Of a stretch of DNA of 64,000 nt, positions 1 through 64,000 are shown piece by piece. Within the stretch, counting starts at the first letter, position 1, and the number at the start of each line of letters is the position of its first letter. The position numbers were made by a program, and so were the translations under genes. The DNA is from Candidatus Binatia bacterium (lineage in GTDB: Bacteria > Desulfobacterota > Binatia > UBA9968). The stretch covers positions 13,841 through 77,840 of the forward strand of contig JBHHYU010000006.1 of NCBI GenBank assembly GCA_046757725.1. Direction: 5' to 3'. The notes beneath the pieces are model-generated. The model did not search any database. It saw only the letters and a program-made list of their open reading frames with translations, and was not told where the DNA came from.

Positions 1-35
1 ATATTAACGATAAGGGGAAAGAGGCCGCTTCCATC

Positions 36-755
36 ATGAACCGCCATCTTTACGCTACGATGGCTGGATTGCCTCAGTGGGAGATCGTTTCAGATCGGGA
101 AGTGAGGGAAGTAGGGCCAATCATTCCAGATGGCAGTGAAGCTGCACAAGCCAAAAAACTTGGGAATCTCGTTTATGCCGATGCTGTGTTGTTTGGCCGG
201 CTCCTTCGCTATCGTGAAAGGGTTGGAAAAGAATGGGGTGCCAAGCGTCCGGCGTCGGTATCCTTTGTTCTAAACCTATGGGATGTAAAACGGGGAGATG
301 TGGTTTGGTCCGCCCGTTTTGAGGAAACCCAGAAGGGTCTGACCGAAAATCTTCTTAGCCTGGGAGACTTCACCCAAAGGGGGGCGAGATGGTTAAAAGC
401 CGAAGATCTGGTTCTTGATGGGGTCAAGAAAGCGGTTAATCAATTGCACCGAACCCTCTATCCGAAAAGTAATCCTAAGAACGGGACCGTGACGAAGCCT
501 ACATCTTTCGAGGGTACCAGGCCGCAGGCCGTAAGTGAGTTGAGATCACTTCCAGCCCAAGCTTATGGTGATCGAACTCCTGGGGAGCGCAGTGGTTTTC
601 CGAGGGCTTCGCTTATATGCTTGCCAAGGGTTTCGAGCCTTCTTAAACCCCCGCGATCGAGTAAAACGGACTCCCCTTCTCTGAGAACCAGGCGTAGCGA
701 AGGGACGGGATACTTCTGGGCTGCGGAAGAACCGGCCACAGCAAAACCGCTATAG
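36..755 (+). CDS. hypothetical protein, possibly lipoprotein-like. The C-terminal ~80 aa are low-complexity, so the true 3' end is uncertain
   Basis: ORF with AAGGGG/AGAGG RBS-like sequence 10-20 nt upstream of the ATG at 36. There is no in-frame stop upstream within the window. It overlaps the convergent ORF 563..1156 by ~190 bp. Confidence 0.4.
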   Translation: MNRHLYATMAGLPQWEIVSDREVREVGPIIPDGSEAAQAKKLGNLVYADAVLFGRLLRYRERVGKEWGAKRPASVSFVLNLWDVKRGDVVWSARFEETQKGLTENLLSLGDFTQRGARWLKAEDLVLDGVKKAVNQLHRTLYPKSNPKNGTVTKPTSFEGTRPQAVSELRSLPAQAYGDRTPGERSGFPRASLICLPRVSSLLKPPRSSKTDSPSLRTRRSEGTGYFWAAEEPATAKPL

Positions 756-1156
756 ACCTCATCGTTCTCCAGCTGTAACGCTTGCACCTCATCATAGTTC
801 ACAGAAAGCTCGGTAGTACGAAAGATACTCCGTTTACGGAGCAGAACTCTCTGCTCCTTTTTGTGAAAGCTGATGCTTCTTTTAAGGGAGAAGAGGAACA
901 GGGAAATGCCTAGGAGGATCAAATTCATGATGGGAAAATACCATAGGGAACCGGCCGGGCCTTGGAGCCCTTTCTGTCGGATAGCCTCCAGGATCGGGAC
1001 AGAGAGGAAGAGGAGACCAGCGGCGATACCCAAACAGAGAAAGGTAGGGAAACCCCCGCATTTCCATACAAGGTTGAGACCTTCCCGTCCTTCGGCATCA
1101 ATGCGAAATCCGAGTCGGCTTCCCATAACCTCAAATTGTGCTGGGTTACCTTTCAT
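563..1156 (-). CDS. hypothetical membrane protein (two predicted TM helices followed by a soluble C-terminal domain)
   Basis: Hydrophobic stretches FPTFLCLGIAAGLLFLSVPIL and FPIMNLILLGISLFLFSL. It lies directly downstream, on the same strand, of the radical-SAM gene ending at 1250. Confidence 0.4.
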   Translation of the reverse strand: MKGNPAQFEVMGSRLGFRIDAEGREGLNLVWKCGGFPTFLCLGIAAGLLFLSVPILEAIRQKGLQGPAGSLWYFPIMNLILLGISLFLFSLKRSISFHKKEQRVLLRKRSIFRTTELSVNYDEVQALQLENDEVYSGFAVAGSSAAQKYPVPSLRLVLREGESVLLDRGGLRRLETLGKHISEALGKPLRSPGVRSP

Positions 1157-1249
1157 GAAAACATTCAGAAAACCGAATCCAGCAAATAGAATACGGAAGA
1201 AGAGGGGGGCTTCGGAATTTCAGCTATTGACAGCTGAATTCTACACTAG

Positions 1250-2539
1250 CTAGGAGCTCTTCCGAACGCGATAGAAGCTTCTAAAACGGTTCTCCTTCAT
1301 CTGTATGAGCTGGCTATAAGACCCGAATTGCTCCTCAGGGTGTTCTACCTCATCTAAGAGATCCACAGGGTTTTCCTCGGTCTCAAAGATTCTGACCTTT
1401 TTGTAAGTGGTCGATCGTTCACCCGGGACTCGCCCCATTTCACGAATCAGATCTCGGAACTGAGCCGGCTTCATCAGTTGACCATACCCGGCGCCGGCTG
1501 CCGTGGAAATACTTTCGTTAATGAGCGTTCCTCCAAAATCATTGGCACCCGCCATGAGGCTCGTCTGGGAGAGTTTAGGGCCTTCTTTGACCCAAGAGAC
1601 TTGCAGATTGGGAATCCAGTTGTTCAACATAATACGCGACACCGCGTACATTTTCATCACTTCAGCTCCGGTTGCCCCGGCACGTAGACCGGCAATCTTC
1701 CTTCGATGATACATCGGGGCCTCTTCAAAGACAAAGCTCAACGGTACAAACTCAGTAATTCCTCCAGTCCGCATCTGGATATCTCGTAATATGCCCAAAT
1801 GGACAGCCTTGTGATGCGAATTCTCAACGTGACCGTACATGATGGTGGAAGTCGTTGGGATCCCCAAGTGATGAGCGGTCTGAATGAGGTCCACCCAATC
1901 GCAAGTACTGATACGTCCTTTAGAGATCTTTTCACGTACATCATCCACTAATATCTCGGCAGAGGTCCCCGGTAGGCTTCCCACGCCGGCGTCTTTGAGG
2001 GCGGCTAGGTAATCTCTCACGGATACACCGGTGAGTGTAGCTCCATAAAGCACCTCTTCTGGAGAAAAACCGTGGATGTGCAGATCGGGCAGAGCTCGCT
2101 TCAGGGCTCGACACAGGGTAACATAGTGCCAGCCGTCCATCCCTGGAGCCAAGCCTGCCTGAACACACACCTCGGTGGCTCCAAGCTCCCATGCCTCCTT
2201 GGCACGTCGAAGGATCTCTTCCAGCGGCAGAAAATATCCCTCCGTCGCCAGGTGACCTCGGCTAAACGCGCAAAAGCCACAGCCTTTTACACAGACATTG
2301 GTAAAATTGATGTTTCGATTGACCACGTACGTTACGATATTGCCGACGGTTTTTTCGCGAAGGTAATTTGCTACGGCCATCATTGTGAGAAGGTCGCTCC
2401 CGGAGGCGTCGAATAACTCGGTACCTTCTTTTACGGTAATGTCCTCACCGGCAAGAGCGCGATCGAGAATCCGCCCGATCGTAGGTGTCACGGTACCTAA
2501 AAGGGAATCTAGCGATGATTTGAGATGCGATAACTCCAT
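1250..2539 (-). CDS. radical SAM enzyme, CofH/MqnC/MqnE family (aminofutalosine synthase or FO-synthase-like)
   Basis: CxxxCxxC radical-SAM motif in NFTNVCVKGCGFCAFSR. Overall similarity pattern to the CofG/CofH/MqnC/MqnE family. Length 429 aa. Confidence 0.7.
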   Translation of the reverse strand: MELSHLKSSLDSLLGTVTPTIGRILDRALAGEDITVKEGTELFDASGSDLLTMMAVANYLREKTVGNIVTYVVNRNINFTNVCVKGCGFCAFSRGHLATEGYFLPLEEILRRAKEAWELGATEVCVQAGLAPGMDGWHYVTLCRALKRALPDLHIHGFSPEEVLYGATLTGVSVRDYLAALKDAGVGSLPGTSAEILVDDVREKISKGRISTCDWVDLIQTAHHLGIPTTSTIMYGHVENSHHKAVHLGILRDIQMRTGGITEFVPLSFVFEEAPMYHRRKIAGLRAGATGAEVMKMYAVSRIMLNNWIPNLQVSWVKEGPKLSQTSLMAGANDFGGTLINESISTAAGAGYGQLMKPAQFRDLIREMGRVPGERSTTYKKVRIFETEENPVDLLDEVEHPEEQFGSYSQLIQMKENRFRSFYRVRKSS

Positions 2540-2604
2540 GGGATGCGCTTTCTGGTTTGCTGTTTTGAAGACGACGAGGCCTTTACAACTTTACCCTAAT
2601 TCAC

Positions 2605-3138
2605 TTATCTCTGCGACCAATAACGAGCAAATTCTTGGAGATGCGTCAGGCTCGATAAATCCTTCATGCGGTCGAGAAAGACCTTCCCGTTAAGGTGGTC
2701 CGTCTCGTGTTGGACGACCCGAGCGTGAAAACCTGAAGCCACAAAATGCAGTTCCTGACCGTTTCTATCTCGGGCCTGGACGCGAATCGTTTTATAACGT
2801 GGAACCTTTCCCCTTAGCTCTATGATGCTTAGACACCCCTCCCAGTCCTCCTCCATCTCTTCCGAAAGTGGTTCGAACCGTGGGTTAATCAGTACTGAAA
2901 GCGGGACACTAGGCTTTCCCGGGTAGCGGGGATTATCCGCTACCTCCAGGACTACGAGTTTTTTCGCCTCATGCACCTGTACTGCCGCAAGGCCTACCCC
3001 ATCGTACTCTTTCATGGTTTCAATCATGTCGTCAATAAATTTCTGTAACTCACTTGATGCGATCTGTTCAGCAGATAGTGTATTGGTAGCTCCGCGAAGA
3101 ACCGGGTGTCCGAGCCTTGCTACCTTAAGAACCGACAT
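2605..3138 (-). CDS. def: peptide deformylase
   Basis: GCLS motif and HEXXH metal site (QHETDHLNG) in a 177-aa protein. Confidence 0.9.
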   Translation of the reverse strand: MSVLKVARLGHPVLRGATNTLSAEQIASSELQKFIDDMIETMKEYDGVGLAAVQVHEAKKLVVLEVADNPRYPGKPSVPLSVLINPRFEPLSEEMEEDWEGCLSIIELRGKVPRYKTIRVQARDRNGQELHFVASGFHARVVQHETDHLNGKVFLDRMKDLSSLTHLQEFARYWSQR

Positions 3139-3145
3139 TACCTTT

Positions 3146-3164
3146 TCTTAACATAGTTAAGAAG
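3146..3164. promoter_or_regulatory. perfect dyad TTCTTAAC-ATA-GTTAAGAA, 8 bp upstream of the def start codon, in the def / Rrf2-suf divergent region
   Basis: 8-bp inverted arms with a 3-bp spacer read directly from the sequence. Candidate operator (Rrf2-type sites are palindromic). Confidence 0.3.
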
Positions 3165-3207
3165 TTAGAGAAAGGGTGGGGAACGGGTTGGTCTCTGTAA
3201 CGAGGCC

Positions 3208-3243
3208 TTGACAATGTGGACTTAAGGAGTCTATATTTATTCG
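3208..3243 (+). promoter_or_regulatory. candidate sigma70-type promoter for the Rrf2-suf operon
   Basis: TTGACA, then an 18-bp spacer, then TATATT, located just upstream of the Rrf2 ORF. Confidence 0.3.
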
Positions 3244-3250
3244 TGGTTTT

Positions 3251-3733
3251 GTGATGAGGTCATCTAAAAGCGAGATTGAGAGAAGCTCTCTGATGAATGT
3301 GGGACGGCGCGTGGATTACGCGGTTCGTGCGCTTTCCTATCTAGCCGCCCGGTCCCGGAGTGAGATCGTTAGCAAAGCTGAGATTGAACGGAAACAGGAC
3401 ATACCACCTTACTATCTTTCAAAGATCATGAAAGATCTCGTTGCGGGTGGTCTTGTTAGATCACATGTGGGCTGTAAGGGCGGTTTTAGCCTCGCCCGAT
3501 CAGGAAGGGCGATCAGCCTTAAAGAAGTTTATGAAGCCGTGGAACGACCACTGGTGCTTATGGAATGCATTGAAAAGGGTGAAGATTACTGCTCCTATTG
3601 CGCAGCGTGCACACAAATCACTATCTGGGAAAAGGCGCAGAGACTTCTAGCGACTTACCTTGATACGGTCTCCGTGGGTGATATCGCGGATCAAGAGGGG
3701 CTGAAAACACGGATGATCGCCCTTCAGAGTTGA
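3251..3733 (+). CDS. Rrf2-family transcriptional regulator (IscR-like, cysteine cluster present)
   Basis: N-terminal wHTH pattern typical of Rrf2 proteins (VDYAVRALSYLA...KIMKDL) and a C-x-C-x2-C-type cysteine cluster (ECIEKGEDYCSYCAAC). Alternative start at 3293 (MNVGRR). Confidence 0.85.
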   Translation: MMRSSKSEIERSSLMNVGRRVDYAVRALSYLAARSRSEIVSKAEIERKQDIPPYYLSKIMKDLVAGGLVRSHVGCKGGFSLARSGRAISLKEVYEAVERPLVLMECIEKGEDYCSYCAACTQITIWEKAQRLLATYLDTVSVGDIADQEGLKTRMIALQS

Positions 3734-3780
3734 TCGGTGTTTATTCAGGATGGTGTGTAACGGGAGAGGAATATAAAAGG

Positions 3781-4551
3781 ATGCTAAGCATCGAAAATCT
3801 TTATGCGAGTGCTGGGGGCAGAGAGATCCTGCGGGGAATCAATCTCACAGTCAATCCTGGCGAGATCCACGCGGTGATGGGGCCGAACGGCTCGGGCAAG
3901 ACGACTTTGGCTCATGTGCTCTCCGGGCAGGAAACCTACAACGTAACGGCGGGTAAAGTGACCTATCAAGGAAAAAACCTTCTAGGGATGTTACCCGAAG
4001 AACGAGCGCGGGAAGGTATTTTTCTAGCCTTCCAGTATCCGGTCGAAATCCCAGGAGTGAGCACGACCTATTTTCTTAAGGCAGCGCTGAATGCGGTTCG
4101 GAAGCACCGTGGTCTTGAGGAGCTGGATGCAATGGACTTTCTGGCTCTTGTAAAGGAGAAAATGCAGTTGGTTGATATGGATCAGAGCCTCCTAAACCGC
4201 CCTGTCAATGAAGGATTCTCCGGTGGAGAGAAAAAACGTAATGAGATTCTCCAAATGGCGACGCTAGACCCGAAACTTGCGATCCTGGATGAGACCGACT
4301 CCGGTCTGGATATCGATGCACTCAAGATTGTAGCTAACGGCGTCAATGCGCTCCGGAACGAGGAGCGTGCCATGATCGTTATTACTCACTATCAGCGGCT
4401 TTTAAATTATATCGTGCCTGACTACGTTCACGTGCTTTTCGAGGGTTGTCTTGTGAAGTCCGGCTCAAAGGATCTGGCACTGGAACTCGAGGCGAAAGGC
4501 TATGATTGGGTGAAACAGGAAGTCGAGGCATCTCGCCAAGCGGGACTCTAG
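3781..4551 (+). CDS. sufC: Fe-S cluster assembly ATPase SufC
   Basis: Walker A GPNGSGKTT, ABC signature SGGEKKR, and typical SufC length. Start moved from the track ORF (3730) to the ATG at 3781 (MLSIENL). Confidence 0.9.
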   Translation: MLSIENLYASAGGREILRGINLTVNPGEIHAVMGPNGSGKTTLAHVLSGQETYNVTAGKVTYQGKNLLGMLPEERAREGIFLAFQYPVEIPGVSTTYFLKAALNAVRKHRGLEELDAMDFLALVKEKMQLVDMDQSLLNRPVNEGFSGGEKKRNEILQMATLDPKLAILDETDSGLDIDALKIVANGVNALRNEERAMIVITHYQRLLNYIVPDYVHVLFEGCLVKSGSKDLALELEAKGYDWVKQEVEASRQAGL

Positions 4552-4570
4552 AGAAAAGAAATCTAAGGCG

Positions 4571-5914
4571 GTGGTTCATATTTCAGAAGTAATTAATCGA
4601 TATTTACGCGATTTCGAGAGGTTTGAGAAGGATCGGGGCCTAAAGAGACCTGGGTGGGTTCGATCGCTCCGCTCGGCGGCCATTGCCCATTTTGCTGAGT
4701 TAGGATTTCCTACTACTCGAAATGAGGAGTGGAAATATACTAGCTTGGCACGACTGTTGGGGATCCCTTTTAGCCCCGCCCCCGTTAAGACAAACGGCCT
4801 CACAGCGGATTCTCTTGTGCGTGTTGGTCTCGATAGATCAGATGGTAGCCGGCTGGTTTTTATAAATGGGTTCCATTCGCCTGAACTTTCCTGCGTTGAG
4901 TCCCTACCGGGCGGAGTAAGGGTTGGGAGTCTTTCAGCGGTTCTTAGCAGTACTCCGTCTTTGACGGAAACTCACCTGGCTCAATATGCCGGCTATGAGG
5001 GTCAGGCCATGGTCGCCCTGAACACGGCATTCATGGAGGACGGGGCGTTCGTCTACGTTCCAGCTGGTCAGATCGTTGAGGAGCCTATTTATTTACTGTT
5101 CATAGCGGCGGGTGCAAGGCAGCCGACAGTTTCGTATCCACGGAACCTGGTCGTTGCAGGGCCCGCAAGCCGGGCGACGATCATTGAGTGTTTCACGGCT
5201 TTAGAGGCTGACGTATATTTTACAAATGCCGTTACGGAAATCGTAGTCGGTGAAGATGCGGGCGTCGATTATTACAAGCTTGAGCGGGAGAGTAAAGGGG
5301 CCTTTCACATTGGGAGACTAGAGGCCCAACTAGGTCGCGGCAGTCGCTTCAACTCTCAGTCTATCACTTTGGGAGGTAGCCTGGTCAGAAACGATGTGAA
5401 CGCCGTGTTAGACGGTGAAGGTAGTGAGTGTACGCTGAATGGTTTGTACCTGGCAAAGGATGCGCAACATATGGACAATCACACAAGGATAGATCATAGG
5501 AAGCCTCAGTGTATCAGTCGCGAGCTCTACAAGGGCGTTCTCGATGGGAAGGGCCGCGGGGTGTTTAACGGAAAGGTGTATGTAAACAAGGCCGCGCAGC
5601 ATACTGATGCGAAGCAGACCAACAAGAATCTTCTACTTTCAGAAGGGGCGTCGATTGACACCAAGCCACAACTGGAGATCTATGCCGACGACGTGAAATG
5701 CACGCACGGGTCGACGATAGGTCGGCTTGACGAAGATGCTCTCTTTTATTTGCGAGCCCGAGGTCTATCCGTCGCGGCTGCGCGTAACCTTCTCACTTAT
5801 GCCTTTGCCGGTGAACTTATCGGCAAGATTTCGGTTGAGCCGATGAGGGCCCTGGTTGACAACCTGGTGCGGACCGGGCTTCGACAAGAGATGCAGGGAG
5901 GCCAAAGGCTATGA
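4571..5914 (+). CDS. sufD: Fe-S cluster assembly protein SufD
   Basis: C-terminal beta-helix region DTKPQLEIYADDVKCTHGSTIGRLDEDALFYLRARG...YAFAGEL matches the SufD signature rather than SufB. Confidence 0.85.
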   Translation: MVHISEVINRYLRDFERFEKDRGLKRPGWVRSLRSAAIAHFAELGFPTTRNEEWKYTSLARLLGIPFSPAPVKTNGLTADSLVRVGLDRSDGSRLVFINGFHSPELSCVESLPGGVRVGSLSAVLSSTPSLTETHLAQYAGYEGQAMVALNTAFMEDGAFVYVPAGQIVEEPIYLLFIAAGARQPTVSYPRNLVVAGPASRATIIECFTALEADVYFTNAVTEIVVGEDAGVDYYKLERESKGAFHIGRLEAQLGRGSRFNSQSITLGGSLVRNDVNAVLDGEGSECTLNGLYLAKDAQHMDNHTRIDHRKPQCISRELYKGVLDGKGRGVFNGKVYVNKAAQHTDAKQTNKNLLLSEGASIDTKPQLEIYADDVKCTHGSTIGRLDEDALFYLRARGLSVAAARNLLTYAFAGELIGKISVEPMRALVDNLVRTGLRQEMQGGQRL

Positions 5915-7182
5915 AGGCTGCCCGTGAAATCGGCCCTGCCGGTGTGAAGGGAGATTTCCGGCCTCCCTTGGATTTCGAAAAGATCAGGCGGGACTTCCCC
6001 ATTCTTTCGCAGCGCGTTCATGGGAAGCCGCTCGTTTATCTCGACAATGCGGCCACTAGTCAGAAGCCGCGGATTGTAATGGATACGGTGAATAACTATT
6101 ATTCAGCGCAGAACGCTAATATTCACCGAGGTATTCATTTTCTAAGCGAGCAAGCTACGGCGGACTATGAGAGTTCCCGGGAAAAGGTAAGATCCTTTCT
6201 CAACGCGTCTGACCGTCGAGAGATTGTCTTCGTCAGAGGTACCACGGAAGGTATCAACCTCGTAGCACAGAGTTATGGGAGGAAGTTTCTTAAAGAGGGC
6301 GACGAGATCATTGTCTCCGCTATGGAGCATCATTCCAATATTGTGCCCTGGCAGATCCTTTGCGAGCAGGTTGGCGCCAAACTGCGCGTTATTCCCATCA
6401 ACCATAAGGGCGAGTTGTTGATGGATGAATATAAAAAGCTCCTGAACCGAAAAACAAAGTTTGTCACCGTGGCTCATATATCCAATGCGCTCGGCAGCAT
6501 CAATCCCGTAAAGAAGATTATCGAAATGGCGCACCACGAGAGCATTCCGGTCATGATCGATGGAGCGCAGGCCGTGCCTCACGTAAAAGTGGATGTCCAG
6601 GACCTCGGTTGTGATTTTTACGCGTTTTCCGGACACAAGCTATTTGGCCCAACGGGTATCGGTATACTTTATGGCAAAGCGGATCGGCTGGAAGCCATGC
6701 CACCGTATCAGGGTGGTGGCGACATGATCAGTTTGGTGACCTTTGAGAAGACGCACTATAATGTGCTACCCTATAAATTCGAGGCGGGGACCCCGAATAT
6801 CGCTGGCGGGATAGGGCTCGGTGCCGCCATAGACTATGTGAACGGGATAGGGCTGGAGGTTGCGGCAGTTTATGAACGGGAGCTGCTTAGGTATGCGACG
6901 GAGGCTCTGTCGACGGTCGACGGTTTGAAAATAATTGGTACCGCAAGAGAGAAAGCAAGCGTTATTTCGTTCGTCCTTGAGGGAGTGCATGCCCATGACA
7001 TCGGGACCATCCTGGACCAAGAGGGAGTGGCTATCCGCGCCGGTCACCACTGTGCGATGCCGGTAATGCAGCGATTTGGAATCCCGGCTACGGCTCGCGT
7101 CTCCCTCGCGTTTTATAACACGAGACGAGAGGTGGATACTTTGGTATGGGCAATTCGAAAAGTCATTGAGGTGTTTCGTTAA
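5911..7182 (+). CDS. sufS: cysteine desulfurase SufS (class II)
   Basis: PLP-lysine context SGHKLFGPTGIGILYG, motifs HHSNIVPWQ and RAGHHCA. Confidence 0.9.
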   Translation: MKAAREIGPAGVKGDFRPPLDFEKIRRDFPILSQRVHGKPLVYLDNAATSQKPRIVMDTVNNYYSAQNANIHRGIHFLSEQATADYESSREKVRSFLNASDRREIVFVRGTTEGINLVAQSYGRKFLKEGDEIIVSAMEHHSNIVPWQILCEQVGAKLRVIPINHKGELLMDEYKKLLNRKTKFVTVAHISNALGSINPVKKIIEMAHHESIPVMIDGAQAVPHVKVDVQDLGCDFYAFSGHKLFGPTGIGILYGKADRLEAMPPYQGGGDMISLVTFEKTHYNVLPYKFEAGTPNIAGGIGLGAAIDYVNGIGLEVAAVYERELLRYATEALSTVDGLKIIGTAREKASVISFVLEGVHAHDIGTILDQEGVAIRAGHHCAMPVMQRFGIPATARVSLAFYNTRREVDTLVWAIRKVIEVFR

Positions 7183-7652
7183 TGTCCGAGATCAGTGAAT
7201 TGTATCAGGAGGTCATACTCGACCACAATAAAAGTCCGCGAAACTTTCACCGAATAGAAGGGGCGAACCTTACCGCGGAAGGGTACAACCCTCTGTGTGG
7301 CGACCAGATCACCGTCTACATTAAACTGAAGGATGATGTGATTGGGGATATTAGCTTTCAAGGCTCAGGTTGCGCAATTTCGAAGGCATCTGCCTCCATG
7401 ATGACCGCCAGCCTAAAAGGTAAAACCAAGGCTGAAGCACGGAGCCTGTTCGAAAGTGTTCATAAAATGCTTACTGACGGGACGGTCCCCAATTCCGACC
7501 CCACTGAACTTGGGAAACTTGCCGTTCTATCGGGGGTGTGTCATTTCCCTGCACGGGTTAAATGTGCGAGCCTGGCATGGCATACATTTCAGGCCGCACT
7601 CCAAGGGCGAGGAGGGGTGATGTCCACTGAGGAAACCGTCGGGAAAGGATGA
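7182..7652 (+). CDS. sufU: SUF-system sulfur-acceptor scaffold SufU (NifU/IscU-like, zinc-type)
   Basis: Conserved Cys in NPLCGD, GSGCAISKAS and CASLAWH. Confidence 0.85.
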   Translation: MSEISELYQEVILDHNKSPRNFHRIEGANLTAEGYNPLCGDQITVYIKLKDDVIGDISFQGSGCAISKASASMMTASLKGKTKAEARSLFESVHKMLTDGTVPNSDPTELGKLAVLSGVCHFPARVKCASLAWHTFQAALQGRGGVMSTEETVGKG

Positions 7653-7688
7653 ACCCGCAACCTGACTCATAATGAGAAGATCGCAAAA

Positions 7689-8246
7689 ATGAAGGGTAAC
7701 GGACCGATAACTCTAAAGCGGGATTGCGATGCGGTCCTAATACCTAGTGGTGATAAGCAAAAACTTCCGTCCGGCAGTCAGGTATGGATTACGCAATCCT
7801 TGGGAGGCAGCTTCACTGTGATGACGGACCGTGGAGATATGGCACGTATCGCCGCCACGGATGGGGATGCCCTCGGACTGGAAATCGAGGTCATCTCGCC
7901 GGCTGAAGTCTCCGCCGCAGAGGAGGGGACCACCGACCTCGAGAATACGGTTTGGGAAGAACTCAAGACATGTTTTGACCCGGAGATTGCGATCAATATT
8001 GTCGATCTCGGGCTTGTTTACCGTTGTCGCGTGACACCCATGAAAGGTGGGGGGAAAAAGGCCGAAATCAAATTTACGTTAACAGCGCCTGGTTGTGGCA
8101 TGGGGGAGACACTTAAACTAGATATTCAAAATAAGATTCTTAGGATACCTGGAGTTGAGGAAGTTGAGGTCCAGCTGGTTTGGGATCCCCCGTGGGATCA
8201 GAGCATGATCTCGAAATCCGGCAAACAGCAACTCGGGATAGTGTGA
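7689..8246 (+). CDS. sufT: SufT-like Fe-S assembly protein (N-terminal beta domain plus DUF59/MIP18)
   Basis: DUF59 core CFDPEIAINIVDLGLVY...APGCGMG. Position in the suf operon. Confidence 0.7.
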   Translation: MKGNGPITLKRDCDAVLIPSGDKQKLPSGSQVWITQSLGGSFTVMTDRGDMARIAATDGDALGLEIEVISPAEVSAAEEGTTDLENTVWEELKTCFDPEIAINIVDLGLVYRCRVTPMKGGGKKAEIKFTLTAPGCGMGETLKLDIQNKILRIPGVEEVEVQLVWDPPWDQSMISKSGKQQLGIV

Positions 8247-8283
8247 CAACGCAAGGGGCGCATAAGGAACGGGTGCAAAGGGC

Positions 8284-8595
8284 ATGAATAAACTTGTTTT
8301 GGAGGCTGAGGTCATTGAGGCGCTACGAACCTGTTTTGATCCTGAGATTCCGGTGAATGTCTACGATTTAGGATTAATTTACGGCATCGGAGTCGACGAT
8401 GCAGGTGTTGTTGGCATTCAAATGACTCTCACCTCGCCCGCTTGCCCGGTCGCGCAATCGTTACCGGTAGAAATACAGGCCAAAGTCAAGGGTGTGCCAG
8501 GAGTAACCGAAGCCACGGTCGATATCGTTTGGGATCCCCCATGGGAGCCGAGCAAGATGTCTGAGGCGGCAAAGCTTCAGCTCGGCATGTTATAA
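8284..8595 (+). CDS. standalone DUF59/MIP18-family protein
   Basis: CFDPEIPVNVYDLGLIY...SPACPVA. Confidence 0.7.
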   Translation: MNKLVLEAEVIEALRTCFDPEIPVNVYDLGLIYGIGVDDAGVVGIQMTLTSPACPVAQSLPVEIQAKVKGVPGVTEATVDIVWDPPWEPSKMSEAAKLQLGML

Positions 8596-8624
8596 GAGGT
8601 TCCTCCTGTTCCGCCACCCTTTTC

Positions 8625-10199
8625 ATGAGTAACCAGGAAATCGGAGCCGCATGGGCTTATCATAACGGAACAAAACATTCTTATCAGAGTATCCACACCA
8701 GGCCCCACTACCTTGATTGGGATAACCAGCCGATTCCGTTTAAGGTCTATTCGCAATTACATCCTATTCCGCTGCCACAACACCTCTCATCGTCAGGGGT
8801 AGCAGCGCTTTCCGCCATCTCTTCCGATGGCTCCAAGCGAGACAGGCTCCATGTTTCCAGTAACGACACCCTGGCAGAGATTCTCTTTCTCTCCGCGGGA
8901 GTCACCCGGCGTAGACATTACCCCGGAGGGGAAATTCTGTATCGCGCCGCGGCGTGCACCGGGGCGCTTTATCACATTGATCTATACATAGTCTGTGGCG
9001 ACCTGCCGGGTTTAAAGGCGGGGGTGTATCACTTCGGACCGCATGACTTTGCCCTGAGGAAGCTCAGAGCGGGAGATTATCGATCGGTTCTGGTTCGTGC
9101 GAGTGGTAAAGAGCCAGCCATTGCCGGAGCATCCGCTGTTATTATCTGTGCCTCGACCTACTGGCGAAACGCCTGGAAATACCAGTCCAGGGCTTATCGG
9201 CACTGTTACTGGGACAATGGTACGATACTGGCTAATCTGTTGGCGGCGGCGGATGCCCGTAAAGTGGCAACACAGGTGGTTCTTGGTTTCGTAGATTCTG
9301 CGGTGAACCAGCTGTTGGGTCTTGACACCGAGCGTGAAGGATCTCTGACTCTTGTAGCGACAGGGGCTGTCCCAGCTTTAGTGCCTGAGCACTCTGCGGA
9401 TGTTCCGCCCGTAATCCTCGCGACGGTGGCACTATCGGAAAGGGAGATCCATTATCCGGGTATACGGGCCATGCATGTGGCTTCGTCTTTGGAGAGTGAA
9501 GAGGAGGTACGAGCGTGGGGTAAGCAGACTATAGGCTCGCCGACGCCCAAGCGTAACTGGGGTGAGAGATTGTTCCCGCTTCGGCCATTGGGCGACCATG
9601 AGCTTCCTCGGGATACGATTGAGGAGGTCATCTTGCGCCGCGGTTCCACCCGGCAGTTTTCACACGAGTCAATCACCTTTACCCAGCTCTCCACGATGCT
9701 TGACCGAGCAACTCGTGGGGTACCAGCCGATTATCGCTTAGCTGTAAGTTGCCCCATTAATGACCTCTATCTCGTCGTCAGTGCGGTGGAAGGGCTACCT
9801 CCCGGGGCCTATGTGTTTCACCGGGATAAACGGGTATTGGAGTTACTTAAGGAAGGTGATTTCCGGCAACAGGCGGGATACCTTGGCCTGGGACAGGAGA
9901 TCCCGTCTGATGCCAGCGTGAATATTTTTTTTCTAACCGACCTCAACACTATCCTGAAACAATTCGGTTGCCGCGGTTATCGTGTAGCTCAGCTTGATGC
10001 CGCCATCACGGGTGGGAGGCTCTATCTTTCCGCCTATGCTCTACGCCTCGGTGCTTCGGGACTCACTTTCTTCGATGATGATGTTACGGAATTTTTTTCG
10101 CCCCATGCGGCGGGGAAAAGCGTCATGTTTCTAATTGCGTTGGGTAAATCGGTGAAGAAGAAAAAACCTAGATCCGCACTGAAAGAGGATGTAATGTAA
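8625..10199 (+). CDS. SagB-type dehydrogenase (two tandem nitroreductase-fold domains)
   Basis: N-terminal AYHNGTKHSY signature of SagB-type dehydrogenases. 524 aa, consistent with a double domain. Confidence 0.7.
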   Translation: MSNQEIGAAWAYHNGTKHSYQSIHTRPHYLDWDNQPIPFKVYSQLHPIPLPQHLSSSGVAALSAISSDGSKRDRLHVSSNDTLAEILFLSAGVTRRRHYPGGEILYRAAACTGALYHIDLYIVCGDLPGLKAGVYHFGPHDFALRKLRAGDYRSVLVRASGKEPAIAGASAVIICASTYWRNAWKYQSRAYRHCYWDNGTILANLLAAADARKVATQVVLGFVDSAVNQLLGLDTEREGSLTLVATGAVPALVPEHSADVPPVILATVALSEREIHYPGIRAMHVASSLESEEEVRAWGKQTIGSPTPKRNWGERLFPLRPLGDHELPRDTIEEVILRRGSTRQFSHESITFTQLSTMLDRATRGVPADYRLAVSCPINDLYLVVSAVEGLPPGAYVFHRDKRVLELLKEGDFRQQAGYLGLGQEIPSDASVNIFFLTDLNTILKQFGCRGYRVAQLDAAITGGRLYLSAYALRLGASGLTFFDDDVTEFFSPHAAGKSVMFLIALGKSVKKKKPRSALKEDVM

Positions 10200-10283
10200 A
10201 GAGCTTATCCAGCAATAGCGGTTGAGAATTAATTGAGTTAGGCATTGATGGGGTGTATCTTAATAAAAACACGTAAGGGATGA

Positions 10284-10709
10284 GTGATGGCACGCACACT
10301 GTATGAGCAGCTTGGTGGTGAAGCCGCGCTGCGCCAGATCATAGAGACTTTCATTGATCGGGTTTTTGAAGACAGAATGATTGGTTTCTTCTTCCGGAAT
10401 GCGGACAACAGACGGATTAAGGAGATGGAGTTTCAGCTGACTGCCCGCTTCCTCGGCGCTGACGTGGAGTATCAGGGGAGACCGCTCGATGAAGTTCACT
10501 CCAAACATCCGATCATGGGTGGACAATTTGCCCGTCGACTTCAAATCCTGCGTGAAACACTTGAAACGTATCAGGTCCCCAAGCACATCCGAGATGCTTG
10601 GTTCGAACATACTGAGAGTTTAAGGTCTCTGATTACGAGGGATGCAGGCTCAGATTGCGATCCTATGCTTGCACGAGAAAAAGTCCAGGGAACCTCTCAA
10701 GACTCTTAA
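10284..10709 (+). CDS. truncated haemoglobin (2/2 Hb, group I-like)
   Basis: LYEQLGGEAALRQIIETFIDRVFED N-terminal pattern typical of trHb. About 140 aa. Confidence 0.75.
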   Translation: MMARTLYEQLGGEAALRQIIETFIDRVFEDRMIGFFFRNADNRRIKEMEFQLTARFLGADVEYQGRPLDEVHSKHPIMGGQFARRLQILRETLETYQVPKHIRDAWFEHTESLRSLITRDAGSDCDPMLAREKVQGTSQDS

Positions 10710-10798
10710 ACCGGATCTAAACCGCAAGGAAAGAATTTGTTAAGGGTGGTGGGGATGGCTGAATCATATGAAAGCTGGCGGGGTCAGGAAATGCCTCA

Positions 10799-11662
10799 GT
10801 GAAGATACGTGACCTTTATGACCAACCCGGGCTGACTCTCTCGATTGAGTTCTTCCCGCCTAAAACGGAAAAAGGGGATGCGAACCTATTAAAAGAGATT
10901 GCTGTTTTAAAAACTCTCAATCCCTCTTTTTGTTCCGTGACGTATGGAGCTGGTGGTAGCACGCGGGGGAAGACAGTGGATCTGGTAGCTCAGATCCACC
11001 GTGAGTGTGAGCTTGAGGTAATGTGCCACTTGACCGTCGTAGGACAATCGAAAGACGAGGTCCGTTCGGTCTTGGAGAAGCTAAAAGGGGAGGGCATCGA
11101 AAACATGATAGCCCTCGGGGGGGACCCGCCTCAGGGAATTGTTGACTGGACTCCGCACCCTGACGGGTTTCATCACTCGGTTGAATTGGTCAGGGAAGCG
11201 GTCACTTACCAGTGTTTTTCCATCGCTGTGGCAGGTTTTCCCGAAGTCCATCCCCGTGCCAAGAGCCGGGATGCGGACCTCAGATATCTAAAGGAAAAGG
11301 TGGATGCTGGGGCGGACGTTGTGATCACGCAGCTGTTTTTTGAAAATGAGGACTATTATCGTTACGTCGAGGACGTGAGAAGACTTGGTGTGCGCGTGCC
11401 GATCGTCCCCGGGCTTCTGCCCATCCTTTCGGTGCCTCAGGTGCGCCGCTTTACTAAACTGTGCGGTTCGAAGATCCCCCCCGGATTGGAGCACCTATTG
11501 ACGGGGGTTGAGGATGACGAAGCCGGGGCGGTGCAACTGGGTATTGACTATGCCTCGCGACAATGTGAGGGCCTGCTGACTTTCGGCGTGCCGGGGATTC
11601 ACTTCTATTCCCTTAACAAATCCTATTCCATTAAAAGCATTCTGGGCAATCTTGGTTTTTAA
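10799..11662 (+). CDS. metF: 5,10-methylenetetrahydrofolate reductase
   Basis: LSIEFFPPKT...SVTYGAGGSTR MetF signature. GTG start. Confidence 0.9.
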   Translation: MKIRDLYDQPGLTLSIEFFPPKTEKGDANLLKEIAVLKTLNPSFCSVTYGAGGSTRGKTVDLVAQIHRECELEVMCHLTVVGQSKDEVRSVLEKLKGEGIENMIALGGDPPQGIVDWTPHPDGFHHSVELVREAVTYQCFSIAVAGFPEVHPRAKSRDADLRYLKEKVDAGADVVITQLFFENEDYYRYVEDVRRLGVRVPIVPGLLPILSVPQVRRFTKLCGSKIPPGLEHLLTGVEDDEAGAVQLGIDYASRQCEGLLTFGVPGIHFYSLNKSYSIKSILGNLGF

Positions 11663-11849
11663 GATTGCCCAGATTTCTCGCTTCATTGAATTCCTGGCTT
11701 GCGGATAGTATGTTGGGCGATACGCGTAAGGGAGGACACGATTAGAAAAAGGCCGCCGTCTTCCATCGTACAATCTCCCCGTCGATTGGTAACGTTATTC
11801 TTTCTCCTTTGTTCCGGCTTAACTCAAATGTTAAGGACAGTCTGTTTTT

Positions 11850-13097
11850 ATGAGATATGAACTCTTCATTGGGCTCAGGTATTTACGTGCGCGGAGGCGA
11901 GAGACTTTTATTTCTCTTATCACGGTTATCTCGGTTCTTGGAGTCGCCATTGCCGTGACGACCCTTATTGTAACCATGGGGATCATGACGGGCTTTCAGG
12001 AACGCATATGGGACCTACTGCTAGGTTTTAACCCGCATGTCAGCCTTTCCAAGCTAGGGGAGGGTTTGGAAAATGCTGATGAACTCATCAGCAAAATTGA
12101 AGAACAAAAGGGGATCGTGGCTGCCGCTGCTACCGTCGAAGGGCAGGCCCTGATGAAATCTCGGGATCGGCAGTCTGGGGCATTAGTTCGGGGAATTGAT
12201 CCTGACCGGATTGAGCGGGTGATTGACCTTGAACGTTATATCACTGAAGGAAAACTAGGAGCCCTGAAAGCACCACAGCGAATCGAAGTCAACAGCCGCC
12301 ATGTTCTATTACCGACAATTATTCTTGGTTCTTCTCTCGCAGAGCTGTTACGTGTGAAAGTAGGTGATCTGATCCAGGTGAACTCCCCTCAAGGTCAACT
12401 TACCTCGCTTGGAGTCCTCCCGAGGGTCAAACGTTTTGTGGTGGTGGGACTGTTCGACTCGGGGATTCAGGATTACGACAGTATCTTGGCGTATATGAAC
12501 CTTCGAGATGCGCAGAAGTTTTACGGATTGGGTGATTCGGTAACGAAGATCGATATCAGGGTTAAGGATATCTATGCGGCGAAGACGGTTGTGGAGCGCC
12601 TCCATGGCTCGTTACCTCAGCCCTATGTCATCGAGGAATGGTCACGGCGGTACTCCAATATCTTTATTGCGCTTCGCCTGGAAAAGATACTGTATTTTCT
12701 AGTGCTTCTTCTCATGATAATCATTGGGGCTTTTAACATAGCCTCCACGTTAATCATGATGGTGTTGGAGAAAAAGAAGGACATCGCTATTCTGAAATCA
12801 ATGGGGGCGGCATACCGGAGCATCTGGAGGATTTTTTTGATCAAGGGCCTGATGATCGGCTTGATGGGGACAGTCTTAGGTGTGCTGCTCGGTTACGGAT
12901 TGTGTTTTTTGATTCAACAATACAGAATCGAGCTACCTAAGGGTGTCTTTCTGATCTCAACCGTACCCGTAAGTATCTATTGGAGTAATATTGCCCTGGT
13001 TGTCCTGGCCTCTTTGGTCATTTGCCTACTGGCAAGCATCTACCCGGCGCGGCATGCCGCTAGAATAGACCCCGTGGAGATTATTCGCTATGAGTAA
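11850..13097 (+). CDS. lipoprotein-releasing system permease (LolC/LolE, FtsX-like)
   Basis: N-terminal LRYLRARRRETFIS plus a C-terminal 3-TM FtsX domain. Followed by lolD. Confidence 0.85.
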   Translation: MRYELFIGLRYLRARRRETFISLITVISVLGVAIAVTTLIVTMGIMTGFQERIWDLLLGFNPHVSLSKLGEGLENADELISKIEEQKGIVAAAATVEGQALMKSRDRQSGALVRGIDPDRIERVIDLERYITEGKLGALKAPQRIEVNSRHVLLPTIILGSSLAELLRVKVGDLIQVNSPQGQLTSLGVLPRVKRFVVVGLFDSGIQDYDSILAYMNLRDAQKFYGLGDSVTKIDIRVKDIYAAKTVVERLHGSLPQPYVIEEWSRRYSNIFIALRLEKILYFLVLLLMIIIGAFNIASTLIMMVLEKKKDIAILKSMGAAYRSIWRIFLIKGLMIGLMGTVLGVLLGYGLCFLIQQYRIELPKGVFLISTVPVSIYWSNIALVVLASLVICLLASIYPARHAARIDPVEIIRYE

Positions 13098-13767
13098 TCT
13101 TCTTCAAGTCGAAGGTCTACACAAGTATTTTGTCGAGGGAGGCAAAGAGATCCATGTCCTCAAGGACCTCGATCTGGAGTTAGGTGAAGGGGAACGGCTG
13201 GCGATCGTGGGAGAGTCGGGAGTGGGTAAGAGTACACTGCTTCATATCTTGGGTACGTTGGATCGCCCCAGCGATGGAAGAGTGATCTTTCGAGGGAAGG
13301 ATCTTTCAGGGTTTAGTGACGCTGCGTTATCCAATTTTCGTAATCATCAAATCGGTTTTGTCTTTCAATTTCACTATCTATTACCGGATTTCAGTGCCTT
13401 GGAGAATGTTATGCTTCCGGCCTTGATCCGGGGTTGGGAGTGGGCGCAGGCAGTGAAAGGCGCCGGAGAACTCTTGGAAATGGTCGGATTGAAGGATCGG
13501 ATCAGGCATCGACCCGGACAACTCTCCGGTGGCGAACAGCAGCGGGTGGCCCTGGCGAGATCTGTAGTTCTGAAACCGCCATTGATCCTTGCAGATGAGC
13601 CGACAGGGGACCTGGATCCACGAATCGCAGGCGAGGTGCAAGAGATCCTGTTTCGCCTCAACGAGGAGAAAGGAGTCGCCATCGTTGTAGCAACTCACAA
13701 TCGAGGATTTGCAGCAAAAATCGGGCAACAGAAGGAACTGCGTGAAGGGAGACTTTTCTTGCTATGA
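13090..13767 (+). CDS. lolD: lipoprotein-releasing system ATPase LolD
   Basis: Walker A GESGVGKST, signature LSGGEQQR, Walker B ILADEPTG. Confidence 0.85.
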   Translation: MSNLLQVEGLHKYFVEGGKEIHVLKDLDLELGEGERLAIVGESGVGKSTLLHILGTLDRPSDGRVIFRGKDLSGFSDAALSNFRNHQIGFVFQFHYLLPDFSALENVMLPALIRGWEWAQAVKGAGELLEMVGLKDRIRHRPGQLSGGEQQRVALARSVVLKPPLILADEPTGDLDPRIAGEVQEILFRLNEEKGVAIVVATHNRGFAAKIGQQKELREGRLFLL

Positions 13768-13852
13768 TTTCGGGTATTTATTGCCTTTACAACAGTTCGT
13801 GGATTTGCTAAAAGTTGTTAGGAAGTGTTTTCAGTTAATCGAGGCGCTATCA

Positions 13853-16225
13853 ATGGGAAAGCCAGTGCTGACCTATAGGAGGAAGATCGTATTTTTTTCT
13901 CTCCTTTCTTATCTGATCCTATTTCTTTGCCCGCCGTCTCACGCGATGGGGACGGTGAGATTAAAAAAAGTAAGAGTCCGAGGTAATGTAAGGGTTGAAG
14001 TTGATGGAATCCAACTTCATCTTAAGGTTCGGGCGGGGGACCTAATTGACGCGGCCGCTATAGACCGTGATGTAAAGGCAATTTACCGTATGGGTTTTTT
14101 CGATGATGTTAAGGCAGATCTCTCTCCTGACGGGATTCTGACCTATGTTGTCAGAGAAAAACCATATGTTCGGGAGATTCGTATCCGGGGTAATGCTCAG
14201 GTTACCAGAGATAAAATCAATACCGCCCTCGGCATCCAGCCGCGCGTGATCATGGACCGGACCAAGGTCGTAGAGGGAGTTGAAAGAGTCAAACGGCTAT
14301 ACAGGGAGCAGGGCTACGTAAACGCTCAAGTGGCGTTTGCCATTCAACTTTTAGATAACAACCAGGCGATGGTACAGGTGGAGATTGATGAGGGCCGTCG
14401 CCTCTTGATCCAGAAGATCAGTTTCGAAGGGAATCATGCCTTCTCTGATGGTGAGTTGAAAGGGCTTATGGCTACCAAGGAAAAATGGCTCCTTTCCTTC
14501 GTAACGAACAGGGGAGTGTTGGATAGGGATGTTTTAACCAACGATTTAGCGATCCTGGCCTCTCATTACTATGATGACGGGTACATCAATCATAAAATCG
14601 ATGAGCCGGTGATCCTAAGGCATCGCGCGGGGATTGAGGTGGTGATTCGGATCCAGGAAGGAGATCAGTTTCGAGTGGGGAAGGTGGAGATCGGCGGAGA
14701 CCTGATTGAAGATGGGCACAAGCTCCTTGAAAAGGTAAAATTGACTACGGGGCAGATCTTCCGGGGGAGCCGTCTACGCGGGGATATCTCGACTCTTTCC
14801 AAGTTTTATTCCAGCAAAGGATTCGCCTTTGTTAAAATTGATCCGCTCACTAAAATGAATCCCGGAAAGAAAGATGTTGATATTGCCCTTGTCGTTAAGC
14901 GTGGTCCCCCCGTTCATTTCAATCGGATCATTGTTGCCGGGAATACGAAGACACGAGATCATGTGATCCGGCGGGAGCTACGCGCCGCGGAGGGAGAGCT
15001 TTTTTCCGGTAAAAGAATAACGGAAAGCAGAAATGCGTTGCGACGGACGGGTTATTTTTCAGGTGTGGAGCTGAAGACTAAAAAGTCCTCGAGGCCCGGA
15101 GCCGTTGATCTCCTCGTTGACGTCAAGGAGGGTAAAACGGGCACGTTCAGCATCGGTGGGGGTTATAGCGGTGCAGACAATTTTGTGGCTAGCGCTTCGG
15201 TAACGGAAGGAAATCTCTTTGGTCGCGGTCAGAAGGTTAATGCTAGTTTCAGTTTAGGAACACAACAGCAGGATTTTGTTCTAGGTTTTACCGAACCTTA
15301 TTTTCGTGATACACCCTTGAGTCTCGGGGTGAGCGCCTTCAATTCCAGGACGGACTTTACCACGTTTTCCTCTCGACGGACGGGGTTTGGTACGACAACC
15401 AGCTATCCTATAAAATATTTAGGTCTTCCATTTTTGAAACCCATCCGTCGGGATCCGGCCTCGGACAGCTCTGAAAAGCAGTATTCGCCGTTCATCGAGC
15501 ATATGCGCGGCGGGGTAGGTTATCAGCTTGCACGTGAAAAGATTAATAATTTTGATGACGATACCCCGGAATCGATCAGAGCCGAAAAAGGGTCTTCCAC
15601 GACCAGCAGTATTACACCGATGCTGTCGTACGATTCCCGGGATCAGGTCTTTAATCCAACGGAAGGGACAAAATCCAGCCTTGAGATCAAATATGCCGGG
15701 TTGGGAGGAGAAAACCGCTTCCTTAAAACGGATGTGAGGGTCCGCCGGTACCTTCCGCTCCTTAATGACCCGGATTTGGGAGGCGCTTATACCCTTGCGT
15801 TGGGTGGAAATCTCGGCTATGGCGTCGGATTTGAGAGGCGCGTGAACGGGAAAAAAGATCTGCCGATTTTTGAACGTTATTTTCCAGGTGGCGCTGGCTC
15901 GGTGCGTGGATTTGAGGCGAGAAGTCTGGGTCCCCAGGACGATGGAGACTCCGTGGGCGGAGACAAACAGGCCATCCTCAACGCTGAGCTATTTTTTCCG
16001 ATTCTGGAGGAACATGGGCTTCGAGGCGTAGCCTTTTTTGATACCGGGCAAGCATTTGCGGAGTCCCAGAGTTTTAATTTAAGCGACTTCAGAAGGTCGG
16101 TAGGCGTAGGGGGCCGTTGGCTTTCTCCTTTCGGTCCGATCAGTATTGATTTGGGGTTTCCTCTCAATAAACAATCGGGCGACGACACCTCGGTTGTCAG
16201 TTTTTCCGCGGGCGGTCAACGTTAA
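13853..16225 (+). CDS. bamA: outer-membrane protein assembly factor BamA
   Basis: Signal peptide, POTRA repeats and a C-terminal beta-barrel. Start moved from the track ORF (13709) to the ATG at 13853 (MGKPVLTYRRKIVFFSLL). Followed by skp-lpxD-fabZ-lpxA. Confidence 0.9.
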   Translation: MGKPVLTYRRKIVFFSLLSYLILFLCPPSHAMGTVRLKKVRVRGNVRVEVDGIQLHLKVRAGDLIDAAAIDRDVKAIYRMGFFDDVKADLSPDGILTYVVREKPYVREIRIRGNAQVTRDKINTALGIQPRVIMDRTKVVEGVERVKRLYREQGYVNAQVAFAIQLLDNNQAMVQVEIDEGRRLLIQKISFEGNHAFSDGELKGLMATKEKWLLSFVTNRGVLDRDVLTNDLAILASHYYDDGYINHKIDEPVILRHRAGIEVVIRIQEGDQFRVGKVEIGGDLIEDGHKLLEKVKLTTGQIFRGSRLRGDISTLSKFYSSKGFAFVKIDPLTKMNPGKKDVDIALVVKRGPPVHFNRIIVAGNTKTRDHVIRRELRAAEGELFSGKRITESRNALRRTGYFSGVELKTKKSSRPGAVDLLVDVKEGKTGTFSIGGGYSGADNFVASASVTEGNLFGRGQKVNASFSLGTQQQDFVLGFTEPYFRDTPLSLGVSAFNSRTDFTTFSSRRTGFGTTTSYPIKYLGLPFLKPIRRDPASDSSEKQYSPFIEHMRGGVGYQLAREKINNFDDDTPESIRAEKGSSTTSSITPMLSYDSRDQVFNPTEGTKSSLEIKYAGLGGENRFLKTDVRVRRYLPLLNDPDLGGAYTLALGGNLGYGVGFERRVNGKKDLPIFERYFPGGAGSVRGFEARSLGPQDDGDSVGGDKQAILNAELFFPILEEHGLRGVAFFDTGQAFAESQSFNLSDFRRSVGVGGRWLSPFGPISIDLGFPLNKQSGDDTSVVSFSAGGQR

Positions 16226-16265
16226 GTTGAACCTTTCTCAATTCTTCTTTTATCTGGAGGTATAT

Positions 16266-16802
16266 GTGAAAAAGTGTCTAGTGTTGTTTTTCTTAGTTCT
16301 ATTCGTAACCCCGTTATGGGCGCAGGAGTCGGTTAAACCCATCAAAATCGGTGTTGTTGATATCCAAAAAGCAATTCGGGAATCCGAAGCAGGAAAAAAA
16401 GCAAAACAGACATTTCGCGCACGGGTAAAAAGAACGGAGGCACGGCTTCTTAAGGAAAAACAGGAAGTAGAGCGATTGCAGAATGAGTTTCAGAAGAAGA
16501 GTCCTCTTCTAAAAGATGAAGAGAGGCAAACTCTCGGGAGGAACATTCAAAAGCGACAGCGCGGTTACGAGCTTAACATGCGTGACTCCCAACAAGAGTT
16601 GCGGCAGCGGGAAGCGGACATGACACGAAAGATCCTGAAGGCGCTGCATGCGGTTATTATGGAGTTAGGGAAGCGCAATAAATTTACTCTTATTGTGGAA
16701 CGTTCCCAGATTCCTTATGCGGATGGTAGCATCGACATTACCGACCAGATCATAAAGATGTACAATGATCAGACCGCTTCAAAAGGTTCCAAGGGAAAGT
16801 GA
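16266..16802 (+). CDS. skp: periplasmic chaperone Skp/OmpH
   Basis: Signal peptide, then a Lys/Glu/Gln-rich coiled coil. GTG start at 16266 ([13 protein letters not shown]). Confidence 0.8.
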
Positions 16803-17875
16803 ACAGCCAACGGAAGACCCTTTCTGAACTGGCTCAGCTTGTTGGTGGTCGAGTCGTCGGGGATGAAAATGTTGAAATACAGCGAGTCGTATCCATTGAA
16901 CATGCGGAGCATGGAGATATTACCTTTGTCGCACATCCACGTTATCGGTCCTATTTGGCCGGCTGTGGAGCGAGTGCTATCATTGTTGGACCGGAGGTCC
17001 CGCTCGCCTCGTTAGAAGAAGCAGGAAAAGGTTTTCTTCAAGTCTCCCAGCCTTATCTCGCCTTTGCTAGGATTCTCCAGTTATTTACGCCAGGCCCGGT
17101 CTACGACGGTCAGGTCAGTGCCCAGGCTAGTATTGATCCTACCGCTGTTCTCGCGGAACGGGTTACGGTATTTCCGAACGTTTATGTAGGAAAGGGAGCC
17201 AGCGTCGGTCGTGGCAGCGTCCTTTTTCCTGGTGTGTATCTGGGGGAAGAAGTGGAGGTAGGAGAAGAATGCGTGCTACACGCACAAGTCACGGTAAGGG
17301 AGCGTTGTCGTATCGGGAATCGCGTTATTCTACATCCCGGCGTAGTTATTGGCAGTGACGGTTTCGGTTACGCCGGTGAGGGGGAAGAAAGGGTCAAGAT
17401 ACCGCAAGTGGGAGCCGTTGACGTTGAGGATGATGTAGAGATCGGGGCCAACACGACGATCGATCGCGGTACACTTGGGAAGACCGTTGTCGGTCGCGGG
17501 ACAAAAATAGATAACCTAGTACAAATTGCTCACAACGTAGTTGTTGGTGAACATACGATCATTGCAGCTCAGGCAGGGATTGCCGGAAGCACGCGGATTG
17601 GTAATGACGTGGTTCTAGCCGGGCAGGTAGGTGTCGTCAATCATATCGAGATTGGCGACAAGGTGACGATTGGGCCGCAATCCGGTGTCCCCCATTCGGT
17701 TCCTTCTGGTAGCTTGCTCTCGGGGGGATTGGCAGCGGCCCCGCATCTGGAGTGGTTAAAGGTCGTTACGATGCTCCCTCGTCTGCCAAAATTGTGGGCG
17801 ACCCTCCGGCATCTGGAGCGGAAGGTTTCACGTTTGGAGGACGTGAAAAAAAAAGGAGTCAAGACCCATGCTTGA
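16799..17875 (+). CDS. lpxD: UDP-3-O-acylglucosamine N-acyltransferase
   Basis: Left-handed beta-helix hexapeptide repeats. Conserved lpxD-fabZ-lpxA order. Confidence 0.9.
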
Positions 17876-18305
17876 CGTTAAGGAGATCTTTGCTTCTCTT
17901 CCTCATCGCTATCCCTTTCTTCTGGTAGACCGGATTCTGGAGATGGAAGCGAACCAGAGAATCGTTGGTATCAAAAACGTCACCTTTAATGAAGGTTTTT
18001 TTCAGGGCCATTTTCCTGGTCGCCCTGTGATGCCCGGCGTCCTAGTATGTGAGGCCTTGGCGCAGGTGGGAGCGATTCTTGCTTTTTCTTCCAGAGGTGG
18101 CAAGGACGGTCAAAGGGTTTTTGTGCTGACCGGGCTGGATCGAGTGAGGTTCAAACGGCCGGTTGAGCCTGGAGACCAATTACGCTTGGAATTGACCCGT
18201 GTGAAGCGGCGTGGCTCTTTCTGGAAGATGAGGGGAGAAGCCACTGTGGATGGGCAGATGGTAGCCTTTGCAGAGATCTCGGCCATGGAGGTGCCCATGG
18301 ACTAA
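17868..18305 (+). CDS. fabZ: 3-hydroxyacyl-ACP dehydratase FabZ
   Basis: [13 protein letters not shown]...[13 protein letters not shown]. Confidence 0.9.
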
Positions 18306-18333
18306 GTCCGTGCATTCTGAGGATGGGTGGAGA

Positions 18334-19110
18334 ATGACTAAGATCCATGAATCGGCATTGGTAGATCCTCAGGCAGAGTTGGATCTGGATGTGGAGGTGG
18401 GCGCGTACACGATCATCGGTCCGAAGGTTAAAATCGGCCGGGGGACAAAGATCAAATCCCATGTTGTGCTGGAAGGAAATACAACCGTCGGAGAAAATAA
18501 CGTTTTCTTCCAGTTTGCAACGGTGGGCTCGATTCCGCAGGACCTCAAGTACAAGGGAGAGGATAGCCGTCTCATCATCGGGAATCAGAACACCGTCAGA
18601 GAATTTGTTTCGCTGAATCCAGGAACCACAGGTGGTGGCATGGTAACCCGCGTCGGGAACGGTAATCTTTTAATGATGTACTGCCACATAGCTCATGATT
18701 GTATTCTGGGGAACCAAAGTATCATTGCGAATGCCGCCACCCTCGGCGGTCATGTTACGATCGAAGACAATGTTATTGTTGGAGGGCTTGTCGGTATTCA
18801 CCAGTTTATAACGGTAGGGACAAATGCTATCTTGGGAGCGGGCTCAATGGTTTCCAAGGATATTCCTCCATATTGTAACGCTACGGGAGATCGGGCGAGG
18901 CTGCGGGGACTGAATCTGGAGGGACTCAAACGTCGCGGATTTAACAAGGAACAGATAAACGGTTTAAAAAGAGCCTACCGGATCATTTTTCAATCCGGGT
19001 TGAGAACCCACGAGGCGCTGAAAAAGGTAAGGCAGGAAGTTCCGAAGTCTCCTGAAGTGGAGTATCTGGCTGCTTTTATCGAGCGGTCTCAGAGAGGGGT
19101 TTGTCGATAG
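18334..19110 (+). CDS. lpxA: UDP-N-acetylglucosamine acyltransferase
   Basis: MTKIHESALVDP start and hexapeptide repeats. Start moved from the track ORF (18268) to the ATG at 18334 (MTKIHE). Confidence 0.9.
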   Translation: MTKIHESALVDPQAELDLDVEVGAYTIIGPKVKIGRGTKIKSHVVLEGNTTVGENNVFFQFATVGSIPQDLKYKGEDSRLIIGNQNTVREFVSLNPGTTGGGMVTRVGNGNLLMMYCHIAHDCILGNQSIIANAATLGGHVTIEDNVIVGGLVGIHQFITVGTNAILGAGSMVSKDIPPYCNATGDRARLRGLNLEGLKRRGFNKEQINGLKRAYRIIFQSGLRTHEALKKVRQEVPKSPEVEYLAAFIERSQRGVCR

Positions 19111-19326
19111 ACCAGACCCTGGGTAATGGTTAAGAGTGAGGGTCAGATCGTACAATCCGTTTACCCCGGCCCGAGCATCCAGTTGTTTCCGCTCGCTTAA
19201 GTTGTTTAAGCTCTTTAGGTTGTTCGATTCGTTTAGCTGGTTCCCCGTGGTGCTTTAGTCCAGCGGTTCGACCCATTACAACCTAGACTACTCGGATGGC
19301 CTGAACGAGTTAAACGTCAACTTTTT

Positions 19327-20133
19327 ATGAGAAAGCTTGGACTGATCGCTGGTAATGGGAAGTTCCCACTGATATTTGCAAAACAGGCAAAACGGGAAGG
19401 GGTCTCCTTGGTGACGGTGGCGCATCACGGGGAAACCTCAAAAGAGATTGAAGAACTGGTGGAGGGAGTCACCTGGATCTATGTCGGGGAATTGGGAAAA
19501 ATTATTCGAACCTTTCATCGTGCCGAAGTCGGAGAAGCTGTAATGGTGGGGGGTATTCGAAAGATTAAGCTTTTTTCAAACTTCAGACCGGACCTTAGAG
19601 GGGCAGCGTTTTTAGCCCGGGTCAGGAGCAGGGAAGATGACCGCCTTCTGAGGGGTATAGCCGAGGAGTTGGAAAAAGAAGGTATTAAAATTTTGGAGTC
19701 TACTCTGTTCCTTGCTGAGATCATTCCCTCCGAGGGTGTGATGACCGACCGTTCGCCGACTCCGAAGCAGTGGGAAGATGTTCGGTTTGGATTTAAAGTT
19801 GCCAAGGAGATAGGACGCTTGGGGATCGGACAGAGCGTCGTGGTCAAGAATCGGGTTGTACTAGCTGTTGAAGCGATAGAAGGGACCGATGCGGCAATCC
19901 GCAGGGGAGGAGATCTAGGAAAAGGAGGGTTCGTGTTCGTTAAGGTAAGCAAGCCGGAACAGGACCTTCGCTTCGATGTCCCTGCGGTCGGCGTGAACAC
20001 GGTGAGAGTTTTGCATGAGTGGAAAGGTGCCGTCCTGGCGGTGGAAGCCGATAAGACAATCCTTTTGGAAAGAGAGGAATTGCTCCGGGAGGCGAATAAA
20101 CGGGGGATCGCCGTGGCTGCCGTGAGCGGGTGA
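19327..20133 (+). CDS. lpxI: UDP-2,3-diacylglucosamine hydrolase LpxI (DUF1009 family)
   Basis: LGLIAGNGKFP N-terminal motif. Located between lpxA and lpxB, as in LpxI-using lineages. Confidence 0.75.
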   Translation: MRKLGLIAGNGKFPLIFAKQAKREGVSLVTVAHHGETSKEIEELVEGVTWIYVGELGKIIRTFHRAEVGEAVMVGGIRKIKLFSNFRPDLRGAAFLARVRSREDDRLLRGIAEELEKEGIKILESTLFLAEIIPSEGVMTDRSPTPKQWEDVRFGFKVAKEIGRLGIGQSVVVKNRVVLAVEAIEGTDAAIRRGGDLGKGGFVFVKVSKPEQDLRFDVPAVGVNTVRVLHEWKGAVLAVEADKTILLEREELLREANKRGIAVAAVSG

Positions 20134-20220
20134 GGAACAATGATTCAATTTAGCGCGTCGAGTCTGCTCAGTTCCTTCAAGTATCGAACGGGGAAGTTAG
20201 TGCTTTATGGAGTGTAATGA

Positions 20221-21159
20221 GTGAAACCGGTAGAGGAAGGTAAAATTCCGGTTGGGGTGGTGGGTGTTGGGTATGCAGGCCGGTATCATGCAGAGAAGTA
20301 TACGGCGTCCAACATAGCGACTCTGATAGGGGTAGCGGATATTGATGGCGATCGATCCGGGGTGGTTGGGGAAACCCTCGGGGTGACTTCGTTTACGGAT
20401 TACCGTGAATTCTTTGGTAAGGCCCGCTGCGTTAGCATTGCTGTCCCGACACACCTGCACTACCAGGTCGCTCGGGATTTTCTGTCAGTGGGAATCGATG
20501 TGCTGATAGAAAAACCTATAGCGGTCACTCTGGGAGAGGGAGAGCAGTTGGTGAGGTTGGCCCGGGAGAAAAACCTTGTGCTCCAAGTCGGTCACCTGGA
20601 GCGATTTAACCCTGCTATTCGGCGGCTAGAGAGTGTCATCCGAGAACCCAAGTTTGTAGAGTGCCATCGCCTGGCTCCCTTCGTCGACAGGGGAACCGAC
20701 GTCGATGTGGTATTGGATCTCATGATTCACGATATTGATGTGATTACAAGCTTAGTAGACTCACCGGTTAAACGGGCCGAGGCGGTGGGGGTCCCTGTTT
20801 TAACGGACAAGCCGGATATCGCCAATGCTCGCATTACTTTTTCTAATGGCTGCATTGCCAATGTGACAGCGAGTCGGGTTTCTATGAAACGCGAGAGAAA
20901 AATCCGGTTTTTTCAGCCGGATGCCTATATCTCGATTGATTACGACCAAAAGCGGGCTCAGGTCTACCGTCGGGTTAAAAAGGGAGGTGGTTGGGGTGAT
21001 ATACGAGGGGAAACCGTGGAGATCAAAGACGGAGATGCCCTAGCTGATGAGATTGAATCGTTTTTGGAAGCTGTCCGCGCCCGTCACGACCCCGTCGTGA
21101 GTGGCGAAGAGGGCCTCAGAGCTTTGGAGATTGCTTCCATGATCAGTGAGCAACTGTGA
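20221..21159 (+). CDS. Gfo/Idh/MocA-family NAD(P) oxidoreductase (GnnA-like by context)
   Basis: Rossmann motif VGVVGVGYAGRYH and EKP motif LIEKPIA. Confidence 0.8.
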   Translation: MKPVEEGKIPVGVVGVGYAGRYHAEKYTASNIATLIGVADIDGDRSGVVGETLGVTSFTDYREFFGKARCVSIAVPTHLHYQVARDFLSVGIDVLIEKPIAVTLGEGEQLVRLAREKNLVLQVGHLERFNPAIRRLESVIREPKFVECHRLAPFVDRGTDVDVVLDLMIHDIDVITSLVDSPVKRAEAVGVPVLTDKPDIANARITFSNGCIANVTASRVSMKRERKIRFFQPDAYISIDYDQKRAQVYRRVKKGGGWGDIRGETVEIKDGDALADEIESFLEAVRARHDPVVSGEEGLRALEIASMISEQL

Positions 21160-21261
21160 GCACAGAACAGACAGGGACAGTCGTTTGCAAACCTCAAATC
21201 CAGATGTATGTTCCGCGTCACCTAACTTCGGGCTGTTGGCAGAGGGATCTCTGACGCACTG

Positions 21262-22410
21262 ATGGGCGGAGCGTCGAGGGAAATCAAGCGGGTCATGCTC
21301 GTTGTTGGAGAGGCATCGGGCGATCTACACGGTGCCAATGTGGCCAGGTGTCTCTACCAGCAGAGTCCCGGCATAGAGATTTTTGGAGTCGCGGGCGTAG
21401 CCCTTCGGCGTGTAGGCGTTGAGGTTCTTGTCGATGTAGCTCAGCTGACCGGGATGGGGTTTGCTGAACTTTTGGGAAATCTGAGAACCCTTTGGCAGAG
21501 CTACCGTCTCCTGCGAAGGGTTTTGAGGGAAAGAAGGCCGCACCTCCTGATTCTGATTGATTTTCCAGAGTTCAATTTGCGTTTGGCCCGCGTGGCCAAG
21601 AAATTAGAGATCCCTGTCCTCTATTATATCAGCCCGCAGGTATGGGCTTGGCGACGGCGGCGAATTCACAAAATCGCGAAACGGGTAGACCAGATGGCCG
21701 TCGTTTTTCCGTTTGAGGTTCCACTTTATGAGAGAGAAGGGGTGCCGGTCAGTTTTGTGGGCCACCCTCTCTTGGATGTGGTCCAGCCTAGCCAATCCCG
21801 CGAGATCACGCTGAAGCAGTATGGGCTTGATCCTTCCCGGAGTACGATCGCCCTTCTTCCCGGAAGCCGAGAGCGGGAAGTCGGTTACCTTCTTCCCCCA
21901 ATGCTTCAAGCCGCAGAGCGTCTAGGCCAGCAAATGGAGGTCCAGTTTCTTATCGTTCGTGCGAGCACCGTTAATCTCTGGGACCTGCAAGAGAAGGTTG
22001 CTCGGGCTTCCATTACGATTCCCATTGCCGAGGGGAATACCTATAATAGCCTAGGCGCTTCGGATCTGGTTTGGACAGCCTCCGGGACCGCTACGGTTGA
22101 GACTGCGTTGATGCTGCGCCCGATGGTTATCGTTTACCGATTAGCCTGGTTAACCTACGGAATCGCAAGGCTTTTGGTCCAAGTCAATCACATCGGGATG
22201 GTCAATATCGTGGCAGGTGAAACGGTTGTGCCGGAGTTAATTCAGACCCATGTGACGGCTGAGAGGATCATTAAGGAGAGCAGAAATATCCTAGAGGACT
22301 CGGCCGTTCGCTGCGAAATGGTGAAAAAGCTGGCGGCAGTCCGGGGAAAACTCGGGTCTCCGGGGGCAGCAAACCGGGTCGCGGATTTAGCCCGTGCGAT
22401 GATGGTGTAA
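21262..22410 (+). CDS. lpxB: lipid-A-disaccharide synthase
   Basis: VMLVVGEASGDLHGANV N-terminal motif. Confidence 0.9.
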   Translation: MGGASREIKRVMLVVGEASGDLHGANVARCLYQQSPGIEIFGVAGVALRRVGVEVLVDVAQLTGMGFAELLGNLRTLWQSYRLLRRVLRERRPHLLILIDFPEFNLRLARVAKKLEIPVLYYISPQVWAWRRRRIHKIAKRVDQMAVVFPFEVPLYEREGVPVSFVGHPLLDVVQPSQSREITLKQYGLDPSRSTIALLPGSREREVGYLLPPMLQAAERLGQQMEVQFLIVRASTVNLWDLQEKVARASITIPIAEGNTYNSLGASDLVWTASGTATVETALMLRPMVIVYRLAWLTYGIARLLVQVNHIGMVNIVAGETVVPELIQTHVTAERIIKESRNILEDSAVRCEMVKKLAAVRGKLGSPGAANRVADLARAMMV

Positions 22411-22450
22411 TAAGGACAGTTCACAGCTCAAGGCAGACCAGGAGTTAATT

Positions 22451-24205
22451 TTGAAATTGTACTTTCGCTTGCTGCGCTATCTTAAACCGTATATTTGGCC
22501 GTACTTCTCGATCGCGGTGGTCTGTATGTTGGCCTTCAGCGGTACGACGGGGGCGATACCCTTTCTAGCACGGAGTGTGGTAGATGACATTTTTGTTCGC
22601 AAGGATGAGACGGCGCTTGCGATTTTGCCTTTTGTGATTGTTGCGGTTTTCACCGTTCGTGGGCTCATGAATTTCGGCCAGAGTTACCTTACGGATTACG
22701 TAGGGCTGCGCATTATTAAAGATCTTCGCAACCTTCTCAATCAGCATCTCCAATCCCTTTCTGTCTCGTTCTTTCAGAGCCACCCCACCGGGACCCTCAT
22801 TTCCCGAGTCAACAATGATGTTATGTTGGTACGCTCCACGATTACGGATTCCGTGGCTTCTTTGATGAGAGATGTCACTTCCGTGTTGGCCTTGACCGCG
22901 GTCGCATTTTATGAGGATTGGTTCCTGGCATCCATGGCAGTGGTCGTGTTCCCAGCATCGGTCTTGCCCATTAGCCGTCTGGGAAAAAGGGTAAGGCGTT
23001 TCACCAAGCAGGGACAGGTTGCCATAGGGAACCTCGCGTCATTTCTCCAGGAGACTATACAGGGGAACCGTATCGTCAAGGCATTTGGGATGAAAGCCTA
23101 CGAAAGCAGGAGATTCGCCGCAGAAAATGAACGCCTGTTCAAACGATTTCTCCGAGCCAGTCGCATGAAAGCCCTGGTGGCACCGGCCCTGGAGCTTTTG
23201 GCTTCTGTCGCGATAGGAGCGGTCATGTGGTACGGAGGTTCGAGGGTAATCGATGGCCACCGAACTCCAGGAGAGTTTATGGCGTTTTTGTCAGCGATGT
23301 TTCTTATGTATCAACCCTTCAGGCATATAACGAGAACCTACGCAACTATCCAGCAAGGGATGGCCGGTGCTGAGAGGATCTTTGAGGTTCTCGATGTAGA
23401 ACCAGCGATCAGGGATCGTCCCGGTGCACGGGTGGTGACCGGATTTTCTCGGGAGATCGAGTTTGCCAACGTTAGCTTCGGTTACAGTCGGAGGCTGGTC
23501 CTGAAGAATATTAACCTCAAAATAAAGGAAGGTGAGATGGTAGCGTTAGTGGGGGTGAGTGGTGTGGGTAAGAGTACTCTTTCTGCGCTGATCCCGCGGT
23601 TTTTTGACGTTACTTCAGGGAAGATAACCATCGATGGAGTTGACATCCGAGAGGTCAAGCTCGAGTCGCTGCGTTCACAGATCGGTATCGTCGATCAACA
23701 TACTTTTCTTTTTAACGATACCGTGAAAAATAACATCGCATACGGAGACCTCTCCAAGGAAATGAGTTACATTACGGCAGCTGCGAAAGCAGCCCACGCA
23801 CATGATTTTATTATGAAGTTGCCGCAGGGGTACGATACAATTATTGGTGAGTTGGGCTTGAGCCTTTCAGGTGGGCAACGGCAGAGGCTTGCCATTGCGA
23901 GGGCATTAATTAAAAATGCGCCCATCCTTATTCTGGATGAGGCGACTTCATCGTTGGATAGCGAATCTGAGAATCTAGTTCAGAGGGCCTTAGAACACCT
24001 GATGAACCGGCGTACTACTCTAGTCATTGCCCATCGGCTCTCGACGATCCGCAAGGCTAGTCGTATCATCGTGCTGGTCGGTGGATCCATTGTGGAAGAA
24101 GGGACTCATGAGGACTTGTTGGCCAGAAAGACCGAATATAGCAGGCTTTATACGCTCCAGCTTTTAGGGGGCGAGAGGCCTTTACCGGGTAAGGTCCTGC
24201 ATTGA
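22451..24205 (+). CDS. msbA: lipid A export ABC transporter (fused permease-ATPase), MsbA-like
   Basis: 6-TM N-terminal domain plus an NBD with GVSGVGKST / LSGGQRQR. Located between lpxB and waaA-lpxK. Confidence 0.85.
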   Translation: MKLYFRLLRYLKPYIWPYFSIAVVCMLAFSGTTGAIPFLARSVVDDIFVRKDETALAILPFVIVAVFTVRGLMNFGQSYLTDYVGLRIIKDLRNLLNQHLQSLSVSFFQSHPTGTLISRVNNDVMLVRSTITDSVASLMRDVTSVLALTAVAFYEDWFLASMAVVVFPASVLPISRLGKRVRRFTKQGQVAIGNLASFLQETIQGNRIVKAFGMKAYESRRFAAENERLFKRFLRASRMKALVAPALELLASVAIGAVMWYGGSRVIDGHRTPGEFMAFLSAMFLMYQPFRHITRTYATIQQGMAGAERIFEVLDVEPAIRDRPGARVVTGFSREIEFANVSFGYSRRLVLKNINLKIKEGEMVALVGVSGVGKSTLSALIPRFFDVTSGKITIDGVDIREVKLESLRSQIGIVDQHTFLFNDTVKNNIAYGDLSKEMSYITAAAKAAHAHDFIMKLPQGYDTIIGELGLSLSGGQRQRLAIARALIKNAPILILDEATSSLDSESENLVQRALEHLMNRRTTLVIAHRLSTIRKASRIIVLVGGSIVEEGTHEDLLARKTEYSRLYTLQLLGGERPLPGKVLH

Positions 24206-24211
24206 GTCGCC

Positions 24212-25510
24212 ATGGGCTATTGGATCTACAATTCCCTTCTTACTCTGGCTCTTATTTTTGCCTCACCCGTTATTCCTATACTGTTCCTGATGAAGGGAAG
24301 ATTCAGTGAGGGGCTCCTTCAAAGGCTTGGGTTTTATCCAAAGGAGATTTCGACCAAGATCAAGGGCAAGCGTCCCATTTGGATTCATGCCGTGTCAGTA
24401 GGTGAGGTGCTGTCGGCTCACCATCTGCTGCGGGAGGTCAGTAAAAGATTTCCAGAACGGAAGATTGTTCTATCTACTTTTACAGCCACAGGTAATGAGA
24501 TAGCCCGAAAATTCATGGGCCCATGTGGCGTCGTTGTTTTTCCGCCCCTAGATCACCCTTGGATTGTTTCCCGCGCCTTGAGCCTTTTTGACCCCGCAAT
24601 GTTGATAATTTTAGAGACGGAGATCTGGCCTAACCTACTTGATTTCACGCATCGACGGGGGATTCCGACGGTCCTGTTAAGCGGGCGGATTTCCGCCGGG
24701 GCGTTCCGTCATTATCGGCTTCTCAGGCTCCTTTTTTCCAGAGTCGTCCGGAAGTTCACGGCTCTCGGAATGCAAAGCGAGGAAGATGCGACGCGCATGG
24801 TCCGTTTAGGAGTCGATCCGGAAAAAATCTGGATAACAGGAAGCCTCAAACACGTGCTGCACGAGGAGATTGATCGTGATCAAACCTCTGACGCGGGAAA
24901 AGCGAGTCTCAAATTAGATCTGAAAGGCATTAGGCAAGTTTGGGTTGTGGGAAGTACGCACCGGGGAGAGGAAGAAGTGGTTTTGGATGCATTTGCGTCG
25001 CTAAAATTGCGTTTTCCCGAGCTTTTCATGGTGCTCGCACCAAGGCATCCAGAGCGCTTTGGTGAAGTCGAGCGCCTTCTGAAAAAGAGGAAAATAATTT
25101 ATCAGAAGAAAAGCGAGATGAATGGACGGGTAGGTAGAGTCGGGGATGTTATCCTTTTAGATACCTTGGGAGACCTGGACGGTTTTTATTCCATAGCGGA
25201 CGTTGCTTTTATCGGCGGGAGTTTAGTTGATGCGGGGGGGCATAACCTCCTGGAACCAGCTCGGTTTCGCAAGCCTATCCTCTTCGGCCCTTACATGACC
25301 AATTTTGCCGAGTTAACCGAGGAACTGAAGCAAATGGGTGGTGGAAGGGAGGTCCGCGGGAGGGATGATCTGGTCCGTGAGATCTCTTGGATCTTGACTG
25401 ACCAAGAACAGGCTGAGAGGATGGGAGAGCTTGCATATGGCGTGGCTCAGCGGGATCGTAGTGTGATGCAACATAGTATAGCATTGCTCTACCGATACCT
25501 GCACGAATGA
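24212..25510 (+). CDS. waaA: 3-deoxy-D-manno-octulosonic acid (Kdo) transferase
   Basis: IWIHAVSVGEV motif and GT30 family pattern. Confidence 0.9.
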   Translation: MGYWIYNSLLTLALIFASPVIPILFLMKGRFSEGLLQRLGFYPKEISTKIKGKRPIWIHAVSVGEVLSAHHLLREVSKRFPERKIVLSTFTATGNEIARKFMGPCGVVVFPPLDHPWIVSRALSLFDPAMLIILETEIWPNLLDFTHRRGIPTVLLSGRISAGAFRHYRLLRLLFSRVVRKFTALGMQSEEDATRMVRLGVDPEKIWITGSLKHVLHEEIDRDQTSDAGKASLKLDLKGIRQVWVVGSTHRGEEEVVLDAFASLKLRFPELFMVLAPRHPERFGEVERLLKKRKIIYQKKSEMNGRVGRVGDVILLDTLGDLDGFYSIADVAFIGGSLVDAGGHNLLEPARFRKPILFGPYMTNFAELTEELKQMGGGREVRGRDDLVREISWILTDQEQAERMGELAYGVAQRDRSVMQHSIALLYRYLHE

Positions 25511-25588
25511 GCGTGCGCCCAATCACTAGTCCTTCTCAGATCAGCGCAAAAGCTGACCGTTTCTCGCCCATCGCTAAATAACAGATCA

Positions 25589-26683
25589 ATGAAGCGATCG
25601 TGGGTTCAAAGAGTCTGGAAAAGGGAAGGCCTTTTTGCTTCCCTCCTTTGGATCCTCGTTCTGCCTTTGTCCTTTCTCTATGGGGCTGGAGTCCGAGTTC
25701 GTAATGGTTTTTATTCACTTAGATGGAAACAGTCGAAACACTTGCCGTGTATGGTGGTCAGTGTGGGAAATCTCACCGTGGGGGGTACGGGTAAGACGCC
25801 GACAACCTTATGGCTGGCACAGGCACTCAAAAAAAATGGGTTCAGAGTTGCAATCTTGAGCCGTGGATATAAGAGAACAGCAGGCGCCACCGTGATCCTG
25901 GACCCCGGCCTTAGTCGAGTGGTTTCTGGTGAGGGAGGGGCGGAGAACGCCATAGACGCGGGGGATGAACCCTTCATGATGGCGAAACTTTATTCGCACA
26001 AAGTGGGTGTGGGAAAGAAACGATACGAGGCAGGGAATCAAATACTCCAGAGTGAGCACGTGGACGTCTTTATTCTCGACGATGGTTTCCAGCACCGGCA
26101 GTTGAGTCGGGATATCGATCTTGTACTTTTAGGCCTGGAACATAAAGGATGGCTGATGCCTGCGGGTCCTTTTCGGGAGCCGAGAGGTGTCTTGCGTCGT
26201 GCGGACCTCTGTTTGGTCACCGGTGCCAGGGAAGAATGGGGAGCATTTTTAGCCGGTAGACAGGAAAAATCAGCCGTATTCTTCGGTTCCCTTCGACCAA
26301 AAGTCTTAGTAAGCTGGGAGGGTGAGCAGTGGCAAGAAGCTTCCTTGGGTCTATTGGTAGGGAAGAAGATCGTAGCGGTCTCTGGCATAGCCAGTGCCGC
26401 CCCTTTTTATAGAATGATTCACGACTGGGAGGGAGAGATCCTAGACACCGTTGAGTTTTCTGATCATCACACCTACTCCGCTGAGGATTGGCAAAGGATC
26501 AATCGTGCTGCCCGGCATGCCGACCTCATTATTACTACCGAAAAAGATATATTTAAATTGATGCGCTTTCCCTTCGCAAAGAAACAACTTTTGGCGTTAC
26601 GGGTAGAAATGGTTGTGGAAAATGGGTGCGCGCTGATTAAATGTGTTGCGGATGCGGTTCGAGCAAAGATGAGAGATGCCTAA
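25589..26683 (+). CDS. lpxK: tetraacyldisaccharide 4'-kinase
   Basis: P-loop [13 protein letters not shown]. Confidence 0.9.
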
Positions 26684-26692
26684 GTAGGAGCT

Positions 26693-27772
26693 ATGATTGC
26701 GGTGACCCGTGCAAGCCCAGCTGTCTTTGTCGATCGGGATGGTACGCTGATTCGCGACGTCGGTTATCTTAGCCGCCCGGGGCAGATCGAACTGTTGCCT
26801 CGGGTTCCCGAGGCCATCCGTTCAATGCAGCAACATGGACTCAAGGTAACGGTTATAACGAATCAATCAGGGGTCGCACGAGGCTTTTTTGGTGAAGAAC
26901 AGCTTCAACGGGTTCACGAGGCGTTGAAAGCACGCTTGGCGGAAAAGGGTGTTTGTCTGGATGGAATCTACTATTGTCCCCATCATCCATCCGAAGGAAG
27001 AGATCCTTACCGGGTTTCTTGTAACTGTCGGAAACCGAAGGATGGTCTTCCCAGACGGGCGGCAACCGATCTGAATGTGGATCTTGGTTGTTCCTATGTC
27101 GTCGGCGATCGGTTGTCCGACATGAAAATGGCTACTGGCATCGGAGCCAAAGGGATCCTGATCGAAGGTGAGAAAATCCTGGAGGAAAAGGAGAGCGGTT
27201 CGAAAAACCTGGTGGTAAAGGACCTTTGGGAGGCTGCACAGTGGATTATCAGTGACCTCGGCCAAGAAGAAAGAAGAAGCGCGGCGATGGAAAAAGCAAT
27301 GTTTGGAGCTGGGTGCTTCTGGGGGGTAGAAGAAGTCTTTCGTCAGTGTAAAGGCGTTATTGCTACTGCCGTGGGATATGCTGGCGGTTCCTTCGAAAAC
27401 CCAACCTACGCAGATGTGTGTACCGGAACCACGGGGCATGCCGAGGTAGTGGAGGTGGAATATGATCCGTATCAGGTGTCTTACGGGGAGCTTCTTACCT
27501 TGTTCTGGAAAAACCATGATCCAACGACATTGAACCGGCAAGGGCCGGACATAGGGTCACAGTACAGGTCCATCATTTTCTTTTATAATCCAGAGCAAAA
27601 AGCATTAGCCGAGGTCGCGAAAGAGACGCTTCAAAAGAGTGGCAGGTCCATACGGCCAATCGTCACAGAGATTATTCCAGCAGCGCGGTTCTATCGCGCG
27701 GAGGAGTATCATCAAAATTATCTTATCAAGTCGAGGTTGGGTTCTCTGTCTGGTTTTCTAAAAAAGGTGTGA
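26693..27772 (+). CDS. fusion ORF: an N-terminal HAD domain resembling D,D-heptose-1,7-bisphosphate phosphatase (GmhB), and a C-terminal peptide-methionine-(S)-S-oxide reductase (MsrA)
   Basis: N-terminal DRDGTL HAD motif plus Zn-site CPHHP...CNCRKP. C-terminal [11 protein letters not shown] MsrA active-site region. One continuous 359-aa frame with no internal stop. Confidence 0.8.
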
Positions 27773-27815
27773 AAAAAGTTAGGCACTCGAAGGACTTGCC
27801 TTCAGGAGAGCTCCA

Positions 27816-28277
27816 ATGCCGGTTCAGTTCGTCGATGTTATTCATCACAAGAAGTTAAGGGTTGGCTATAGCAAGAAAGTGCTTGCGAAAACAGATGAGT
27901 TCCATGTTTGGATTCACGGGGACCGCCCGGGTGTGAAAGGGCCGATGCATAGACACACGGCGGATGAGACCTTTTACTGTATACAGGGGGAGTGTACCAT
28001 TGTACTCAGAAAAGGCTTGAAGACAAAATTAAAGCCTGGAAGGCTCGTGTTCATCCCGAAGGGAGAATACTATCGACTGCACAATAGCGGATCTGATTAC
28101 ATGATGCTTCTGGGATCTCGGTCTGAAGCCCACAGGCATCCCCGGTTTAGTACGAAAGGCAAAAAAGTAGGTGGAAACCGCACAGCGCTGAAAACATCAT
28201 CCGGTTTCATCCGGAGAAGAACCAGAAGGGCTAAGGACAGGCAGGCAGCCGCCAGGGGGCCCGTTAGGGGTTCCTGA
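27816..28277 (+). CDS. cupin-domain protein with a basic low-complexity tail
   Basis: HRHTADETFYCIQGE...FIPKGEYYRLHN, a two-motif cupin pattern. Confidence 0.6.
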   Translation: MPVQFVDVIHHKKLRVGYSKKVLAKTDEFHVWIHGDRPGVKGPMHRHTADETFYCIQGECTIVLRKGLKTKLKPGRLVFIPKGEYYRLHNSGSDYMMLLGSRSEAHRHPRFSTKGKKVGGNRTALKTSSGFIRRRTRRAKDRQAAARGPVRGS

Positions 28278-28732
28278 GAAACTACGGTTTGATTACCCAG
28301 AAGGTAGCGAGGTGCGAGTTCGGCTTCAGAAATATCGCAGATCCGGAGTCAGGGCAGGGCAATCTCGGCTCTCCGTTAACGAGAGCGGTTCCTCAGGAGA
28401 AAACCTTCCGGCCTGAGTCAATAAGTCTGTGCCTTGACGGCCACCCCCCCCCGTCCCCTTTAGCTGGGCTCTCCAATGGCCTGCGCCTGCCTCCAACCTC
28501 CACGTCCCTATGCCTCATGTTTCCTCCCTCCGAACCGGATGCAAGGACAAACTGGTTTTGCCGGCCTGCTGACCAGGCTCTTGTTGATAAATAAGCACTT
28601 ATGGGATACTCTCGCTTAAAAACGAGCCGTGGTTGGTAGTAGTTTTTGCTATACGGACTTCCGGTGGGCTTCAGAAAAACTCGCGCTGTGATATAGGCAG
28701 TCGGGTACTAGCGTCCGAAAGCATACCCAAAG

Positions 28733-28918
28733 TTGACGGAGGAATTAGTGATGGCGATTAGTAAGGATCTTTTGGATATTCTCGCGTGCCCCAAATGTAA
28801 AGGGGACATCCATTTAAACCCATCAGAGGATGGTCTCATTTGTGAGGCATGCCATTTAATGTACCCTATTAAAGACGACATCCCCGTCATGTTGATAGAT
28901 GAAGCGGTCCAATTGTAG
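28733..28918 (+). CDS. Trm112/UPF0434-family small zinc-ribbon protein
   Basis: DILACPKCKG...CEAC...YPIKDDIPVML. Confidence 0.7.
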   Translation: MTEELVMAISKDLLDILACPKCKGDIHLNPSEDGLICEACHLMYPIKDDIPVMLIDEAVQL

Positions 28919-30062
28919 TTTTTCCCTTCGGTTTTTGGCATCAAGGCCTAAGGTTCCGATCCGAGACCTAGGCCGTGGCGAGAAGATCCTTGTGGTTCAA
29001 ACGAGCTTTCTTGGCGATACCGTTTTGAGTACCCCTCTCTTTGCGGCAATCAGAGACCGTTTTCCGGAGTCGCACTTGACTGTTCTTTCGACGCCTCAGG
29101 GTAAGAGCCTATTGGTGGAGAATCCAAATATCGACGAAATTATAACTGACGATAAAAAAGGAGAGGGACGCGGCTTGTTCGGTCTATGGCGCAAGGCCGA
29201 AGATTTAAAGCACCGAGCGTTTACCATTGCCATCACTCCCCATAAATCTTTGCGTACCGCTCTGCTCTTGTGTCTTGCGCGAATTCCGTGTCGTATTGGC
29301 TTTCGCCAGAGTGCCGGCTGGTTCTTGTATCACTGCCGGGTGGATAGGGATTCTGTCCGGCATGATGTGGATAGAAACCTGTCTATTCTCAAGGCGTTTG
29401 GAATAAACCCGGATACGTGTGCGCATAAGCTGCAGGTTCCCGTCCATCCGCGCACCCGTGAAACCGTTGAGCAACTCTTCAACTCCCTCGGAATTACCCG
29501 CAACGGGATCACGGTTGGTTTAAATCCTGGGGCGGTCTGGGCAACTAAAAGATGGACTGCCGTGGGGTATTCTGAGTTAATGATCGAGCTGAAGCAAAGG
29601 TATGGTTACCAGATCGTGCTTTTTGGAGGTCCCGAAGACCTAGGAATCATAGCTGAGATTCAAAGGCTTGCGGGTCATGTCGGCATCAGTCTGGCGGGCA
29701 AAATCGATCTTTGTGATCTAGCCGCGGCAATCGAGCGTTGCGATCTTTTTATCACGAACGATAGTGGACCGATGCATGTGGCGGTGGCATGCGGGGTACC
29801 CGTACTGGCTGTATTCTGTGCTACTACTCCCTCGCTGGGTTTTTATCCTTATTCTTCTAAGGCAGTGGTTGTGGAGAAGGCCCTAGCCTGTCGTCCGTGT
29901 AGCTCTCACGGAGGGCGGCGTTGTCCGCTTGGCACGGAAGACTGTATGCGTTTGATCAAACCCAAAGATCTGCTGAACGGTGTGGAGCAACTGCTGCATG
30001 GAAAACCTCAGGTCGGTCTTTCAGGATCGGATGTTTGCTTCCCGCAGTTTATTACTTGTTAG
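28899..30062 (+). CDS. ADP-heptose:LPS heptosyltransferase (GT9)
   Basis: KILVVQTSFLGDTVLSTPLF N-terminal GT9 motif. C-terminal region typical of heptosyltransferases. Exact start uncertain (28899 ATG or a TTG near 28935). Confidence 0.85.
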   Translation: MKRSNCSFSLRFLASRPKVPIRDLGRGEKILVVQTSFLGDTVLSTPLFAAIRDRFPESHLTVLSTPQGKSLLVENPNIDEIITDDKKGEGRGLFGLWRKAEDLKHRAFTIAITPHKSLRTALLLCLARIPCRIGFRQSAGWFLYHCRVDRDSVRHDVDRNLSILKAFGINPDTCAHKLQVPVHPRTRETVEQLFNSLGITRNGITVGLNPGAVWATKRWTAVGYSELMIELKQRYGYQIVLFGGPEDLGIIAEIQRLAGHVGISLAGKIDLCDLAAAIERCDLFITNDSGPMHVAVACGVPVLAVFCATTPSLGFYPYSSKAVVVEKALACRPCSSHGGRRCPLGTEDCMRLIKPKDLLNGVEQLLHGKPQVGLSGSDVCFPQFITC

Positions 30063-30075
30063 TTGTCTTCCTTCT

Positions 30076-30849
30076 ATGTCCACTCTTGGTGTTGTTGTTT
30101 TTAGCCTGCAAGGGATGAAGCCGCTTGCGCAATGCCTGGAGAGTGTGCGATGGGCCGATTCCATTGTGGTGCTTCATGTCGGGGAGGGAGAACCCGCAAT
30201 CGAGCCCGGCTCGCTCTCTTATCGCGTTTTTCGGGGGCTTGATGCGGCACAGCCGGTGGAGAGGATTCAACAGGAGATTCGGACGGACTGGGTGTTGCAT
30301 CTATGGGGTGAAGAGCGGGTAGGGACTGAGCTTAAAGAAGAGCTCCAAAGACTTTGCCAGACGACATCGCCCAAGGCTTCTTCCGGCTATCGAATACCTA
30401 TACGCTCCCGTGTCTTGGGCCGTTGGGTTCAAGGGAGTCTTTGGGGAACGAGTCCCTCAGTTCGCCTCCTTCATGAGGTTAGGGATCTATCGCTCGGATG
30501 GTGGGATACGGAGTGCAGAAACTTTAAAGAGGTTCCGGGGCTGGTCCAAGCTTGGATTGGGGATTATAGTTTGGCTGAACTTGATCATGGTATGGACCAT
30601 GTGCAGAGTGCTTCCGACCTCTGGATGAGCCGACTGCAAGCTATAGGCGAGGCTCCGAGTCCAGGCAGAATCGCGAAAAGTTCCGTTCATGTGTTTATGC
30701 GGCTCATGTTTATGAACGGTCTCTTTGCCGGCGGACTTGCGGATTTGACTTTGTCCACACTGGCCGCCTACGCTACCTTTTTGAGCGGTGCAAAACTATG
30801 GGAGAAAAGAAATGTTAAGGAAAAAGAAGTAAGGTCTAGGGTTCCATAG
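30076..30849 (+). CDS. degenerate GT2-like protein, paralogous to the GT2 at 41080 but lacking the DxD/DSxSxD motif
   Basis: LGVVVFSLQGMKPLAQCLESVRWADSIVVLH aligns with ISAIIVCFNEEHNIRDCLESVKWCDEIVVVDSFSTD in the GT2 at 41080. The Asp residues are replaced here (VLHVGEGE). Start moved from the track ORF (29980) to the ATG at 30076 (MSTLGVVVF). Confidence 0.55.
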   Translation: MSTLGVVVFSLQGMKPLAQCLESVRWADSIVVLHVGEGEPAIEPGSLSYRVFRGLDAAQPVERIQQEIRTDWVLHLWGEERVGTELKEELQRLCQTTSPKASSGYRIPIRSRVLGRWVQGSLWGTSPSVRLLHEVRDLSLGWWDTECRNFKEVPGLVQAWIGDYSLAELDHGMDHVQSASDLWMSRLQAIGEAPSPGRIAKSSVHVFMRLMFMNGLFAGGLADLTLSTLAAYATFLSGAKLWEKRNVKEKEVRSRVP

Positions 30850-30850
30850 A

Positions 30851-31621
30851 ATGTTTGAGGCAAAGGTGTGGGGGGATGCGCCCGCAGGTTTCAGAAGGCT
30901 CCCTATGGGCCGTAATCAGGTGATAATGATTCGCGAAGGACTAGAGAGTCTTATTCACAAAAATTGCGTGCTGCAGGGGGACCTAAAAAAAGAAGAAAGC
31001 CCCTTTTACGGGAGAGACAAGCTCTACCGCTTGCGCCTGGAAAACGGGGAAACTGCTGTGATTCGCCATTATCGCCATGGTGGTCTCATACGCTTTCTCT
31101 CGGGGGATGTATTTTTTTCGTGGCCCCCGCGTCCATTTAAGGAATTGGCTATAACCGAAGAGGTGCGTCGGAGAGGGATACCAACGCTTGAGATTTTGGC
31201 CGCCTGGATAGAAAAACTATGGGGGCCTTTTTACCGTGGGTGGTTAGTGACCCGTGAACTCAGAGGTGCAGACGACCTTTGGGCAGCTAGGCAAAGCTGC
31301 GGCTCTGGAGGCGATGATGGGGGTGCCGTGCTTAGGGCTGCGGCTCGAAGCCTTCGACGGATGCACCGGCAGGGGATATATCACAAGGATCTCAACCTGA
31401 AAAATATTCTCATTCGGCGCGAAGCAGAGGAGATCAGGAGTTATATCATTGATTTCGATAAGGCGCGACTTTTCCCGGCTCCGGTCCCCTCGGAAAAATC
31501 CCGGAAAAACCTCAAACGCCTTTATCGATCGGTCTGTAAGCTAGATTCGAAAAGGTACTATTTTTCGGAAGAGGATTGGAGCCGATTCATGAGTTTTTAC
31601 GAGGAGGCCGGGGAAGGGTGA
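30851..31621 (+). CDS. LPS kinase, Kdo/WaaP family (paralog 1)
   Basis: HKDLNLKNILI catalytic loop and IDFD motif. Confidence 0.8.
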   Translation: MFEAKVWGDAPAGFRRLPMGRNQVIMIREGLESLIHKNCVLQGDLKKEESPFYGRDKLYRLRLENGETAVIRHYRHGGLIRFLSGDVFFSWPPRPFKELAITEEVRRRGIPTLEILAAWIEKLWGPFYRGWLVTRELRGADDLWAARQSCGSGGDDGGAVLRAAARSLRRMHRQGIYHKDLNLKNILIRREAEEIRSYIIDFDKARLFPAPVPSEKSRKNLKRLYRSVCKLDSKRYYFSEEDWSRFMSFYEEAGEG

Positions 31622-32658
31622 CGCTCAATCCAACGCGTGTGCTCATTGTCCTTCACGGCTCCATCGGCGACGTAACCCGGGCCCTTCCCCTCGCCAATCT
31701 GATTCGAAGGGGTTATCCGAAAGCCAGGCTTACTTGGGCCGTCGAGTCGGCTGCCTATCCTCTAATCGAGAACCATCGATCTGTAGACGAGGTGATTCTG
31801 TTTAAGCGCGGACAGTGGTGGAAGCATTTTGTTCCCTTTCTGCAGCGAATTCGTTCAAAGCGTTTTGATCTCGTGCTTGACCTCCAGCGTCATCTCAAAA
31901 GCGGACTCATTAGCTGGGTGTCCGGAGCCCGTTATCGGCTGGGCTTTCATAGACATGACACAAAAGAGTTTAACTGGGTATTTAATAATCGGTATATTGA
32001 CGCTGCTGGGAATGGAATACCAAAGTTAACCCATTACTTGAAGTTCGCTGAGTTTCTCGGCATTGAGCCTTATCCCATTGAGTGGGGGTTCCGCTTAACC
32101 CCTGAAGAGGATGCTAGTGTCCAGCGAATCGTGGGGCGGATAGAACGGGGCTTTGCCGTATTTTTTGTTGGCAGCCGGTGGGAGAGCAAGCGCTGGTTTC
32201 CTGTGCAGGCGGCGAGATGCGCGGCGGAAATCCAAAAACGGTACGGATTAGCAGTTATCCTTTTGGGAGGAAAAGAAGATGGCGCTTTTGGAAAGGAGGT
32301 AGAGAATTCACCGTTGCTTCGGGTCTCCAATCAAGTGGGGCAGACCACCCTGCGCGAAGCCGTCGGAATACTCTCTAGGGCTGAAGTCGTTGTCGGACCG
32401 GATACGGGTCTTATGCATATATCCGCAGCGGTCGGAACGCCGGTAGTTTCCCTTTGGGGAGCGACGAACCCACTGCGAACCGGTCCGTATGGCTACCAAG
32501 ATCTGGTTGTCCGCGGGAAGGCCTCCTGTTCCCCCTGCTACCTTCGAAGATGTCCGATTGGCCGCCTGTGTATGCAGTCGATCGACATTGAGGAGGTTAT
32601 CCGTAAGGTTGACACGGTACTCTCTCAAAAGCGTCAGGTGAATGGGAATCGGATCTGA
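31618..32658 (+). CDS. LPS heptosyltransferase (GT9), second copy
   Basis: RVLIVLHGSIGDVTRALPL GT9 N-terminal motif. GTG start at 31618 overlaps the upstream TGA stop (GTGA). Confidence 0.85.
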   Translation: MTLNPTRVLIVLHGSIGDVTRALPLANLIRRGYPKARLTWAVESAAYPLIENHRSVDEVILFKRGQWWKHFVPFLQRIRSKRFDLVLDLQRHLKSGLISWVSGARYRLGFHRHDTKEFNWVFNNRYIDAAGNGIPKLTHYLKFAEFLGIEPYPIEWGFRLTPEEDASVQRIVGRIERGFAVFFVGSRWESKRWFPVQAARCAAEIQKRYGLAVILLGGKEDGAFGKEVENSPLLRVSNQVGQTTLREAVGILSRAEVVVGPDTGLMHISAAVGTPVVSLWGATNPLRTGPYGYQDLVVRGKASCSPCYLRRCPIGRLCMQSIDIEEVIRKVDTVLSQKRQVNGNRI

Positions 32659-33514
32659 ATACCGCTTCCACCGCGATGGAAGATGGAACCTACTGGTCTT
32701 TACTCAGAAATGGAGTCGGGGGTTGTGGGCGGAGGTGTTGGATTACCTGAAAGATCCAGCCGTTTCTGAACATCCGCAAATCAATCGTTTCCGTTACCCT
32801 CGAGGAGAGAATGGCGAAGAATTTTTTCTGAAGATCTATGATCGCTCCCGTTCTTTTGGGGCCTTTAAGGATACGTTTCGTGATTCCAAGGCGTTTCGGG
32901 CTTTAAGACAGGGGATATCCTTATCGGAACATGGGTTTCATGTACCTCTTATCATCGCAGCAGGAGAGGAAAGAAGTTTTAGGTTTTTAAAAAGGGCATT
33001 TCTTGTAAGTTCAGCTATAAAGGGGGTCTCTCTTCCTCAGTTTCTGGAGGAATATGCTGCCATTCCTGTTAATGTCGGGAACGTGAGAAAGAAAACGGAG
33101 TATATAAAAAAACTCGCACTGGAGACCCGTCGACTTCACCAACAAGGGTTTATTCATGGCGATCTAGTTCCGTCCAATATCGTCGCTCGAGTTGAAAAAG
33201 AAGAAGTCACCTTTTTCTTTATAGATAACGATCGAACCCGCCACTATCCCGGTTGGTTCCCCAATCTTCTTTGGAAAAGGAACCTGGTTCAGCTCAACCG
33301 CTTTGCATTGCCCGGCATCTCGCTTCAAGACCGCATGCGTTTTCTACATTTTTACGCGGGGGAGAAAACCTGGGGAAAGCAGAATCGGGGACTCATCCGG
33401 TGGCTGGAGAAAAAGACGCGACAGAGACGTGCAGAGTGCGAGCAAATTGCGAGCCAAGATAGCTTTAGGGAGCTTATGCGCTGGAAAGGTCGATTATCGC
33501 GTTATATTAAATAG
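32642..33514 (+). CDS. LPS kinase, Kdo/WaaP family (paralog 2)
   Basis: HGDLVPSNIV catalytic loop and FIDNDRTR. Confidence 0.8.
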   Translation: MGIGSEYRFHRDGRWNLLVFTQKWSRGLWAEVLDYLKDPAVSEHPQINRFRYPRGENGEEFFLKIYDRSRSFGAFKDTFRDSKAFRALRQGISLSEHGFHVPLIIAAGEERSFRFLKRAFLVSSAIKGVSLPQFLEEYAAIPVNVGNVRKKTEYIKKLALETRRLHQQGFIHGDLVPSNIVARVEKEEVTFFFIDNDRTRHYPGWFPNLLWKRNLVQLNRFALPGISLQDRMRFLHFYAGEKTWGKQNRGLIRWLEKKTRQRRAECEQIASQDSFRELMRWKGRLSRYIK

Positions 33515-33530
33515 ATAACGCATATTTATA

Positions 33531-35261
33531 ATGTATAACATTAACTCAAGATATTCCCTCGTCTTGCATCTGGCTGTGCTCGTGGGTATCTGCGGGTTAC
33601 TGTTCTTCTCTCAGTTGCCCCGTTTCCCCTTTTTTAACAAGGGGGAACCCAGGGAGGCACTAGTAGTAAAGGAAATTTACCTCCACGGTCAATGGTTGTT
33701 CCCGTTAAAACGAGGCGAGGTTGTCCCCTCCAAGCCACCACTGTTTCACTGGTCTGGCGCGCTGGCGTCCTTAGCCTCAGGTCATGTGACGGAAGCTACA
33801 GTGCGATTTCCCTCAGCTTTCTTCGCTACGATGGGTGTTTTGCTCCTCTATCTTCTGGGGTGGAAATTGTTTGACCCCCATGTCGCCTTTTTTGGCGGGA
33901 TCATCTTGGCCACGTCTGTAGGCTATCAAAACCAAGCGATCAATGCGCGGGTGGACATGACGCTGACCTTTTTTATGATTTTGATTCTCGTCATCTTTTA
34001 TCTCCTCTACCAAGGTCTTCTGGCGGGTGCTTTCTGGACCTACGGTTTTTATATCATCCTTGGGTTTAGTGTTCTGGCAAAGGGTCCTGTTAGTCTCATT
34101 CTTGCGGGTTTGATCGCAGGCGCTTTCATCGCGATAAGAAAGAGATGGGAGGCTTTATCTCGGCTCCGGTTCCATAAAGGGATCGTCCTTACGTTGCTCA
34201 TTGCGGTTTCGTGGTATGGGATAGCCTTAATGCGAGGGGGAGAGGATTTTTTTTTGCGGCAGATTATTCATGAAAATATCGCGCGCTTTTTCGTCCATGG
34301 CGCAGGGGGTGCAGGTCATCAGAAACCTTTTTATTATTATTTTCCTTATCTCTTTCTCGAGGGGCTGCCTTGGACCTTGTTTTTGCCCTTTGTGCTCTGG
34401 GAATGGTTTGCGAGCAAGGCATTTACCGACGAGCGGTCTCTATTCCTCATGTTATGGGTGGGGATAGTGTTTCTTTTTTTCTCCTTGTCCTCTGGAAAAC
34501 GTGCTGTTTATTTACTCCCGTTGTACCCGCCACTTTCTCTCCTTACAGGATTCTGGCTCAGTCAACCAGCCGAGGATAAAAGGATACGCATCATAGGGCT
34601 GAAGTGTGTGGGTTGGATTTGTCTTGTAATGGGCCTGATCTGTTTTGTTTCATTCTTGGGTATCGCGATACGGAAGGGTATCCTCGGATACCTTACCTCT
34701 TTTGGAGGGATGCTTGGTACTAAGGACCTGGCTAATCTCACCATCGTCAATACCGCGTTGAGCCAGGCAGGCGGATTGTTTCTCTTCTTTCTAGGTTTCT
34801 CGGTTATTCTCTGGACCTCATCCGGGTACCATTTCATTCGCATCAAGCCCAAGACAGCAACGGTCTGGCTGGGGTGCATCTCATTTCTTATGGGTTTGTT
34901 CGTACAGGGAATGGTCATCCCAGCTCTTGCAAAGGCCAGGAGTTATAAATTCTTTGTAACTAAGGTTCATCGTCAGTTAGGAGAAAACACGCCCCTTTCG
35001 ATCTACGGAGCGGGTTGGGACGCTACCTCAGTCGAGTTTTACAGCAACGACCGGGTTCCAGTGATTAGAGGTGATCGATTATCGCTCCTGAAGAGACTAC
35101 GAGAATCGGGGGAGTATTGCATTATGAGCGAAAGGGAATGGAAGAAACTGGGTGTATCAGGGATGCTGGCATTGCCCCCGTTGTTAAGAAGTAAGGCCAC
35201 CGGCCCTGGCGGAAAAGATCCTATTATATTAGTTCGAGATGTGTATGCCGGAGAACGATGA
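33531..35261 (+). CDS. ArnT/PMT-like glycosyltransferase (GT83/GT39 family, polytopic membrane protein)
   Basis: N-terminal KGEPREALVVKEIYLHGQW...KPPLFHW pattern. About 12 TM segments. Confidence 0.8.
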   Translation: MYNINSRYSLVLHLAVLVGICGLLFFSQLPRFPFFNKGEPREALVVKEIYLHGQWLFPLKRGEVVPSKPPLFHWSGALASLASGHVTEATVRFPSAFFATMGVLLLYLLGWKLFDPHVAFFGGIILATSVGYQNQAINARVDMTLTFFMILILVIFYLLYQGLLAGAFWTYGFYIILGFSVLAKGPVSLILAGLIAGAFIAIRKRWEALSRLRFHKGIVLTLLIAVSWYGIALMRGGEDFFLRQIIHENIARFFVHGAGGAGHQKPFYYYFPYLFLEGLPWTLFLPFVLWEWFASKAFTDERSLFLMLWVGIVFLFFSLSSGKRAVYLLPLYPPLSLLTGFWLSQPAEDKRIRIIGLKCVGWICLVMGLICFVSFLGIAIRKGILGYLTSFGGMLGTKDLANLTIVNTALSQAGGLFLFFLGFSVILWTSSGYHFIRIKPKTATVWLGCISFLMGLFVQGMVIPALAKARSYKFFVTKVHRQLGENTPLSIYGAGWDATSVEFYSNDRVPVIRGDRLSLLKRLRESGEYCIMSEREWKKLGVSGMLALPPLLRSKATGPGGKDPIILVRDVYAGER

Positions 35262-35342
35262 CGGGAGGTAGCGAGGGAAGGGCAAGAAAAACCGGCAGGC
35301 AATGGATTTACCTCCTGTGCCAGTTAAATAGAAAGGAACTGA

Positions 35343-36260
35343 ATGCCAAATCCATATATAATGCGTTCGGTTGCGGGTGCCTGGTCCGGCGAAATGGCAC
35401 CCGGAAAACGTATCTGTGATCTTAGTTGCGGAAAGGGCGGGGAAACCTCGCGTATGCTGGCGTCACGGGGGTGCCAGATTGTGGCTACCGAGTATAAAAT
35501 ACCGCCCCCGATGGGGGATTCTATTCGCCGGGTCGGAGGGGTCGATCTGAACCAATACCTGCCGTTCCAGGAGGCGACTTTCGATGGGGTTAATCTGATT
35601 GAGGTGATAGAGCATATCGAAAACCAGGCTCAGCTGGTGAGAGAGATAGCAAGGGTACTTAAAGAGGGAGGAGTAGCGGTGATCAGTACCCCCAATATTC
35701 TCAATGCTCTCTCACGTCTCCGTTTTCTCTTTACAGGGTTTCTTCGGGGAAGAGTCAGGCCGGCTCACTATACAAAGGGCCCGGGCCAAGCGCCGAATAT
35801 CTATCTCATTCACTTTTACGAGCTTTACTTTCTTCTTTTTCATTATGGCTTTGAGATCGAAGAGCTGAGGAGGACGAAGGTGAAGTCTGCCCCTGTTTTC
35901 TGCACGGTATTTCTCTACCCTTTGATGTGGCTTTTCAGTTTGGAAGCTGTCATCCGGGCAGAGAAGGATCCGCTCCAGAGGCGACTCAATTGGCGGATCC
36001 TGAAATATCTGTTCAGTCTCCCGTTGCTACTCTCCGATAATATCGTTGTGAAGGTTAGAAAGAAGACAGGTAACGAGGTCGCTCATTCGCGGGCGGGGAA
36101 GACCGCGCAGCTAGAACTTAAAAACGGATTGCGGAAGTCACGTTTGCGTTTGATTGGCGCACCTTTCATTGTGCCTGCCCTATTTAGAAGACTTCGAGGG
36201 AGATGCGGATCGAGCCTTTGCGAAAAATTTTTCTGGAGATCCTCGGGAGTAAAAAACTGA
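35343..36260 (+). CDS. class I SAM-dependent methyltransferase
   Basis: Motif I ICDLSCGKGG and motif post-I/II NLIEVIEHIEN region. Confidence 0.65.
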   Translation: MPNPYIMRSVAGAWSGEMAPGKRICDLSCGKGGETSRMLASRGCQIVATEYKIPPPMGDSIRRVGGVDLNQYLPFQEATFDGVNLIEVIEHIENQAQLVREIARVLKEGGVAVISTPNILNALSRLRFLFTGFLRGRVRPAHYTKGPGQAPNIYLIHFYELYFLLFHYGFEIEELRRTKVKSAPVFCTVFLYPLMWLFSLEAVIRAEKDPLQRRLNWRILKYLFSLPLLLSDNIVVKVRKKTGNEVAHSRAGKTAQLELKNGLRKSRLRLIGAPFIVPALFRRLRGRCGSSLCEKFFWRSSGVKN

Positions 36261-36267
36261 CCCCCTT

Positions 36268-37410
36268 ATGAAAGTAGCTCTGGCACATAAGCGATTAGAC
36301 CGGAGGGGAGGGACTGAGGCCATCTTCTTCCGAACGGCGGAAGGACTGAGGGACCGAGGGCATGAAGTGCATCTCTTCTGTGGAGAGTTTCATATAGCTC
36401 CTCCCACGGGTACTTTTTCTCATAGGGTTCCCTATTGGCCTATGGGGCGCACGGCGCGTCTGATGAGTTTTGCCTTTTTGGCTCCGAAGGTCATCAGTCA
36501 ATTCCACTGTGATCTGGTTGTGAGCTTCGGTCGGATGGTTTGCCAGGATGTGCTTCGTAGTGGCGGCGGTTCTCATCAGGTCTTTCTCCAAAAGATGGCT
36601 CAAGGATGCGGAGCGTGGAAGAAGCTTTGGTACAGGCTCAGCCCTTACCATGCGTGTGTGTTGGCTATTGAACGACGCCAATTTCGAGATGGCGGGTACA
36701 AGAAGATCTTGGCTATTTCTAAGGAAGTCAAAAGCGAAATTGTTAGTTCCTGCGGGGTCCCGCCGGATAAAGTCGTCGTGATCTATAATGGCGTGGATCT
36801 AGAACGATTTCATCCCCACAACCGGGAAAAATGGTTTGAGGAAATTCGTGCGCGTTGGGGAATTCCCTTGGAGAAACCAGTTGTGCTTTTTGTTGGAAAT
36901 GGGTTTCGGCGTAAAGGAGTGGACTTGTTACTGAAGACTTGGAGTATGGGACGCTTGCGCCAGATGGTCCTTCTCCTCGTGGGGGGAGATAGAAATATGC
37001 CCCACTATCTCCGTCAGGTCCGCTCACTCGATTTGGCAAAGGCAGTCATCTTTGCGGGAAAGGACCCAGAGGTCGAAAAATATTATGCGGCAGCGGACCT
37101 TTTCGTAATGCCCTCCTTCCAGGAAGCCTTCGGAAACGTATCTCTAGAAGCCCTGGCGTCGGGGCTACCTATTATTATCCCTTCTGGATCCGGGGCCTCT
37201 GAAATACTCGAGGGTGAACTAACGGAGGGTATCCTCCAGGATCACTCAAGCCCAGCTGAGCTGGAAACCCGTATCCTGGCGCTGCTTGATGCAAAACGCT
37301 TGCCTGTTCTATCGCGAGCGGCGCGGTCTCTAGCGGAAAGGTATTCATGGGATAAGTATTTTACAGAGTTCGAAAGGCAGATTTTGGAACACCCAGGAAA
37401 TGGAAGATGA
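36268..37410 (+). CDS. GT4-family glycosyltransferase
   Basis: C-terminal EAFGNVSLEALASGLP (EX7E-type) motif. Confidence 0.8.
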   Translation: MKVALAHKRLDRRGGTEAIFFRTAEGLRDRGHEVHLFCGEFHIAPPTGTFSHRVPYWPMGRTARLMSFAFLAPKVISQFHCDLVVSFGRMVCQDVLRSGGGSHQVFLQKMAQGCGAWKKLWYRLSPYHACVLAIERRQFRDGGYKKILAISKEVKSEIVSSCGVPPDKVVVIYNGVDLERFHPHNREKWFEEIRARWGIPLEKPVVLFVGNGFRRKGVDLLLKTWSMGRLRQMVLLLVGGDRNMPHYLRQVRSLDLAKAVIFAGKDPEVEKYYAAADLFVMPSFQEAFGNVSLEALASGLPIIIPSGSGASEILEGELTEGILQDHSSPAELETRILALLDAKRLPVLSRAARSLAERYSWDKYFTEFERQILEHPGNGR

Positions 37411-38246
37411 TCATGATAGCTGCGCCCGAGAGTAGCGAGGCTTTTCAGTCAGTCCAATCAAATAATGGCGTGACAGGCTGGGTACAGAAGGGTTTGCCGG
37501 AAGGCCTTTTCAGTGAGTTCATACGAGATCCCGGCCGTTTTCTCGATGTTCCATCCCCGCAAGTCTTAAAGAGTGAACGCAAAGTCCGAGTTATCAGGCA
37601 GACTCTAATAGATCACGAAGGAATGCCCCGGGAAGTAGTTATTAAGCAATTCCACTATTCCTCCCTCCGGCGCCGCGTGGGATCGTTTTTGACGCCGTCT
37701 TCGGCTGCCAGATGTGTCAGAGGTGCGCTGCTGTTAAAGCAATATGGGTTTGGTACGGCTAATCCGCTAGCCGTTTTTGAGTATCGAACCTGGAGAAATT
37801 GGGGCATCAGCTACTATATTACTGACGAGATCAAGGAGAGCTTTACTTTGCCCGCCTTTTGGCGTGATGTCTTGCCGACGCTGTCGAGGAAGCAAGCGCT
37901 GAGGAAAAGACGGGAGGTACTGGGAGAGGTTGCGCGGCTTTGCTACCGGCTTCATTCACTAGGGATTTATCACGGGGATTTTAAGGGGAGCAACATCTTG
38001 ATCCGACCGGGGGATGATGGAGAGTGGCAGTGTTTTCTAGTTGACGTTGACCGCATCCGAAAAAGCCGACGACTGCGCTGGTCGAAAAGGGTTAAAAACC
38101 TCGTTCAGTTGTACCGCACCCTCGGCAGACGAATGAGCATTAGAGACAAAATCTTTTTCCTCAAACGGTACTCTGAATTTTCCTGTCTATTGAGAAAAGA
38201 TCGTAAGAACCTAGCGCGTAAGGTTTTGGCTCTTAGCACGGAATAG
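37407..38246 (+). CDS. LPS kinase, Kdo/WaaP family (paralog 3)
   Basis: HGDFKGSNILI catalytic loop and VDVDRIR. Confidence 0.8.
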   Translation: MIMIAAPESSEAFQSVQSNNGVTGWVQKGLPEGLFSEFIRDPGRFLDVPSPQVLKSERKVRVIRQTLIDHEGMPREVVIKQFHYSSLRRRVGSFLTPSSAARCVRGALLLKQYGFGTANPLAVFEYRTWRNWGISYYITDEIKESFTLPAFWRDVLPTLSRKQALRKRREVLGEVARLCYRLHSLGIYHGDFKGSNILIRPGDDGEWQCFLVDVDRIRKSRRLRWSKRVKNLVQLYRTLGRRMSIRDKIFFLKRYSEFSCLLRKDRKNLARKVLALSTE

Positions 38247-38282
38247 TCCGTGCCACTGGGGTGTCAAGGGGCGGAACAGAGG

Positions 38283-39413
38283 ATGAAACTAAGAAAGGCG
38301 AAAATTTCCGTTTTATTTGTGGTGGGTGGACTTCCTTACGGTGGAATCGAAAATCTACTTTTAGACCTTCTTAGGTACCTGGACAAGAGTCGCTTCAATT
38401 GTAAGGTCATCAATCTTTCGGGCAAGGGAGTGCTTACAGAAAGGTTTTTGGAGCAAGGTGTTGAGGTTCTAAATTTGGGTTTCCACCTTTCTACACATCG
38501 TTTGGATAATACATGGCGGCTGCGGCGCCTGTTTGTGCAACTGGACCCTGACGTTGTTTTTACCTCTCAATTTGCGGGGAATCACCATGCTCGGTTGGCA
38601 GCTTTGGGCCTCGAGTTTAAGGTGATCACCCAGGTGCACAACACGAAGCGGGAGCGATACTGGGAACGAAGACTTTCGGATCGGCTTTTGGGGCGTTGGA
38701 TCACGGATCATTTTATCGCTGTTTCTAGAGGAGTACAAAAGTCTCTGAAAAATGCCGTACCGGCCTCGGCAGTAAAAACCACTCTGATCTACAATGCGGT
38801 AGGTCGTGACCGACTCGCTCTGCCGCCGGGTTATTCGCAGGAAGAATTCAGAGAGCGAGAAGGAGTTCCAACCTCTAGTTTTTTGGTTACGGCTGTTGGA
38901 CGTCTCGTTTATCAGAAAGGGTTCGACATCCTTCTTTCCGCTTTTCAACGAGTCGTGGCCGGTGCACCAGATGTGTTTCTTCTCCTAGCGGGAGATGGCG
39001 AACTGTTTCAACAGTTGGACAAGTTGATCGACACCCTGTCGCTCCGGGAGAACGTTCGCCTTTTGGGTTACCGGCGCGACGTTTCCGCTCTTCTCAGTGC
39101 TAGCGACGCATTTGTACTCCCTTCTCGCTGGGAGGGTTTTAGTATTGTGGCCCTTGAGGCAATGGCCTTGGGGGTTCCTACGGTTTTGACGGAGAGTGCA
39201 CCAAATTCGGAGGTGATCCACCACGGTCACACAGGATGGGTAGTCACGTGTAAACCTGATGCCATTGCCGACGGTATCCTATCCCTCTACCGTGATGCCG
39301 AGTTACGTTGCAAGCTGGCTGAAAATGAAAAAGCTTTGTTTCAGAGCCGGTTCAGTGCAGAGAGCTATGCTCGGAAAGTAGGTGATTTAATTTGGCAGAC
39401 AGCGAGGGGATAA
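38283..39413 (+). CDS. GT4-family glycosyltransferase
   Basis: EGFSIVALEAMALGVP motif. Start moved from the track ORF (38250) to the ATG at 38283 (MKLRKAKISVLFVVGG). Confidence 0.8.
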   Translation: MKLRKAKISVLFVVGGLPYGGIENLLLDLLRYLDKSRFNCKVINLSGKGVLTERFLEQGVEVLNLGFHLSTHRLDNTWRLRRLFVQLDPDVVFTSQFAGNHHARLAALGLEFKVITQVHNTKRERYWERRLSDRLLGRWITDHFIAVSRGVQKSLKNAVPASAVKTTLIYNAVGRDRLALPPGYSQEEFREREGVPTSSFLVTAVGRLVYQKGFDILLSAFQRVVAGAPDVFLLLAGDGELFQQLDKLIDTLSLRENVRLLGYRRDVSALLSASDAFVLPSRWEGFSIVALEAMALGVPTVLTESAPNSEVIHHGHTGWVVTCKPDAIADGILSLYRDAELRCKLAENEKALFQSRFSAESYARKVGDLIWQTARG

Positions 39414-39431
39414 CTGGATCAGCGTGGTAGA

Positions 39432-40562
39432 CTAGGTGTTCCCGACATGAGACTTGAGACCATCGTAAAGCTCCAAGGGGCTAAAATGGCGTGGCACGTC
39501 GACTTTAAAACAAGCGGCTTCTGAGAAACTTTTTTCATAAAAACTTTTATTCTTATCAAATAACTGAGTCGTGTCGAGATTACTGATCTCCAGGGCGCAG
39601 AGGTTCAGCTTTTCCAGAAATTTGCGGTATTCGTCTAAAATGATGTGTGCGGAACGTCGTGCGACATCCTCAACCGCCATGGTTTCCACCTTGAGATTGT
39701 GAGTATCGGTGCGTCTGAGGTAAAAGACCTGCCGGATCTTGCTTTTTGTGCCTATTCGCTCAGCCCCGAATAAACGTGCCGGGGATATTCTACGACGTAC
39801 CTTGTGAGGTCCATGCATCCACGATCGTAGCTTCCACTGGGAGATGTCATCCAATGAGCGGCCCCGGAGGACTCTATTCAAAAGCTTGGGACTTCTAATT
39901 GTATTATAGCCGTAGACCTGCATGTGCATGGGATACGCGTAGGCCTGCGCTTCTTCATCCGTAAGCAATATGTCGTCACTCAGATACAACCAATGACCCT
40001 CCTCCATGAAACAGAAGCCGGCGCTTGTTTTACCCGATCCGCCACACCCGGTGAAAAGAATGGCTCCACGGGAAGTGTCCGTTATAGCGCTAGCGTGACA
40101 GAAACCTTGCCCTAGTCTAAGCATGGAGAGGTGAAAGATAGGATGGATGAAGTCATAGAGAACGTTTTTAGCCAATCGCTCGGTTCGAGAAAGGAAGCTC
40201 CAGTTACGCCGTTTGTCGATCCAATGAGCTAATGCCTGGGGCCCATTGTTCGCCACCGCCCATGAGTGGCAGCTGATGACGACCCGAAGTGGGTACTCTG
40301 CGGCGATATCACCGCTCACTGTAAAAGTATAACCTGACCTTTTTTCTACTCCGCTAAATGTTTTACCCTGGGAATACAAGGAATCCCTTAAGTAAATCCT
40401 TCCGCTTTCCTGACTAGGGACGACATCCCGCACCTCAATAATCAGGTGTGGGGATTCATTTGTCGTTGGCAGTGAGTCGTATTCCTCTCGTAGGAGCGTC
40501 GCGGCGCGGTGCGAGCCTTGAATGGAGAAAATAAACCGTCCTAGCCTTTTGGCCTTTTGCAT
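39432..40562 (-). CDS. HPr-kinase C-terminal-like P-loop protein (HprK-related kinase family), function unknown
   Basis: AILFTGCGGSGKTSAGFCFMEEGHWLYLSDD matches the HprK C-domain Walker A plus the downstream G-H-x-L-[IV]-x-DD pattern. The ~170-aa N-terminal region is unassigned. Confidence 0.6.
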   Translation of the reverse strand: MQKAKRLGRFIFSIQGSHRAATLLREEYDSLPTTNESPHLIIEVRDVVPSQESGRIYLRDSLYSQGKTFSGVEKRSGYTFTVSGDIAAEYPLRVVISCHSWAVANNGPQALAHWIDKRRNWSFLSRTERLAKNVLYDFIHPIFHLSMLRLGQGFCHASAITDTSRGAILFTGCGGSGKTSAGFCFMEEGHWLYLSDDILLTDEEAQAYAYPMHMQVYGYNTIRSPKLLNRVLRGRSLDDISQWKLRSWMHGPHKVRRRISPARLFGAERIGTKSKIRQVFYLRRTDTHNLKVETMAVEDVARRSAHIILDEYRKFLEKLNLCALEISNLDTTQLFDKNKSFYEKSFSEAACFKVDVPRHFSPLELYDGLKSHVGNT

Positions 40563-41079
40563 AATCGGGCCTCAGGGTTTATGTTCTTTTGCACAATCAC
40601 ACTGGGATTGGGAACGGGGTGTTTCAAGTTATCTAGGTGGCCTCAGAGTCCGGTGCATGCCTGTTTTATGGGCCACAGAATAAAGCGAGTCGTAACCGGC
40701 AGGTCTAAGCAAAGATCCTCCTCATGGGCAGCCACGATGGCACCCGTCTCTTTAATTAACTATTGTAAAAGTATATGATTCAATTTTAGTTTTCAACATT
40801 AACTGAAAGAAAGAACTTAAGGTTCATCAGCCCAGCATCTGCTGCCTGAGCGTTTTAGTTTTTCTCCAACTTCTCTTCATTGCCCGCGTTTCATGCTCTA
40901 CCCGTGATCATAAAGACCTTTTAAGAGAGGGGTTGCTATCATTCCGAAGGAAAACTCCAGTTATTATTTGGGCAGTTCCGGGCCGGTCTGCAGACCTAAG
41001 TTGCATCGGTTAAGGAACCGATTTATTTTCTATTGATCCAGTCTCTATTTCTCCGGACAGCTACATTCGAGCTCGGAAT

Positions 41080-41871
41080 ATGGAAGATCACAGGCCTGAG
41101 ATTTCTGCTATCATCGTCTGCTTCAACGAGGAGCATAACATTCGCGATTGCCTGGAAAGCGTCAAATGGTGCGACGAAATTGTAGTAGTGGATTCTTTCA
41201 GTACCGATCGGACAGTGCAAATCTGTCGCCAGTATACGGATCGTGTTATCCAGCGTCCCTGGGCGGGATATCGTGATCAGAAGGCATTCGCACATTCCCA
41301 AGCTACCAGTGAATGGGTTTTCCTGGTAGACGCGGACGAACAGGTCTCTCCAGAACTAAGGAAGGAGATCCAGGACGCCTTGAGTCGTTTTCGGACTCGT
41401 TTTGCTGCCTTCTCGGTTCCAAGGCTGGTTTATTATCTGGGAAGATGGTGGTGGCGGGGAGGATGGTATCCCGATTATGATGTCAGGGTATTCCGCCGCG
41501 ATCGCGCTACCTGGGCTGGAACAGACCCTCACGAGAAGATTATGATTAACGGAAAGGTACTGCGGTTAAAGAAGTCCCTTTATCATTATTCGTATTCGGA
41601 CATTAGGGATCATTTAAACCGAATCAATCACTTTACCAGTGTTTCATCGAGAGAGCTGAGAGGGCAGGGGAGGCGTTGGGCGTGGGTGGATAACCTGTGT
41701 CGGCCGGCTTTCCGCTTTTTTTATTTCTATGTCTGGAAGAGGGGATTTGTCGAAGGGTTTGCAGGGCTCTTTGTTGCTGCCACGGCCGCGATCTATGTTT
41801 TTGTTAGATATGCTAAACTCAGAGAGCTCGAAATAATTGAGAAAAATGAGACAGGTGATGGAGACGGATAG
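41080..41871 (+). CDS. GT2-family LPS-core glycosyltransferase (KdtX/WaaE-like)
   Basis: ISAIIVCFNEE...VVVDSFSTD...FLVDADEQ motifs. Confidence 0.85.
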   Translation: MEDHRPEISAIIVCFNEEHNIRDCLESVKWCDEIVVVDSFSTDRTVQICRQYTDRVIQRPWAGYRDQKAFAHSQATSEWVFLVDADEQVSPELRKEIQDALSRFRTRFAAFSVPRLVYYLGRWWWRGGWYPDYDVRVFRRDRATWAGTDPHEKIMINGKVLRLKKSLYHYSYSDIRDHLNRINHFTSVSSRELRGQGRRWAWVDNLCRPAFRFFYFYVWKRGFVEGFAGLFVAATAAIYVFVRYAKLRELEIIEKNETGDGDG

Positions 41872-43006
41872 GCGACCTCTCAAAGTTCTCCATATCGATT
41901 CGGAAGAGTTATGGGGAGGTGGAGAAAACCAGGTCCTAGGGCTTGTGGACTACCTTTCCTTCCGGGGTCATACGAATCACCTTCTGTGCCACCCTGGCGG
42001 TGTCTTGTCTCGGGCCGTCCGGCAAAAAGGGTTTGCTACCTTTCCTCTCCGCATGCGGAACGATCTTGATCTGAGGCCGATGCTTCGGCTCCGTCGGCTC
42101 ATGCGGCAGGAAGCCTATGACATCGTTCATTTTCACACCAAGAGGGCTCACGCCTTGGTACTCGGGCTCGCACGGGTTCACGGTGGGCCAGGGTATGTGG
42201 TAACGAGGAGGATGGATTATCCGGTTCGAAGGGGCTGGTATAGCCGGTGTCTTTACGACAAAAAGGTAGACGGAGTTGTCGCTATCTCCCGCAAGATAGC
42301 TGACGTTTTGGTAGCGGGAGGTGTGGGGAGGGAGAGGATCCGTGTTATTTACAGTGGAATCGACCCCACCCCGTTTCAACGATCCCAACGAACTGAACAG
42401 AACATCGCTCCCATGGTGATCGGAACGGTGGCGGTGCTGGAGGAGAGAAAAGGACATCGGTTTTTATTGGAAGCGGCCTCACTGCTGAAGCGACAGGGCT
42501 TTCGGCTGAAGTTTCGGTTTGCCGGGGACGGTTCTCGCAAAGAAAGCCTCCAAAAGCTTGTGTCGCGATTGGGCCTGCGGGAAGAGGTGGAGTTTATGGG
42601 TTTTGTTTCAGATATCCCGAGTTTTTTATCTTTGACGGATATTGTGGTGTTGCCTTCTCTATATGAAGGTTTAGGGGTTGCCGTTTTAGAGGCCATGGCT
42701 GCACGAAAGCCCGTTGTGGCAACTCAAGTGGGGGGCCTCCCGGAGTTGATAGAGGATCAGATTACCGGTTTACTCGTACCGCCGAAAGATCCCAATGCAT
42801 TGGCCCAGGCTATATCCGGATTAATCAATCAACGAGGTAGCATCCAACAGATGGGGGACGAAGCCTGGAAACGCATTCAGCAGGATTTCACAGTGGAACA
42901 GATGGCAAAAAAGAACGAAGGCTATTATTATGACATTCTAGCCGGACGTAGCGATAGAGAGCTTCGAGAAATGGAAGGAAAAAACATTGCCGTCGAAAAG
43001 GACTAA
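41846..43006 (+). CDS. GT4-family glycosyltransferase
   Basis: YEGLGVAVLEAMAARKPVVA motif. Possible starts at the TTG at 41837, the ATG at 41846 or the ATG at 41858. Confidence 0.8.
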   Translation: MRQVMETDRRPLKVLHIDSEELWGGGENQVLGLVDYLSFRGHTNHLLCHPGGVLSRAVRQKGFATFPLRMRNDLDLRPMLRLRRLMRQEAYDIVHFHTKRAHALVLGLARVHGGPGYVVTRRMDYPVRRGWYSRCLYDKKVDGVVAISRKIADVLVAGGVGRERIRVIYSGIDPTPFQRSQRTEQNIAPMVIGTVAVLEERKGHRFLLEAASLLKRQGFRLKFRFAGDGSRKESLQKLVSRLGLREEVEFMGFVSDIPSFLSLTDIVVLPSLYEGLGVAVLEAMAARKPVVATQVGGLPELIEDQITGLLVPPKDPNALAQAISGLINQRGSIQQMGDEAWKRIQQDFTVEQMAKKNEGYYYDILAGRSDRELREMEGKNIAVEKD

Positions 43007-43982
43007 GCTTTCAGGTCCCTTAAGCAGATTTCGGCAAAGCCATATCCTAGTGGTCGGGGATTTGTTGTTGGATCGCTTCATTTGGGGAGATGTGCAGAGG
43101 ATTTCGCCTGAGGCGCCTGTTCCAGTGCTGCAGGTGACATCAGAGAGCTTCCGATTAGGGGGCGCCGCGAATGTCATTCATAATATCCGAACCCTCGGTG
43201 GCCGCGTTACGGCCTGTGGCGTTATAGGGCAGGATGCGATGGGGCGGAAATTACTTCGACAGCTCAAAGAGATCGGTGCTTTGACCCACGGTGTCTTTTT
43301 GGAACGAGGCTTTCAAACAATCCAAAAGACCCGTGTTATTGCCCGTCCCCGGCATCAACAAATAGTCCGGCTGGATCGGGAAAATCGTGGTAAGATTCAC
43401 AAGGGTATCCTGAAGAAAATTCGCCAATTCGTGGCAAGGCAAGTTCGTCGGTGCGACGCCTTGGTTATCTCAGATTACGGGAAGGGAGTCGTCCACTCTG
43501 AGTTATTGAACCTGGTAGCAAGTCTGATTAGGGACAGAAATCTGATCTGCGTGATGGACCCAAAAAAGGAGAACTTTGAAGGCTATCGCGAGGCTACACT
43601 GGTTACTCCGAACAAAGAAGAAGCAAGCCAGGCATCACGGATTGAGATACGGGATGAGGTCTCACTGCATGAAGCGGGCAAAAGACTTCTGCGGATGTGG
43701 CAGGCCAAGGCGATCCTAATCACTCGTGGGCCGGATGGAATGAGTCTGTTTCGACCCGCGAGGCAGGCCCGACATTTTTCCACTGAACGTCGTGAGATAT
43801 TCGATGTTACCGGAGCTGGAGATACCGTTGTTGCGGCATGTTCCTTGGCGTTAGCGAGTGGGTCGACGTACGAGGATGCAGCTGTCATCGCAAATGCGGC
43901 GGCCGGACTTGTGGGAGATGAAGTTGGAACTGTGGCGGTTTCGTTTCAGAGGCTAAAGAACTTTATCCAGGAGCAGCGATGA
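42987..43982 (+). CDS. hldA: D-glycero-beta-D-manno-heptose-7-phosphate kinase (RfaE domain I, PfkB family)
   Basis: HILVVGDLLLDRFIWGDVQRISPEAPVPVL and DVTGAGDT PfkB motif. The domain II partner is a separate gene at 47910..48383. Confidence 0.85.
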   Translation: MPSKRTKLSGPLSRFRQSHILVVGDLLLDRFIWGDVQRISPEAPVPVLQVTSESFRLGGAANVIHNIRTLGGRVTACGVIGQDAMGRKLLRQLKEIGALTHGVFLERGFQTIQKTRVIARPRHQQIVRLDRENRGKIHKGILKKIRQFVARQVRRCDALVISDYGKGVVHSELLNLVASLIRDRNLICVMDPKKENFEGYREATLVTPNKEEASQASRIEIRDEVSLHEAGKRLLRMWQAKAILITRGPDGMSLFRPARQARHFSTERREIFDVTGAGDTVVAACSLALASGSTYEDAAVIANAAAGLVGDEVGTVAVSFQRLKNFIQEQR

Positions 43983-44842
43983 AGAGCATGACGGGTTACG
44001 GTGAGGCATCATCTCAGAGTAAGTGGACGAAGGTCGTGGTCCAAGTGCGCACGCTAAACCATCGACATCTGGATATTCAGATCAGGGGCCCGCGAGAATA
44101 CCTGTCCATCGAAGAAGGGATTCGTAAAATTATCCGGCAAAAAATCTCTCGCGGGCGAGTTGACGTTTTTATGATCCGTTCACCCGTGAAAGGGCAGGGT
44201 CGAAAGTTGGAGATGGACGAAGGACTCATAACCCAGTATCTCCAATCTCTGCATCGAGTAAAGAAAAAATTTGGCCTAAAAGGGGAAATCGACATCTCCC
44301 TTTTTTTTAATTTCCCCGAGCTTTTTCATCTTCAAGACAAGGAGGTGAACAGAGGAGACGAGAGAGCGTTGGTCTTGCGTGCGCTAAATTCCGCATTAGA
44401 GAAATTGGAGGGTTCCAGGAAAAGAGAAGGAGACCATCTGAACTTGGATGTTCAATCTCAGATTCGGTGTCTTAGAAAGATTTGCGCCGGGTTAGCAAGT
44501 GAAGCGAGAAAACTTCGTCCGCAGCTTAGGAATTCCCAGGTCGTGAAGAATGGGAGAAACTCCGCTGAAACACCTAGGGAGACTCCGGAAATTAGTAATT
44601 GGACCCCTAAGGGTGATATTCATGAGGAAACGGTACGGCTCAGGAGTCACCTGGTGGAAATGACGCGATTAGTGCACCGGCGAGGCCCAATGGGCAAGAG
44701 GGTTGAATTTTTCCTTCAAGAACTACAGCGGGAGCTGAACACCATTAGCTCGAAAGTCCCTTTCTTGTCTGTTGTCCAATTGGTGCTTGCAGGGAAGGAA
44801 GCGGTGGAAAAGATAAGAGAACAGGTGCAAAATTTAGAGTAA
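43979..44842 (+). CDS. yicC: YicC-family stress-induced protein
   Basis: MKSMTGYGEAS N-terminus and the conserved yicC-gmk arrangement. Confidence 0.85.
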   Translation: MKSMTGYGEASSQSKWTKVVVQVRTLNHRHLDIQIRGPREYLSIEEGIRKIIRQKISRGRVDVFMIRSPVKGQGRKLEMDEGLITQYLQSLHRVKKKFGLKGEIDISLFFNFPELFHLQDKEVNRGDERALVLRALNSALEKLEGSRKREGDHLNLDVQSQIRCLRKICAGLASEARKLRPQLRNSQVVKNGRNSAETPRETPEISNWTPKGDIHEETVRLRSHLVEMTRLVHRRGPMGKRVEFFLQELQRELNTISSKVPFLSVVQLVLAGKEAVEKIREQVQNLE

Positions 44843-44846
44843 GCCG

Positions 44847-45500
44847 GTGGACGAATTCTCGATAAAGCGTGAAGGCGTCATTTTCATTGTATCGGCTCCC
44901 TCGGGTGCAGGTAAAACCACTCTAATTAACGGTCTTATCACGATCTTTCCGGAGATCTCGCTTTCGGTATCCTATACCACTCGTGCTCGCCGGTCAGGTG
45001 AAATTCCAGGCCGAGATTACCACTTTGTAACAGAGAAAAAATTTCAAGGCATGCGGGCTCGGAAGGAATTTGCGGAATGGGCCACCGTGCATGGGTGTCT
45101 CTACGGTACTCCGCGATCGGGCCTGGAACAAACCATCCGGCGAGGGAGGGATGTGTTGCTGGATATTGATGTGCAGGGTGCGGGGAAGATCAAAAGGTAT
45201 TATCCTCACGCAGTCTCTATTTTTGTGCTTCCTCCCTCCTGGCAAGAGCTCGAAAGGAGGCTGGCACACCGGGGGACCGATCAGCGGGAAAGTATTCAGC
45301 AACGTCTCCAAAATGCCAGGAGTGAAATCGGAAGGATTTTGCGATATGATTATTTCGTGATCAATCAAGAAATACGAGATGCGTTGGAATCTCTCAAGTT
45401 TATCGTGAAAGCAGAGAGACTCAGAATCTCCAGGATTAGAAAATGGCGGATTCCTTCTCTCCAACGTGCGCTGCCGTTGAGGCATAAGGATCATGCGTAA
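44847..45500 (+). CDS. gmk: guanylate kinase
   Basis: P-loop SAPSGAGKTT. Confidence 0.9.
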   Translation: MDEFSIKREGVIFIVSAPSGAGKTTLINGLITIFPEISLSVSYTTRARRSGEIPGRDYHFVTEKKFQGMRARKEFAEWATVHGCLYGTPRSGLEQTIRRGRDVLLDIDVQGAGKIKRYYPHAVSIFVLPPSWQELERRLAHRGTDQRESIQQRLQNARSEIGRILRYDYFVINQEIRDALESLKFIVKAERLRISRIRKWRIPSLQRALPLRHKDHA

Positions 45501-47685
45501 AGAGCTTCGGATCGGTGACTTAGTTGGAAGGGTTCAAGGTTATCATCCTACGGCCAATGTCGAGTTGATCCGGCAAGCGTATGATTTCTCGGCAAGGGTT
45601 CACCAGGGACAGAAGCGCCTATCCGGTGAACCTTATTTGATACACCCAATTGCGGTGGCAGGGATCATTGCCGACTTGAAGCTCGATGTGCCGAGTGTTG
45701 TGGGCGGGCTGCTCCACGATACGGTTGAAGATACCCTGACGAGTCTGGACGAAGTAAGAAATATTTTTGGTGAAGAGGTCGCCACGTTGGTAGATGGGGT
45801 GACAAAAATAAGCCGTGTCAACTTTGCCAGCCAGGAAGAAAAACAGGCAGAGAACTATCGTAAGATGATACTCGCCATGGCGCATGATATTCGCGTTATA
45901 CTCATTAAATTAGCCGACCGTACCCATAACATGCGGACTTTGAACCACCTTTCCGCAGACAAACAGATTCTAACAGCGCAGGAAACCTTGGACATCTATG
46001 CGCCCCTGTCGCATCGTTTGGGGATTGCCTGGATCAAGTGCGAGCTGGAGGATCTGGCCCTTAAATACCTTCAGCCTGAGATCTACTATCAGTTGAAACG
46101 GAACGTGGCTAAACGAAAGGTGGATCGAGAAAAATATATTAGTGAGGTTATTTCCATTATCAAAAAAAAGTTAGGAGCAGAGGGAATCGAAGCCGAGGTA
46201 TCCGGTCGGCCTAAGCACTTCTACAGCATTTATCAAAAGATGGAGAGTCAAAACCTCGGCTACGATCAGATTTTCGACCTCGTGGCGTTCCGAATTTTAG
46301 TGGATACCGCAAGAGAATGTTACGAAACCTTAGGAGTGATCCATTCCCATTGGAAACCGGTGGTAGGTCGTTTTAAGGATTATATTGCGTTGCCTAAGCC
46401 GAACATGTATCAGTCCCTTCATACGACCGTGATCGGTCCGCACGGGGAACGCACGGAGATTCAGATCCGAAGCCATGAAATGCATCGGATAGCGGAGGAG
46501 GGGATTGCCTCTCATTGGCGTTACAAAGATAGCGAAGCCTTCCAATTCAATGAGATTCAGCGGTTTACCTGGTTTCGGCAACTCCTTGAGTGGCAGCAGA
46601 ACCTCCAGGACCCACAAGAGTTTCTCTACAGCATCAAAGAAGACCTCTTTTCCGAGGCGGTTTATGTTTTTACACCGAAAGGCGATCTCCTCAACTTTTC
46701 CAAGGGATCTACCGTGATTGATTTTGCCTATCGCATCCATTCAGAGGTGGGTCAACACTGTTCCGGGGCCAGGGTGAACGGGCAGCTAGTTCCCCTTAAA
46801 TATATTCTACGAAGCGGGGATACGGTTGAAATTATCACGACCCCTCAGCAGAGTCCGGCCCGGGATTGGCTCAAGCTGGTCAAAAGTCCAAGGGCAAAAG
46901 GAAGGATTAGAAATTGGCTCAAATCCCAACAGAGAAATAAGAGCGTAGCCCTCGGACAGCAAATTCTGGAGGGAGATTTCAAGCGTTACAAACTCCATTA
47001 CACCGCCTTGCGGCGGGAGGGTAAGATAGAGGCCATTGCCAGGGAACTCGGAATGAAGGATGAGGAGTCCCTCCTGGCAGGTACGGGATATGGCAAAATT
47101 ATGCCGCGTCAAGTCTTGGCTAAATTGCTCCCGCCGGAAAAACTGGAGGATGGCAAGCAACAGTCAGAGGGGACTCTGGAACGCTTGTTCCGCCTTGTCG
47201 CGGGCCAACGACGAGGTTTCGGCGTTAAGGTTAACGGCGTGGGGGACAGCCTGGTTCGGTTTGCTCGGTGCTGCCATCCGTTACCGGGAGAGGCGATTAT
47301 CGGCTATATCACCCGAGGTAGGGGGGTAACCGTTCATATCTCCAACTGTCCTACTGTCCTGGAGAGCGACCCACAGCGTAAGGTTGACGTGAGTTGGCAG
47401 GATGACGGGCAGATTCCGCGCCCCATAAAGGTTCAAGTTAGCTGCGTGGATCGACCCGGACTCCTCGCAGCGATCAGTGCGGCTATCACGGGTGCGGACG
47501 TCAATATTATTCGTGCTCAGATTCGGACCTTTCCGGATCAGAAGGCTGTTAATACTTTTGAGGTCATGCTCTCGAATTCAAATCAACTCAAGCGCGTCCT
47601 CCGCAATGTCTTGAAGGTAAAAGGCGTATATAAGGCAGTCAGGGCGAAGGGTGAGGAAGCCGCCGTTAAAGAGATAATGGATTAA
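45493..47685 (+). CDS. rel: bifunctional (p)ppGpp synthetase/hydrolase RelA/SpoT
   Basis: HD domain HPIAVAGI...HDTVEDT, synthetase domain, and TGS/ACT regions. 730 aa. Confidence 0.9.
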   Translation: MRKELRIGDLVGRVQGYHPTANVELIRQAYDFSARVHQGQKRLSGEPYLIHPIAVAGIIADLKLDVPSVVGGLLHDTVEDTLTSLDEVRNIFGEEVATLVDGVTKISRVNFASQEEKQAENYRKMILAMAHDIRVILIKLADRTHNMRTLNHLSADKQILTAQETLDIYAPLSHRLGIAWIKCELEDLALKYLQPEIYYQLKRNVAKRKVDREKYISEVISIIKKKLGAEGIEAEVSGRPKHFYSIYQKMESQNLGYDQIFDLVAFRILVDTARECYETLGVIHSHWKPVVGRFKDYIALPKPNMYQSLHTTVIGPHGERTEIQIRSHEMHRIAEEGIASHWRYKDSEAFQFNEIQRFTWFRQLLEWQQNLQDPQEFLYSIKEDLFSEAVYVFTPKGDLLNFSKGSTVIDFAYRIHSEVGQHCSGARVNGQLVPLKYILRSGDTVEIITTPQQSPARDWLKLVKSPRAKGRIRNWLKSQQRNKSVALGQQILEGDFKRYKLHYTALRREGKIEAIARELGMKDEESLLAGTGYGKIMPRQVLAKLLPPEKLEDGKQQSEGTLERLFRLVAGQRRGFGVKVNGVGDSLVRFARCCHPLPGEAIIGYITRGRGVTVHISNCPTVLESDPQRKVDVSWQDDGQIPRPIKVQVSCVDRPGLLAAISAAITGADVNIIRAQIRTFPDQKAVNTFEVMLSNSNQLKRVLRNVLKVKGVYKAVRAKGEEAAVKEIMD

Positions 47686-47715
47686 AGGAGTTAGAAATGA
47701 ATCCAAGGCGCGGGG

Positions 47716-47907
47716 TCATGCGACCTTTTCAACCCGACCAGAGTGGATGCATTGGGTACAGACCAGAATGCGCTGGACGTGACCCTTTAACCGGGCCCGC
47801 ACTCTTTGGAGATTGGGCCGCCAGATTCTCTTTGTTTTATTGTTAGCGTGACTGACGTTATGTCCGACGGATCGTCCTTTTCCACAAATGGAACAAACTC
47901 TTGCCAT
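47716..47907 (-). CDS. rpmB: 50S ribosomal protein L28 (zinc-ribbon variant)
   Basis: [10 protein letters not shown]...[17 protein letters not shown]. Confidence 0.85.
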
Positions 47908-47909
47908 GG

Positions 47910-48383
47910 TTACCTCTTACACATCCTTTCAATTATCTGCGTGGAGGAATAGCCTTCCAGGTAAGGAATAACAACCACGCTCCCCCCGTCTTTTTTAACT
48001 AAATCCGCGCCAACGATCTTGCTCTTGTCCCAATCCCCACCTTTGACCAACACATTGGGTCGTAATTCGCGAATGGTCGCGAGCGGATCCGGCTCTTCAA
48101 ATAACGTAACCAAGTCTACCATTTCCAGCGCGGCAATCAACTCCGTTCTATCCTTTTCACGAAGGACCGGCCGATCGGGCCCTTTAATTCGTTTCACTGA
48201 CCTATCGCTGTTCAGAGCAACGATCAGCAGATCGCCCAGTTTGCGAGCCTCTTGAAGTAGATGTAGGTGCCCCGGGTGCAGGACATCAAAGCAACCGTTG
48301 GTGAAAACAACTTTTTGGCCTTCCTTTTTCGCTTTAGCGACAATACTCTTGACCTCGTCGATGCGCCTAATTTTTTCGTGCAC
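47910..48383 (-). CDS. hldC: D-beta-D-heptose-1-phosphate adenylyltransferase (RfaE domain II, cytidylyltransferase fold)
   Basis: [19 protein letters not shown]. Confidence 0.85.
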
Positions 48384-48659
48384 TATAGATAAACGGGTAG
48401 CATGTTCCTAAATCGAAATCAACGACAGGAACCTTCCAACGAAGCTTTGGTGGAACAGAGAAATCGCGTAGTTAGATCAAACACTTTATCCTGCTGGCTT
48501 ACCTGTCTGGCAGTAGCGCATGATCCTTATTGACTCTTTCGACCTTACGCGTTTATATTGCGGGCGATCTCGTGGGGGGGGTAGGGAATTTCTGTAAGTG
48601 CTTTGACTGGCATCGCAAAACATGCGTTATTAGAAACAAACACGTGATAGGTAACGATA

Positions 48660-49580
48660 GTGAGCGGCAAACAGTTTACAGACGATGCCTCTGGCATTAT
48701 CTTGGTCGGCGGCAAAAGCTCGCGTATGGGGCATGCTAAGGCATTGCTTCTCTTTGATGGTGAGCCGCTTATCGTGCACATCGTGCGCAACCTTAGGGGC
48801 CTGTTTGGTGAACTTGTTGTTGTGGCTGCCCCCGAGCAGGAACTGCCCTCGTTGCCGGTGAGGCTGGTACGAGACGAGGTCGCTTATCAGGGGCCGGTAG
48901 GCGGGATTTACTACGGGATCAGTGCGGCGACCAGCAATAACTGCTTTGTAACTTCGTGCGACGTGCCCTTTCTAAATCTTTCCTTGGTTTCATACCTCTT
49001 ATCTCAGATCTCGGATCACGACGTGGTTGTACCCACCTGGGAGGGTCGTCTTCAGCCATTGCAAGCCGTTTACCGGAGAAGTGTCGCCCCAATCCTAGAG
49101 AAGCAGCTGAACCGAGGCGAGTTGCGGCCGGTCTTCCTGTTTCCAAAGGTCCGTACTCGGAAGATTACTGAACAAGAGATCCGTACTGTTGATCCAAAGG
49201 GATTGAGTTTTCTCAATATGAACACGCCGGAGGCATACCAAGCGGCTTTGGCGCGGTGGCACGAGTTGCATGCTCATAGCGACTCAGCTCATGAAAAAGT
49301 TGTTTCTTGTACCGTGGAACTTTTCGGTGTCGCTCGCCTACTGGCAAAGACCCGAAAGGTCTCTCTTGCGCTGCCACAGGAGGCCACTCTCTCCCACGTC
49401 TTTTCGGCTCTGGCCGAAAGGCTGCCGACTTTGGTAGGCCCGGTTATCACCCCTGATAGAAATAACCTCACCAGCGGTAACGCTTGCAACATGAATGGTC
49501 TAGACTTTGTGCGGAACCCGAGCGTCAAGGTCAATCCGGGGGATAGTATTTTTCTTATCTCTGCCGACGCGGGAGGCTGA
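48660..49580 (+). CDS. fusion ORF: an N-terminal MobA-like molybdenum-cofactor nucleotidyltransferase domain and a C-terminal MoaD/ThiS-like beta-grasp domain ending in Gly-Gly
   Basis: N-terminal IILVGGKSSRMG.AKALL MobA motif. The last ~95 aa (VELFGVARLL...PGDSIFLISADAGG) follow the MoaD pattern with a C-terminal GG. Stop is 4 nt before the AOR start. Confidence 0.75.
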   Translation: MSGKQFTDDASGIILVGGKSSRMGHAKALLLFDGEPLIVHIVRNLRGLFGELVVVAAPEQELPSLPVRLVRDEVAYQGPVGGIYYGISAATSNNCFVTSCDVPFLNLSLVSYLLSQISDHDVVVPTWEGRLQPLQAVYRRSVAPILEKQLNRGELRPVFLFPKVRTRKITEQEIRTVDPKGLSFLNMNTPEAYQAALARWHELHAHSDSAHEKVVSCTVELFGVARLLAKTRKVSLALPQEATLSHVFSALAERLPTLVGPVITPDRNNLTSGNACNMNGLDFVRNPSVKVNPGDSIFLISADAGG

Positions 49581-49583
49581 GCG

Positions 49584-51491
49584 ATGTACGGGTTTCATGG
49601 TCGACTGCTCCATATTGATCTTACCACGAGAACTCACCGGTGGCGTAACCTTGAAGAACGCCGCCTGCGGGCGTTCTTAGGCGGCATCGGTCTTGGCACT
49701 AGCCTGCTCTACGATTTCGCCCCATCAGGGGTTGAGCCCCTTTCTCCAGCCAACCCGTTGATCTTTACCAGCGCGCCACTGGTGGGCACCGGTCTCACCA
49801 CCACAGCGAAATTTGCCGTAGTCACCAAATCCCCGCTCACCGGGTTTATCGCTGATTCACTTTCCTCCAGCTTCTTTGCCCTCGAGCTGAAGCGCACCGG
49901 TCTTGACGCTGTGGTGATCACCGGCCAGGCTGCTTCTGCAGTATACCTGTTTATCAGCAACGAAAATGTAGAGATGAGGGAAGGAAAACACCTGTGGGGA
50001 AGAAGCGCCAGCGAGACTGAGACCATCATTCGTTCTGAGCTCAAGGATGAGGGGGTACGGGTAGCGGCCATTGGCAAGGCCGGTGAAAATCGCGTACGTT
50101 TCGCCACTATCAGCAACGAGGGCCGCCATGCTGGGCGGGGCGGCGTTGGCGCGGTGATGGGGTCAAAAAACCTGAAGGCCATTGCTCTGTGTGGCCATGA
50201 TGGGGTCCATGTAGCCGATCCAAAAGGGGTCGAGGCCATCGCCGAGTCAATGCGGCACCGGAGCCTGGGCACGCTAACCGCCAAGTACCGACAGATCGGC
50301 ACTGTGGCAAATCTGGCGGTGTTCAACCGTCTCGGCACCTTGCCCAGTCGAAATTTTCAGCAGTCGACCTTCGACCACGCCGAAGCTCTGAGCGGGGAAA
50401 GCCTAACGGAGAACAACTTCAGCCGCAGGCATGGCTGTGCCTCCTGCACGATCCAGTGCGAACGCCTGTTCAAATCTCTGGCTGGAGAGGAACAACGCCT
50501 GGAATACGAGACTCTCTTTGCCCTCGGTCCCCTTTGTGGCATTGAGGATCCGGATGTGGTCCTACGCGCTGCCCATCTTTGTGACCTCTATGGCCTCGAT
50601 ACCATCAGCACCGGTGGTACACTTGCCTGGGCGATGGAGTGTGCGGAGAAGAGGTTGTTGCCTGAAGCCCCCGGCGGCGGGCTGCGCTTTGGTAATGGTG
50701 ATGGTCTGCTGGCAATTATTCCGGCGATTGCCGGGCGCAGTGGCCTCGGCGCCCTGCTGGCCGAAGGCTCAAGGGGAGCCGCTATGAAGGTTGGCAAAGA
50801 CGCGATGTACTGTGCAATGCACGTCAAGGGGCTGGAACTACCCGGGTATGAACCGCGCAGCATGAAAACCATGGCACTGGGGCTAGCGGTAAGCCCACGC
50901 GGAGCCTGCCACAACCGTTCTGGCGCCTACGAAGCCGACTTCTCAGGACAGGTCGATCGCTTGAGTGGAGATGCTGGCCGGGGCGCTCTGGTTGTGGCCT
51001 CGGAAGATTTTGCTGCGGTGCTGGACTCGCTGATTGTTTGCAAGTTCCTGCGCAAGTGCTTTAACGACTTTTATGCTGAGAGTGCGGATCTGCTCAGCAA
51101 GGTTACCGGCTGGCCTTGCTCTAACGGTGAGCTACGCCGGGTCGGCGAACGGATCCATACGCTCAAGAAACTGTTCAATCTGCGTGAGGGGTGGCGGCCG
51201 GAGGATGACTGGCTACCTCCACGATTGCTGGGCGAGGCCCTCCCGACCGGCGTGGCCCAGGGCGTAGGGTTGGCCCCGGCCGAGCTGCGAGAGATGATCC
51301 AGGGGTATTACCGGGAGAGAGAATGGGATGAGAGCGGTTTTGTTCCGGAAAAGAAGTTAAAGGAGTTGGGACTGCTGATGCCTTACCATGTCTCTCCCTT
51401 TGTACAAGAAACAAAGGGAGGAGACGGAGATGTGCCACCGAACCTCTCTGTCCCTGTCTCAAACCTCTATCTTAAACCAAGGGAGGAATAG
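49584..51491 (+). CDS. aor: aldehyde:ferredoxin oxidoreductase family (tungstopterin enzyme)
   Basis: MYGFHGRLLHIDLTT N-terminus and GLDTISTGGTLAWAMEC region. 635 aa. Confidence 0.85.
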   Translation: MYGFHGRLLHIDLTTRTHRWRNLEERRLRAFLGGIGLGTSLLYDFAPSGVEPLSPANPLIFTSAPLVGTGLTTTAKFAVVTKSPLTGFIADSLSSSFFALELKRTGLDAVVITGQAASAVYLFISNENVEMREGKHLWGRSASETETIIRSELKDEGVRVAAIGKAGENRVRFATISNEGRHAGRGGVGAVMGSKNLKAIALCGHDGVHVADPKGVEAIAESMRHRSLGTLTAKYRQIGTVANLAVFNRLGTLPSRNFQQSTFDHAEALSGESLTENNFSRRHGCASCTIQCERLFKSLAGEEQRLEYETLFALGPLCGIEDPDVVLRAAHLCDLYGLDTISTGGTLAWAMECAEKRLLPEAPGGGLRFGNGDGLLAIIPAIAGRSGLGALLAEGSRGAAMKVGKDAMYCAMHVKGLELPGYEPRSMKTMALGLAVSPRGACHNRSGAYEADFSGQVDRLSGDAGRGALVVASEDFAAVLDSLIVCKFLRKCFNDFYAESADLLSKVTGWPCSNGELRRVGERIHTLKKLFNLREGWRPEDDWLPPRLLGEALPTGVAQGVGLAPAELREMIQGYYREREWDESGFVPEKKLKELGLLMPYHVSPFVQETKGGDGDVPPNLSVPVSNLYLKPREE

Positions 51492-51493
51492 GC

Positions 51494-51673
51494 CATGCCG
51501 ACGGATGAAACACGGCGTTTACTAAAGGTGTTTGGCGTTGCAGTGACCGCGCTCGAGGATGCCGTTGAAAAAAGTGCACCGGCCGAAGAGCTGTCGAGGG
51601 CAAAAACGGAAGTGAAAAACCGCCTTGGGGAGGTTCAGGCCCTCCTGAATAGGCTTAGCTCCAAGAAGGAGTG
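51494..51673 (+). CDS. small 59-aa helical protein, coupled to the end of aor
   Basis: GGGAGG 8 nt upstream of ATG 51494. The coding frame MPTDETRRLLKVFGVAVTALEDAVEKSAPAEELSRAKTEVKNRLGEVQALLNRLSSKKE is below the 60-aa cut-off of the ORF track. Confidence 0.4.
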
Positions 51674-51720
51674 AGCCGCCGGCAGGTTCATATATGCTCC
51701 GGGTCTCAGAGAGGTAAGGC

Positions 51721-52476
51721 ATGTCTGAGTCCAGTTTTTTACAGGGGTTTCGCTTCCTTCAGGAGGGGCTTTACGATCAGGCGATTACGGCCTTTCAAGA
51801 GCTTCTGAAGCATCAACCGGACCTCGCAGAAGGGCATTTTAACCTCGGAAATGCCTACATAGGACAAAGAGATTATACGCGTGCCCTGGTGGCTTATCGG
51901 GAAGCCATCCGTCTGAAGCCTCGATTCCCCCAGGCCTATACCAATGTAGGTTTTATTTATGCGAGGCTGGGGCAGCCTGAGCGAGCCCTGGCAGCTTTTC
52001 ATGAGGCCATTGAGACGCAGCCGGATTTTGCGGAAGCCTACGTGCAGATCGGACTCACGTACCTTGAGCAAGGGCGCTATGATGATGCTGTAGCCAGCTT
52101 ACAGAAGGCGACGCAATACGCTCCGCAGCATGGGGTAGCCTACAGAGCTTTGGGGCTCGCCTATCTGCGATGTGCCGCGTACGCAGAAGCGGCTGAGGCC
52201 TTAAAAACGGCTATGCGGCTACTTCCGGAGGATGCCGAGACGCACTTCCATCTCGGCATGGTGCTGTATGAACAGGGTAATTATGCCGCTGCGTGTGACC
52301 TACTTACCTGTGCGGTGAGCCTCGAGCCTGAAAATCCACAGGCACATTTTAATCTAGCGCTGGCCTATCTTGCCTGGGGTAATAGTAAGAAGGCCGAGGA
52401 GCACTGCGTAAGGCTCCAAGGCCTCGAATCTTCTCTTGCCGCCGAGCTGCGTCAGGAGATTGATCGCTTGCGTTGA
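51721..52476 (+). CDS. tetratricopeptide-repeat protein
   Basis: Repeated 34-aa A/Y/L pattern (e.g. [33 protein letters not shown]). Confidence 0.75.
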
Positions 52477-52489
52477 GGGGTGATAGCGT

Positions 52490-53605
52490 TTACCAAAGCT
52501 GTGACTTCCCTCCTTGCACCCACCAATTGTCGCGTGCACGGATCTCCATTTCATATCCCTTCCCCGATTGCCGTGCCAGCTCATAACACCTCTTGGCCAA
52601 GGCTAAATCAATGATGCCTTGGCCGCCCTGGTTCTTGTAAAGAATGATTTGCCTGTCGTCCGTTCTCCCCTTGGCATTTCCAGCGAGCACATCCGCGATG
52701 TCCACCACCCTGTCCCAGGTGATGACCCCCTCCTGCACGGGCCAGTAGATATCTCCTTGCTGGGAATCTATCGCTTGCTCCTTAGAGAGGGCCACAATGA
52801 AGCTACATCTCCTGAGGGTCCCATCATCGATCTCTCTGCGCGGGGCGGAGATGTTTCCGCTCTTGACCAATTCGATATTGCTGCCGATGACTGAAATTAT
52901 ATACTGCCCTTCTTCGAGCCAGGAACCGTCAATGACAGGCACATTGGTATTCGTCATGCACAGGATAATATCGACATCTTTGGCCGCCAACCGAGGATCA
53001 TCCACGGTTTCAATCGGCACACCGGTGGTCTCACCCATCCTCGTGGCAAATGCCTCTCTATGGGATGGCGTTGGGCTGTAGACCTTCGCGCTCTCAATCT
53101 TTCTCAGCTCTGTTAGGCCTAGAAAGGTTGAGCTGGCTTGGTGACCTGAGCCAAAAATACCAACCCGTGTAGCATCGCGGCGCGCAAAGTGATCAAGGCC
53201 GGCCAAGCTGGTAGCAGGAGTGCGCAAGTCCGCCGTACCCCCTACGTGTCGGGGGCGATGAGCCATTATTCCCAAAAGAGTTCCGCTATCGACATCGTAA
53301 ATCAGCGCAAGCTCAGTCTGGTCGGGATTATAAGGAGGTCTTTTCTGGACAGTCCCTTGTATGGCCTTGCGATGGAGGGCCACCTGGGCTCCGATAGCGC
53401 CGTAACTCGACGATCCGCCCGCGTAGATATTCAGAACGGTATCATAGGGTACTTCTCCCATATTTCGGTGGATGTGTAGCCTCTTGCGGGGAGCATTGGT
53501 CCCTAGCGGACTGGAAATGTCCTTCAGGGCGCTTTCAGCAATGCTGACGGCTTCTTTCAATGGAATAAGTTCATCTACATCATCTGAATGAAAAAAAAGC
53601 GCCAT
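52490..53605 (-). CDS. ornithine cyclodeaminase / mu-crystallin family protein
   Basis: Rossmann GIFGSGHQA and overall OCD-family layout. Confidence 0.7.
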   Translation of the reverse strand: MALFFHSDDVDELIPLKEAVSIAESALKDISSPLGTNAPRKRLHIHRNMGEVPYDTVLNIYAGGSSSYGAIGAQVALHRKAIQGTVQKRPPYNPDQTELALIYDVDSGTLLGIMAHRPRHVGGTADLRTPATSLAGLDHFARRDATRVGIFGSGHQASSTFLGLTELRKIESAKVYSPTPSHREAFATRMGETTGVPIETVDDPRLAAKDVDIILCMTNTNVPVIDGSWLEEGQYIISVIGSNIELVKSGNISAPRREIDDGTLRRCSFIVALSKEQAIDSQQGDIYWPVQEGVITWDRVVDIADVLAGNAKGRTDDRQIILYKNQGGQGIIDLALAKRCYELARQSGKGYEMEIRARDNWWVQGGKSQLW

Positions 53606-54030
53606 AAATCAACTCCTCCCTCTATGCCGGCCTAAGTTTTAACAGCGAGCAGCAGACTGATTTCTGCTCGATCCGCTCTGCCTTTCTAAAAAACAATGAA
53701 AAGGGACAGAACAGGAAAAGAACTATCGTACCACTGTTTGGTCGTCAAGCTTGGTTAACTTCCAAAAGCGCTAGCGGAGTGGGCCGGGAGGGGAGACGGC
53801 CGTCTCTTAAAATTTAAACTTTGCCAGCAACACACAGCACCTGTTTGAGTCGCAACATCAGACTAAATAGACTCCCTCTTACCTATTCCTGCTGAACCTG
53901 CCGCACAGCACATTGAGCAAGGGGTTACATGGTGATTCAGGAGAATTGACCGGCTTGAGCCCACTTCAGTCCATAGCAGTGGGACACCCCTTTGGTGGGA
54001 GTGCAGATGCGGGTAAGAAGCGTCCGCCCC

Positions 54031-54061
54031 AAAAAAGGGGACGGGTATGGCTCCCGTCCCC
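54031..54061 (-). terminator. rho-independent terminator for the minus-strand gene ending at 54090
   Basis: On the minus strand: GGGGACGG-gagccata-CCGTCCCC followed by TTTTTT. Confidence 0.6.
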
Positions 54062-54089
54062 TTCTCGATCTCAAAAAGAGAACTACTTA

Positions 54090-54377
54090 TTATTTTACAC
54101 TGACTTTGCTAGCGGTCTTGCGATCATCGTCCGCGTCATAGGTTGCCTTGATTGATTGGCCTTCCTTGATGTCGGAGCGGTCGTCCACGCCCTTTAAATC
54201 GGTGCGGCTACCGCTAATCCGGATCTTCACCGACTTGCACGGGTTCTTAACAGTAATGTAACGGCCATCCCGCTCGATTTTCACCACCTTTCCTTTGATC
54301 TCGGCGGCTACGAGCCAGCCTGCTACGGAAAGGGTAAAAAGGGTCATTAAAACAAGGCTTAATAGTTTCTTACTCAT
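54090..54377 (-). CDS. small secreted or periplasmic protein (signal peptide plus a ~70-aa Lys/Asp-rich beta domain)
   Basis: N-terminal LLSLVLMTLFTLSVAGWLVAA signal-like segment. Own terminator downstream. Confidence 0.6.
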   Translation of the reverse strand: MSKKLLSLVLMTLFTLSVAGWLVAAEIKGKVVKIERDGRYITVKNPCKSVKIRISGSRTDLKGVDDRSDIKEGQSIKATYDADDDRKTASKVSVK

Positions 54378-54653
54378 CTTTTCTCACCTCCTTAATCTAT
54401 TCAGCATTAGGGCACCTTGTTGGATAGCAGAATTTACGTTTTTACCTATGCAGTTGCCAAGGTTTAAAAGCCTCTGCCCAAACGTGTGATTTGGATAGAA
54501 CCGCAGGGGGGGCCACACCTTCCGCCCTGCCACGTTAGAGAGTTAAAGGGTTGAAAAATCGAAAAACTCTTGTGCCCGTAGACCCTTCAACTTTTTCAGG
54601 CCCCGAGGTATCTTCCAGAGGGACAAAAATATTAGCAATCCGCGGGTGGTTCT

Positions 54654-54885
54654 ATGAACTACCCCGTAGCAAGCTGCTGGGTATCAAAAGGAACGGACTC
54701 ATGTCAACACATTGCTATCGCGCCAAGAGCCTACTCCGCCGAAGCAGGCGCTTCCGCTGCGAAGGCCGGGCGCCAAGGGCGCAAAGAAAAACATGACCCT
54801 ATTTCTCCGAACTTGGCGTGCTTTGCGTCTTTGCGGGAGCCATCGTTTTGCCATTTCCGTAAGCCACATTTTAACCGATTGCTGC
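54654..54885. repeat. 232-bp element, inverted copy 1 (partner at 59254..59485)
   Basis: The reverse complement aligns to 59254..59485 with about 11 differences. A ~165-bp core differs by a single base. Confidence 0.85.
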
Positions 54886-54902
54886 AAACAGATGAGCTGT
54901 TT

Positions 54903-55886
54903 CTACCGGTTATTCCACCCCTCACCAAACGCTTCGGCCTCCCTAAATCCTTCTTCCCTCCATTCATCAATGAGTTCGCGGACAGGAATTTTACGATGCA
55001 TCAGCCCTTTCATGAGGCTCTTATACAGAGGCGCAGATTCCGTCTGGGCGTTAACGGGGCATACGGTTAGACAAATCTTGCAACCTTCGTAGTCCTCGAA
55101 ATAGGGGCGGCAAGCCGGGGTATCCACATGCCAGCGAACGGTACCAAAAACCTCTTGTTTCTTGGGAACAATGGCATTGCCGGGACAGAAATTAGTACAC
55201 GCATTGCAGCGCAAGCACAAATCATCAAAACCGTAATCGGCAGGCGCCGGTTCGGCAACGAGCGGTATCTCAGTTGTCACAACACCAAGACGCACACTGG
55301 GGCCAAATTTCTTGGTAATCAAGGACCCATGGCGACCCAACTCGCCTAATCCGGCCTTCCAGGCAATGGGTATAAAGAGAGCGGGCCCTTCATTCGGATA
55401 GCCCACGGCATGGTAACCAAACGAACGAATAAATTGCGCCAACCGCACGGATAGATCCGAGAGCCTGTAGTAAACCCTATGAACTTCCATTTGGGACAAC
55501 GGACCCAACCGTTTCATCTCATCGAAATCCATGTGAATGGCGAAGGAGATCCCACGGTTGTGACCTTGAGGGGGTGCAGTACCGCGGACAAAGTCGAACC
55601 GATCCACGGGGGCAATACCGACGAGATCGGCACCCAGCTGCAGGGCGGTCTCCTTTACGAATCGTGTTACTCCGTCCCAATCCTTCGTTTCCAGTTTTTC
55701 GGGATTGAGGGGGCCATCGTAAAGACCGCGTTGCGCATGCTCGGCCCTCATGAACATGAAGCGACGGGTTTGCGGGTGCCGCTTCGCCTTCGTGGCTTCA
55801 CCGCGCTTTTTATCTGGGAACGGCGACTGCTTGATGGCCGGTTCTCTACCAGGTGTGAAGATGATACCTTTAGGCTCCATGGGCAC
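54903..55886 (-). CDS. QueG/RdhA-superfamily protein with two [4Fe-4S] ferredoxin motifs (epoxyqueuosine-reductase-like)
   Basis: CLRCNACTNFCPGNAI and CKICLTVCPVN motifs. N-terminal VKETALQLGADLVGIAPVD resembles the QueG N-terminus. The start appears to be GTG. Confidence 0.6.
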   Translation of the reverse strand: MPMEPKGIIFTPGREPAIKQSPFPDKKRGEATKAKRHPQTRRFMFMRAEHAQRGLYDGPLNPEKLETKDWDGVTRFVKETALQLGADLVGIAPVDRFDFVRGTAPPQGHNRGISFAIHMDFDEMKRLGPLSQMEVHRVYYRLSDLSVRLAQFIRSFGYHAVGYPNEGPALFIPIAWKAGLGELGRHGSLITKKFGPSVRLGVVTTEIPLVAEPAPADYGFDDLCLRCNACTNFCPGNAIVPKKQEVFGTVRWHVDTPACRPYFEDYEGCKICLTVCPVNAQTESAPLYKSLMKGLMHRKIPVRELIDEWREEGFREAEAFGEGWNNR

Positions 55887-56178
55887 AATCCCCTGAACTA
55901 CGAACTAACTTGAGTAATGTATTTCAAATGAAACTCATATTCAACGTGAATTTATGAGCTTTAAGGGGCGGACCGGCCCTTATTCCCAATTTAGGACAGA
56001 GAATAGTCGGTACTCCGGTCTTATTTTCAGCTTCAGTGCGGGTTTACGGAAGAGATACTGAGCCGGGTACTCCCGCCCGTGACCGGCGTAAGGTCCTCAA
56101 GCAGCCCGTTGGGGGCTCTCGCAAGGTTCCTGATCGGAACCTTCAAGGACGTTGCAAAAGAAACCCCGCACAGCTAGG

Positions 56179-56197
56179 TTGACAGAGCACCTGTCAA
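56179..56197. promoter_or_regulatory. perfect dyad TTGACAG-N5-CTGTCAA in the divergent promoter region of the cassette
   Basis: 7-bp inverted arms read directly from the sequence. Lies between the divergent starts at 55886 and 56354. Confidence 0.3.
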
Positions 56198-56353
56198 TTC
56201 GATAACGTCTGGTTCAAACCACCGGTTCGAAAGGCAGCCTTGTCTTGCCCCACTAAAGCTTGATTCTGCTAAACGTAGCCTGGTGGACGGTCATTTGCAG
56301 AAATTCCCTGCTCTTTACGGGCTTATCTGCCATAACGAGGTTTTCATTATCCT

Positions 56354-57883
56354 ATGTGTGGAATAGCGACATACGTCGGATGTCAGTCGAGTACGGTCAC
56401 CAACATGATGGACGGTATAGCTGGACGTCTCCAGCACCGAGGGCCCGACGATTCTGGGGTCTTCCACGTCGGTTCGACGGTGCTCGCTCATCGGCGCTTG
56501 TCGATCATCGACGTCGCCGGGGGAAAACAACCTATATACAACGAAAACGGCGATCTGGCCCTTGTTTGCAACGGTGAGATCTACAACCATGAGCGGCTGC
56601 GCCATGAGTTGCGGGACCGACACCGCTTCCGCACACACTCCGATTCCGAGGTTATTCTTCACCTATACGAAGATTTGGGCCCGGCATTCGTGACAAAGCT
56701 TGACGGCATGTTCGCCTTCGTGTTGAGCGACGGCGAGGAGGTCTTCGCAGCGCGTGATCCCCTCGGTATCAAGCCGCTGTATATGGGAAGCGATGCCGAG
56801 GGTGGACTGTGGTTTGCCTCCGAACTCAAGGCGCTGATCGATGTGTGTGTAGATATCAAGGAGGTCCCACCAGGATTTGCGTACACTCGCGGCACCCTGG
56901 AGCAATGGTATCATCCATTGTGGCGGGAGCCGCCGGATCGGTCTTTGATGCTCGACCCAAGTTCAATCCGGGATAGGCTTGAATCCGCGGTTGTCAAGCG
57001 GTTGATGAGCGAGGTTCCAGTGGGGGTGTTCCTTTCCGGCGGGCTCGACTCGAGCATCATCGCTGCGCTGGTGCGCCAGCACGTGGATGAGCTGCACAGC
57101 TTCTCGGTCGGATTGGAGGGGTCACCGGACATCCTCGCCGCCAGGAAGGTGGCCGAACATCTCCGCACGCGTCACCACGAGTACGTTTACACCTCTGGAG
57201 AGGTCATCCGTGTGCTCGAAGAGGTGATCGCCCATCTTGAGTCCTACGATCCCGCGTTATTGCGCAGCGCTGTGCCGTGTTACTTTGTCTCCAAGATCGC
57301 CTCGGATCACGTCAAGGTCGTGCTGAGCGGAGAGGGCTCCGATGAGGCCTTCGCAGGCTACCTTTACTTCGACAGCGTCGGTGATCCGGCTGCCCTCCAT
57401 CGCGAGTGCGTGCGATTACTGACCGGCCTGCACAACATGAACCTGCAGCGAGTCGACCGCATGACGATGGCTCATTCCATCGAGGGTCGCGTTCCCTTCC
57501 TCGACATTGACTTTCTCGATACCGTAATGGCAATCGATCCGGGTGAAAAACTTCACCGGCGCGGTCGCCCGGAAAAATGGCTACTGCGCAGCGCCGTGAC
57601 CGACCTTCTGCCGGAGTCCATTCTGTGGCGCACGAAACAGGAGTTCGCCCAGGGATGCGGTTCCGAATGGACCCTGCGGGAGTATTGTGCAGAGGTAGTC
57701 AGCGAAGGCGACTGGGCCCAGGCCACCCGGAGCTACCCCGTCGACGCGCCTCGGACAAAGGAAGAGTTCCACTACCGACGCATCTTCGAGGAGATCTTTC
57801 CGGGGGAGACATCGCGTCGGACGGTAGGGCGCTGGCGCGGTGCATTTACTTCACCAAGTGAACAGGAGGAATACAATGCCTAA
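56354..57883 (+). CDS. asparagine synthetase B-family glutamine amidotransferase
   Basis: N-terminal MCGI class-II GATase nucleophile and PP-loop SGGLDSS. Confidence 0.85.
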   Translation: MCGIATYVGCQSSTVTNMMDGIAGRLQHRGPDDSGVFHVGSTVLAHRRLSIIDVAGGKQPIYNENGDLALVCNGEIYNHERLRHELRDRHRFRTHSDSEVILHLYEDLGPAFVTKLDGMFAFVLSDGEEVFAARDPLGIKPLYMGSDAEGGLWFASELKALIDVCVDIKEVPPGFAYTRGTLEQWYHPLWREPPDRSLMLDPSSIRDRLESAVVKRLMSEVPVGVFLSGGLDSSIIAALVRQHVDELHSFSVGLEGSPDILAARKVAEHLRTRHHEYVYTSGEVIRVLEEVIAHLESYDPALLRSAVPCYFVSKIASDHVKVVLSGEGSDEAFAGYLYFDSVGDPAALHRECVRLLTGLHNMNLQRVDRMTMAHSIEGRVPFLDIDFLDTVMAIDPGEKLHRRGRPEKWLLRSAVTDLLPESILWRTKQEFAQGCGSEWTLREYCAEVVSEGDWAQATRSYPVDAPRTKEEFHYRRIFEEIFPGETSRRTVGRWRGAFTSPSEQEEYNA

Positions 57884-59156
57884 CGCCAATACACTATCAC
57901 CTACAAACGAAACCAACGGTCTCCGAACATACAGCGAGACCGTCGCTAAAGGACTATACAACAAATATATTGGTGGTCTGTTTGGAAAACACGACAACGT
58001 ACGGACCTACTGGGAGGACCAGCTAACCCGGCTCGCCCTGCGCCCGTTCGTTAATCGGATTGCCCAAGCCTGCCGCGCCGAAAACCGCGGCGTGCGCATC
58101 TTGGACCTGGGATGCGGTGCGGGGCAGGGATACGAATTGCTGACGCGTATCAACCAGAAAGACCTGAATATGGACACCGATTTGCCCTATGTGCTGCCCC
58201 CAGAAGAGATAGGTCAGTTTCTCGGCGTTGACATAAGCGATGCCATGGTTGAACAGGGCCGGCAGAACTACTCCGGCGTTTCGAACGTCGCCTTCGAGCA
58301 AGCGGATCTGTCCGAGGGACTCGGGATGGTCAAGTCGGAGTCACCCTTCGACATCTACTTCTCGTCGTACGGCGCCTTGTCTCATTTAGAAACCGCCGCC
58401 CTCCGTCAATGCTTGACTGATATCCTCTACCACGCGAGACCGGGAGCACTGGTGGTATTAGATATGGTTGGACGCTACTCGCCGGAGTGGCCGCTCTATT
58501 GGAGCACGGATAATGAAGTCGAGGACATGCACCCATACTCGATGAGTTACATGTACGACGAACAGGAGCGGCGGAAAGGCGAGATAGAGCAATTTCCCCT
58601 CCGCTTCTGGAGTAGTGTTGACGTACGTCGTATGTGCGACGAACTGGGTCAGCATCAAGGTGTCTCCTTGAAGCCGATCGAGTTCTTAGATCGCTCGATA
58701 TTCGTAGGGCGCCACACCGACACACGGGAATACCAGTGTAGCCTCCCGCGCCTCCGCAGGGTCGTAAACAAGCTGTACGAACTAAACGTCCGAACGCATA
58801 TCGAACAGCTCCGATTGGACTATCGGCCCTCGGATGGTCCCGAGGAACTCAACCGTTTCTTTAGTGAATTGGCCATGAGCTGGACGAAGGTCGTTGACTT
58901 TACGCTGAACCGGATTCAGGGCGACCGCATGGACCTCGTAGCCCTCGATGGCTGGCGCACGTTCGCTCCCGCTTTGCAGACGGCCCTGATGACAATGGAC
59001 CGAGTGATCGACAGCGTGTCCTGGATCAGTCTTGGCGATGTCCGCGCCAACATCCTGGAACCGCAGCTGGCCTACGTGCTGCAACGTCTCGAGTATACCA
59101 TGCAGCACGGATGGGGCTGTGGGCACGGTCTGGTCGTTGTGTTACAAGTGGAATAG
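57876..59156 (+). CDS. SAM-dependent methyltransferase with a ~250-aa C-terminal extension
   Basis: Motif I VRILDLGCGAGQG. The ATG at 57876 overlaps the asnB-like stop by 8 nt and has AGGAGG upstream. Confidence 0.7.
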   Translation: MPNANTLSPTNETNGLRTYSETVAKGLYNKYIGGLFGKHDNVRTYWEDQLTRLALRPFVNRIAQACRAENRGVRILDLGCGAGQGYELLTRINQKDLNMDTDLPYVLPPEEIGQFLGVDISDAMVEQGRQNYSGVSNVAFEQADLSEGLGMVKSESPFDIYFSSYGALSHLETAALRQCLTDILYHARPGALVVLDMVGRYSPEWPLYWSTDNEVEDMHPYSMSYMYDEQERRKGEIEQFPLRFWSSVDVRRMCDELGQHQGVSLKPIEFLDRSIFVGRHTDTREYQCSLPRLRRVVNKLYELNVRTHIEQLRLDYRPSDGPEELNRFFSELAMSWTKVVDFTLNRIQGDRMDLVALDGWRTFAPALQTALMTMDRVIDSVSWISLGDVRANILEPQLAYVLQRLEYTMQHGWGCGHGLVVVLQVE

Positions 59157-59253
59157 ATTCCGGGAAGCGTATTTATTGAAGCGTGAACCATATAAGGAGG
59201 TACCGAGGTGGCTAAGCTGTACTTTCATTCAATCGCTACGGGTTAATTCCCCG

Positions 59254-59485
59254 CAGCTATCGGTTAAGATGTGGCTTACGGAAACGGCAAAATGATGACT
59301 TGCGCAAAGGCGCAAAGCACGCCAAGTTCGGAGAAATAGGGGTCATGTTTTTCTTTGCGCCCTTGGCGCCCGGCCTTCGCAGCGGAAGCGCCTGCTTCGG
59401 CGGAGTAGGCTCTTGGCGCGATAGCAATGTGTTGACATGAGTCCGTTCCTTTTGATACCCCGCAGCTTGCTGCGGGGTAGTTCAT
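59254..59485. repeat. 232-bp element, inverted copy 2
   Basis: See copy 1. Contains a perfect hairpin CCCCGCAGC-ttg-GCTGCGGGG. Confidence 0.85.
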
Positions 59486-59562
59486 TTCGATTCGAATCTA
59501 CGGCGATGGGTTCCCTTACGAGCAAATATGTGTTATCCAGAAGCGTAAAAGGGAATCCTGTG

Positions 59563-60075
59563 ATGGGCAAACCGAGTTCAGATAGAATACTACCCAATGG
59601 GCTGGTTTTGTTCGTGGTTTTATTGTCATGGATATCATACGGCTATGCAGAGGCACCCGCTACTAAGGAAACCGCGGAACAATGGGAGGAGATAGCCTCT
59701 TTAAGGTATGAGGCTGCCATAGGCCACGAGTCACGGGCCGAACAGAAGGAAGCGCTTGGGAGTGAAACCCCTGGTGTGGCTCTTAGCGCTGCCGGTGATG
59801 AGAAGGTATCCGCTTCAGGCGGTTACAAAACCGCAAGCGAGCATTGGAAAAAAGCAGCTGAGGCGTACAAGGCGACGGGTGATTTAGATAATGCAAAAAA
59901 AGCCCGATACAACTCCGATCTGGCTTGGGAGTCGGCTAAACGTACGCTTCGCGAGGCAGCGGAATTGCATAAGAGGGCCGCAAAGGTGTTCGAAGACGCG
60001 AACAAACTGGGCGAGAAAATAGACGCGCTCAAAAAGGTGGCTAGTGATCTCGAAGCCTTACTGAACATGAAATAA
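59563..60075 (+). CDS. hypothetical secreted or membrane-anchored helical protein
   Basis: Signal-like MGKPSSDRILPNGLVLFVVLLSWISYGYAEAP followed by an Ala/Lys/Glu-rich helical region. Start chosen downstream of the repeat. Confidence 0.5.
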   Translation: MGKPSSDRILPNGLVLFVVLLSWISYGYAEAPATKETAEQWEEIASLRYEAAIGHESRAEQKEALGSETPGVALSAAGDEKVSASGGYKTASEHWKKAAEAYKATGDLDNAKKARYNSDLAWESAKRTLREAAELHKRAAKVFEDANKLGEKIDALKKVASDLEALLNMK

Positions 60076-60189
60076 TTGGAGTTAATTAGCAGTTCAAAGG
60101 TTTTAAAAGCGGCGGTCATTGGTGACAAGTCAATACCAACCGCCAGACAGCTTGACAAATCGTGCCCTTAAGATCTAATAGGGGCCAGT

Positions 60190-62151
60190 ATGGCAGCCAA
60201 ATGGGGGCTTTTCCTCTGTAATTGTCACCGCACACTTTCCCTCGATCCTGAGCGGCTTGTCCTTCCTACCGTCCCCAGCGTTCTCTCATTCGCAAGGGAT
60301 CCAGAGACTGAGGCTCCTAAATTTGCCTCAAGTGTCCAGAGTGAGGGACCCGATCAGGTACTGATCAGTTGCTGTGCCGGTCCCGGTCTGTTTAATCAGG
60401 CGATCAATAATGGCACGGCACCGTCTACGAAGCTGCGATTTGTTGATCTAAAAGGCCTCTGTTTTCAGGTCCATTCGGATCCCGCAGAGGCCCATGCCAA
60501 AGCAAACCGGTTGTTGTGTGCCGCGATGGAAACCGCCGAAGCGGAGACACAGGTGACCTATAATCCCTTGAATGTCGGGGGTCGTATCGTTATTGCGACC
60601 GATTCGACCCAAGGGATACAGTTCGCAGAAAAACTCCGAGACATCGCCCAGACAAGTTTTATTATCGCCCCGGATGTCCTGCCGGATCTGTCCCCGACGC
60701 TGGAGGTGACCAGGGGTCGGGTTCTGGGTGTCCAGGGCTCCTTGGGCGGCTTTCGGGTGACCGTTGAGACTAATGACGGGCCTAAACGGGGTCATCGGGA
60801 CCTGCAGGCGGATCAATTCGTATCCATATCAGAGAACGACACACCGGGTATTAAACGGCGTACGGGCTGTCATTTGCTTGTCAAGCCGGACAGGGCTGAC
60901 CTCGACGAACTTGCAATGCGCGTCCGTGACCTCATCGGTGACTTTGTCAAGCCGGTTCAGGTGGCATATAACGGCGATATCTGTGCGGGAGGGACGGCAG
61001 ACCAGAAGGGGTGTGGAATCTGCATAACCTCGTGTCCGTACGACGCCATCAGCCGCGACCCGCAAAATCATTTTCGGATGCAGGTTGATCACATGGCTTG
61101 CGAGGGGTGCGGCGCCTGTGCCTCGGCTTGTCCCACAAGCTCCCTGCGCTTTACGGAGCCCTCCCCGCATGAGCTCTATACGCGGCTCGCCGCTCTGCTC
61201 GGGCACAGACCAGGGCACAGTAACGGGGAACGTTTGACTGTTCTCTTCCATTGCGGCGAGCAGGGCAGGCGTGTACTCGAAGAGGCAGGCCGGCGGCCAC
61301 TGCCATACCCGGCGAGCGTGTTTCCCGTCGAGGTGCCGTGTCTGCGCTATGTTTCCGAGGCCAACATCCTGGCCGCTTTCCGCTTGGGTGCGGCCGGAGT
61401 CGGTCTCCTGGGCTGCGAGACATGCCAGCACGGGGAGCGGGAATTACTCTATCAGAAAGTTGACTTCTGCCGTCTGACTCTGGATGCCTTTGGCATGGGC
61501 TCTGAACGGTTGCGCCTCATGACTGCAGACCATGGTACGGAGGTGGAAGTCGTCACAGCCCTATCGAGCTTTGCCGAGAAGCTGGATAAGGCGCCTATCC
61601 ACTGGGACGGCAAACGCATCGATTCCTGGGGTAACCGGGAGGTAGTAGCCGACGCGATTCGGACCTTTATCGAACAGACAGGCCGGGAGCCCGGACGCAG
61701 GGCCCTCGATCCCTCGCAGCCCTTTGCTCTTGCGGATGTTGAGAGCTCTGGTTGTACCCTGTGTCGCTCCTGCGTGAATGTTTGTCCGGTACATGCCTTC
61801 AGCATCGAGGAGGGAAAAGGCTCATTGAGGTCTAAGGCCATTGCCTGTGTGGCCTGTGGTCTCTGCGAGAAGGTCTGCCCTGAAAACGTAATCACGCTTC
61901 GGCGGGAAATTTTCTTTGAACGGGACGCCCTCGATTACCAGACAGTAGTAGAAGACCCAATGGTCTCGTGTGGCAAGTGCGGGAAGCCCTATATCAACAA
62001 AAAGGCTCTGGAGACCATTGAGACTCGGCTGTTTTCACTTGAGTCGTTGATGGATACTTTTAGCGGTAATCGGCGAAAACTGCTCAGATTGTGTCCTGAC
62101 TGCCGTGCCGCAGAAGCCATGCTGGAAGTGGAGAAAGGCTGGAAACCGTGA
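60190..62151 (+). CDS. polyferredoxin with an embedded MvhD/FlpD-like domain (two 2x[4Fe-4S] modules plus a C-terminal CxxC...CxxC)
   Basis: Four CxxCxxCxxxCP motifs (CGICITSCP, CEGCGACASACP, CTLCRSCVNVCP, CVACGLCEKVCP). MvhD-like block VLFHCGEQG...VPCLRYVSEANILAAFRLGAAGVGLLGCETCQH. Confidence 0.75.
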   Translation: MAAKWGLFLCNCHRTLSLDPERLVLPTVPSVLSFARDPETEAPKFASSVQSEGPDQVLISCCAGPGLFNQAINNGTAPSTKLRFVDLKGLCFQVHSDPAEAHAKANRLLCAAMETAEAETQVTYNPLNVGGRIVIATDSTQGIQFAEKLRDIAQTSFIIAPDVLPDLSPTLEVTRGRVLGVQGSLGGFRVTVETNDGPKRGHRDLQADQFVSISENDTPGIKRRTGCHLLVKPDRADLDELAMRVRDLIGDFVKPVQVAYNGDICAGGTADQKGCGICITSCPYDAISRDPQNHFRMQVDHMACEGCGACASACPTSSLRFTEPSPHELYTRLAALLGHRPGHSNGERLTVLFHCGEQGRRVLEEAGRRPLPYPASVFPVEVPCLRYVSEANILAAFRLGAAGVGLLGCETCQHGERELLYQKVDFCRLTLDAFGMGSERLRLMTADHGTEVEVVTALSSFAEKLDKAPIHWDGKRIDSWGNREVVADAIRTFIEQTGREPGRRALDPSQPFALADVESSGCTLCRSCVNVCPVHAFSIEEGKGSLRSKAIACVACGLCEKVCPENVITLRREIFFERDALDYQTVVEDPMVSCGKCGKPYINKKALETIETRLFSLESLMDTFSGNRRKLLRLCPDCRAAEAMLEVEKGWKP

Positions 62152-62173
62152 CACAGAAGCTGATAAAGGGAGA

Positions 62174-62245
62174 GTTCAAAACGTTCAACTTGTTCAAGGC
62201 GTTCAAACGATTCAAACCATTTGAACCATATTGAACAATTGGAAC
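62174..62245 (+). repeat. hexamer array: five direct (G/A)TTCAA at exactly 9-bp spacing, then two inverted TTGAAC and a TGGAAC, ending 10 nt before ATG 62256
   Basis: Hexamers at 62174, 62183, 62192, 62201 and 62210. TTGAAC at 62221 and 62231. TGGAAC at 62240. Confidence 0.8.
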
Positions 62246-62255
62246 AAGTGGAAGT

Positions 62256-62699
62256 ATGGAGACGAGAGAGAAGCAGAAACGCAGAAAAGGCAAACGTGGG
62301 AGGCGGAAGAGTAAGGAGTTGATGGATGCGGCCCTTGATGCCTATATCCGCCATCTGGCACTGGAAAAATGGCGTCAGGTGACCGATCTCCAAGAGACTC
62401 TTGGGGTTGATGTGGGGCAGGCGGTCCGTGATGTCGGATGCTTTCCGGAAAGGGGAGCCTATGGAAACATCTGGGAGCGATGGTGGCAGACCCATGTTGT
62501 CGGCATTCATAATGCGGAGACCTCACCGCTAATCGAGCACATTGAGGCGGCGGTTCAGGGTGCGCTCGAAGAGGAGATCGTCACTCGACAGAAGCAAGAA
62601 GATGTAACGGTAGAAGATACCCTGGGCTACAAAGCCTTTCTGGATTCCGCTATGGACCACTTGTTTGAGGAAGAAGAGGGGTCCATCGAGGAGATGTGA
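62256..62699 (+). CDS. hypothetical protein (basic N-terminus, acidic C-terminus)
   Basis: Stop overlaps or abuts the start of the TorD-like gene (TGA-ATG at 62697-62702). Preceded by the GTTCAA array. Confidence 0.55.
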   Translation: METREKQKRRKGKRGRRKSKELMDAALDAYIRHLALEKWRQVTDLQETLGVDVGQAVRDVGCFPERGAYGNIWERWWQTHVVGIHNAETSPLIEHIEAAVQGALEEEIVTRQKQEDVTVEDTLGYKAFLDSAMDHLFEEEEGSIEEM

Positions 62700-63434
62700 A
62701 TGGATCAGGTAACGGTCAGAGACAAAGCGCTGGTACAGTTCCGCTACAACTATTACGGCTTGTTCGTTCGGTTCTGGTCGAGGGAACCGGCAGCGGAATT
62801 CATTGCGTCTCTAGAAGAGGGTATTCAAGATCGAATGGAGGCTGCTGCTACGCTTCACCCGCGCATGGGGGAAGGGTGGCGGCACATTCGGCAGTTTCTA
62901 GCCCAAGGCAAACCCGAGGAGGCAGCCGAAGAGTTTACCGAGCTTTTTCTCAGTCCCTTTGGTTCTCAAGTCAACCCCTATGAGTCCTATTATCTCACGG
63001 GCCACCTGTTCAGGGCTCCCCTTGTGGTCCTTCGTGGCTTCCTTGAACGTCTCGGTTTGGAGAGAGAACAGCAAGAATTTTCTGAGCCTGAAGATGTGCT
63101 GGCGTTCGAACTGGAAGTCATGCGCTGGCTGATTGGCAAGCAGATGGCGACAGAAAATGAAGGGGAAGAAACGAGTTGGTTGCAACTTCAGGCTGATTTT
63201 CTCAGAGAGCATTTGCTCGTCTGGGTTCCCACCTGTACGGAGGATATAGAGAGGGCTCAACAGGCGCACTTCTATCGTGGCGCTGCCATAATGCTCCGTG
63301 CCTTTCTTGAGTTGGAGCACACTCTCTTCCGCGACTGGGGACTGGATCAGATAGTGTCCCTTGCGGAGGCTAGAAAACGTTACGGGGTGAAACCAATCTG
63401 GAAAGGTCCAACCTTTGATGTATCCGGCGATTAG
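62700..63434 (+). CDS. TorD/DmsD/NarJ-family redox-enzyme maturation chaperone
   Basis: ELFLSPFGSQVNPYESYYLTGHLF region typical of the TorD family. Confidence 0.7.
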   Translation: MDQVTVRDKALVQFRYNYYGLFVRFWSREPAAEFIASLEEGIQDRMEAAATLHPRMGEGWRHIRQFLAQGKPEEAAEEFTELFLSPFGSQVNPYESYYLTGHLFRAPLVVLRGFLERLGLEREQQEFSEPEDVLAFELEVMRWLIGKQMATENEGEETSWLQLQADFLREHLLVWVPTCTEDIERAQQAHFYRGAAIMLRAFLELEHTLFRDWGLDQIVSLAEARKRYGVKPIWKGPTFDVSGD

Positions 63435-63582
63435 CCTGAAAATTCCTTGCCTTCCGGCGAACAGCACCTTGAACGATTTCTTTTGTCGCGCAGTTTTTTT
63501 TCCTTGACAGGTATTTGACTAAGTGATACCGGAGACAGTACATAGACGTAAGTTTCTCACTTAGGAGAGGAGGTCACCGACC

Positions 63583-63831
63583 ATGATCGAAGGCTACATA
63601 AAGAAAATGGACCTGGTGCAACGAACTGCGGTTATTACTACTGAGGACGATCAGGATATAACAATCACTTTCCCTGAGGAAGCTAACATTGAAGTCGCTG
63701 AAGAAGAAACCATGGGAACTGTTGGGGGGGAACTGGCAGACCTCCAGGAAGGATTTTACGTAGAGGTAGAGGTGGGGAGGCAGGATACTGAAGGCAAGTG
63801 GAGCTGCGGTTCCTTGGTCTGTGTGAGCTAG
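63583..63831 (+). CDS. small acidic hypothetical protein
   Basis: GGAGAGGAGG RBS immediately upstream. 82 aa. Confidence 0.5.
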   Translation: MIEGYIKKMDLVQRTAVITTEDDQDITITFPEEANIEVAEEETMGTVGGELADLQEGFYVEVEVGRQDTEGKWSCGSLVCVS

Positions 63832-63874
63832 GGGCTGTTTGACATGGCTCTTTCATGCATGGGGGGGCATACAT

Positions 63875-64000
63875 ATGAAACGAAACGTGAAGCCTAAAAA
63901 TATTCATCCGCGACGGCAATTTCTTGCCGGTGTCCTGGCAGGTGTTGGTGGCGTCGTGGCTTGGTTGTGGACCCGAAAAGCGGTGCGCGCGGCACCAAAT
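63875..64000 (+). CDS. N-terminal fragment of a Tat-exported protein (runs off the window)
   Basis: MKRNVKPKNIHPRRQFLAGVLAGVGGVVAWLW contains a twin-arginine RRxFL motif plus a hydrophobic core. Confidence 0.55.
   Translation, partial: MKRNVKPKNIHPRRQFLAGVLAGVGGVVAWLWTRKAVRAAPN

What the first reader, a model, noticed from the sequence alone, without database searches (positions are those of the whole stretch)
8625..10199. Standalone double-domain SagB-type dehydrogenase at the end of the suf Fe-S operon, without YcaO/cyclodehydratase partners
The 524-aa protein opens with the AYHNGTKHSY motif of SagB-type (TOMM/thiazole-oxazole dehydrogenase-like) nitroreductase-fold enzymes and is long enough for two such domains. 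It follows sufCDSU-sufT-DUF59 on the same strand with a 30-bp gap and precedes a truncated haemoglobin. No YcaO, no E1-like partner and no precursor-peptide-like ORF is nearby. A RiPP role is therefore unlikely. Co-transcription with Fe-S assembly genes suggests a redox or flavin function tied to cluster biogenesis or oxidative stress.
Basis: partly seen in the sequence, partly recalled or inferred. Interest (0 to 1): 0.5.

Follow-up and report, generated by a model that had tools for sequence, protein, structure and literature searches.

The report
Orphan two-domain flavoenzyme behind suf operon
The gene encodes a fused two-domain, probably FMN-binding enzyme from a very large family of unknown function; it sits at the end of an iron-sulfur assembly operon only in a small branch of Binatia bacteria, so the link to that pathway is local and weak.

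Summary
ORF 8625-10199 (+) encodes a 524-aa protein with two nitroreductase-fold, SagB-type domains (TIGR03605 156 bits, cutoff 78.4). It lies 29 bp after Rrf2-sufC-sufD-sufS-sufU-sufT(long)-DUF59 and before a truncated globin and MetF. No YcaO, E1-like or second SagB gene occurs in the 64-kb window.

It belongs to a large, already catalogued orphan family: 942 clusters at 50% identity with E<=1e-30. The one solved structure is 3EO7 (Anabaena Ava_2154, unpublished, FMN-bound), the only full-length match by sequence (E=1.4e-60) and by fold (TM 0.68/0.73). RiPP and NRPS oxidases match one domain only.

The suf linkage is not general. Of 160 related loci, 7 have suf genes within 10 kb upstream, 4 of them directly abutting, while 90 with at least 3 kb of upstream sequence have none. 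Eight contexts from other phyla show no suf, no YcaO and no shared neighbour. The linked loci look like fragments of one Binatia redox neighbourhood (suf, long SufT, Rieske ferredoxin, glutaredoxin, sigma-70, globin).

Verdict: a standalone pseudo-dimeric flavoenzyme, not a RiPP enzyme, probably co-transcribed with suf here. A dedicated Fe-S role is possible but unsupported outside this lineage. A co-varying Cys111/His117 pair replaces the canonical FMN-contact motif.

The parts
3208..3237 (+). Best sigma-70-like promoter match (TTGACA-18-TATATT, 11/12), 14 bp upstream of the Rrf2 gene; candidate operon promoter
   Evidence: Overall site counts are at chance level; only the position and the score are suggestive.
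3251..3733 (+). Rrf2-family regulator (generic; below the IscR/SufR/NsrR equivalog cutoffs)
3730..4551 (+). SufC ATPase
   Evidence: TIGR01978 358 bits, cutoff 213
4571..5914 (+). SufD (not SufB); no sufB anywhere in the window
   Evidence: TIGR01981 295 bits against cutoff 222, SufB model 130 against cutoff 346; tblastn with a genuine SufB finds only this paralogue.
5911..7182 (+). SufS cysteine desulfurase
   Evidence: TIGR01979 606 bits
7182..7652 (+). SufU sulfur-transfer protein
   Evidence: TIGR01994 164 bits
7689..8246 (+). Long-form SufT (unique N-terminal region plus DUF59); the neighbour that recurs in the suf-linked relatives
   Evidence: TIGR03406 215 bits, cutoff 202.6
8284..8595 (+). 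Short DUF59 protein (SUF_assoc)
   Evidence: TIGR02945 144.4 bits, cutoff 143.4
8625..10199 (+). The finding: 524-aa two-domain SagB-type / nitroreductase-fold protein of the 3EO7-like family
8649..8750 (+). N-terminal family signature (aa 9-42: WAYHxGTKHS...LDWxNQPIPFKxY)
   Evidence: H13, T16, K17, W32, P36, P38, K40 and Y42 are invariant between the Binatia and cyanobacterial branches
8865..9362 (+). Domain 1 (aa 81-246): TOMM-oxidase-like SagB domain. The FMN-phosphate motif is degenerate (SAGVTR); it carries the modified contact motif RAAACTGALYH and the Lys185-Tyr186 pair.
   Evidence: (McbC, CyaGox and ThcOx match only this half)
8955..8975 (+). Cys111...His117 (CTGALYH), replacing Ser...Pro of the canonical PSAGGLYP; invariant in 79/79 close relatives and co-varying across the family
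9630..10145 (+). Domain 2 (aa 336-507): generic nitroreductase/BmdC-like domain that keeps the canonical FMN-phosphate motif RRGSTR (aa 338-343, nt 9636-9653)
   Evidence: R339 114/115, S341 114/115, R343 111/115
10284..10709 (+). Truncated (bacterial-like) globin
   Evidence: PF01152 E=6e-11. Also downstream of the gene in L046, L083, L084 and L111.
10799..11662 (+). Methylenetetrahydrofolate reductase MetF
   Evidence: TIGR00676 309 bits
11641..11673 (.). 13-bp-stem hairpin overlapping the MetF stop codon; the only strong terminator-like structure between the Rrf2 gene and the next gene block

Best explanation
The gene encodes a standalone flavoenzyme made of two fused nitroreductase-fold domains that pack as an intramolecular pseudo-dimer. 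It is a member of the large orphan family represented by PDB 3EO7 (Anabaena Ava_2154) and Arabidopsis At1g02020. Inferred mechanism: one composite FMN site is built from the RRGSTR phosphate-binding motif of domain 2 and the R107-AAACTGALYH loop of domain 1. The symmetry-related site is degenerate, because domain 1 has SAGVTR and domain 2 has no PSAG-type loop. Lys185-Tyr186 of domain 1, the pair that TOMM dehydrogenases need for catalysis, is retained, so a dehydrogenation or hydride-transfer reaction on an unknown, non-RiPP substrate is expected. In this clade the canonical Ser/Pro of the FMN-contact loop is replaced by a co-varying Cys111/His117 pair, which may add thiol chemistry next to the flavin. 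In this genome the gene is probably the eighth gene of an Rrf2-controlled transcript (Rrf2-sufCDSU-sufT-DUF59-gene-globin-metF), and would then be expressed together with the Fe-S assembly genes. That placement is a lineage-restricted remnant of a Binatia redox neighbourhood, not a conserved functional partnership. Shown: domain architecture, family membership, fold, absence of RiPP partners, rarity of the suf linkage. Inferred: FMN stoichiometry and site, catalysis, co-transcription.
For: Domain assignment; internal duplication. Full-length homology to 3EO7 by sequence (E=1.4e-60) and by fold (Foldseek E=2.8e-30, TM 0.68/0.73, model pTM 0.75), while RiPP and NRPS oxidases and generic nitroreductases match one domain only. 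FMN is present in 3EO7 according to PMC7538488 and PMC5108345. Motif conservation in 115 diverse representatives: R339/S341/R343, R107, G113, Y186, R192, D197 at 111-115 of 115. Family size: 942 50%-identity clusters at E<=1e-30 and 568 species genomes. No YcaO or E1 in the window or among recurrent neighbours. Linkage statistics: 7 suf-linked loci against 90 informative unlinked ones; 8 distant contexts without suf. Operon signals: tight spacing, promoter-like site at 3208-3237, hairpin at 11641-11673.
Against: There are no expression data, so co-transcription is inferred from spacing only, and the promoter/terminator scan as a whole is at chance level. The first structure model was poor (pLDDT 48.7). 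The second still has low confidence at residues 1-41, 111-115, 181-187 and the 266-312 linker, which are exactly the active-site loops. Within the Binatia sublineage the gene stays near long SufT, Rieske and glutaredoxin genes through several rearrangements. That is more than a single frozen accident would predict and leaves room for a real functional tie.
Confidence: 0.75

Rival explanations
1. Dedicated SUF accessory reductase: the flavoprotein supplies electrons to Fe-S cluster assembly or repair (persulfide S0 to S2-, or Fe3+ to Fe2+), possibly through the Rieske ferredoxin and long SufT that flank it in relatives.
For: Probably co-transcribed with sufCDSU-sufT here. It directly abuts a DUF59/SufT gene in 4 loci (window, L046, L047, L071). 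In L002 it follows SufB - long SufT - Rieske ferredoxin, and in L131 a Rieske ferredoxin lies 105 bp upstream. Glutaredoxin, rubrerythrin and a globin recur nearby. The suf-linked copies fall in three places in the protein tree.
Against: Only 7 of 97 informative loci are suf-linked. Even close relatives lack suf nearby: L045 is 74% identical to suf-linked L071, and L114 is 89% identical to L131. No linkage is seen in 8 other phyla-level contexts. The shared glutaredoxin and sigma-70 orthologues (66-76% and 55-66% identical) suggest one ancestral neighbourhood, not independent recruitments. The family is present in organisms whose SUF operons lack it, for example Nostocales. No literature link was found.
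Confidence: 0.12
2. Generic NAD(P)H nitro/quinone reductase for detoxification, whose placement beside suf has no meaning.
For: Pfam PF00881 match. Domain 2 resembles generic FMN nitroreductases (3HOI, 8CQS). A metagenomic single-domain SagB-family enzyme reduced metronidazole (PMC10055417). Genomic contexts are heterogeneous.
Against: The SagB model scores well above its cutoff, and the architecture is a fused hetero-pseudo-dimer with a family-specific N-terminal motif not found in NfsA/NfsB-type enzymes. Conservation is very strong (78-99% across Nostocales; many invariant residues), which argues for a specific physiological substrate.
Confidence: 0.08
3. True RiPP/azoline dehydrogenase whose YcaO cyclodehydratase and precursor peptide are encoded elsewhere in the genome.
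For: The TIGR03605 match, the retained Lys-Tyr pair of domain 1, and the similarity of domain 1 to McbC and ThcOx.
Against: No YcaO, E1 or precursor gene in 64 kb, in the recurrent neighbours of 77 genome loci, or in 8 distant contexts. The protein has no RRE/peptide-clamp domain. Its housekeeping-like distribution, including plants (PMC7538488), is untypical of RiPP clusters. TIGR04511 scores 88 bits against a cutoff of 240.
Confidence: 0.03
4. Non-catalytic, flavin-free structural or regulatory protein, like the Acg-type tandem nitroreductase-fold proteins.
For: One of the two pseudo-symmetric sites is clearly degenerate, and the canonical PSAGGLYP contact loop is altered.
Against: The RRGSTR motif and other flavin-site residues are almost invariant across 115 diverse members. 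The homologue 3EO7 holds FMN (PMC7538488 and PMC5108345).
Confidence: 0.02

Closest known systems
PDB 3EO7, Ava_2154 'putative nitroreductase' of Anabaena variabilis (JCSG, unpublished), with its Nostocales orthologues and plant At1g02020
   Same: Same length class (511 vs 524 aa). The alignment is collinear over residues 9-510 (E=1.4e-60) and it is the only full-length fold match (TM 0.68/0.73). It shares the N-terminal YHxxTK...LDWxxQPxPFKxY signature, the two-domain order, RRSTR only in domain 2, and a standalone gene without RiPP partners.
   Different: Only 27-29% identical. 3EO7 has the canonical RAAPSAGGLYP and RRI where the window protein has RAAACTGALYH and RHC, and Arg-Tyr instead of Lys-Tyr. 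Its gene has no suf neighbourhood. Its function is equally unknown.
TOMM/LAP and cyanobactin azoline dehydrogenases (SagB, McbC, ThcOx/CyaGox)
   Same: Domain 1 matches the FMN domain of these enzymes (E=1e-7 to 1e-9; Foldseek). The TIGR03605 model is passed and a Lys-Tyr pair is conserved.
   Different: These are single nitroreductase-fold domains that form homodimers, often with RRE/peptide-clamp domains, and are encoded next to YcaO and precursor genes. Here there is a fused second domain, no RRE and no YcaO or precursor, and the N-terminal motif is absent from them.
NRPS tailoring oxidase BmdC and generic FMN nitroreductases (3HOI, 8CQS, NfsA/NfsB)
   Same: Domain 2 matches them (E=1e-10 to 3e-5). 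It has the same fold and the same RRxSxR flavin-phosphate motif.
   Different: They are homodimers with two equivalent FMN sites, one domain per chain. There is no NRPS nearby.
SUF accessory genes found at the 3' end of suf operons (SufT/DUF59 proteins)
   Same: Position at the distal end of a suf operon, directly after long SufT and SUF_assoc.
   Different: SufT families are defined by near-constant association with suf (my knowledge of the TIGR03406/TIGR02945 descriptions). This gene is suf-linked in about 7% of informative loci.

Membership tests
SagB-type dehydrogenase domain family (TIGR03605) | HMM score above the curated cutoff | tested here: met
   156.3 bits against a cutoff of 78.4, two stretches, best at residues 81-246
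SagB-type dehydrogenase domain family (TIGR03605) | Nitroreductase fold that binds FMN | tested here: inconclusive
   The fold is met. FMN binding is inferred from the RRGSTR motif and from FMN in 3EO7 (PMC7538488); it was not measured.
TOMM/LAP/cyanobactin azoline dehydrogenases (functional RiPP enzymes) | Conserved Lys-Tyr catalytic pair near the flavin | tested here: met
   K185-Y186 is conserved in at least 90% of 79 relatives; Y186 is kept in 113/115 and K185 in 93/115 diverse members, with R in 19
TOMM/LAP/cyanobactin azoline dehydrogenases (functional RiPP enzymes) | Encoded with a YcaO cyclodehydratase (with or without an E1-like partner) and a precursor peptide | tested here: not met
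   None in the 64-kb window, none among recurrent neighbours, none in 8 distant contexts
TOMM/LAP/cyanobactin azoline dehydrogenases (functional RiPP enzymes) | Single-domain homodimer, with or without an RRE/peptide-clamp domain | tested here: not met
   Two fused domains. No RRE hit in Pfam or NCBIfam. TIGR04511 scores 88 bits against a cutoff of 240.
3EO7-like two-domain 'SagB/ThcOx family dehydrogenase' orphan family | Collinear full-length similarity, about 500-530 aa, domain order SagB-like then nitroreductase-like | tested here: met
3EO7-like two-domain 'SagB/ThcOx family dehydrogenase' orphan family | N-terminal YHxxTK...W..P.P.K.Y signature | tested here: met
   Invariant between the Binatia and cyanobacterial branches. 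Among PDB chains it is shared only with 3EO7.
NfsA/NfsB (NfnB)-type nitroreductases | Single-domain homodimer, about 200-250 aa, best hit to NfsA/NfsB models | tested here: not met
   No NfsA/NfsB NCBIfam hit at E<=0.01. Foldseek TM to the query is only 0.21-0.25 for NfsA/NfrA-type chains.
SUF Fe-S assembly system components | Consistent genomic association with sufBCD/sufSU across lineages | tested here: not met
   7 linked against 90 informative unlinked loci; 0 of 8 distant contexts
SUF Fe-S assembly system components | Biochemical participation in cluster assembly | not testable with these tools
   Needs genetics or in vitro reconstitution

The most novel reading that the evidence does not exclude
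In a Binatia sublineage, the Cys111/His117 variant of this orphan flavoenzyme family is the missing reductase of the SUF pathway. It would pass electrons, directly or through the neighbouring Rieske ferredoxin and with long SufT as adaptor, to reduce persulfide sulfur or ferric iron during Fe-S cluster assembly or repair under oxidative stress. More broadly, the whole 3EO7/At1g02020 family, which extends to cyanobacteria and chloroplasts that also rely on SUF, would then have a role in Fe-S or thiol redox homeostasis.
Probability: 0.1. Interest if true: 0.75.

Novelty: new member of a known kind. Interest (0 to 1): 0.3.

Why it matters
As it stands, this is an ordinary member of a catalogued family ('SagB/ThcOx family dehydrogenase'). 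The annotation name is misleading, because nothing connects these two-domain proteins to RiPP biosynthesis. Two things give it modest value. First, the family is very large (942 clusters at 50% identity), is strongly conserved from Binatia to cyanobacteria and has plant relatives, and has had a solved structure since 2008, yet no function has been assigned. The Binatia neighbourhood (suf, long SufT, Rieske ferredoxin, glutaredoxin, rubrerythrin, globin) is one of the few contextual hints and points to Fe-S or thiol redox stress. Second, the electron source for SUF-type cluster assembly is still unresolved (my own knowledge, not checked here). A flavoprotein encoded inside a suf operon is a cheap candidate to test, even though the comparative evidence gathered here argues against a general role.

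Tried and rejected
- **Shallow structure model.** The first AlphaFold run used 16 close homologues and gave pLDDT 48.7, so it was discarded. A mixed Binatia/cyanobacteria alignment gave pTM 0.75. Coordinates are not returned, so Cys/His-to-FMN distances could not be measured.
- **Fe-S or metal site in the protein itself.** C111, H117, H193 and C194 are invariant or nearly so in close relatives. Across the family, however, C194 is kept in only 15/115 and C124 in 57/115. By nitroreductase architecture C111 and H193/C194 should lie in different pseudo-sites. There is no 3-4 Cys signature, so this idea was rejected as unsupported.
- **A conserved non-suf partner.** Flanking ORFs of 77 genome loci were clustered. 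The commonest neighbour occurs in 18 loci and on the opposite strand. The top clusters are MBL-fold, GATase, Fpg, TsaD, RsmA, MFS, SPFH and trehalose-P synthase, so there is no partner.
- **A general Rieske partner.** A Rieske ferredoxin or oxygenase lies upstream in only 6 loci (L002, L084, L131, L038, L049, L055), all within the same Binatia group.
- **Literature.** No paper held in the library mentions SagB together with 'suf operon' or SufT. The SufT + nitroreductase hits were irrelevant. The At1g02020 and 3EO7 papers give no function.
- **F420 link.** CofH lies upstream on the opposite strand. Nothing ties it to this gene, so it was not pursued.
- **L024.** Its three tandem copies turned out to be a segmental repeat of about 4 kb with unrelated genes.
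Full report
**1. The observation.** ORF 8625-10199 on the + strand encodes 524 aa beginning MSNQEIGAAWAYHNGTKHSY. NCBIfam TIGR03605 (SagB family peptide dehydrogenase domain) scores 156.3 bits against a cutoff of 78.4, in two stretches. Pfam PF00881 (Nitroreductase) is also hit in two stretches, the best at residues 336-488. Residues 71-257 and 321-512 align with each other at 24% identity, E=3e-6, so the 'double domain' description is correct.

The genes upstream on the same strand are:
- an Rrf2 regulator, 3251-3733
- SufC, 3730-4551
- SufD, 4571-5914 (TIGR01981 295 bits against cutoff 222; the SufB model reaches only 130 against 346)
- SufS, 5911-7182
- SufU, 7182-7652
- long-form SufT, 7689-8246 (TIGR03406 215 bits, cutoff 202.6)
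- a short DUF59 protein, 8284-8595 (TIGR02945)

Downstream are a bacterial-type truncated globin (10284-10709) and MetF (10799-11662). The gap before the gene is 29 bp. The exact protein occurs in a Candidatus Binatia MAG.

**2. No RiPP partners.** The rest of the 64-kb window encodes CofH and Pdf upstream. Downstream lie an outer-membrane/lipid A block (BamA, Skp, LpxD, FabZ, LpxA, LpxI, LpxB, MsbA, KdtA, LpxK), LPS-core glycosyltransferases and kinases, RelA, an aldehyde:ferredoxin oxidoreductase, asparagine synthase and ferredoxin-type proteins. No YcaO, ThiF/E1 or second SagB-like gene turned up among the ORFs and called genes examined.

**3. What the protein is.**
- *Closest structure.* A profile of close homologues finds one full-length relative among solved structures: 3EO7, a 511-aa 'putative nitroreductase' (Ava_2154) from Anabaena variabilis, aligned over residues 9-510 at E=1.4e-60.
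- *Single-domain matches.* McbC, CyaGox and ThcOx match only domain 1 (about residues 105-252). BmdC and generic FMN nitroreductases match only domain 2 (about 334-484), all at E=1e-10 or weaker.
- *Fold.* A first AlphaFold model from a shallow alignment was poor (pLDDT 48.7) and was not used. A second, from an alignment spanning the Binatia and cyanobacterial branches, reached pTM 0.75 with both domain cores at pLDDT 80-95. Foldseek against the PDB again gave 3EO7 as the only full-length hit (E=2.8e-30, TM 0.68/0.73), and all other hits cover one domain.
- *Literature on 3EO7.* It is an unpublished JCSG entry used only as a molecular-replacement model (PMC5108345, PMC8795117). It contains FMN, and its closest plant relative is Arabidopsis At1g02020 (PMC7538488). 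No function has been reported.
It lies outside the SagB domain model, so it marks this two-domain family rather than TOMM dehydrogenases.
- *Family size.* The family has 942 clusters (50% identity) at E<=1e-30 and 8,706 at E<=1e-3. Relatives occur in 568 species genomes. Conservation across Nostocales is 78-99%. Databases already name these proteins 'SagB/ThcOx family dehydrogenase'.

**4. Anatomy and inferred mechanism.**
- *Complementary motifs.* The self-alignment places domain 1's SAGVTR opposite domain 2's RRGSTR. Only domain 2 keeps the canonical flavin-phosphate motif; R339, S341 and R343 are present in 111-114 of 115 diverse members. Conversely, only domain 1 has the R107-x-x-(P/A)(S/C)(A/T)G-x-L-Y-(P/H) loop (R107 and G113 in 113/115) and the Lys185-Tyr186 pair (Y186 in 113/115).
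- *One FMN site.* In homodimeric nitroreductases each FMN site is built from the RxSxR motif of one subunit and the PS-loop of the other. That is established architecture and my own knowledge. The complementary degeneration seen here therefore predicts a single composite FMN site per chain, at the domain interface. This step is inferred, not shown.
- *Cys/His pair.* The canonical Ser and Pro of PSAGGLYP (as in 3EO7) are replaced by Cys111 and His117, which are invariant in 79/79 close relatives. Among 113 diverse representatives with residues at both positions the two co-occur: 53 have Cys and His, 43 have neither, 11 have Cys only and 6 have His only (Fisher p=3e-14, not corrected for phylogeny). 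A Cys-His pair beside the flavin could add thiol chemistry, but no coordinates were available to test the geometry.
- *No Fe-S site.* A metal or Fe-S site in the protein itself is not supported, because C194 and C124 are not conserved across the family.

**5. The suf linkage.**
- *Local operon signals.* Genes from Rrf2 to the SagB-like gene overlap or are at most 37 bp apart. The best promoter-like site (11/12) lies at 3208-3237, just upstream of the Rrf2 gene. The only strong hairpin is at 11641-11673, at the MetF stop. The scan totals equal chance expectation, so this is suggestive only.
- *Counts.* I fetched 79 genome loci and 80 metagenome loci and located homologues of the window's neighbours by tblastn.

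| State of the 160 loci (window included) | Loci |
|---|---|
| suf genes within 10 kb upstream, same strand (window, L002, L046, L047, L071, L084, L131) | 7 |
| of these, directly abutting a DUF59/SufT gene (window, L046, L047, L071) | 4 |
| at least 3 kb of upstream sequence and no suf | 90 |
| 0.7-3 kb of upstream sequence and no suf | 36 |
| uninformative | 27 |

- *Patchiness.* The linked copies fall in three places in a neighbour-joining tree. Close relatives of linked copies are sometimes unlinked: L045 is 74% identical to L071, and L114 is 89% identical to L131.
- *Unlinked neighbourhoods.* Neighbours in unlinked loci are unrelated housekeeping genes: MBL-fold, GATase, Fpg, TsaD, RsmA, MFS, SPFH and trehalose-P synthase. 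The commonest occurs in 18 of 77 loci and on the opposite strand.

**6. The Binatia neighbourhood.** The linked loci are not identical.
- L071 has sufB-C-D-S-U-sufT followed by the gene.
- L002 (73% identical) has sufS-U-T-DUF59, an RpoD-like sigma factor, Rrf2, a NuoB-like protein, a SufA/IscA carrier, a ferredoxin, a genuine SufB (920 bits), a second long SufT, a Rieske ferredoxin, then the gene.
- L084 has rubrerythrin, Rrf2, NuoB-like, ferredoxin, long SufT, Rieske ferredoxin, sigma-70, glutaredoxin and a radical-SAM protein before the gene, and the globin and MetF 7 kb after it.
- L131 has a Rieske ferredoxin 105 bp upstream.
- L038, L049 and L055 have glutaredoxin, then a Rieske oxygenase, then the gene, with gaps of 22-33 bp; the RpoD-like sigma-70 gene lies further upstream in L038 and L049. 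L092 has sigma-70, glutaredoxin, then the gene.
- The glutaredoxins (66-76% identical) and the sigma factors (55-66%) look orthologous across these loci.

The simplest reading is one ancestral region (suf ... sigma-70 - Grx - Rieske - gene ... globin - MetF) that has been shuffled and mostly dispersed. About 13 loci retain some part of it.

**7. Independent lineages.** A profile of 50 distant representatives retrieved members from other phyla. Contexts were read for Armatimonadota, Chloroflexota, Terriglobales, Methylomirabilis, Acidiferrales and two long ENA contigs, and for Nostocales. None has suf, YcaO or any shared neighbour, and the gene is usually separated from its neighbours by more than 100 bp. 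The decisive signature of functional coupling is independent recurrence of the linkage, and it is absent in this sample.

**8. Verdict.** The inference of a function tied to Fe-S biogenesis rests on an arrangement present in about 7% of informative relatives within one lineage. It remains a hypothesis, which I put at roughly 10-12%, rather than the best explanation. The best explanation is a standalone, pseudo-dimeric, single-FMN oxidoreductase of the orphan 3EO7/At1g02020 family, probably co-expressed with suf in this organism. It is a new member of a known but functionally uncharacterised kind.

**9. Limits.**
- There are no expression data.
- No model or PDB coordinates were available.
Some genome and metagenome loci are duplicates (for example L019 and L095).
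- The co-variation and linkage statistics are not corrected for phylogeny.
- The MAG is incomplete, so partners elsewhere in the genome, including sufB, cannot be excluded.

Noticed in passing
window 3730-8595: The suf operon has SufC, SufD, SufS, SufU and two DUF59 proteins but no SufB. tblastn with a genuine SufB finds only the SufD paralogue anywhere in the 64 kb. In relatives SufB precedes SufC (L071, L131) or sits in a second cluster with SufA, NuoB-like, long SufT and Rieske genes (L002).
   Followed up: partly
window 8955-8975 (Cys111...His117): The canonical FMN-contact loop PSAGGLYP of SagB-type domains is replaced by ACTGALYH. Cys and His co-vary across 113 diverse family representatives (53 both, 43 neither, 11 Cys only, 6 His only), which defines an undescribed subfamily signature.
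   Followed up: partly
window 7689-8246 and 8284-8595: A long SufT and a short SUF_assoc protein lie in tandem; their DUF59 domains are 46% identical. L002 and L084 each carry two long SufT copies.
   Followed up: partly
window 1250-2539 (-): CofH, the radical-SAM subunit of FO (F420 chromophore) synthase (TIGR03551 463 bits, cutoff 374), lies next to peptide deformylase, divergent from the suf operon. This arrangement is syntenic in L046.
   Followed up: no
window 13709-27772: A contiguous outer-membrane/lipid A block: BamA, Skp/OmpH, LpxD, FabZ, LpxA, LpxI, a GFO/IDH/MocA oxidoreductase, LpxB, MsbA-like ABC, KdtA, LpxK, then an MsrA fused to a Hydrolase_like domain.
   Followed up: no
window 49584-51491 and 60190-63434: An aldehyde:ferredoxin oxidoreductase (AFOR_N plus AFOR_C), a 653-aa poly-ferredoxin/FlpD protein and a NarJ-like chaperone are present: anaerobic-type redox enzymes in the same window as a globin.
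   Followed up: no
L024 8600-20400: Three SagB-like copies (one apparently frameshifted) lie within a tandem segmental repeat of about 4 kb, together with a substrate-binding-protein gene and two minus-strand genes. This could be a real amplification or an assembly artefact.
   Followed up: partly
L038 6801-11548; also L049, L055, L092, L084: A recurrent block of RpoD-like sigma-70, glutaredoxin, optionally a Rieske oxygenase, then the SagB-like gene. The Rieske-to-gene gaps are 22-33 bp in L038, L049 and L055.
   Followed up: partly
L168 7599-11270: In a Methylomirabilis MAG the SagB-like gene is followed, 54 bp downstream on the same strand, by a 1,223-aa protein that combines Thioredox_DsbH/thioredoxin-like domains with an aldo-keto reductase domain.
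   Followed up: no
window 11641-11673: A perfect 13-bp-stem hairpin overlaps the MetF stop codon. It scores as a terminator on the minus strand and is the only strong hairpin between 3.2 and 11.7 kb.
   Followed up: no

Follow-up and report, generated by a model that had tools for sequence, protein, structure and literature searches.

Does a phosphatase of lipopolysaccharide (LPS) core synthesis that is covalently joined to a methionine sulfoxide reductase represent an evolved bifunctional enzyme, two genes read through, or an accident of genome rearrangement? The question is raised by a single open reading frame (ORF) in a 64,000-nt stretch of DNA from Candidatus Binatia bacterium, hereafter the window. 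An initial annotation, made from the sequence, described this ORF as a GmhB-like phosphatase fused to MsrA, and considered it either a genuine bifunctional protein or in-frame readthrough of two adjacent genes, with MsrA reinitiating at an internal Met. Each half belongs to a well-known family; the combination appears to be new, and to lack the recurrence typical of a functional family. The features on which the analysis rests are the following.

25589..26683, + strand: lpxK, tetraacyldisaccharide-1-P 4'-kinase (PF02606, 283 bits), syntenic in the related loci L003, L004, L005 and L082
26686..26690, + strand: AGGAG Shine-Dalgarno sequence for the fused ORF, read from the sequence
26693..27772 (stop codon included), + strand: gmhB::msrA fusion ORF, identical in L001 and one base off in L002
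26714..27253, + strand: GmhB-type HAD-IIIA phosphatase domain, residues 8-187 (NF006506, TIGR01656, 3L8E alignment)
27254..27286, + strand: linker, residues 188-198 (11 residues), equivalent to the C-terminal tail of gmhB with a few codons added
27287..27730, + strand: MsrA catalytic core, residues 199-346 (TIGR00401, 1FF3 alignment)
27731..27772, + strand: frameshifted MsrA tail, with an extra T at 27731 (homologue ends, alignment of E. coli Cys198)
27816..28277, + strand: Cupin_2 gene (PF07883, 48 bits), absent from the loci of relatives
28278..28732, no strand: non-coding spacer of 455 nt that closes the insertion on its right side, with a run of nine C (28444-28452), no Rfam match and no tRNA
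28733..28918, + strand: trm112-like gene (PF03966, 52 bits), 70-78% identical to the gene that follows gmhB in L081, L082 and L003

One reading frame and two enzyme domains

Direct reading of the DNA confirmed that no stop codon separates the two domains, as first annotated: the ORF starts with ATG and runs for 359 codons with zero internal stops. Its ATG lies ten bases downstream of the lpxK stop codon (26681-26683), and the duplex energy with the anti-Shine-Dalgarno sequence at this start, over the upstream stretch scored, is -5.1 kcal/mol. An identical ORF is carried by a 29.9 kb Logan contig of run SRR29324609, and the same uninterrupted frame, with the one-residue variant E192Q, by a 7.2 kb Logan contig of run SRR29324611. 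The latter differs from the window at only one of 7,230 shared bases, a G>C change at 27266, which is the first base of codon 192 and falls in the linker. The stop codon or 1-nt indel between the domains that the initial annotation had envisaged for related strains is absent from this one related sample. Both Logan read sets probably belong to one study and one population, so that they speak for the existence of the ORF and not for its conservation over evolution. Furthermore, the NCBI contig of the metagenome-assembled genome (MAG; 85,590 nt, "Candidatus Binatia bacterium") carries the same MsrA and the adjoining cupin, homopolymer runs are absent from both the junction and T27731, and the ORF shows no shift in GC content along its length, junction included. 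Because two independent read sets give the same ORF, the single fused frame is considered genuine and an assembly artefact unlikely.

Residues 8-187 were placed among HAD-IIIA phosphatases of the GmhB/histidinol-phosphatase branch in the Pfam/NCBIfam scan (NF006506, 164 bits; TIGR00213, 143; TIGR01656, 127.5; TIGR01662, 113.7), which bears out the GmhB-like HAD domain first proposed from its DRDGT and CPHHP...CNCRKP motifs. The cut-offs of the broader models are passed (84 bits for TIGR01656 and 44.6 for TIGR01662), and those of the curated equivalog or subfamily models for GmhB are narrowly missed (NF006506, 164-166.5 against 178 bits; TIGR00213, 143-145 against 149.6). The best structural match of this half is E. 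coli GmhB (3L8E, E = 2e-39). HAD motifs I-IV are present (D14, D16, T18, T56, K114, D139 and D143) and align with E. coli GmhB D11, D13, T53, K111 and D136, and the zinc ligands C95, H97, C110 and C112 align with C92, H94, C107 and C109, positions that are nearly invariant among 16 relatives. Only three of 69 conserved columns are off-consensus, inside the spread of ordinary homologues, and the GmhB homologues among the matches listed are proteins of about 200 aa with 57-65% identity, the best reaching 65%. The resemblance to E. coli GmhB (3L8E/2GMW) thus extends to an equally placed set of DxDGT, TNQSG, K114, GDxxxD and the Cys-His-Cys-Cys zinc insert, and to the surroundings, an operon for the LPS core that also includes GT9 heptosyltransferases and a PfkB kinase; unlike E. 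coli GmhB, the window protein bears a C-terminal MsrA domain and scores just below the equivalog and subfamily cut-offs of NCBIfam. From family, motifs and operon context we infer that this half acts as a Zn-HAD phosphatase in the making of ADP-heptose and the LPS core.

The C-terminal half was likewise recognised correctly at the outset as MsrA with its active-site signature. Residues 200-347 match PF01625 with 214 bits (model positions 1-147 of 153) and TIGR00401 with 207-210 bits (cut-off 108). In a gapless alignment with 1FF3, C208 of the GCFWG motif corresponds to E. coli MsrA Cys51, and Y239, E251 and Y291 to Tyr82, Glu94 and Tyr134. Outside the tail the core is off-consensus at two of 75 conserved columns, which is inside the ordinary family spread, and it is 65-72% identical to stand-alone bacterial MsrAs among the matches listed. 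The window MsrA shares its catalytic Cys and the Tyr/Glu/Tyr residues that bind the sulfoxide with two-cysteine MsrAs such as the E. coli (1FF3), poplar (2J89) and N. meningitidis (3BQE) enzymes; unlike these, it lacks a separate N-terminal region, and the C-terminal KRGxxxC is replaced by an out-of-frame tail. MsrA tolerates N-terminal partners, as in MsrBA fusions and in E. coli MsrA itself, where 41 residues precede the aligned core, and it is therefore plausible, by this analogy, that the two halves fold independently. Within NCBIfam, residues 193-347 score best against the MsrA part of an MsrB/A fusion model, NF004042.

The junction and its place in the operon

The ORF directly follows lpxK and opens the heptose/LPS-core block, as the initial annotation had stated; domains of the neighbouring genes and synteny in relatives both agree with this. 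Downstream lie two GT9 heptosyltransferases, Kdo/WaaP-family kinases and a PfkB kinase. We compared the locus with the six loci that encode the closest GmhB proteins (L003, L004, L005, L081, L082 and L083). That comparison, proposed earlier as a check on whether the genes are fused or separate in orthologous loci, showed that in all six relatives gmhB is a stand-alone gene of about 200 codons beside lpxK, with no msrA next to it. Relatives with upstream sequence conserve the order lpxB-msbA-waaA-lpxK-gmhB. In the two nearest relatives, L081 and L082, whose GmhB proteins are 65% and 61% identical to that of the window, gmhB is followed after a gap of 14-80 nt by a trm112-like gene, a GT9 gene, a conserved ORF of unknown function, a Kdo-family kinase, a second GT9 and a second kinase. 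From position 28733 onwards, gene content and order in the window match this arrangement, with 48-78% identity (tblastn). The true start of its trm112-like gene is likely the ATG at 28752, behind a GGAGG sequence. The same slot in L003 holds another insert, a glutathione S-transferase (GST) gene on the opposite strand, and L004, L005 and L083 have different genes after gmhB.

Between gmhB and trm112 the window thus has an extra segment of about 1.45 kb, made up of the msrA core, the cupin gene and the 455-nt spacer. Since relatives have a stand-alone gmhB and no msrA, this segment is best read as an insertion that continues the gmhB frame on its left side. By synteny, the fusion lies on the left border of an insertion specific to this lineage, and gmhB and msrA had no long history side by side. 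Around the insertion, a search for marks of mobile elements (direct or inverted repeats, tRNA genes, Rfam families) gave nothing above chance; the window contains no second copy of the spacer and no remnants of an L003-type GST gene. The idea that msrA and cupin travelled together as a cassette was rejected, as the relatives of the cupin itself are not beside msrA and the cupin is missing from the relatives' loci.

The junction itself is short. GmhB relatives end 5-14 residues past the conserved AAQWI(V/I) helix, and Met199 of the window protein lies 12 residues past it. The linker therefore amounts to the gmhB tail with a few codons added, and a former intergenic region carrying signals of its own would not fit into the junction. 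The sole SNP between the two samples, 27266 G/C, sits in this linker.

The reinitiation first suggested for MsrA would be expected to use Met199, encoded by the ATG at 27287. The ribosome-binding site that had been proposed as a check before the MEKAMFGAG Met is absent: no Shine-Dalgarno sequence precedes this ATG, and its best anti-Shine-Dalgarno pairing is -1.8 kcal/mol, weaker than that of 70% of the 176 internal in-frame ATGs in the window. By comparison, likely gene starts in the window have a median of -5.6 kcal/mol and are mostly of the GGAG type, and the gmhB and cupin starts both have AGGAG. Furthermore, the scan for promoters and terminators found no promoter-like site in the 3' end of gmhB and nothing beyond the shuffled expectation. 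Met199 is also conserved inside MsrA homologues with long N-terminal signal or lipoprotein peptides, and consequently it need not be a start codon, present or former. As Met199 lacks a Shine-Dalgarno sequence, the 359-aa fusion is the expected product, and minor internal initiation at Met199 may occur besides. Readthrough of two adjacent genes with reinitiation of MsrA, the other possibility raised at first, is disfavoured both by this result and by the relatives, where gmhB is followed by trm112 and msrA is not adjacent. The NCBI annotation holds only a 161-aa MsrA, MFQ5682096.1, which begins MEKAMFGAG at Met199; no entry for the GmhB half was found in the protein searches.

The frameshifted end of msrA

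The 3' end of msrA carries a further change that the initial annotation did not contain and that is new here. Nearly all close MsrA homologues terminate with YHQxYLxKRGxxxCxx(x) followed directly by the stop codon. In the window the corresponding RGWVLCLVF and stop, recycling Cys included, are read in the +1 frame (27732-27761), and the frame actually read past 27731 has no Cys in its tail, where two-cysteine MsrAs have their recycling Cys. When T27731 was removed in silico, the alignment with 1FF3 reached the end of the protein and the Cys fell on E. coli Cys198. The combination RG...C with a nearby stop occurs five times in the 127,996 six-frame codons of the window (4e-5 per codon), one of them exactly here, and a chance origin of the +1-frame motif is for this reason very unlikely. 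These comparisons show the msrA 3' end to be shifted by one extra base, T27731, with loss of the Cys198 equivalent. As both cores are normal at conserved columns, with no visible decay, the tail lesion appears discrete and recent; indeed, the ancestral reading still being visible in another frame suggests that the change is very recent.

The consequence for catalysis can be predicted from the family. In two-cysteine MsrAs the recycling Cys resolves the sulfenic acid of the catalytic Cys, and thioredoxin then reduces the resulting disulfide; MsrAs without a recycling Cys need external thiols and have rates 10- to 100-fold lower (PMC6316033, PMC6210582, PMC6211008). With this Cys removed by T27731, the MsrA half would be unable to form the usual Cys-Cys disulfide for thioredoxin, and is predicted to be impaired in recycling.

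Rarity and origin of the fusion

Among 5.8 billion protein clusters, the only full-length matches found by word-seeded HMMER were the protein itself and its E192Q variant, and each of the others among the best 120 matches listed covers one half only. In 1.84 billion 50%-identity representatives, searched exhaustively, HMMER found no other protein with HAD and MsrA domains among the best 150 matches (at least 171 bits). Five of these 150 match in two stretches: two (P0002, P0123) consist of tandem MsrA domains, P0126 is a single MsrA that contains an internal repeat, P0220 joins GmhB to another N-terminal partner, and P0191, judged by length alone, has with 196 aa little room for both domains. 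Apart from the fusion and its variant, no match in the protein searches exceeded 72% identity to the MsrA half or 65% to the GmhB half. Furthermore, none of 75 MsrA loci from GTDB species genomes, recovered with peptide patterns biased towards the MsrA half, has a HAD domain near msrA, and for the GmhB-MsrA combination we found no report in the literature, only incidental co-mentions. The two protein collections were together built from about 15 billion proteins, and within their reach, from which a very divergent fusion below about 171 bits would escape, the architecture appears to be a singleton. Recurrence in several independent lineages, as in fusion families of the MsrAB or HisB type, was found neither in the protein searches nor in the GTDB loci.

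Conserved fusions of Msr domains include MsrAB/MsrBA, Trx-MsrA-MsrB (PilB), MSRA-Grx, and the archaeal AANH-MSRB and ThyX-MSRB (PMC6211008). The window protein resembles them in that an Msr domain tolerates a covalent partner through a short linker; they are kept across many species and mostly join redox partners, whereas here the partner is an unrelated sugar phosphatase and the fusion is known from a single population. On the phosphatase side, a HAD-IIIA domain as one half of a two-enzyme polypeptide recalls HisB (histidinol-phosphatase/IGPD) and the proteins P0218 and P0220, which look like GT9 heptosyltransferase-GmhB and acyltransferase-GmhB fusions, respectively. P0218 and P0220 carry their partner at the N-terminus, and by sequence and length it apparently belongs to the LPS pathway, whereas the partner in the window is C-terminal and belongs to an unrelated process.

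Three features together make a young accident the best reading, for which we estimate a probability of about 0.6: an architecture without a second instance in the searches, its location on the border of an insertion, and a frameshift still legible in another frame. On this reading two independent enzymes are joined in a private and probably neutral fusion, and recycling of the MsrA half is impaired. We infer the following order of events. The ancestor would have had the operon order lpxK-gmhB-trm112-GT9. A segment of about 1.45 kb (the msrA core lacking its N-terminal extension, the cupin gene and the 455-nt spacer) would have landed between gmhB and trm112, its left edge joining the last gmhB codons in frame to residue 1 of the MsrA core. 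Ribosomes initiating at the AGGAG/ATG of gmhB would then make one cytoplasmic polypeptide of 359 aa. Its N-terminal domain would take the 7-phosphate off D-glycero-D-manno-heptose 1,7-bisphosphate on the way to ADP-heptose and the LPS core, and its C-terminal MsrA would attack Met-S-sulfoxide with Cys208, performing the first reductive step; joined by the 11-residue linker, the domains would each fold and work on their own, and their reactions would not be chemically coupled. Insertion of T27731 would have shifted the last msrA codons and removed the equivalent of E. coli Cys198, leaving the MsrA half with, at best, slow turnover by means of an external thiol. We consider such a fusion most probably neutral, or else slightly harmful, and not an evolved bifunctional enzyme. 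Of the initial proposal of a genuine bifunctional protein, what stands is that the DNA encodes one; uniqueness, the insertion edge and the lost recycling Cys turn its interpretation towards a young accident. Two observations weigh on the other side. The closest GmhB is only 65% identical, too distant to fix the order and age of the events or to measure selection (dN/dS), and the MsrA core is undecayed beyond its tail and could be useful still, the tail change being tolerated or adaptive.

Other explanations of the ORF were weighed against this reading. A stop codon lost, or a chimeric join made, in sequencing or assembly would account for a fusion confined to one population and for the purine-rich, low-complexity stretch around the linker; it is very improbable, given that the MAG contig and the two Logan contigs from different runs agree, that a real SNP distinguishes the latter two, and that neither a homopolymer nor a break in GC content marks the junction or, for homopolymers, T27731. 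It is also unlikely that MsrA is mostly made separately from Met199, with the GmhB part present only in the read-through form or at a low level. The NCBI protein starts exactly there, as do many stand-alone MsrAs of 150-165 aa (at query residue 199), and a purine-rich stretch precedes the ATG; but ribosomes on gmhB meet no stop and must continue, and the poor pairing at 27287, the missing promoter-like site within gmhB and the conservation of Met199 inside homologues with long signal peptides all argue against a separate start. Equally doubtful is that msrA is truncated, frameshifted and dead, the protein being GmhB with a useless tail of 170 residues. The missing N-terminal region, the recycling Cys lost by frameshift, the patchwork nature of an insertion not found elsewhere as a cassette, and the placement of the sole SNP in the linker would all fit a remnant. 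The 148-residue core is, by contrast, free of stops and frameshifts, scores well above the TIGR00401 cut-off with no more conserved-column deviations than normal homologues, and retains Cys208, which suffices for the first chemical step.

Selection for the fusion is quite unlikely too. It would tie Met-sulfoxide repair, or a redox switch based on MsrA, to LPS-core heptose synthesis through a one-Cys mechanism. Catalytic and conserved positions are intact in both cores, the ORF is retained in two samples, and the GmhB of related lineages readily fuses with other enzymes, as P0218 and P0220 suggest; besides the archaeal fusions named above, Msr enzymes are known that rely on an external thiol to resolve their active-site Cys (PMC6211008). 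Against selection stand the lack of any second occurrence among the roughly 15 billion proteins within search reach, the absence of msrA from the relatives' locus, and a tail changed by a raw frameshift that looks very recent. We also know of no biochemical link between the heptose-phosphatase and MsrA reactions, and have counted this against selection. More unlikely still is a joint adaptation in which fusion and Cys loss would together have given a cytoplasmic one-cysteine MsrA tethered to the heptose phosphatase and co-expressed with it 1:1, so that envelope synthesis would be coupled to the oxidation state of methionine, through repair of pathway enzymes or as a redox switch of GmhB.

The interest of the young accidental fusion is evolutionary and practical (a young fusion, a frameshifted tail and a partial annotation), not mechanistic. 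It offers an example of the birth of a fusion, in which an insertion into a conserved operon abolished a gene boundary and a fresh frameshift can still be read in the other frame, and it calls for caution in "Rosetta-stone" inference of functional links from fusions. If functional, it would be a domain pairing not found elsewhere in our searches, linking LPS-core synthesis and oxidative protein repair. Annotation of only the 161-aa MsrA hides the fusion and could make the organism appear to lack GmhB. Finally, G and C are both seen at 27266, where a T would create a TAA stop codon, and fused and unfused alleles might conceivably coexist in the population through polymorphism at this site.

Codon 192 and the region around the fusion

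When the two samples containing this locus (Logan contigs L001, from run SRR29324609, and L002, from run SRR29324611) were compared over 7,230 nt, we observed a sole difference, a G to C change at 27266, the first base of codon 192 in the linker of the gmhB::msrA fusion, which converts GAA to CAA. A hypothetical T at the same position would create TAA, and gmhB would then stop 5 residues past its QWII motif, with a tail that falls inside the tail-length range of its relatives. This polymorphism hints at a relaxed constraint on the linker, or possibly at codon 192 having once been a stop codon.

Both contigs end exactly at window position 28414, within the spacer that follows the cupin gene. 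A run of nine C residues (28444-28452) lies about 30 nt further on, and the surrounding non-coding stretch is GC-rich (0.59). Since both contigs stop just short of this run in GC-rich non-coding DNA, the homopolymer probably interrupted either the short-read coverage or the assembly there.

The start of lpxK is uncertain, the candidates being 25589 and 25763, because the ATG at 25589 has no Shine-Dalgarno sequence (+0.4 kcal/mol). The predicted LpxK has 306 aa by gene call on L001, versus 364 aa on L002 and by longest ORF.

The related operon L003, one of the loci with a stand-alone gmhB, carries a different insert at the gmhB|trm112 junction:

L003 2701-3982: GST gene on the opposite strand and a 106-aa ORF

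Accessory (redox-type) genes seem to have inserted at this junction more than once.

Partners and location of MsrA and GmhB homologues

Among MsrA loci from other species genomes, a Marinimicrobia genome (L045 5246-6085) has a putative glutaredoxin-like ORF that ends a few codons before msrA and in the same frame, and in a Verrucomicrobiia genome (L043 7521-8555) the MsrA-containing ORF extends upstream into a putative MsrB-like region. These putative glutaredoxin and MsrB neighbours are usual redox partners of MsrA, unlike the GmhB found in the window. Two GmhB relatives with 47-49% identity, P0218 (552 aa) and P0220 (506 aa), are N-terminally fused to another enzyme; by sequence, this partner resembles a GT9 heptosyltransferase in P0218 and a lipid-A-type acyltransferase in P0220.

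Many of the closest MsrA homologues (e.g. P0013, P0015, P0017, P0018, P0023 and P0039) carry N-terminal signal or lipoprotein-like peptides, such as ...LASCGQ and ...VSCSH, and are therefore probably exported. In contrast, the fused copy in the window has no such peptide and would be cytoplasmic.

Kinase genes and ORFs without a Pfam match in the window

The following genes were considered:

29980-30849, plus strand: 289-aa ORF between the GT9 and Kdo-family kinase genes
39432-40562, minus strand: 375-aa ORF inside an otherwise plus-strand GT4/GT2 glycosyltransferase block
30851-31621, 32642-33514 and 37407-38246: three separate Kdo/WaaP-family kinase genes of the LPS-core block

A Pfam search gave no match for either the 289-aa or the 375-aa ORF. 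The former occupies an equivalent place, flanked by the GT9 and Kdo-family kinase genes, in three loci of relatives (L003, L081 and L082), with 48-55% identity, and appears to be a conserved but uncharacterised component of the LPS-core operon. The presence of the three Kdo/WaaP-family kinase genes beside two GT9 heptosyltransferases suggests a heavily phosphorylated inner core.

What the first reader, a model, noticed from the sequence alone, without database searches (positions are those of the whole stretch)
48660..51673. MobA-MoaD-like fusion directly upstream of a tungsten-type aldehyde:ferredoxin oxidoreductase, followed by a coupled 59-aa ORF
ORF 48660-49580 begins with a canonical MobA nucleotidyltransferase N-terminus (LVGGKSSRMG.AKALL). 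After about 200 aa it continues into a ~95-aa segment with the MoaD/ThiS beta-grasp pattern, ending in the diagnostic C-terminal Gly-Gly (…PGDSIFLISADAGG). Its stop is 4 nt before the AOR start. AOR-family enzymes carry a tungsto-bis-pyranopterin cofactor without a guanine dinucleotide (established knowledge). A MobA-like domain fused to a sulfur-carrier-like domain is therefore a non-obvious accessory. It could be a dedicated cofactor insertion/maturation factor, or a MoaD-like subunit of the kind reported in some AOR operons. Immediately after aor, a GGGAGG-preceded 59-aa helical ORF (51494-51673) was missed by the 60-aa ORF cut-off. It may be an additional small subunit or chaperone.
Basis: partly seen in the sequence, partly recalled or inferred. 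Interest (0 to 1): 0.55.

Follow-up and report, generated by a model that had tools for sequence, protein, structure and literature searches.

The report
MobA–MoaD fusion coupled to AOR
A single gene that joins two molybdenum/tungsten-cofactor biosynthesis proteins (MobA and a MoaD-like sulfur carrier) sits directly in front of an aldehyde oxidoreductase gene; the same trio recurs across several bacterial phyla, so it is most likely a dedicated cofactor-maturation module that appears not to have been described.

Summary
ORF 48660-49580 (306 aa) is a real MobA-like plus MoaD-like fusion, not a frameshift artefact. The best 120 database relatives are nearly all full-length and all end in DAGG. 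In 80 species-representative genomes, mostly Binatia, 79 reading frames end the same way.

An AOR-family gene follows on the same strand in 73 of 78 informative loci, and 60 of these have a 1-5 nt gap. The Gly-Gly codons usually form the AOR Shine-Dalgarno sequence.

A divergent standalone branch of the same MoaD-like family, taken from metagenomes, precedes an AOR gene in 55 of 55 informative loci. A separate mobA gene usually lies just upstream, for example in Dehalococcoidia and Planctomycetes. The window therefore carries the fused version of a widespread mobA-moaD-aor module.

The best reading is dedicated maturation of the nucleotide-free bis-pyranopterin cofactor. Published work supports both halves: MobA makes bis-Mo-MPT for the AOR homologue YdhV, and MoaD-like AorD/E raise AOR activity. 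A housekeeping role, for example serving nearby formate dehydrogenases, is not excluded.

The 59-aa ORF (51495-51674) is a real, conserved gene encoding a helical hairpin. It has about 2,500 relatives, all annotated as hypothetical. It accompanies AOR in only 31 of 80 genomes and also occurs without AOR. Its function is unknown.

This is a new variant of a known kind, of moderate interest.

The parts
48660..49580 (+). Fusion gene, 306 aa: MobA-like domain, variable linker and MoaD-like domain ending in Gly-Gly
   Evidence: ORF listing. There is a 100% identical NCBI protein from a Candidatus Binatia MAG, and 120 relatives that are nearly all full-length. All 120 end in DAGG. 79 of 80 genome loci end in DAGG*.
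48693..49274 (+). MobA-like nucleotidyltransferase domain (about residues 12-205)
   Evidence: Pfam NTP_transf_3 at E 6e-39. The predicted structure matches A. fulgidus and E. coli MobA with target TM-scores of 0.84-0.87. The alignment to 1e5k keeps the LxGGxxxRMG, D71, CD(101)xP, R156 and NxNTPE positions, and these are invariant in the family.
49266..49301 (+). Inter-domain linker (about residues 203-214), variable in length and sequence among relatives
   Evidence: Alignment A1 shows insertions of up to about 30 residues here. The AF2 pLDDT is below 50 for residues 208-231.
49302..49577 (+). MoaD/ThiS-family sulfur-carrier-like domain with C-terminal ...SADAGG
   Evidence: Pfam ThiS matches 219-306 end to end but below the cut-off. 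In the library of 1.84 billion representatives, 348 proteins match with E <= 0.001. Most of the 150 listed are standalone proteins of roughly 90-125 aa, and 126 of the 150 end in GG. The family profile matches MoaD 2m19 at 2e-8, SAMP1 at 2e-6 and P. furiosus MoaD 1vjk at 3e-6.
49571..49576 (+). GGGAGG Shine-Dalgarno sequence for aor, formed by the Ala-Gly-Gly codons of the fusion
   Evidence: Sequence. GGAGG lies within the last codons in 46 of 62 coupled loci, and the stop-to-start gap is 1-5 nt in 60 of those 62.
49584..51491 (+). Aldehyde:ferredoxin oxidoreductase family enzyme (635 aa; the last roughly 37 residues are not conserved)
   Evidence: AFOR_N and AFOR_C. The best solved relative is P. 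furiosus AOR 1aor at E 1.6e-122 over the full length. The three [4Fe-4S] cysteines CxxCxxxC, the fourth cysteine, and the Glu313 and His448 equivalents all align (residue roles from memory).
51481..51486 (+). GGGAGG Shine-Dalgarno sequence inside the 3' end of aor, 8 nt before the small ORF's ATG
   Evidence: Sequence.
51495..51674 (+). Conserved 59-aa protein, a two-helix hairpin of unknown function
   Evidence: Found after aor in 30 of the 80 genome loci (and 6.7 kb away in L064), and also in L002-L004. 2559 database relatives, all named 'hypothetical', with no Pfam domain. Differences by codon position run 7381/4670/16775, and invariant residues use up to 5 different codons. AF2 pLDDT 95, helices at 4-25 and 30-57.
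51721..52476 (+). TPR-repeat protein 47 nt downstream; possibly co-transcribed, but only sporadically conserved in this position
   Evidence: Pfam TPR families. tblastn finds a homologue downstream of the cassette in L004, L006, L015 and L047 only. No terminator-like site lies between it and the small ORF.

Best explanation
Genes 48660-51674 form a translationally coupled cassette in a Candidatus Binatia genome. The first product is a natural fusion of a MobA-like enzyme and a MoaD-like sulfur-carrier domain, joined by a flexible linker. The carrier domain sits at the C-terminus, so its Gly-Gly end stays free.

The most likely role is dedicated maturation of the pyranopterin cofactor of the AOR encoded immediately downstream. 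Three steps are inferred:
1. The Gly-Gly end of the MoaD-like domain is adenylated and thiocarboxylated by a MoeB/ThiF-type enzyme. Together with MoaE it converts cPMP to molybdopterin.
2. After metal insertion by MoeA, the MobA-like domain joins two metal-MPT units into the nucleotide-free bis-pyranopterin cofactor. This is the activity reported for E. coli MobA in supplying YdhV.
3. The cofactor is handed to nascent apo-AOR.

Shown here: the domain identities, the conservation of the fusion, its near-obligate coupling to aor, and the existence of the same three functions as separate adjacent genes in other phyla.

Inferred: every biochemical step, the metal (W or Mo), and the specificity for AOR.

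The 59-aa gene is real. My best guess is a small helical accessory or stabilising partner, and this guess is weakly founded.
For: Fusion is real and conserved:
- The best 120 relatives cover 96-100% of the query and all end in DAGG.
- 122 species genomes encode it. Among the best 80, 79 frames end in DAGG*.
- The linker varies in length while both domains are conserved.

Domain identities:
- MobA: Pfam E 6e-39, fold match to solved MobA, motif residues retained.
- MoaD: family profile matches solved MoaD and SAMP1 end to end, and 34 of 62 family members hit Pfam ThiS.

Coupling to aor:
- AOR follows in 73 of 78 informative genome loci.
- The gap is 1-5 nt in 60 loci, and a GGAGG is built from the Gly-Gly codons in 46 of 62.

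Independent lineages:
- In a divergent standalone MoaD-like branch (about 32-44% identical to the window's domain; loci from marine and other metagenomes), 55 of 55 informative loci have aor 1-91 nt downstream.
- 35 of those loci have a separate mobA directly upstream and 2 are fused.
- Gene calls confirm mobA/moaD-like/aor as three genes in Dehalococcoidia and Planctomycetes MAGs.

Other context:
- Recurrent neighbours include MoeA, tungstate/molybdate-type ABC transporters and FDH operons.
- The AOR looks functional: 1aor at E 1.6e-122, with cluster and active-site residues aligned.

Literature:
- MobA catalyses bis-Mo-MPT formation, and YdhV binds bis-Mo-MPT but not bis-MGD (PMC9103625).
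- aorD/aorE are MoaD-like genes in the Aromatoleum aor operon (PMC6365974).
- Adding aorDE to the expression plasmid raised specific activity from 4.5 to 16 U/mg, and to 85 U/mg with additional tungstate (PMC9295118).
Against: - No biochemical evidence exists for this protein family.
- The MobA domain keeps all GTP-site motif residues, so it could equally be an ordinary guanylyltransferase.
- FdnGHI-like formate dehydrogenase operons, which need bis-MGD, directly flank the cassette in several relatives.
- Five of 78 loci carry the fusion in a housekeeping context with no aor within 4-10 kb.
- I could not determine whether these genomes hold a second mobA or moaD. No moaE or moeB gene was among the common neighbour families.
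- All NCBIfam MobA equivalog models score below their cut-offs, and the window's MoaD-like domain scores below the Pfam ThiS cut-off.
- Homology of this MoaD-like family to AorD/AorE was not tested.
Confidence: 0.6

Rival explanations
1. Housekeeping 'Rosetta-stone' fusion. The protein is simply the organism's general MobA and MoaD, joined because both act in one pathway. It serves all Mo/W enzymes, including bis-MGD formate dehydrogenases. Its position before aor reflects clustering of Mo/W genes rather than specificity for AOR.
For: - The GTP-site and catalytic motif residues of MobA are all retained.
- FDH-like operons (Molybdopterin, Fer4_11, NrfD, FdhE) lie directly upstream (L002, L003, L087, L088) or downstream (L149-L151) of the cassette.
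- FdhE is the commonest upstream neighbour, in 8 of 38 loci.
- Four related loci place the fusion among HU, MerR, PCMT, M23 peptidase and MetE-like genes with no aor.
- No second mobA or moaD is seen in the 64-kb window or in any 20-kb locus.
Against: - The 1-5 nt coupling to aor is kept in 60 loci whatever lies upstream. The window itself has no FDH nearby.
- In distant phyla the separate mobA and moaD-like genes again sit directly before aor.
- The MoaD-like family is small (348 matches in 1.84 billion representatives). In the branch that was sampled it is essentially always next to aor, which is not what a general MoaD would show.
Confidence: 0.25
2. The MoaD-like domain is not the MPT-synthase carrier but a dedicated sulfur donor or a ubiquitin-like tag. 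In one version, its thiocarboxylate sulfurates the metal centre of the MobA-bound cofactor, a terminal sulfido ligand, comparable to the role of FdhD for FDH. In another version it is conjugated to a target protein in the manner of SAMP1.
For: - The closest solved relatives include SAMP1, which acts both in Moco synthesis and in protein conjugation (NCBIfam SAMP1 E 0.0064).
- The family forms a distinct, AOR-linked branch rather than typical MoaD. Many members miss the Pfam ThiS threshold.
- Tethering the domain to MobA would place the sulfur donor next to the assembled cofactor. This last point is an inference.
Against: No E1-like, MoaE-like or JAMM protease gene is recurrently linked. There is no direct evidence for a sulfido ligand requirement here. 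The simpler MPT-synthase role explains the Gly-Gly end equally well.
Confidence: 0.1
3. The fusion is an assembly or sequencing artefact, that is, a lost stop codon or frameshift between adjacent mobA and moaD genes in this MAG.
For: In other phyla the two are separate adjacent genes. The source is a metagenome-assembled genome.
Against: The same continuous frame is found in 120 of 120 best database clusters from NCBI, JGI, ENA and Logan assemblies. It is also found in 79 of 80 species genomes, including closed long-read chromosomes. An in-frame linker of variable length joins the domains.
Confidence: 0.01

Closest known systems
MobA (molybdenum cofactor guanylyltransferase / bis-Mo-MPT synthase, E. 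coli; PDB 1e5k)
   Same: Same fold and domain: Pfam NTP_transf_3, with Foldseek target TM-score 0.84. It retains LxGGxxxRMG, the Asp71 and Asp101 equivalents, Arg156 and the NxNTPE motif. MobA is reported to build the nucleotide-free bis-Mo-MPT used by the AOR-family protein YdhV (PMC9103625).
   Different: About 29% identity. It scores below every NCBIfam MobA equivalog cut-off. It carries a C-terminal MoaD-like domain, and its gene is coupled to aor rather than to mobB.
MoaD / SAMP1 (MPT-synthase small subunit, ThiS-family sulfur carriers; PDB 2m19, 1vjk, 4hro)
   Same: The family profile aligns end to end, including the terminal Gly-Gly. The size is about 90 residues. Standalone members are annotated as MoaD/ThiS.
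   Different: It forms a distinct branch with its own motifs (ELFG.ARL, CN.NG..FVR, S.DAGG or SSQAGG). This sequence is below the Pfam ThiS threshold. The domain is fused behind MobA and linked to aor, not to moaE.
AorD/AorE of Aromatoleum aromaticum (MoaD-like genes in the aorABCDE operon)
   Same: These are MoaD-like accessory genes inside an aor operon and are proposed W-cofactor maturation factors. Co-expression increased AOR specific activity (PMC6365974, PMC9295118).
   Different: They lie downstream of aorABC, they are two separate small proteins, and no MobA is described in that operon. Sequence relationship to the present family was not tested.
MobA-MobB bifunctional proteins (NCBIfam PRK14489 family)
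   Same: MobA is fused at its C-terminus to another Moco-pathway protein. This is the best NCBIfam match for residues 9-199 (E 1.6e-44).
   Different: The partner domain there is the MobB GTPase, not a sulfur carrier. The score of 152 bits is far below the 379-bit cut-off.
MoaX-type MoaD-MoaE fusions (Mycobacterium; recalled from memory, not checked here)
   Same: A MoaD domain is fused to another Moco biosynthesis enzyme.
   Different: There MoaD is N-terminal and must be cleaved after Gly-Gly to act. Here it is C-terminal, so the Gly-Gly end is free without any processing.

Membership tests
MobA (Moco guanylyltransferase) | MobA-like NTP-transferase domain and fold | tested here: met
   Pfam PF12804 at E 6e-39, residues 12-158. 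Foldseek best hits are MobA 3ngw and 1e5k, target TM-score 0.84-0.87.
MobA (Moco guanylyltransferase) | Signature residues (LxGGxxxRMG, Lys25, Asp71, Asp101, Arg156, Asn180/182 in E. coli numbering; residue list recalled from the MobA structural literature) | tested here: met
   The alignment to 1e5k shows these positions retained, except that Gly22 is replaced by His. The corresponding columns are invariant in 36 relatives.
MobA (Moco guanylyltransferase) | Score above the curated equivalog thresholds | tested here: not met
   NCBIfam scores against cut-offs: PRK14489.1-1 152.5 vs 379; PRK00317 121.5 vs 164; TIGR02665 99.5 vs 151.85.
MobA (Moco guanylyltransferase) | GTP-dependent MGD formation and/or bis-MPT formation | not testable with these tools
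   Needs enzymology.
MoaD/ThiS sulfur carriers | Match to the ThiS/MoaD family model | tested here: inconclusive
   The window domain scores 15.8-19.1 bits against the Pfam cut-off of 22.5. However, 34 of 62 family members match at E <= 0.01, and the family profile matches solved MoaD at 2e-8.
MoaD/ThiS sulfur carriers | Gly-Gly at the extreme C-terminus | tested here: met
   The window protein ends ...ADAGG*. So do 120 of 120 relatives, 79 of 80 genome loci, and 126 of 150 distant representatives.
MoaD/ThiS sulfur carriers | Beta-grasp fold | tested here: inconclusive
   The AF2 model gives pLDDT 69-89 for about residues 232-302, with helix and strand elements. The first hairpin (208-231) has pLDDT below 50. 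No separate fold search of this domain was made.
MoaD/ThiS sulfur carriers | C-terminal thiocarboxylation and MPT-synthase activity with MoaE | not testable with these tools
   Needs biochemistry. No moaE or moeB gene was found nearby.
AOR family (tungsto- or molybdo-bis-pyranopterin oxidoreductases) | AFOR_N plus AFOR_C domains, [4Fe-4S] cysteines and active-site Glu/His | tested here: met
   Pfam E 2e-69 and 4e-116. 1aor at E 1.6e-122. CxxCxxxC, the fourth Cys, and the Glu313 and His448 equivalents all align.
AOR family (tungsto- or molybdo-bis-pyranopterin oxidoreductases) | Tungsten (rather than molybdenum) at the active site | not testable with these tools
   Only indirect evidence: a PBP_like_2/ABC/TOBE transporter lies next to the cassette in some relatives.
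AorD/AorE-type AOR maturation factors | Sequence homology to A. aromaticum AorD/AorE (WP_041646405, WP_041646407) | not tested
   These sequences could not be retrieved with the available tools. Only the shared description (MoaD-like, in an aor operon) is known.

The most novel reading that the evidence does not exclude
The fusion may be more than a convenience join. It could be a self-contained, AOR-specific cofactor assembly and delivery machine. In this reading the tethered MoaD-like thiocarboxylate acts on the cofactor while MobA holds it, for example by installing a terminal sulfido ligand on W. Alternatively it channels freshly made MPT straight into bis-MPT assembly. The complex would then dock on nascent AOR, with the 59-aa hairpin as an adaptor. 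That would define a separate tungsten-cofactor maturation route, parallel to the canonical Moco pathway.
Probability: 0.12. Interest if true: 0.75.

Novelty: new variant of a known kind. Interest (0 to 1): 0.45.

Why it matters
How AOR-family enzymes obtain their nucleotide-free bis-pyranopterin cofactor is poorly understood. A recent AOR paper states that few studies address tungstopterin maturation (PMC10816221).

A mobA/moaD-like/aor module is conserved, translationally coupled and found in several phyla, and here two of its parts are fused into one protein. This gives a concrete and testable prediction: a dedicated MobA paralogue assembles the bis-MPT cofactor for AOR, and a dedicated MoaD paralogue feeds it.

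There is also practical value. AORs are wanted as biocatalysts for acid reduction, and heterologous activity is limited by cofactor loading. Co-expressing this single accessory gene is an obvious thing to try.

The finding also flags an unannotated family of about 2,500 small proteins.

Tried and rejected
- Frameshift or assembly artefact: rejected.
- Moco/Tuco riboswitch, or any Rfam family, upstream of the cassette: no match anywhere in the 64-kb window at gathering thresholds.
- Promoter and terminator scan of 48300-52600: one TTGACT-18-TATATT site at 48530-48559. Counts were no higher than in shuffled sequence, and no terminator-like site follows the small ORF. This was uninformative.
- Small ORF identity: Pfam and NCBIfam gave only sub-threshold noise (Arc_MA at E 0.027). 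A fold search of a confident helical-hairpin model gave no match better than E 0.37. No function could be assigned.
- Test of whether the unknown 122-139 aa gene beside the small ORF in Rokubacteria matches the 135-aa gene upstream of the fusion in L087: no similarity.
- A metagenome scan with the broad standalone alignment A6 failed because it had no conserved stretch. It was repeated with the narrower alignment A7.
- Search for other Moco biosynthesis genes near the cassette in the window (53.6-64 kb): none found. Only a NarJ/TorD-type chaperone and ferredoxin-like proteins turned up.
- Search for a second MobA or MoaD in the window or in the fetched loci: none. This covers at most 64 kb per genome, so it does not settle the housekeeping question.
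- Literature search for a described MobA-MoaD fusion, or for Binatia AOR: nothing found in the searchable library.


Full report
**1. What is there**

The window comes from a Candidatus Binatia metagenome-assembled genome. The 306-aa product of ORF 48660-49580 is 100% identical to an NCBI protein from such a MAG, named only 'NTP transferase domain-containing protein'.

The ORF starts with GTG and reads MSGKQFTDDASGIILVGGKSSRMGHAKALL..., ending ...PGDSIFLISADAGG*. Its TGA stop is at 49578-49580.

Three nucleotides later, at 49584, a 635-aa gene begins that carries the AFOR_N and AFOR_C domains (E 2e-69 and 4e-116). Three nucleotides after that gene's TAG stop (51489-51491), a 59-aa ORF runs from 51495 to 51674.

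Both downstream starts are preceded by GGGAGG (49571-49576 and 51481-51486). The first of these is made from the Ala-Gly-Gly codons of the fusion.

**2. The two halves of the fusion**

*MobA half.* This half is clear from the single sequence.
- Pfam NTP_transf_3 matches residues 12-158 at E 6e-39.
- The best NCBIfam matches are all MobA models.
- The AlphaFold model (mean pLDDT 81; above 90 over most of residues 30-180) superposes on A. fulgidus and E. coli MobA with target TM-scores of 0.84-0.87.
- A residue-by-residue alignment with E. coli MobA 1e5k retains LxGGxxxRMG, the Asp71, Asp101 and Arg156 equivalents and the NxNTPE motif. These columns are invariant among 36 relatives.
- It nevertheless scores below every curated MobA equivalog cut-off, so 'MobA-like' is the safe label.

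*MoaD half.* This half is weak from the single sequence: ThiS at E 0.021 (below the gathering score) and SAMP1 at E 0.0064, although both alignments run end to end. It becomes firm at family level.
- Residues 205-306 alone find 348 proteins among 1.84 billion cluster representatives.
- Most of the 150 listed are standalone proteins of roughly 90-125 aa whose C-terminus aligns with that of the query. Of these 150, 126 end in Gly-Gly.
- A profile of 62 of them matches solved MoaD 2m19 (2e-8), SAMP1 (2e-6), P. furiosus MoaD 1vjk (3e-6) and the T. thermophilus MoaD-related protein, each through to the terminal GG.
- 34 of the 62 reach Pfam ThiS at E <= 0.01.

**3. The fusion is genuine**

The best 120 database relatives are 64-74% identical and cover 96-100% of the query. 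They come from NCBI, JGI, ENA and Logan assemblies, and every one ends in DAGG. JGI already labels several of them 'MobA / molybdopterin converting factor small subunit'.

The alignment shows two conserved blocks joined by a linker that varies by up to about 30 residues. The model has no confidence in that linker.

A scan of one genome per GTDB species found 122 genomes encoding the protein. The best 80 are mostly labelled Binatia, or 'Deltaproteobacteria'/'Thermodesulfobacteriota'. A few carry other labels, which may reflect binning or naming problems. In 79 of the 80 the frame ends in DAGG*. The exception, L072, is interrupted.

More divergent fused representatives also exist: P0179, P0186 and P0241.

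**4. Linkage to aor**

Of the 80 genome loci, two end too close to the fusion to be informative. Of the remaining 78, 73 have an AOR gene downstream on the same strand.
- In 60 loci the stop-to-start gap is 1-5 nt.
- In 2 loci it is 13 nt.
- In 11 loci it is 86-2360 nt.

In 46 of the 62 tightly coupled loci the Gly-Gly codons are GGA-GGN, which produces a GGAGG just before the aor start. The coupling is therefore maintained at the nucleotide level.

Five loci lack aor within 4-10 kb. Four of these share a housekeeping synteny of HU, MerR, the fusion, PCMT, an M23 peptidase and a MetE-like gene.

Outside the fusion-aor pair, the neighbourhood varies:

| Side | Loci surveyed | Recurrent neighbours (loci) |
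|---|---|---|
| Upstream | 38 | FdhE (8), NrfD (7), MoeA (4), molybdopterin oxidoreductase (3-4) |
| Downstream | 42 | NuoE/F-like flavoprotein (7), PBP_like / PBP_like_2 / ABC transporter of tungstate/molybdate type (5-6), molybdopterin oxidoreductase (5) |

The window itself has none of these within reach. It has only a TPR protein downstream and, 11 kb further on, a NarJ/TorD-type chaperone.

**5. The same module unfused in other lineages**

I scanned metagenome contigs with a divergent standalone branch of the MoaD-like family. These proteins end in SSQAGG and are about 32-44% identical to the window's domain. The scan returned 60 loci.
- All 55 loci that extend far enough have an AOR gene (50-66% identical to the window's) starting 1-91 nt after the MoaD-like stop.
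- 35 loci have a separate mobA-like gene immediately upstream.
- 2 loci have a mobA-moaD fusion.
- 11 loci have no MobA within the available upstream sequence.

Independent gene calls show mobA (204-250 aa), moaD-like (93-103 aa) and aor as three consecutive genes in a Dehalococcoidia MAG and a Planctomycetes MAG. In the Planctomycetes case the first two genes overlap by 4 nt.

The window therefore carries the fused form of a widespread three-function module. This is the strongest argument that the two accessory functions are tied to AOR.

**6. The AOR**

Its closest solved relative is P. furiosus AOR (1aor, E 1.6e-122, full length). Next come other bacterial and archaeal AORs, then FOR, WOR5 and BamB. 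The CxxCxxxC motif plus the fourth cysteine of the [4Fe-4S] cluster, and the Glu313 and His448 equivalents, all align (residue roles recalled from the 1aor literature).

Sequence cannot tell whether the metal is W or Mo.

**7. Mechanism**

Published work supplies both halves of a coherent model.
- MobA is reported to catalyse formation of bis-Mo-MPT as well as GMP addition. The E. coli AOR-family protein YdhV binds bis-Mo-MPT and does not accept bis-MGD (PMC9103625).
- The Aromatoleum aor operon carries two MoaD-like genes, aorD and aorE (PMC6365974). Including them in an expression plasmid raised AOR specific activity from 4.5 to 16 U/mg, and to 85 U/mg with additional tungstate (PMC9295118).

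I therefore propose that the C-terminal domain acts as the thiocarboxylate sulfur carrier for molybdopterin synthesis, and that the MobA-like domain assembles the bis-pyranopterin cofactor for the co-translated AOR. Placing the carrier at the C-terminus leaves its Gly-Gly end free without any processing.

All biochemical steps are inferred. My confidence that this is a dedicated AOR maturation factor is about 0.6.

The main rival (about 0.25) is that this is simply the organism's only MobA and MoaD. Three points favour that view:
- the MobA domain keeps its GTP-site residues;
- bis-MGD-dependent FDH operons flank the cassette in several relatives;
- five loci lack aor.

I could not inventory whole genomes, which is the decisive computation.

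**8. The 59-aa ORF**

It is a real gene.
- A profile search finds it in 31 of the 80 genome loci. In 30 of these it lies directly after aor or within about 250 nt of it, and it is also present in L002-L004.
- Among 34 orthologues, differences by codon position are 7381/4670/16775. Invariant residues are encoded by up to five different codons, and the other forward frames are closed by stop codons.
- The family has 2559 members at E <= 0.01. All are annotated 'hypothetical' and none has a Pfam domain.
- It is predicted with pLDDT 95 to be a two-helix hairpin. No structural match is informative.

It is absent from over half of the fusion-aor loci. In Rokubacteria it occurs with no AOR or fusion within 6 kb. 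A role tied strictly to AOR is therefore doubtful. A small accessory or adaptor protein is a guess, not a finding.

**9. Novelty and verdict**

I found no paper describing a MobA-MoaD fusion or a mobA-moaD-aor module. The library searched is incomplete, however, and automated annotation already recognises both domains.

The components and their general roles are known. The fused architecture, the aor-linked MoaD-like branch and the conserved translational coupling are new variants.

Interest is moderate (0.45). The finding is not surprising in kind, but it makes the poorly studied question of AOR cofactor maturation directly testable.

Noticed in passing
window 49571-49576; L005-L084: The codons for the invariant C-terminal Gly-Gly of the fusion double as the Shine-Dalgarno sequence of aor. 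They are GGA-GGN, giving GGAGG, in 46 of 62 tightly coupled loci.
   Followed up: yes
window 62700-63434 and 60190-62151: A NarJ/TorD-family (Nitrate_red_del) chaperone lies here, preceded by a 653-aa polyferredoxin with an FlpD/MvhD domain. This suggests another molybdo- or tungsto-enzyme system at or beyond the right end of the window.
   Followed up: partly
L149 6421-9624, L150, L151 3889-7191: Directly after the small ORF comes an FdnGHI-like operon with NrfD and FdhE. Its alpha subunit is called in two pieces (191 aa plus about 850 aa). This could reflect an in-frame UGA (selenocysteine) or a sequencing error; I did not check which.
   Followed up: no
L037 12713-14407, and L045, L055, L065, L071, L048, L051: In the Binatia lineage whose fusion ends in SDAGG, aor is followed on the same strand by a roughly 565-aa NuoE/NuoF-like flavoprotein (2Fe-2S_thioredx, Complex1_51K, NADH_4Fe-4S). 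This hints at an NAD(P)-coupled AOR, loosely comparable to AorABC.
   Followed up: partly
L004 11628-15164: In this close relative, a regulator (HTH_17 + PBP_like), a PBP_like_2 binding protein, a permease/ATPase and a TOBE protein lie between the small ORF and the TPR gene. Together they resemble a tungstate/molybdate ABC uptake system. In the window, the TPR gene follows the small ORF directly.
   Followed up: partly
L085 5629-6323, L086 1791-2536: In Rokubacteria contigs a 67%-identical copy of the 59-aa protein lies between an unknown 122-139 aa gene and an overlapping 48-aa ORF. No AOR or MobA gene is nearby.
   Followed up: partly
L002 7597-8004, L087 1097-1504, L088 2559-2966: A conserved 135-aa ORF with no Pfam match sits between FdhE and the fusion gene in several relatives.
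   Followed up: partly
P0144 (432 aa) and P0214 (150 aa): These database 'proteins' merge a MoaD-like sequence with the AOR N-terminus, or the reverse. They are probably frameshifted gene calls across the 1-5 nt junction. They illustrate how tight the spacing between the two genes is.
   Followed up: no
window 54903-55886 (- strand): A 327-aa protein with a C-terminal 4Fe-4S dicluster domain and an otherwise unassigned N-terminal part. It lies 3 kb downstream of the cassette on the opposite strand.
   Followed up: no
window 1-64000: No Rfam family reaches its gathering score anywhere in the 64-kb window. There is no tRNA, riboswitch or other known RNA.
   Followed up: yes
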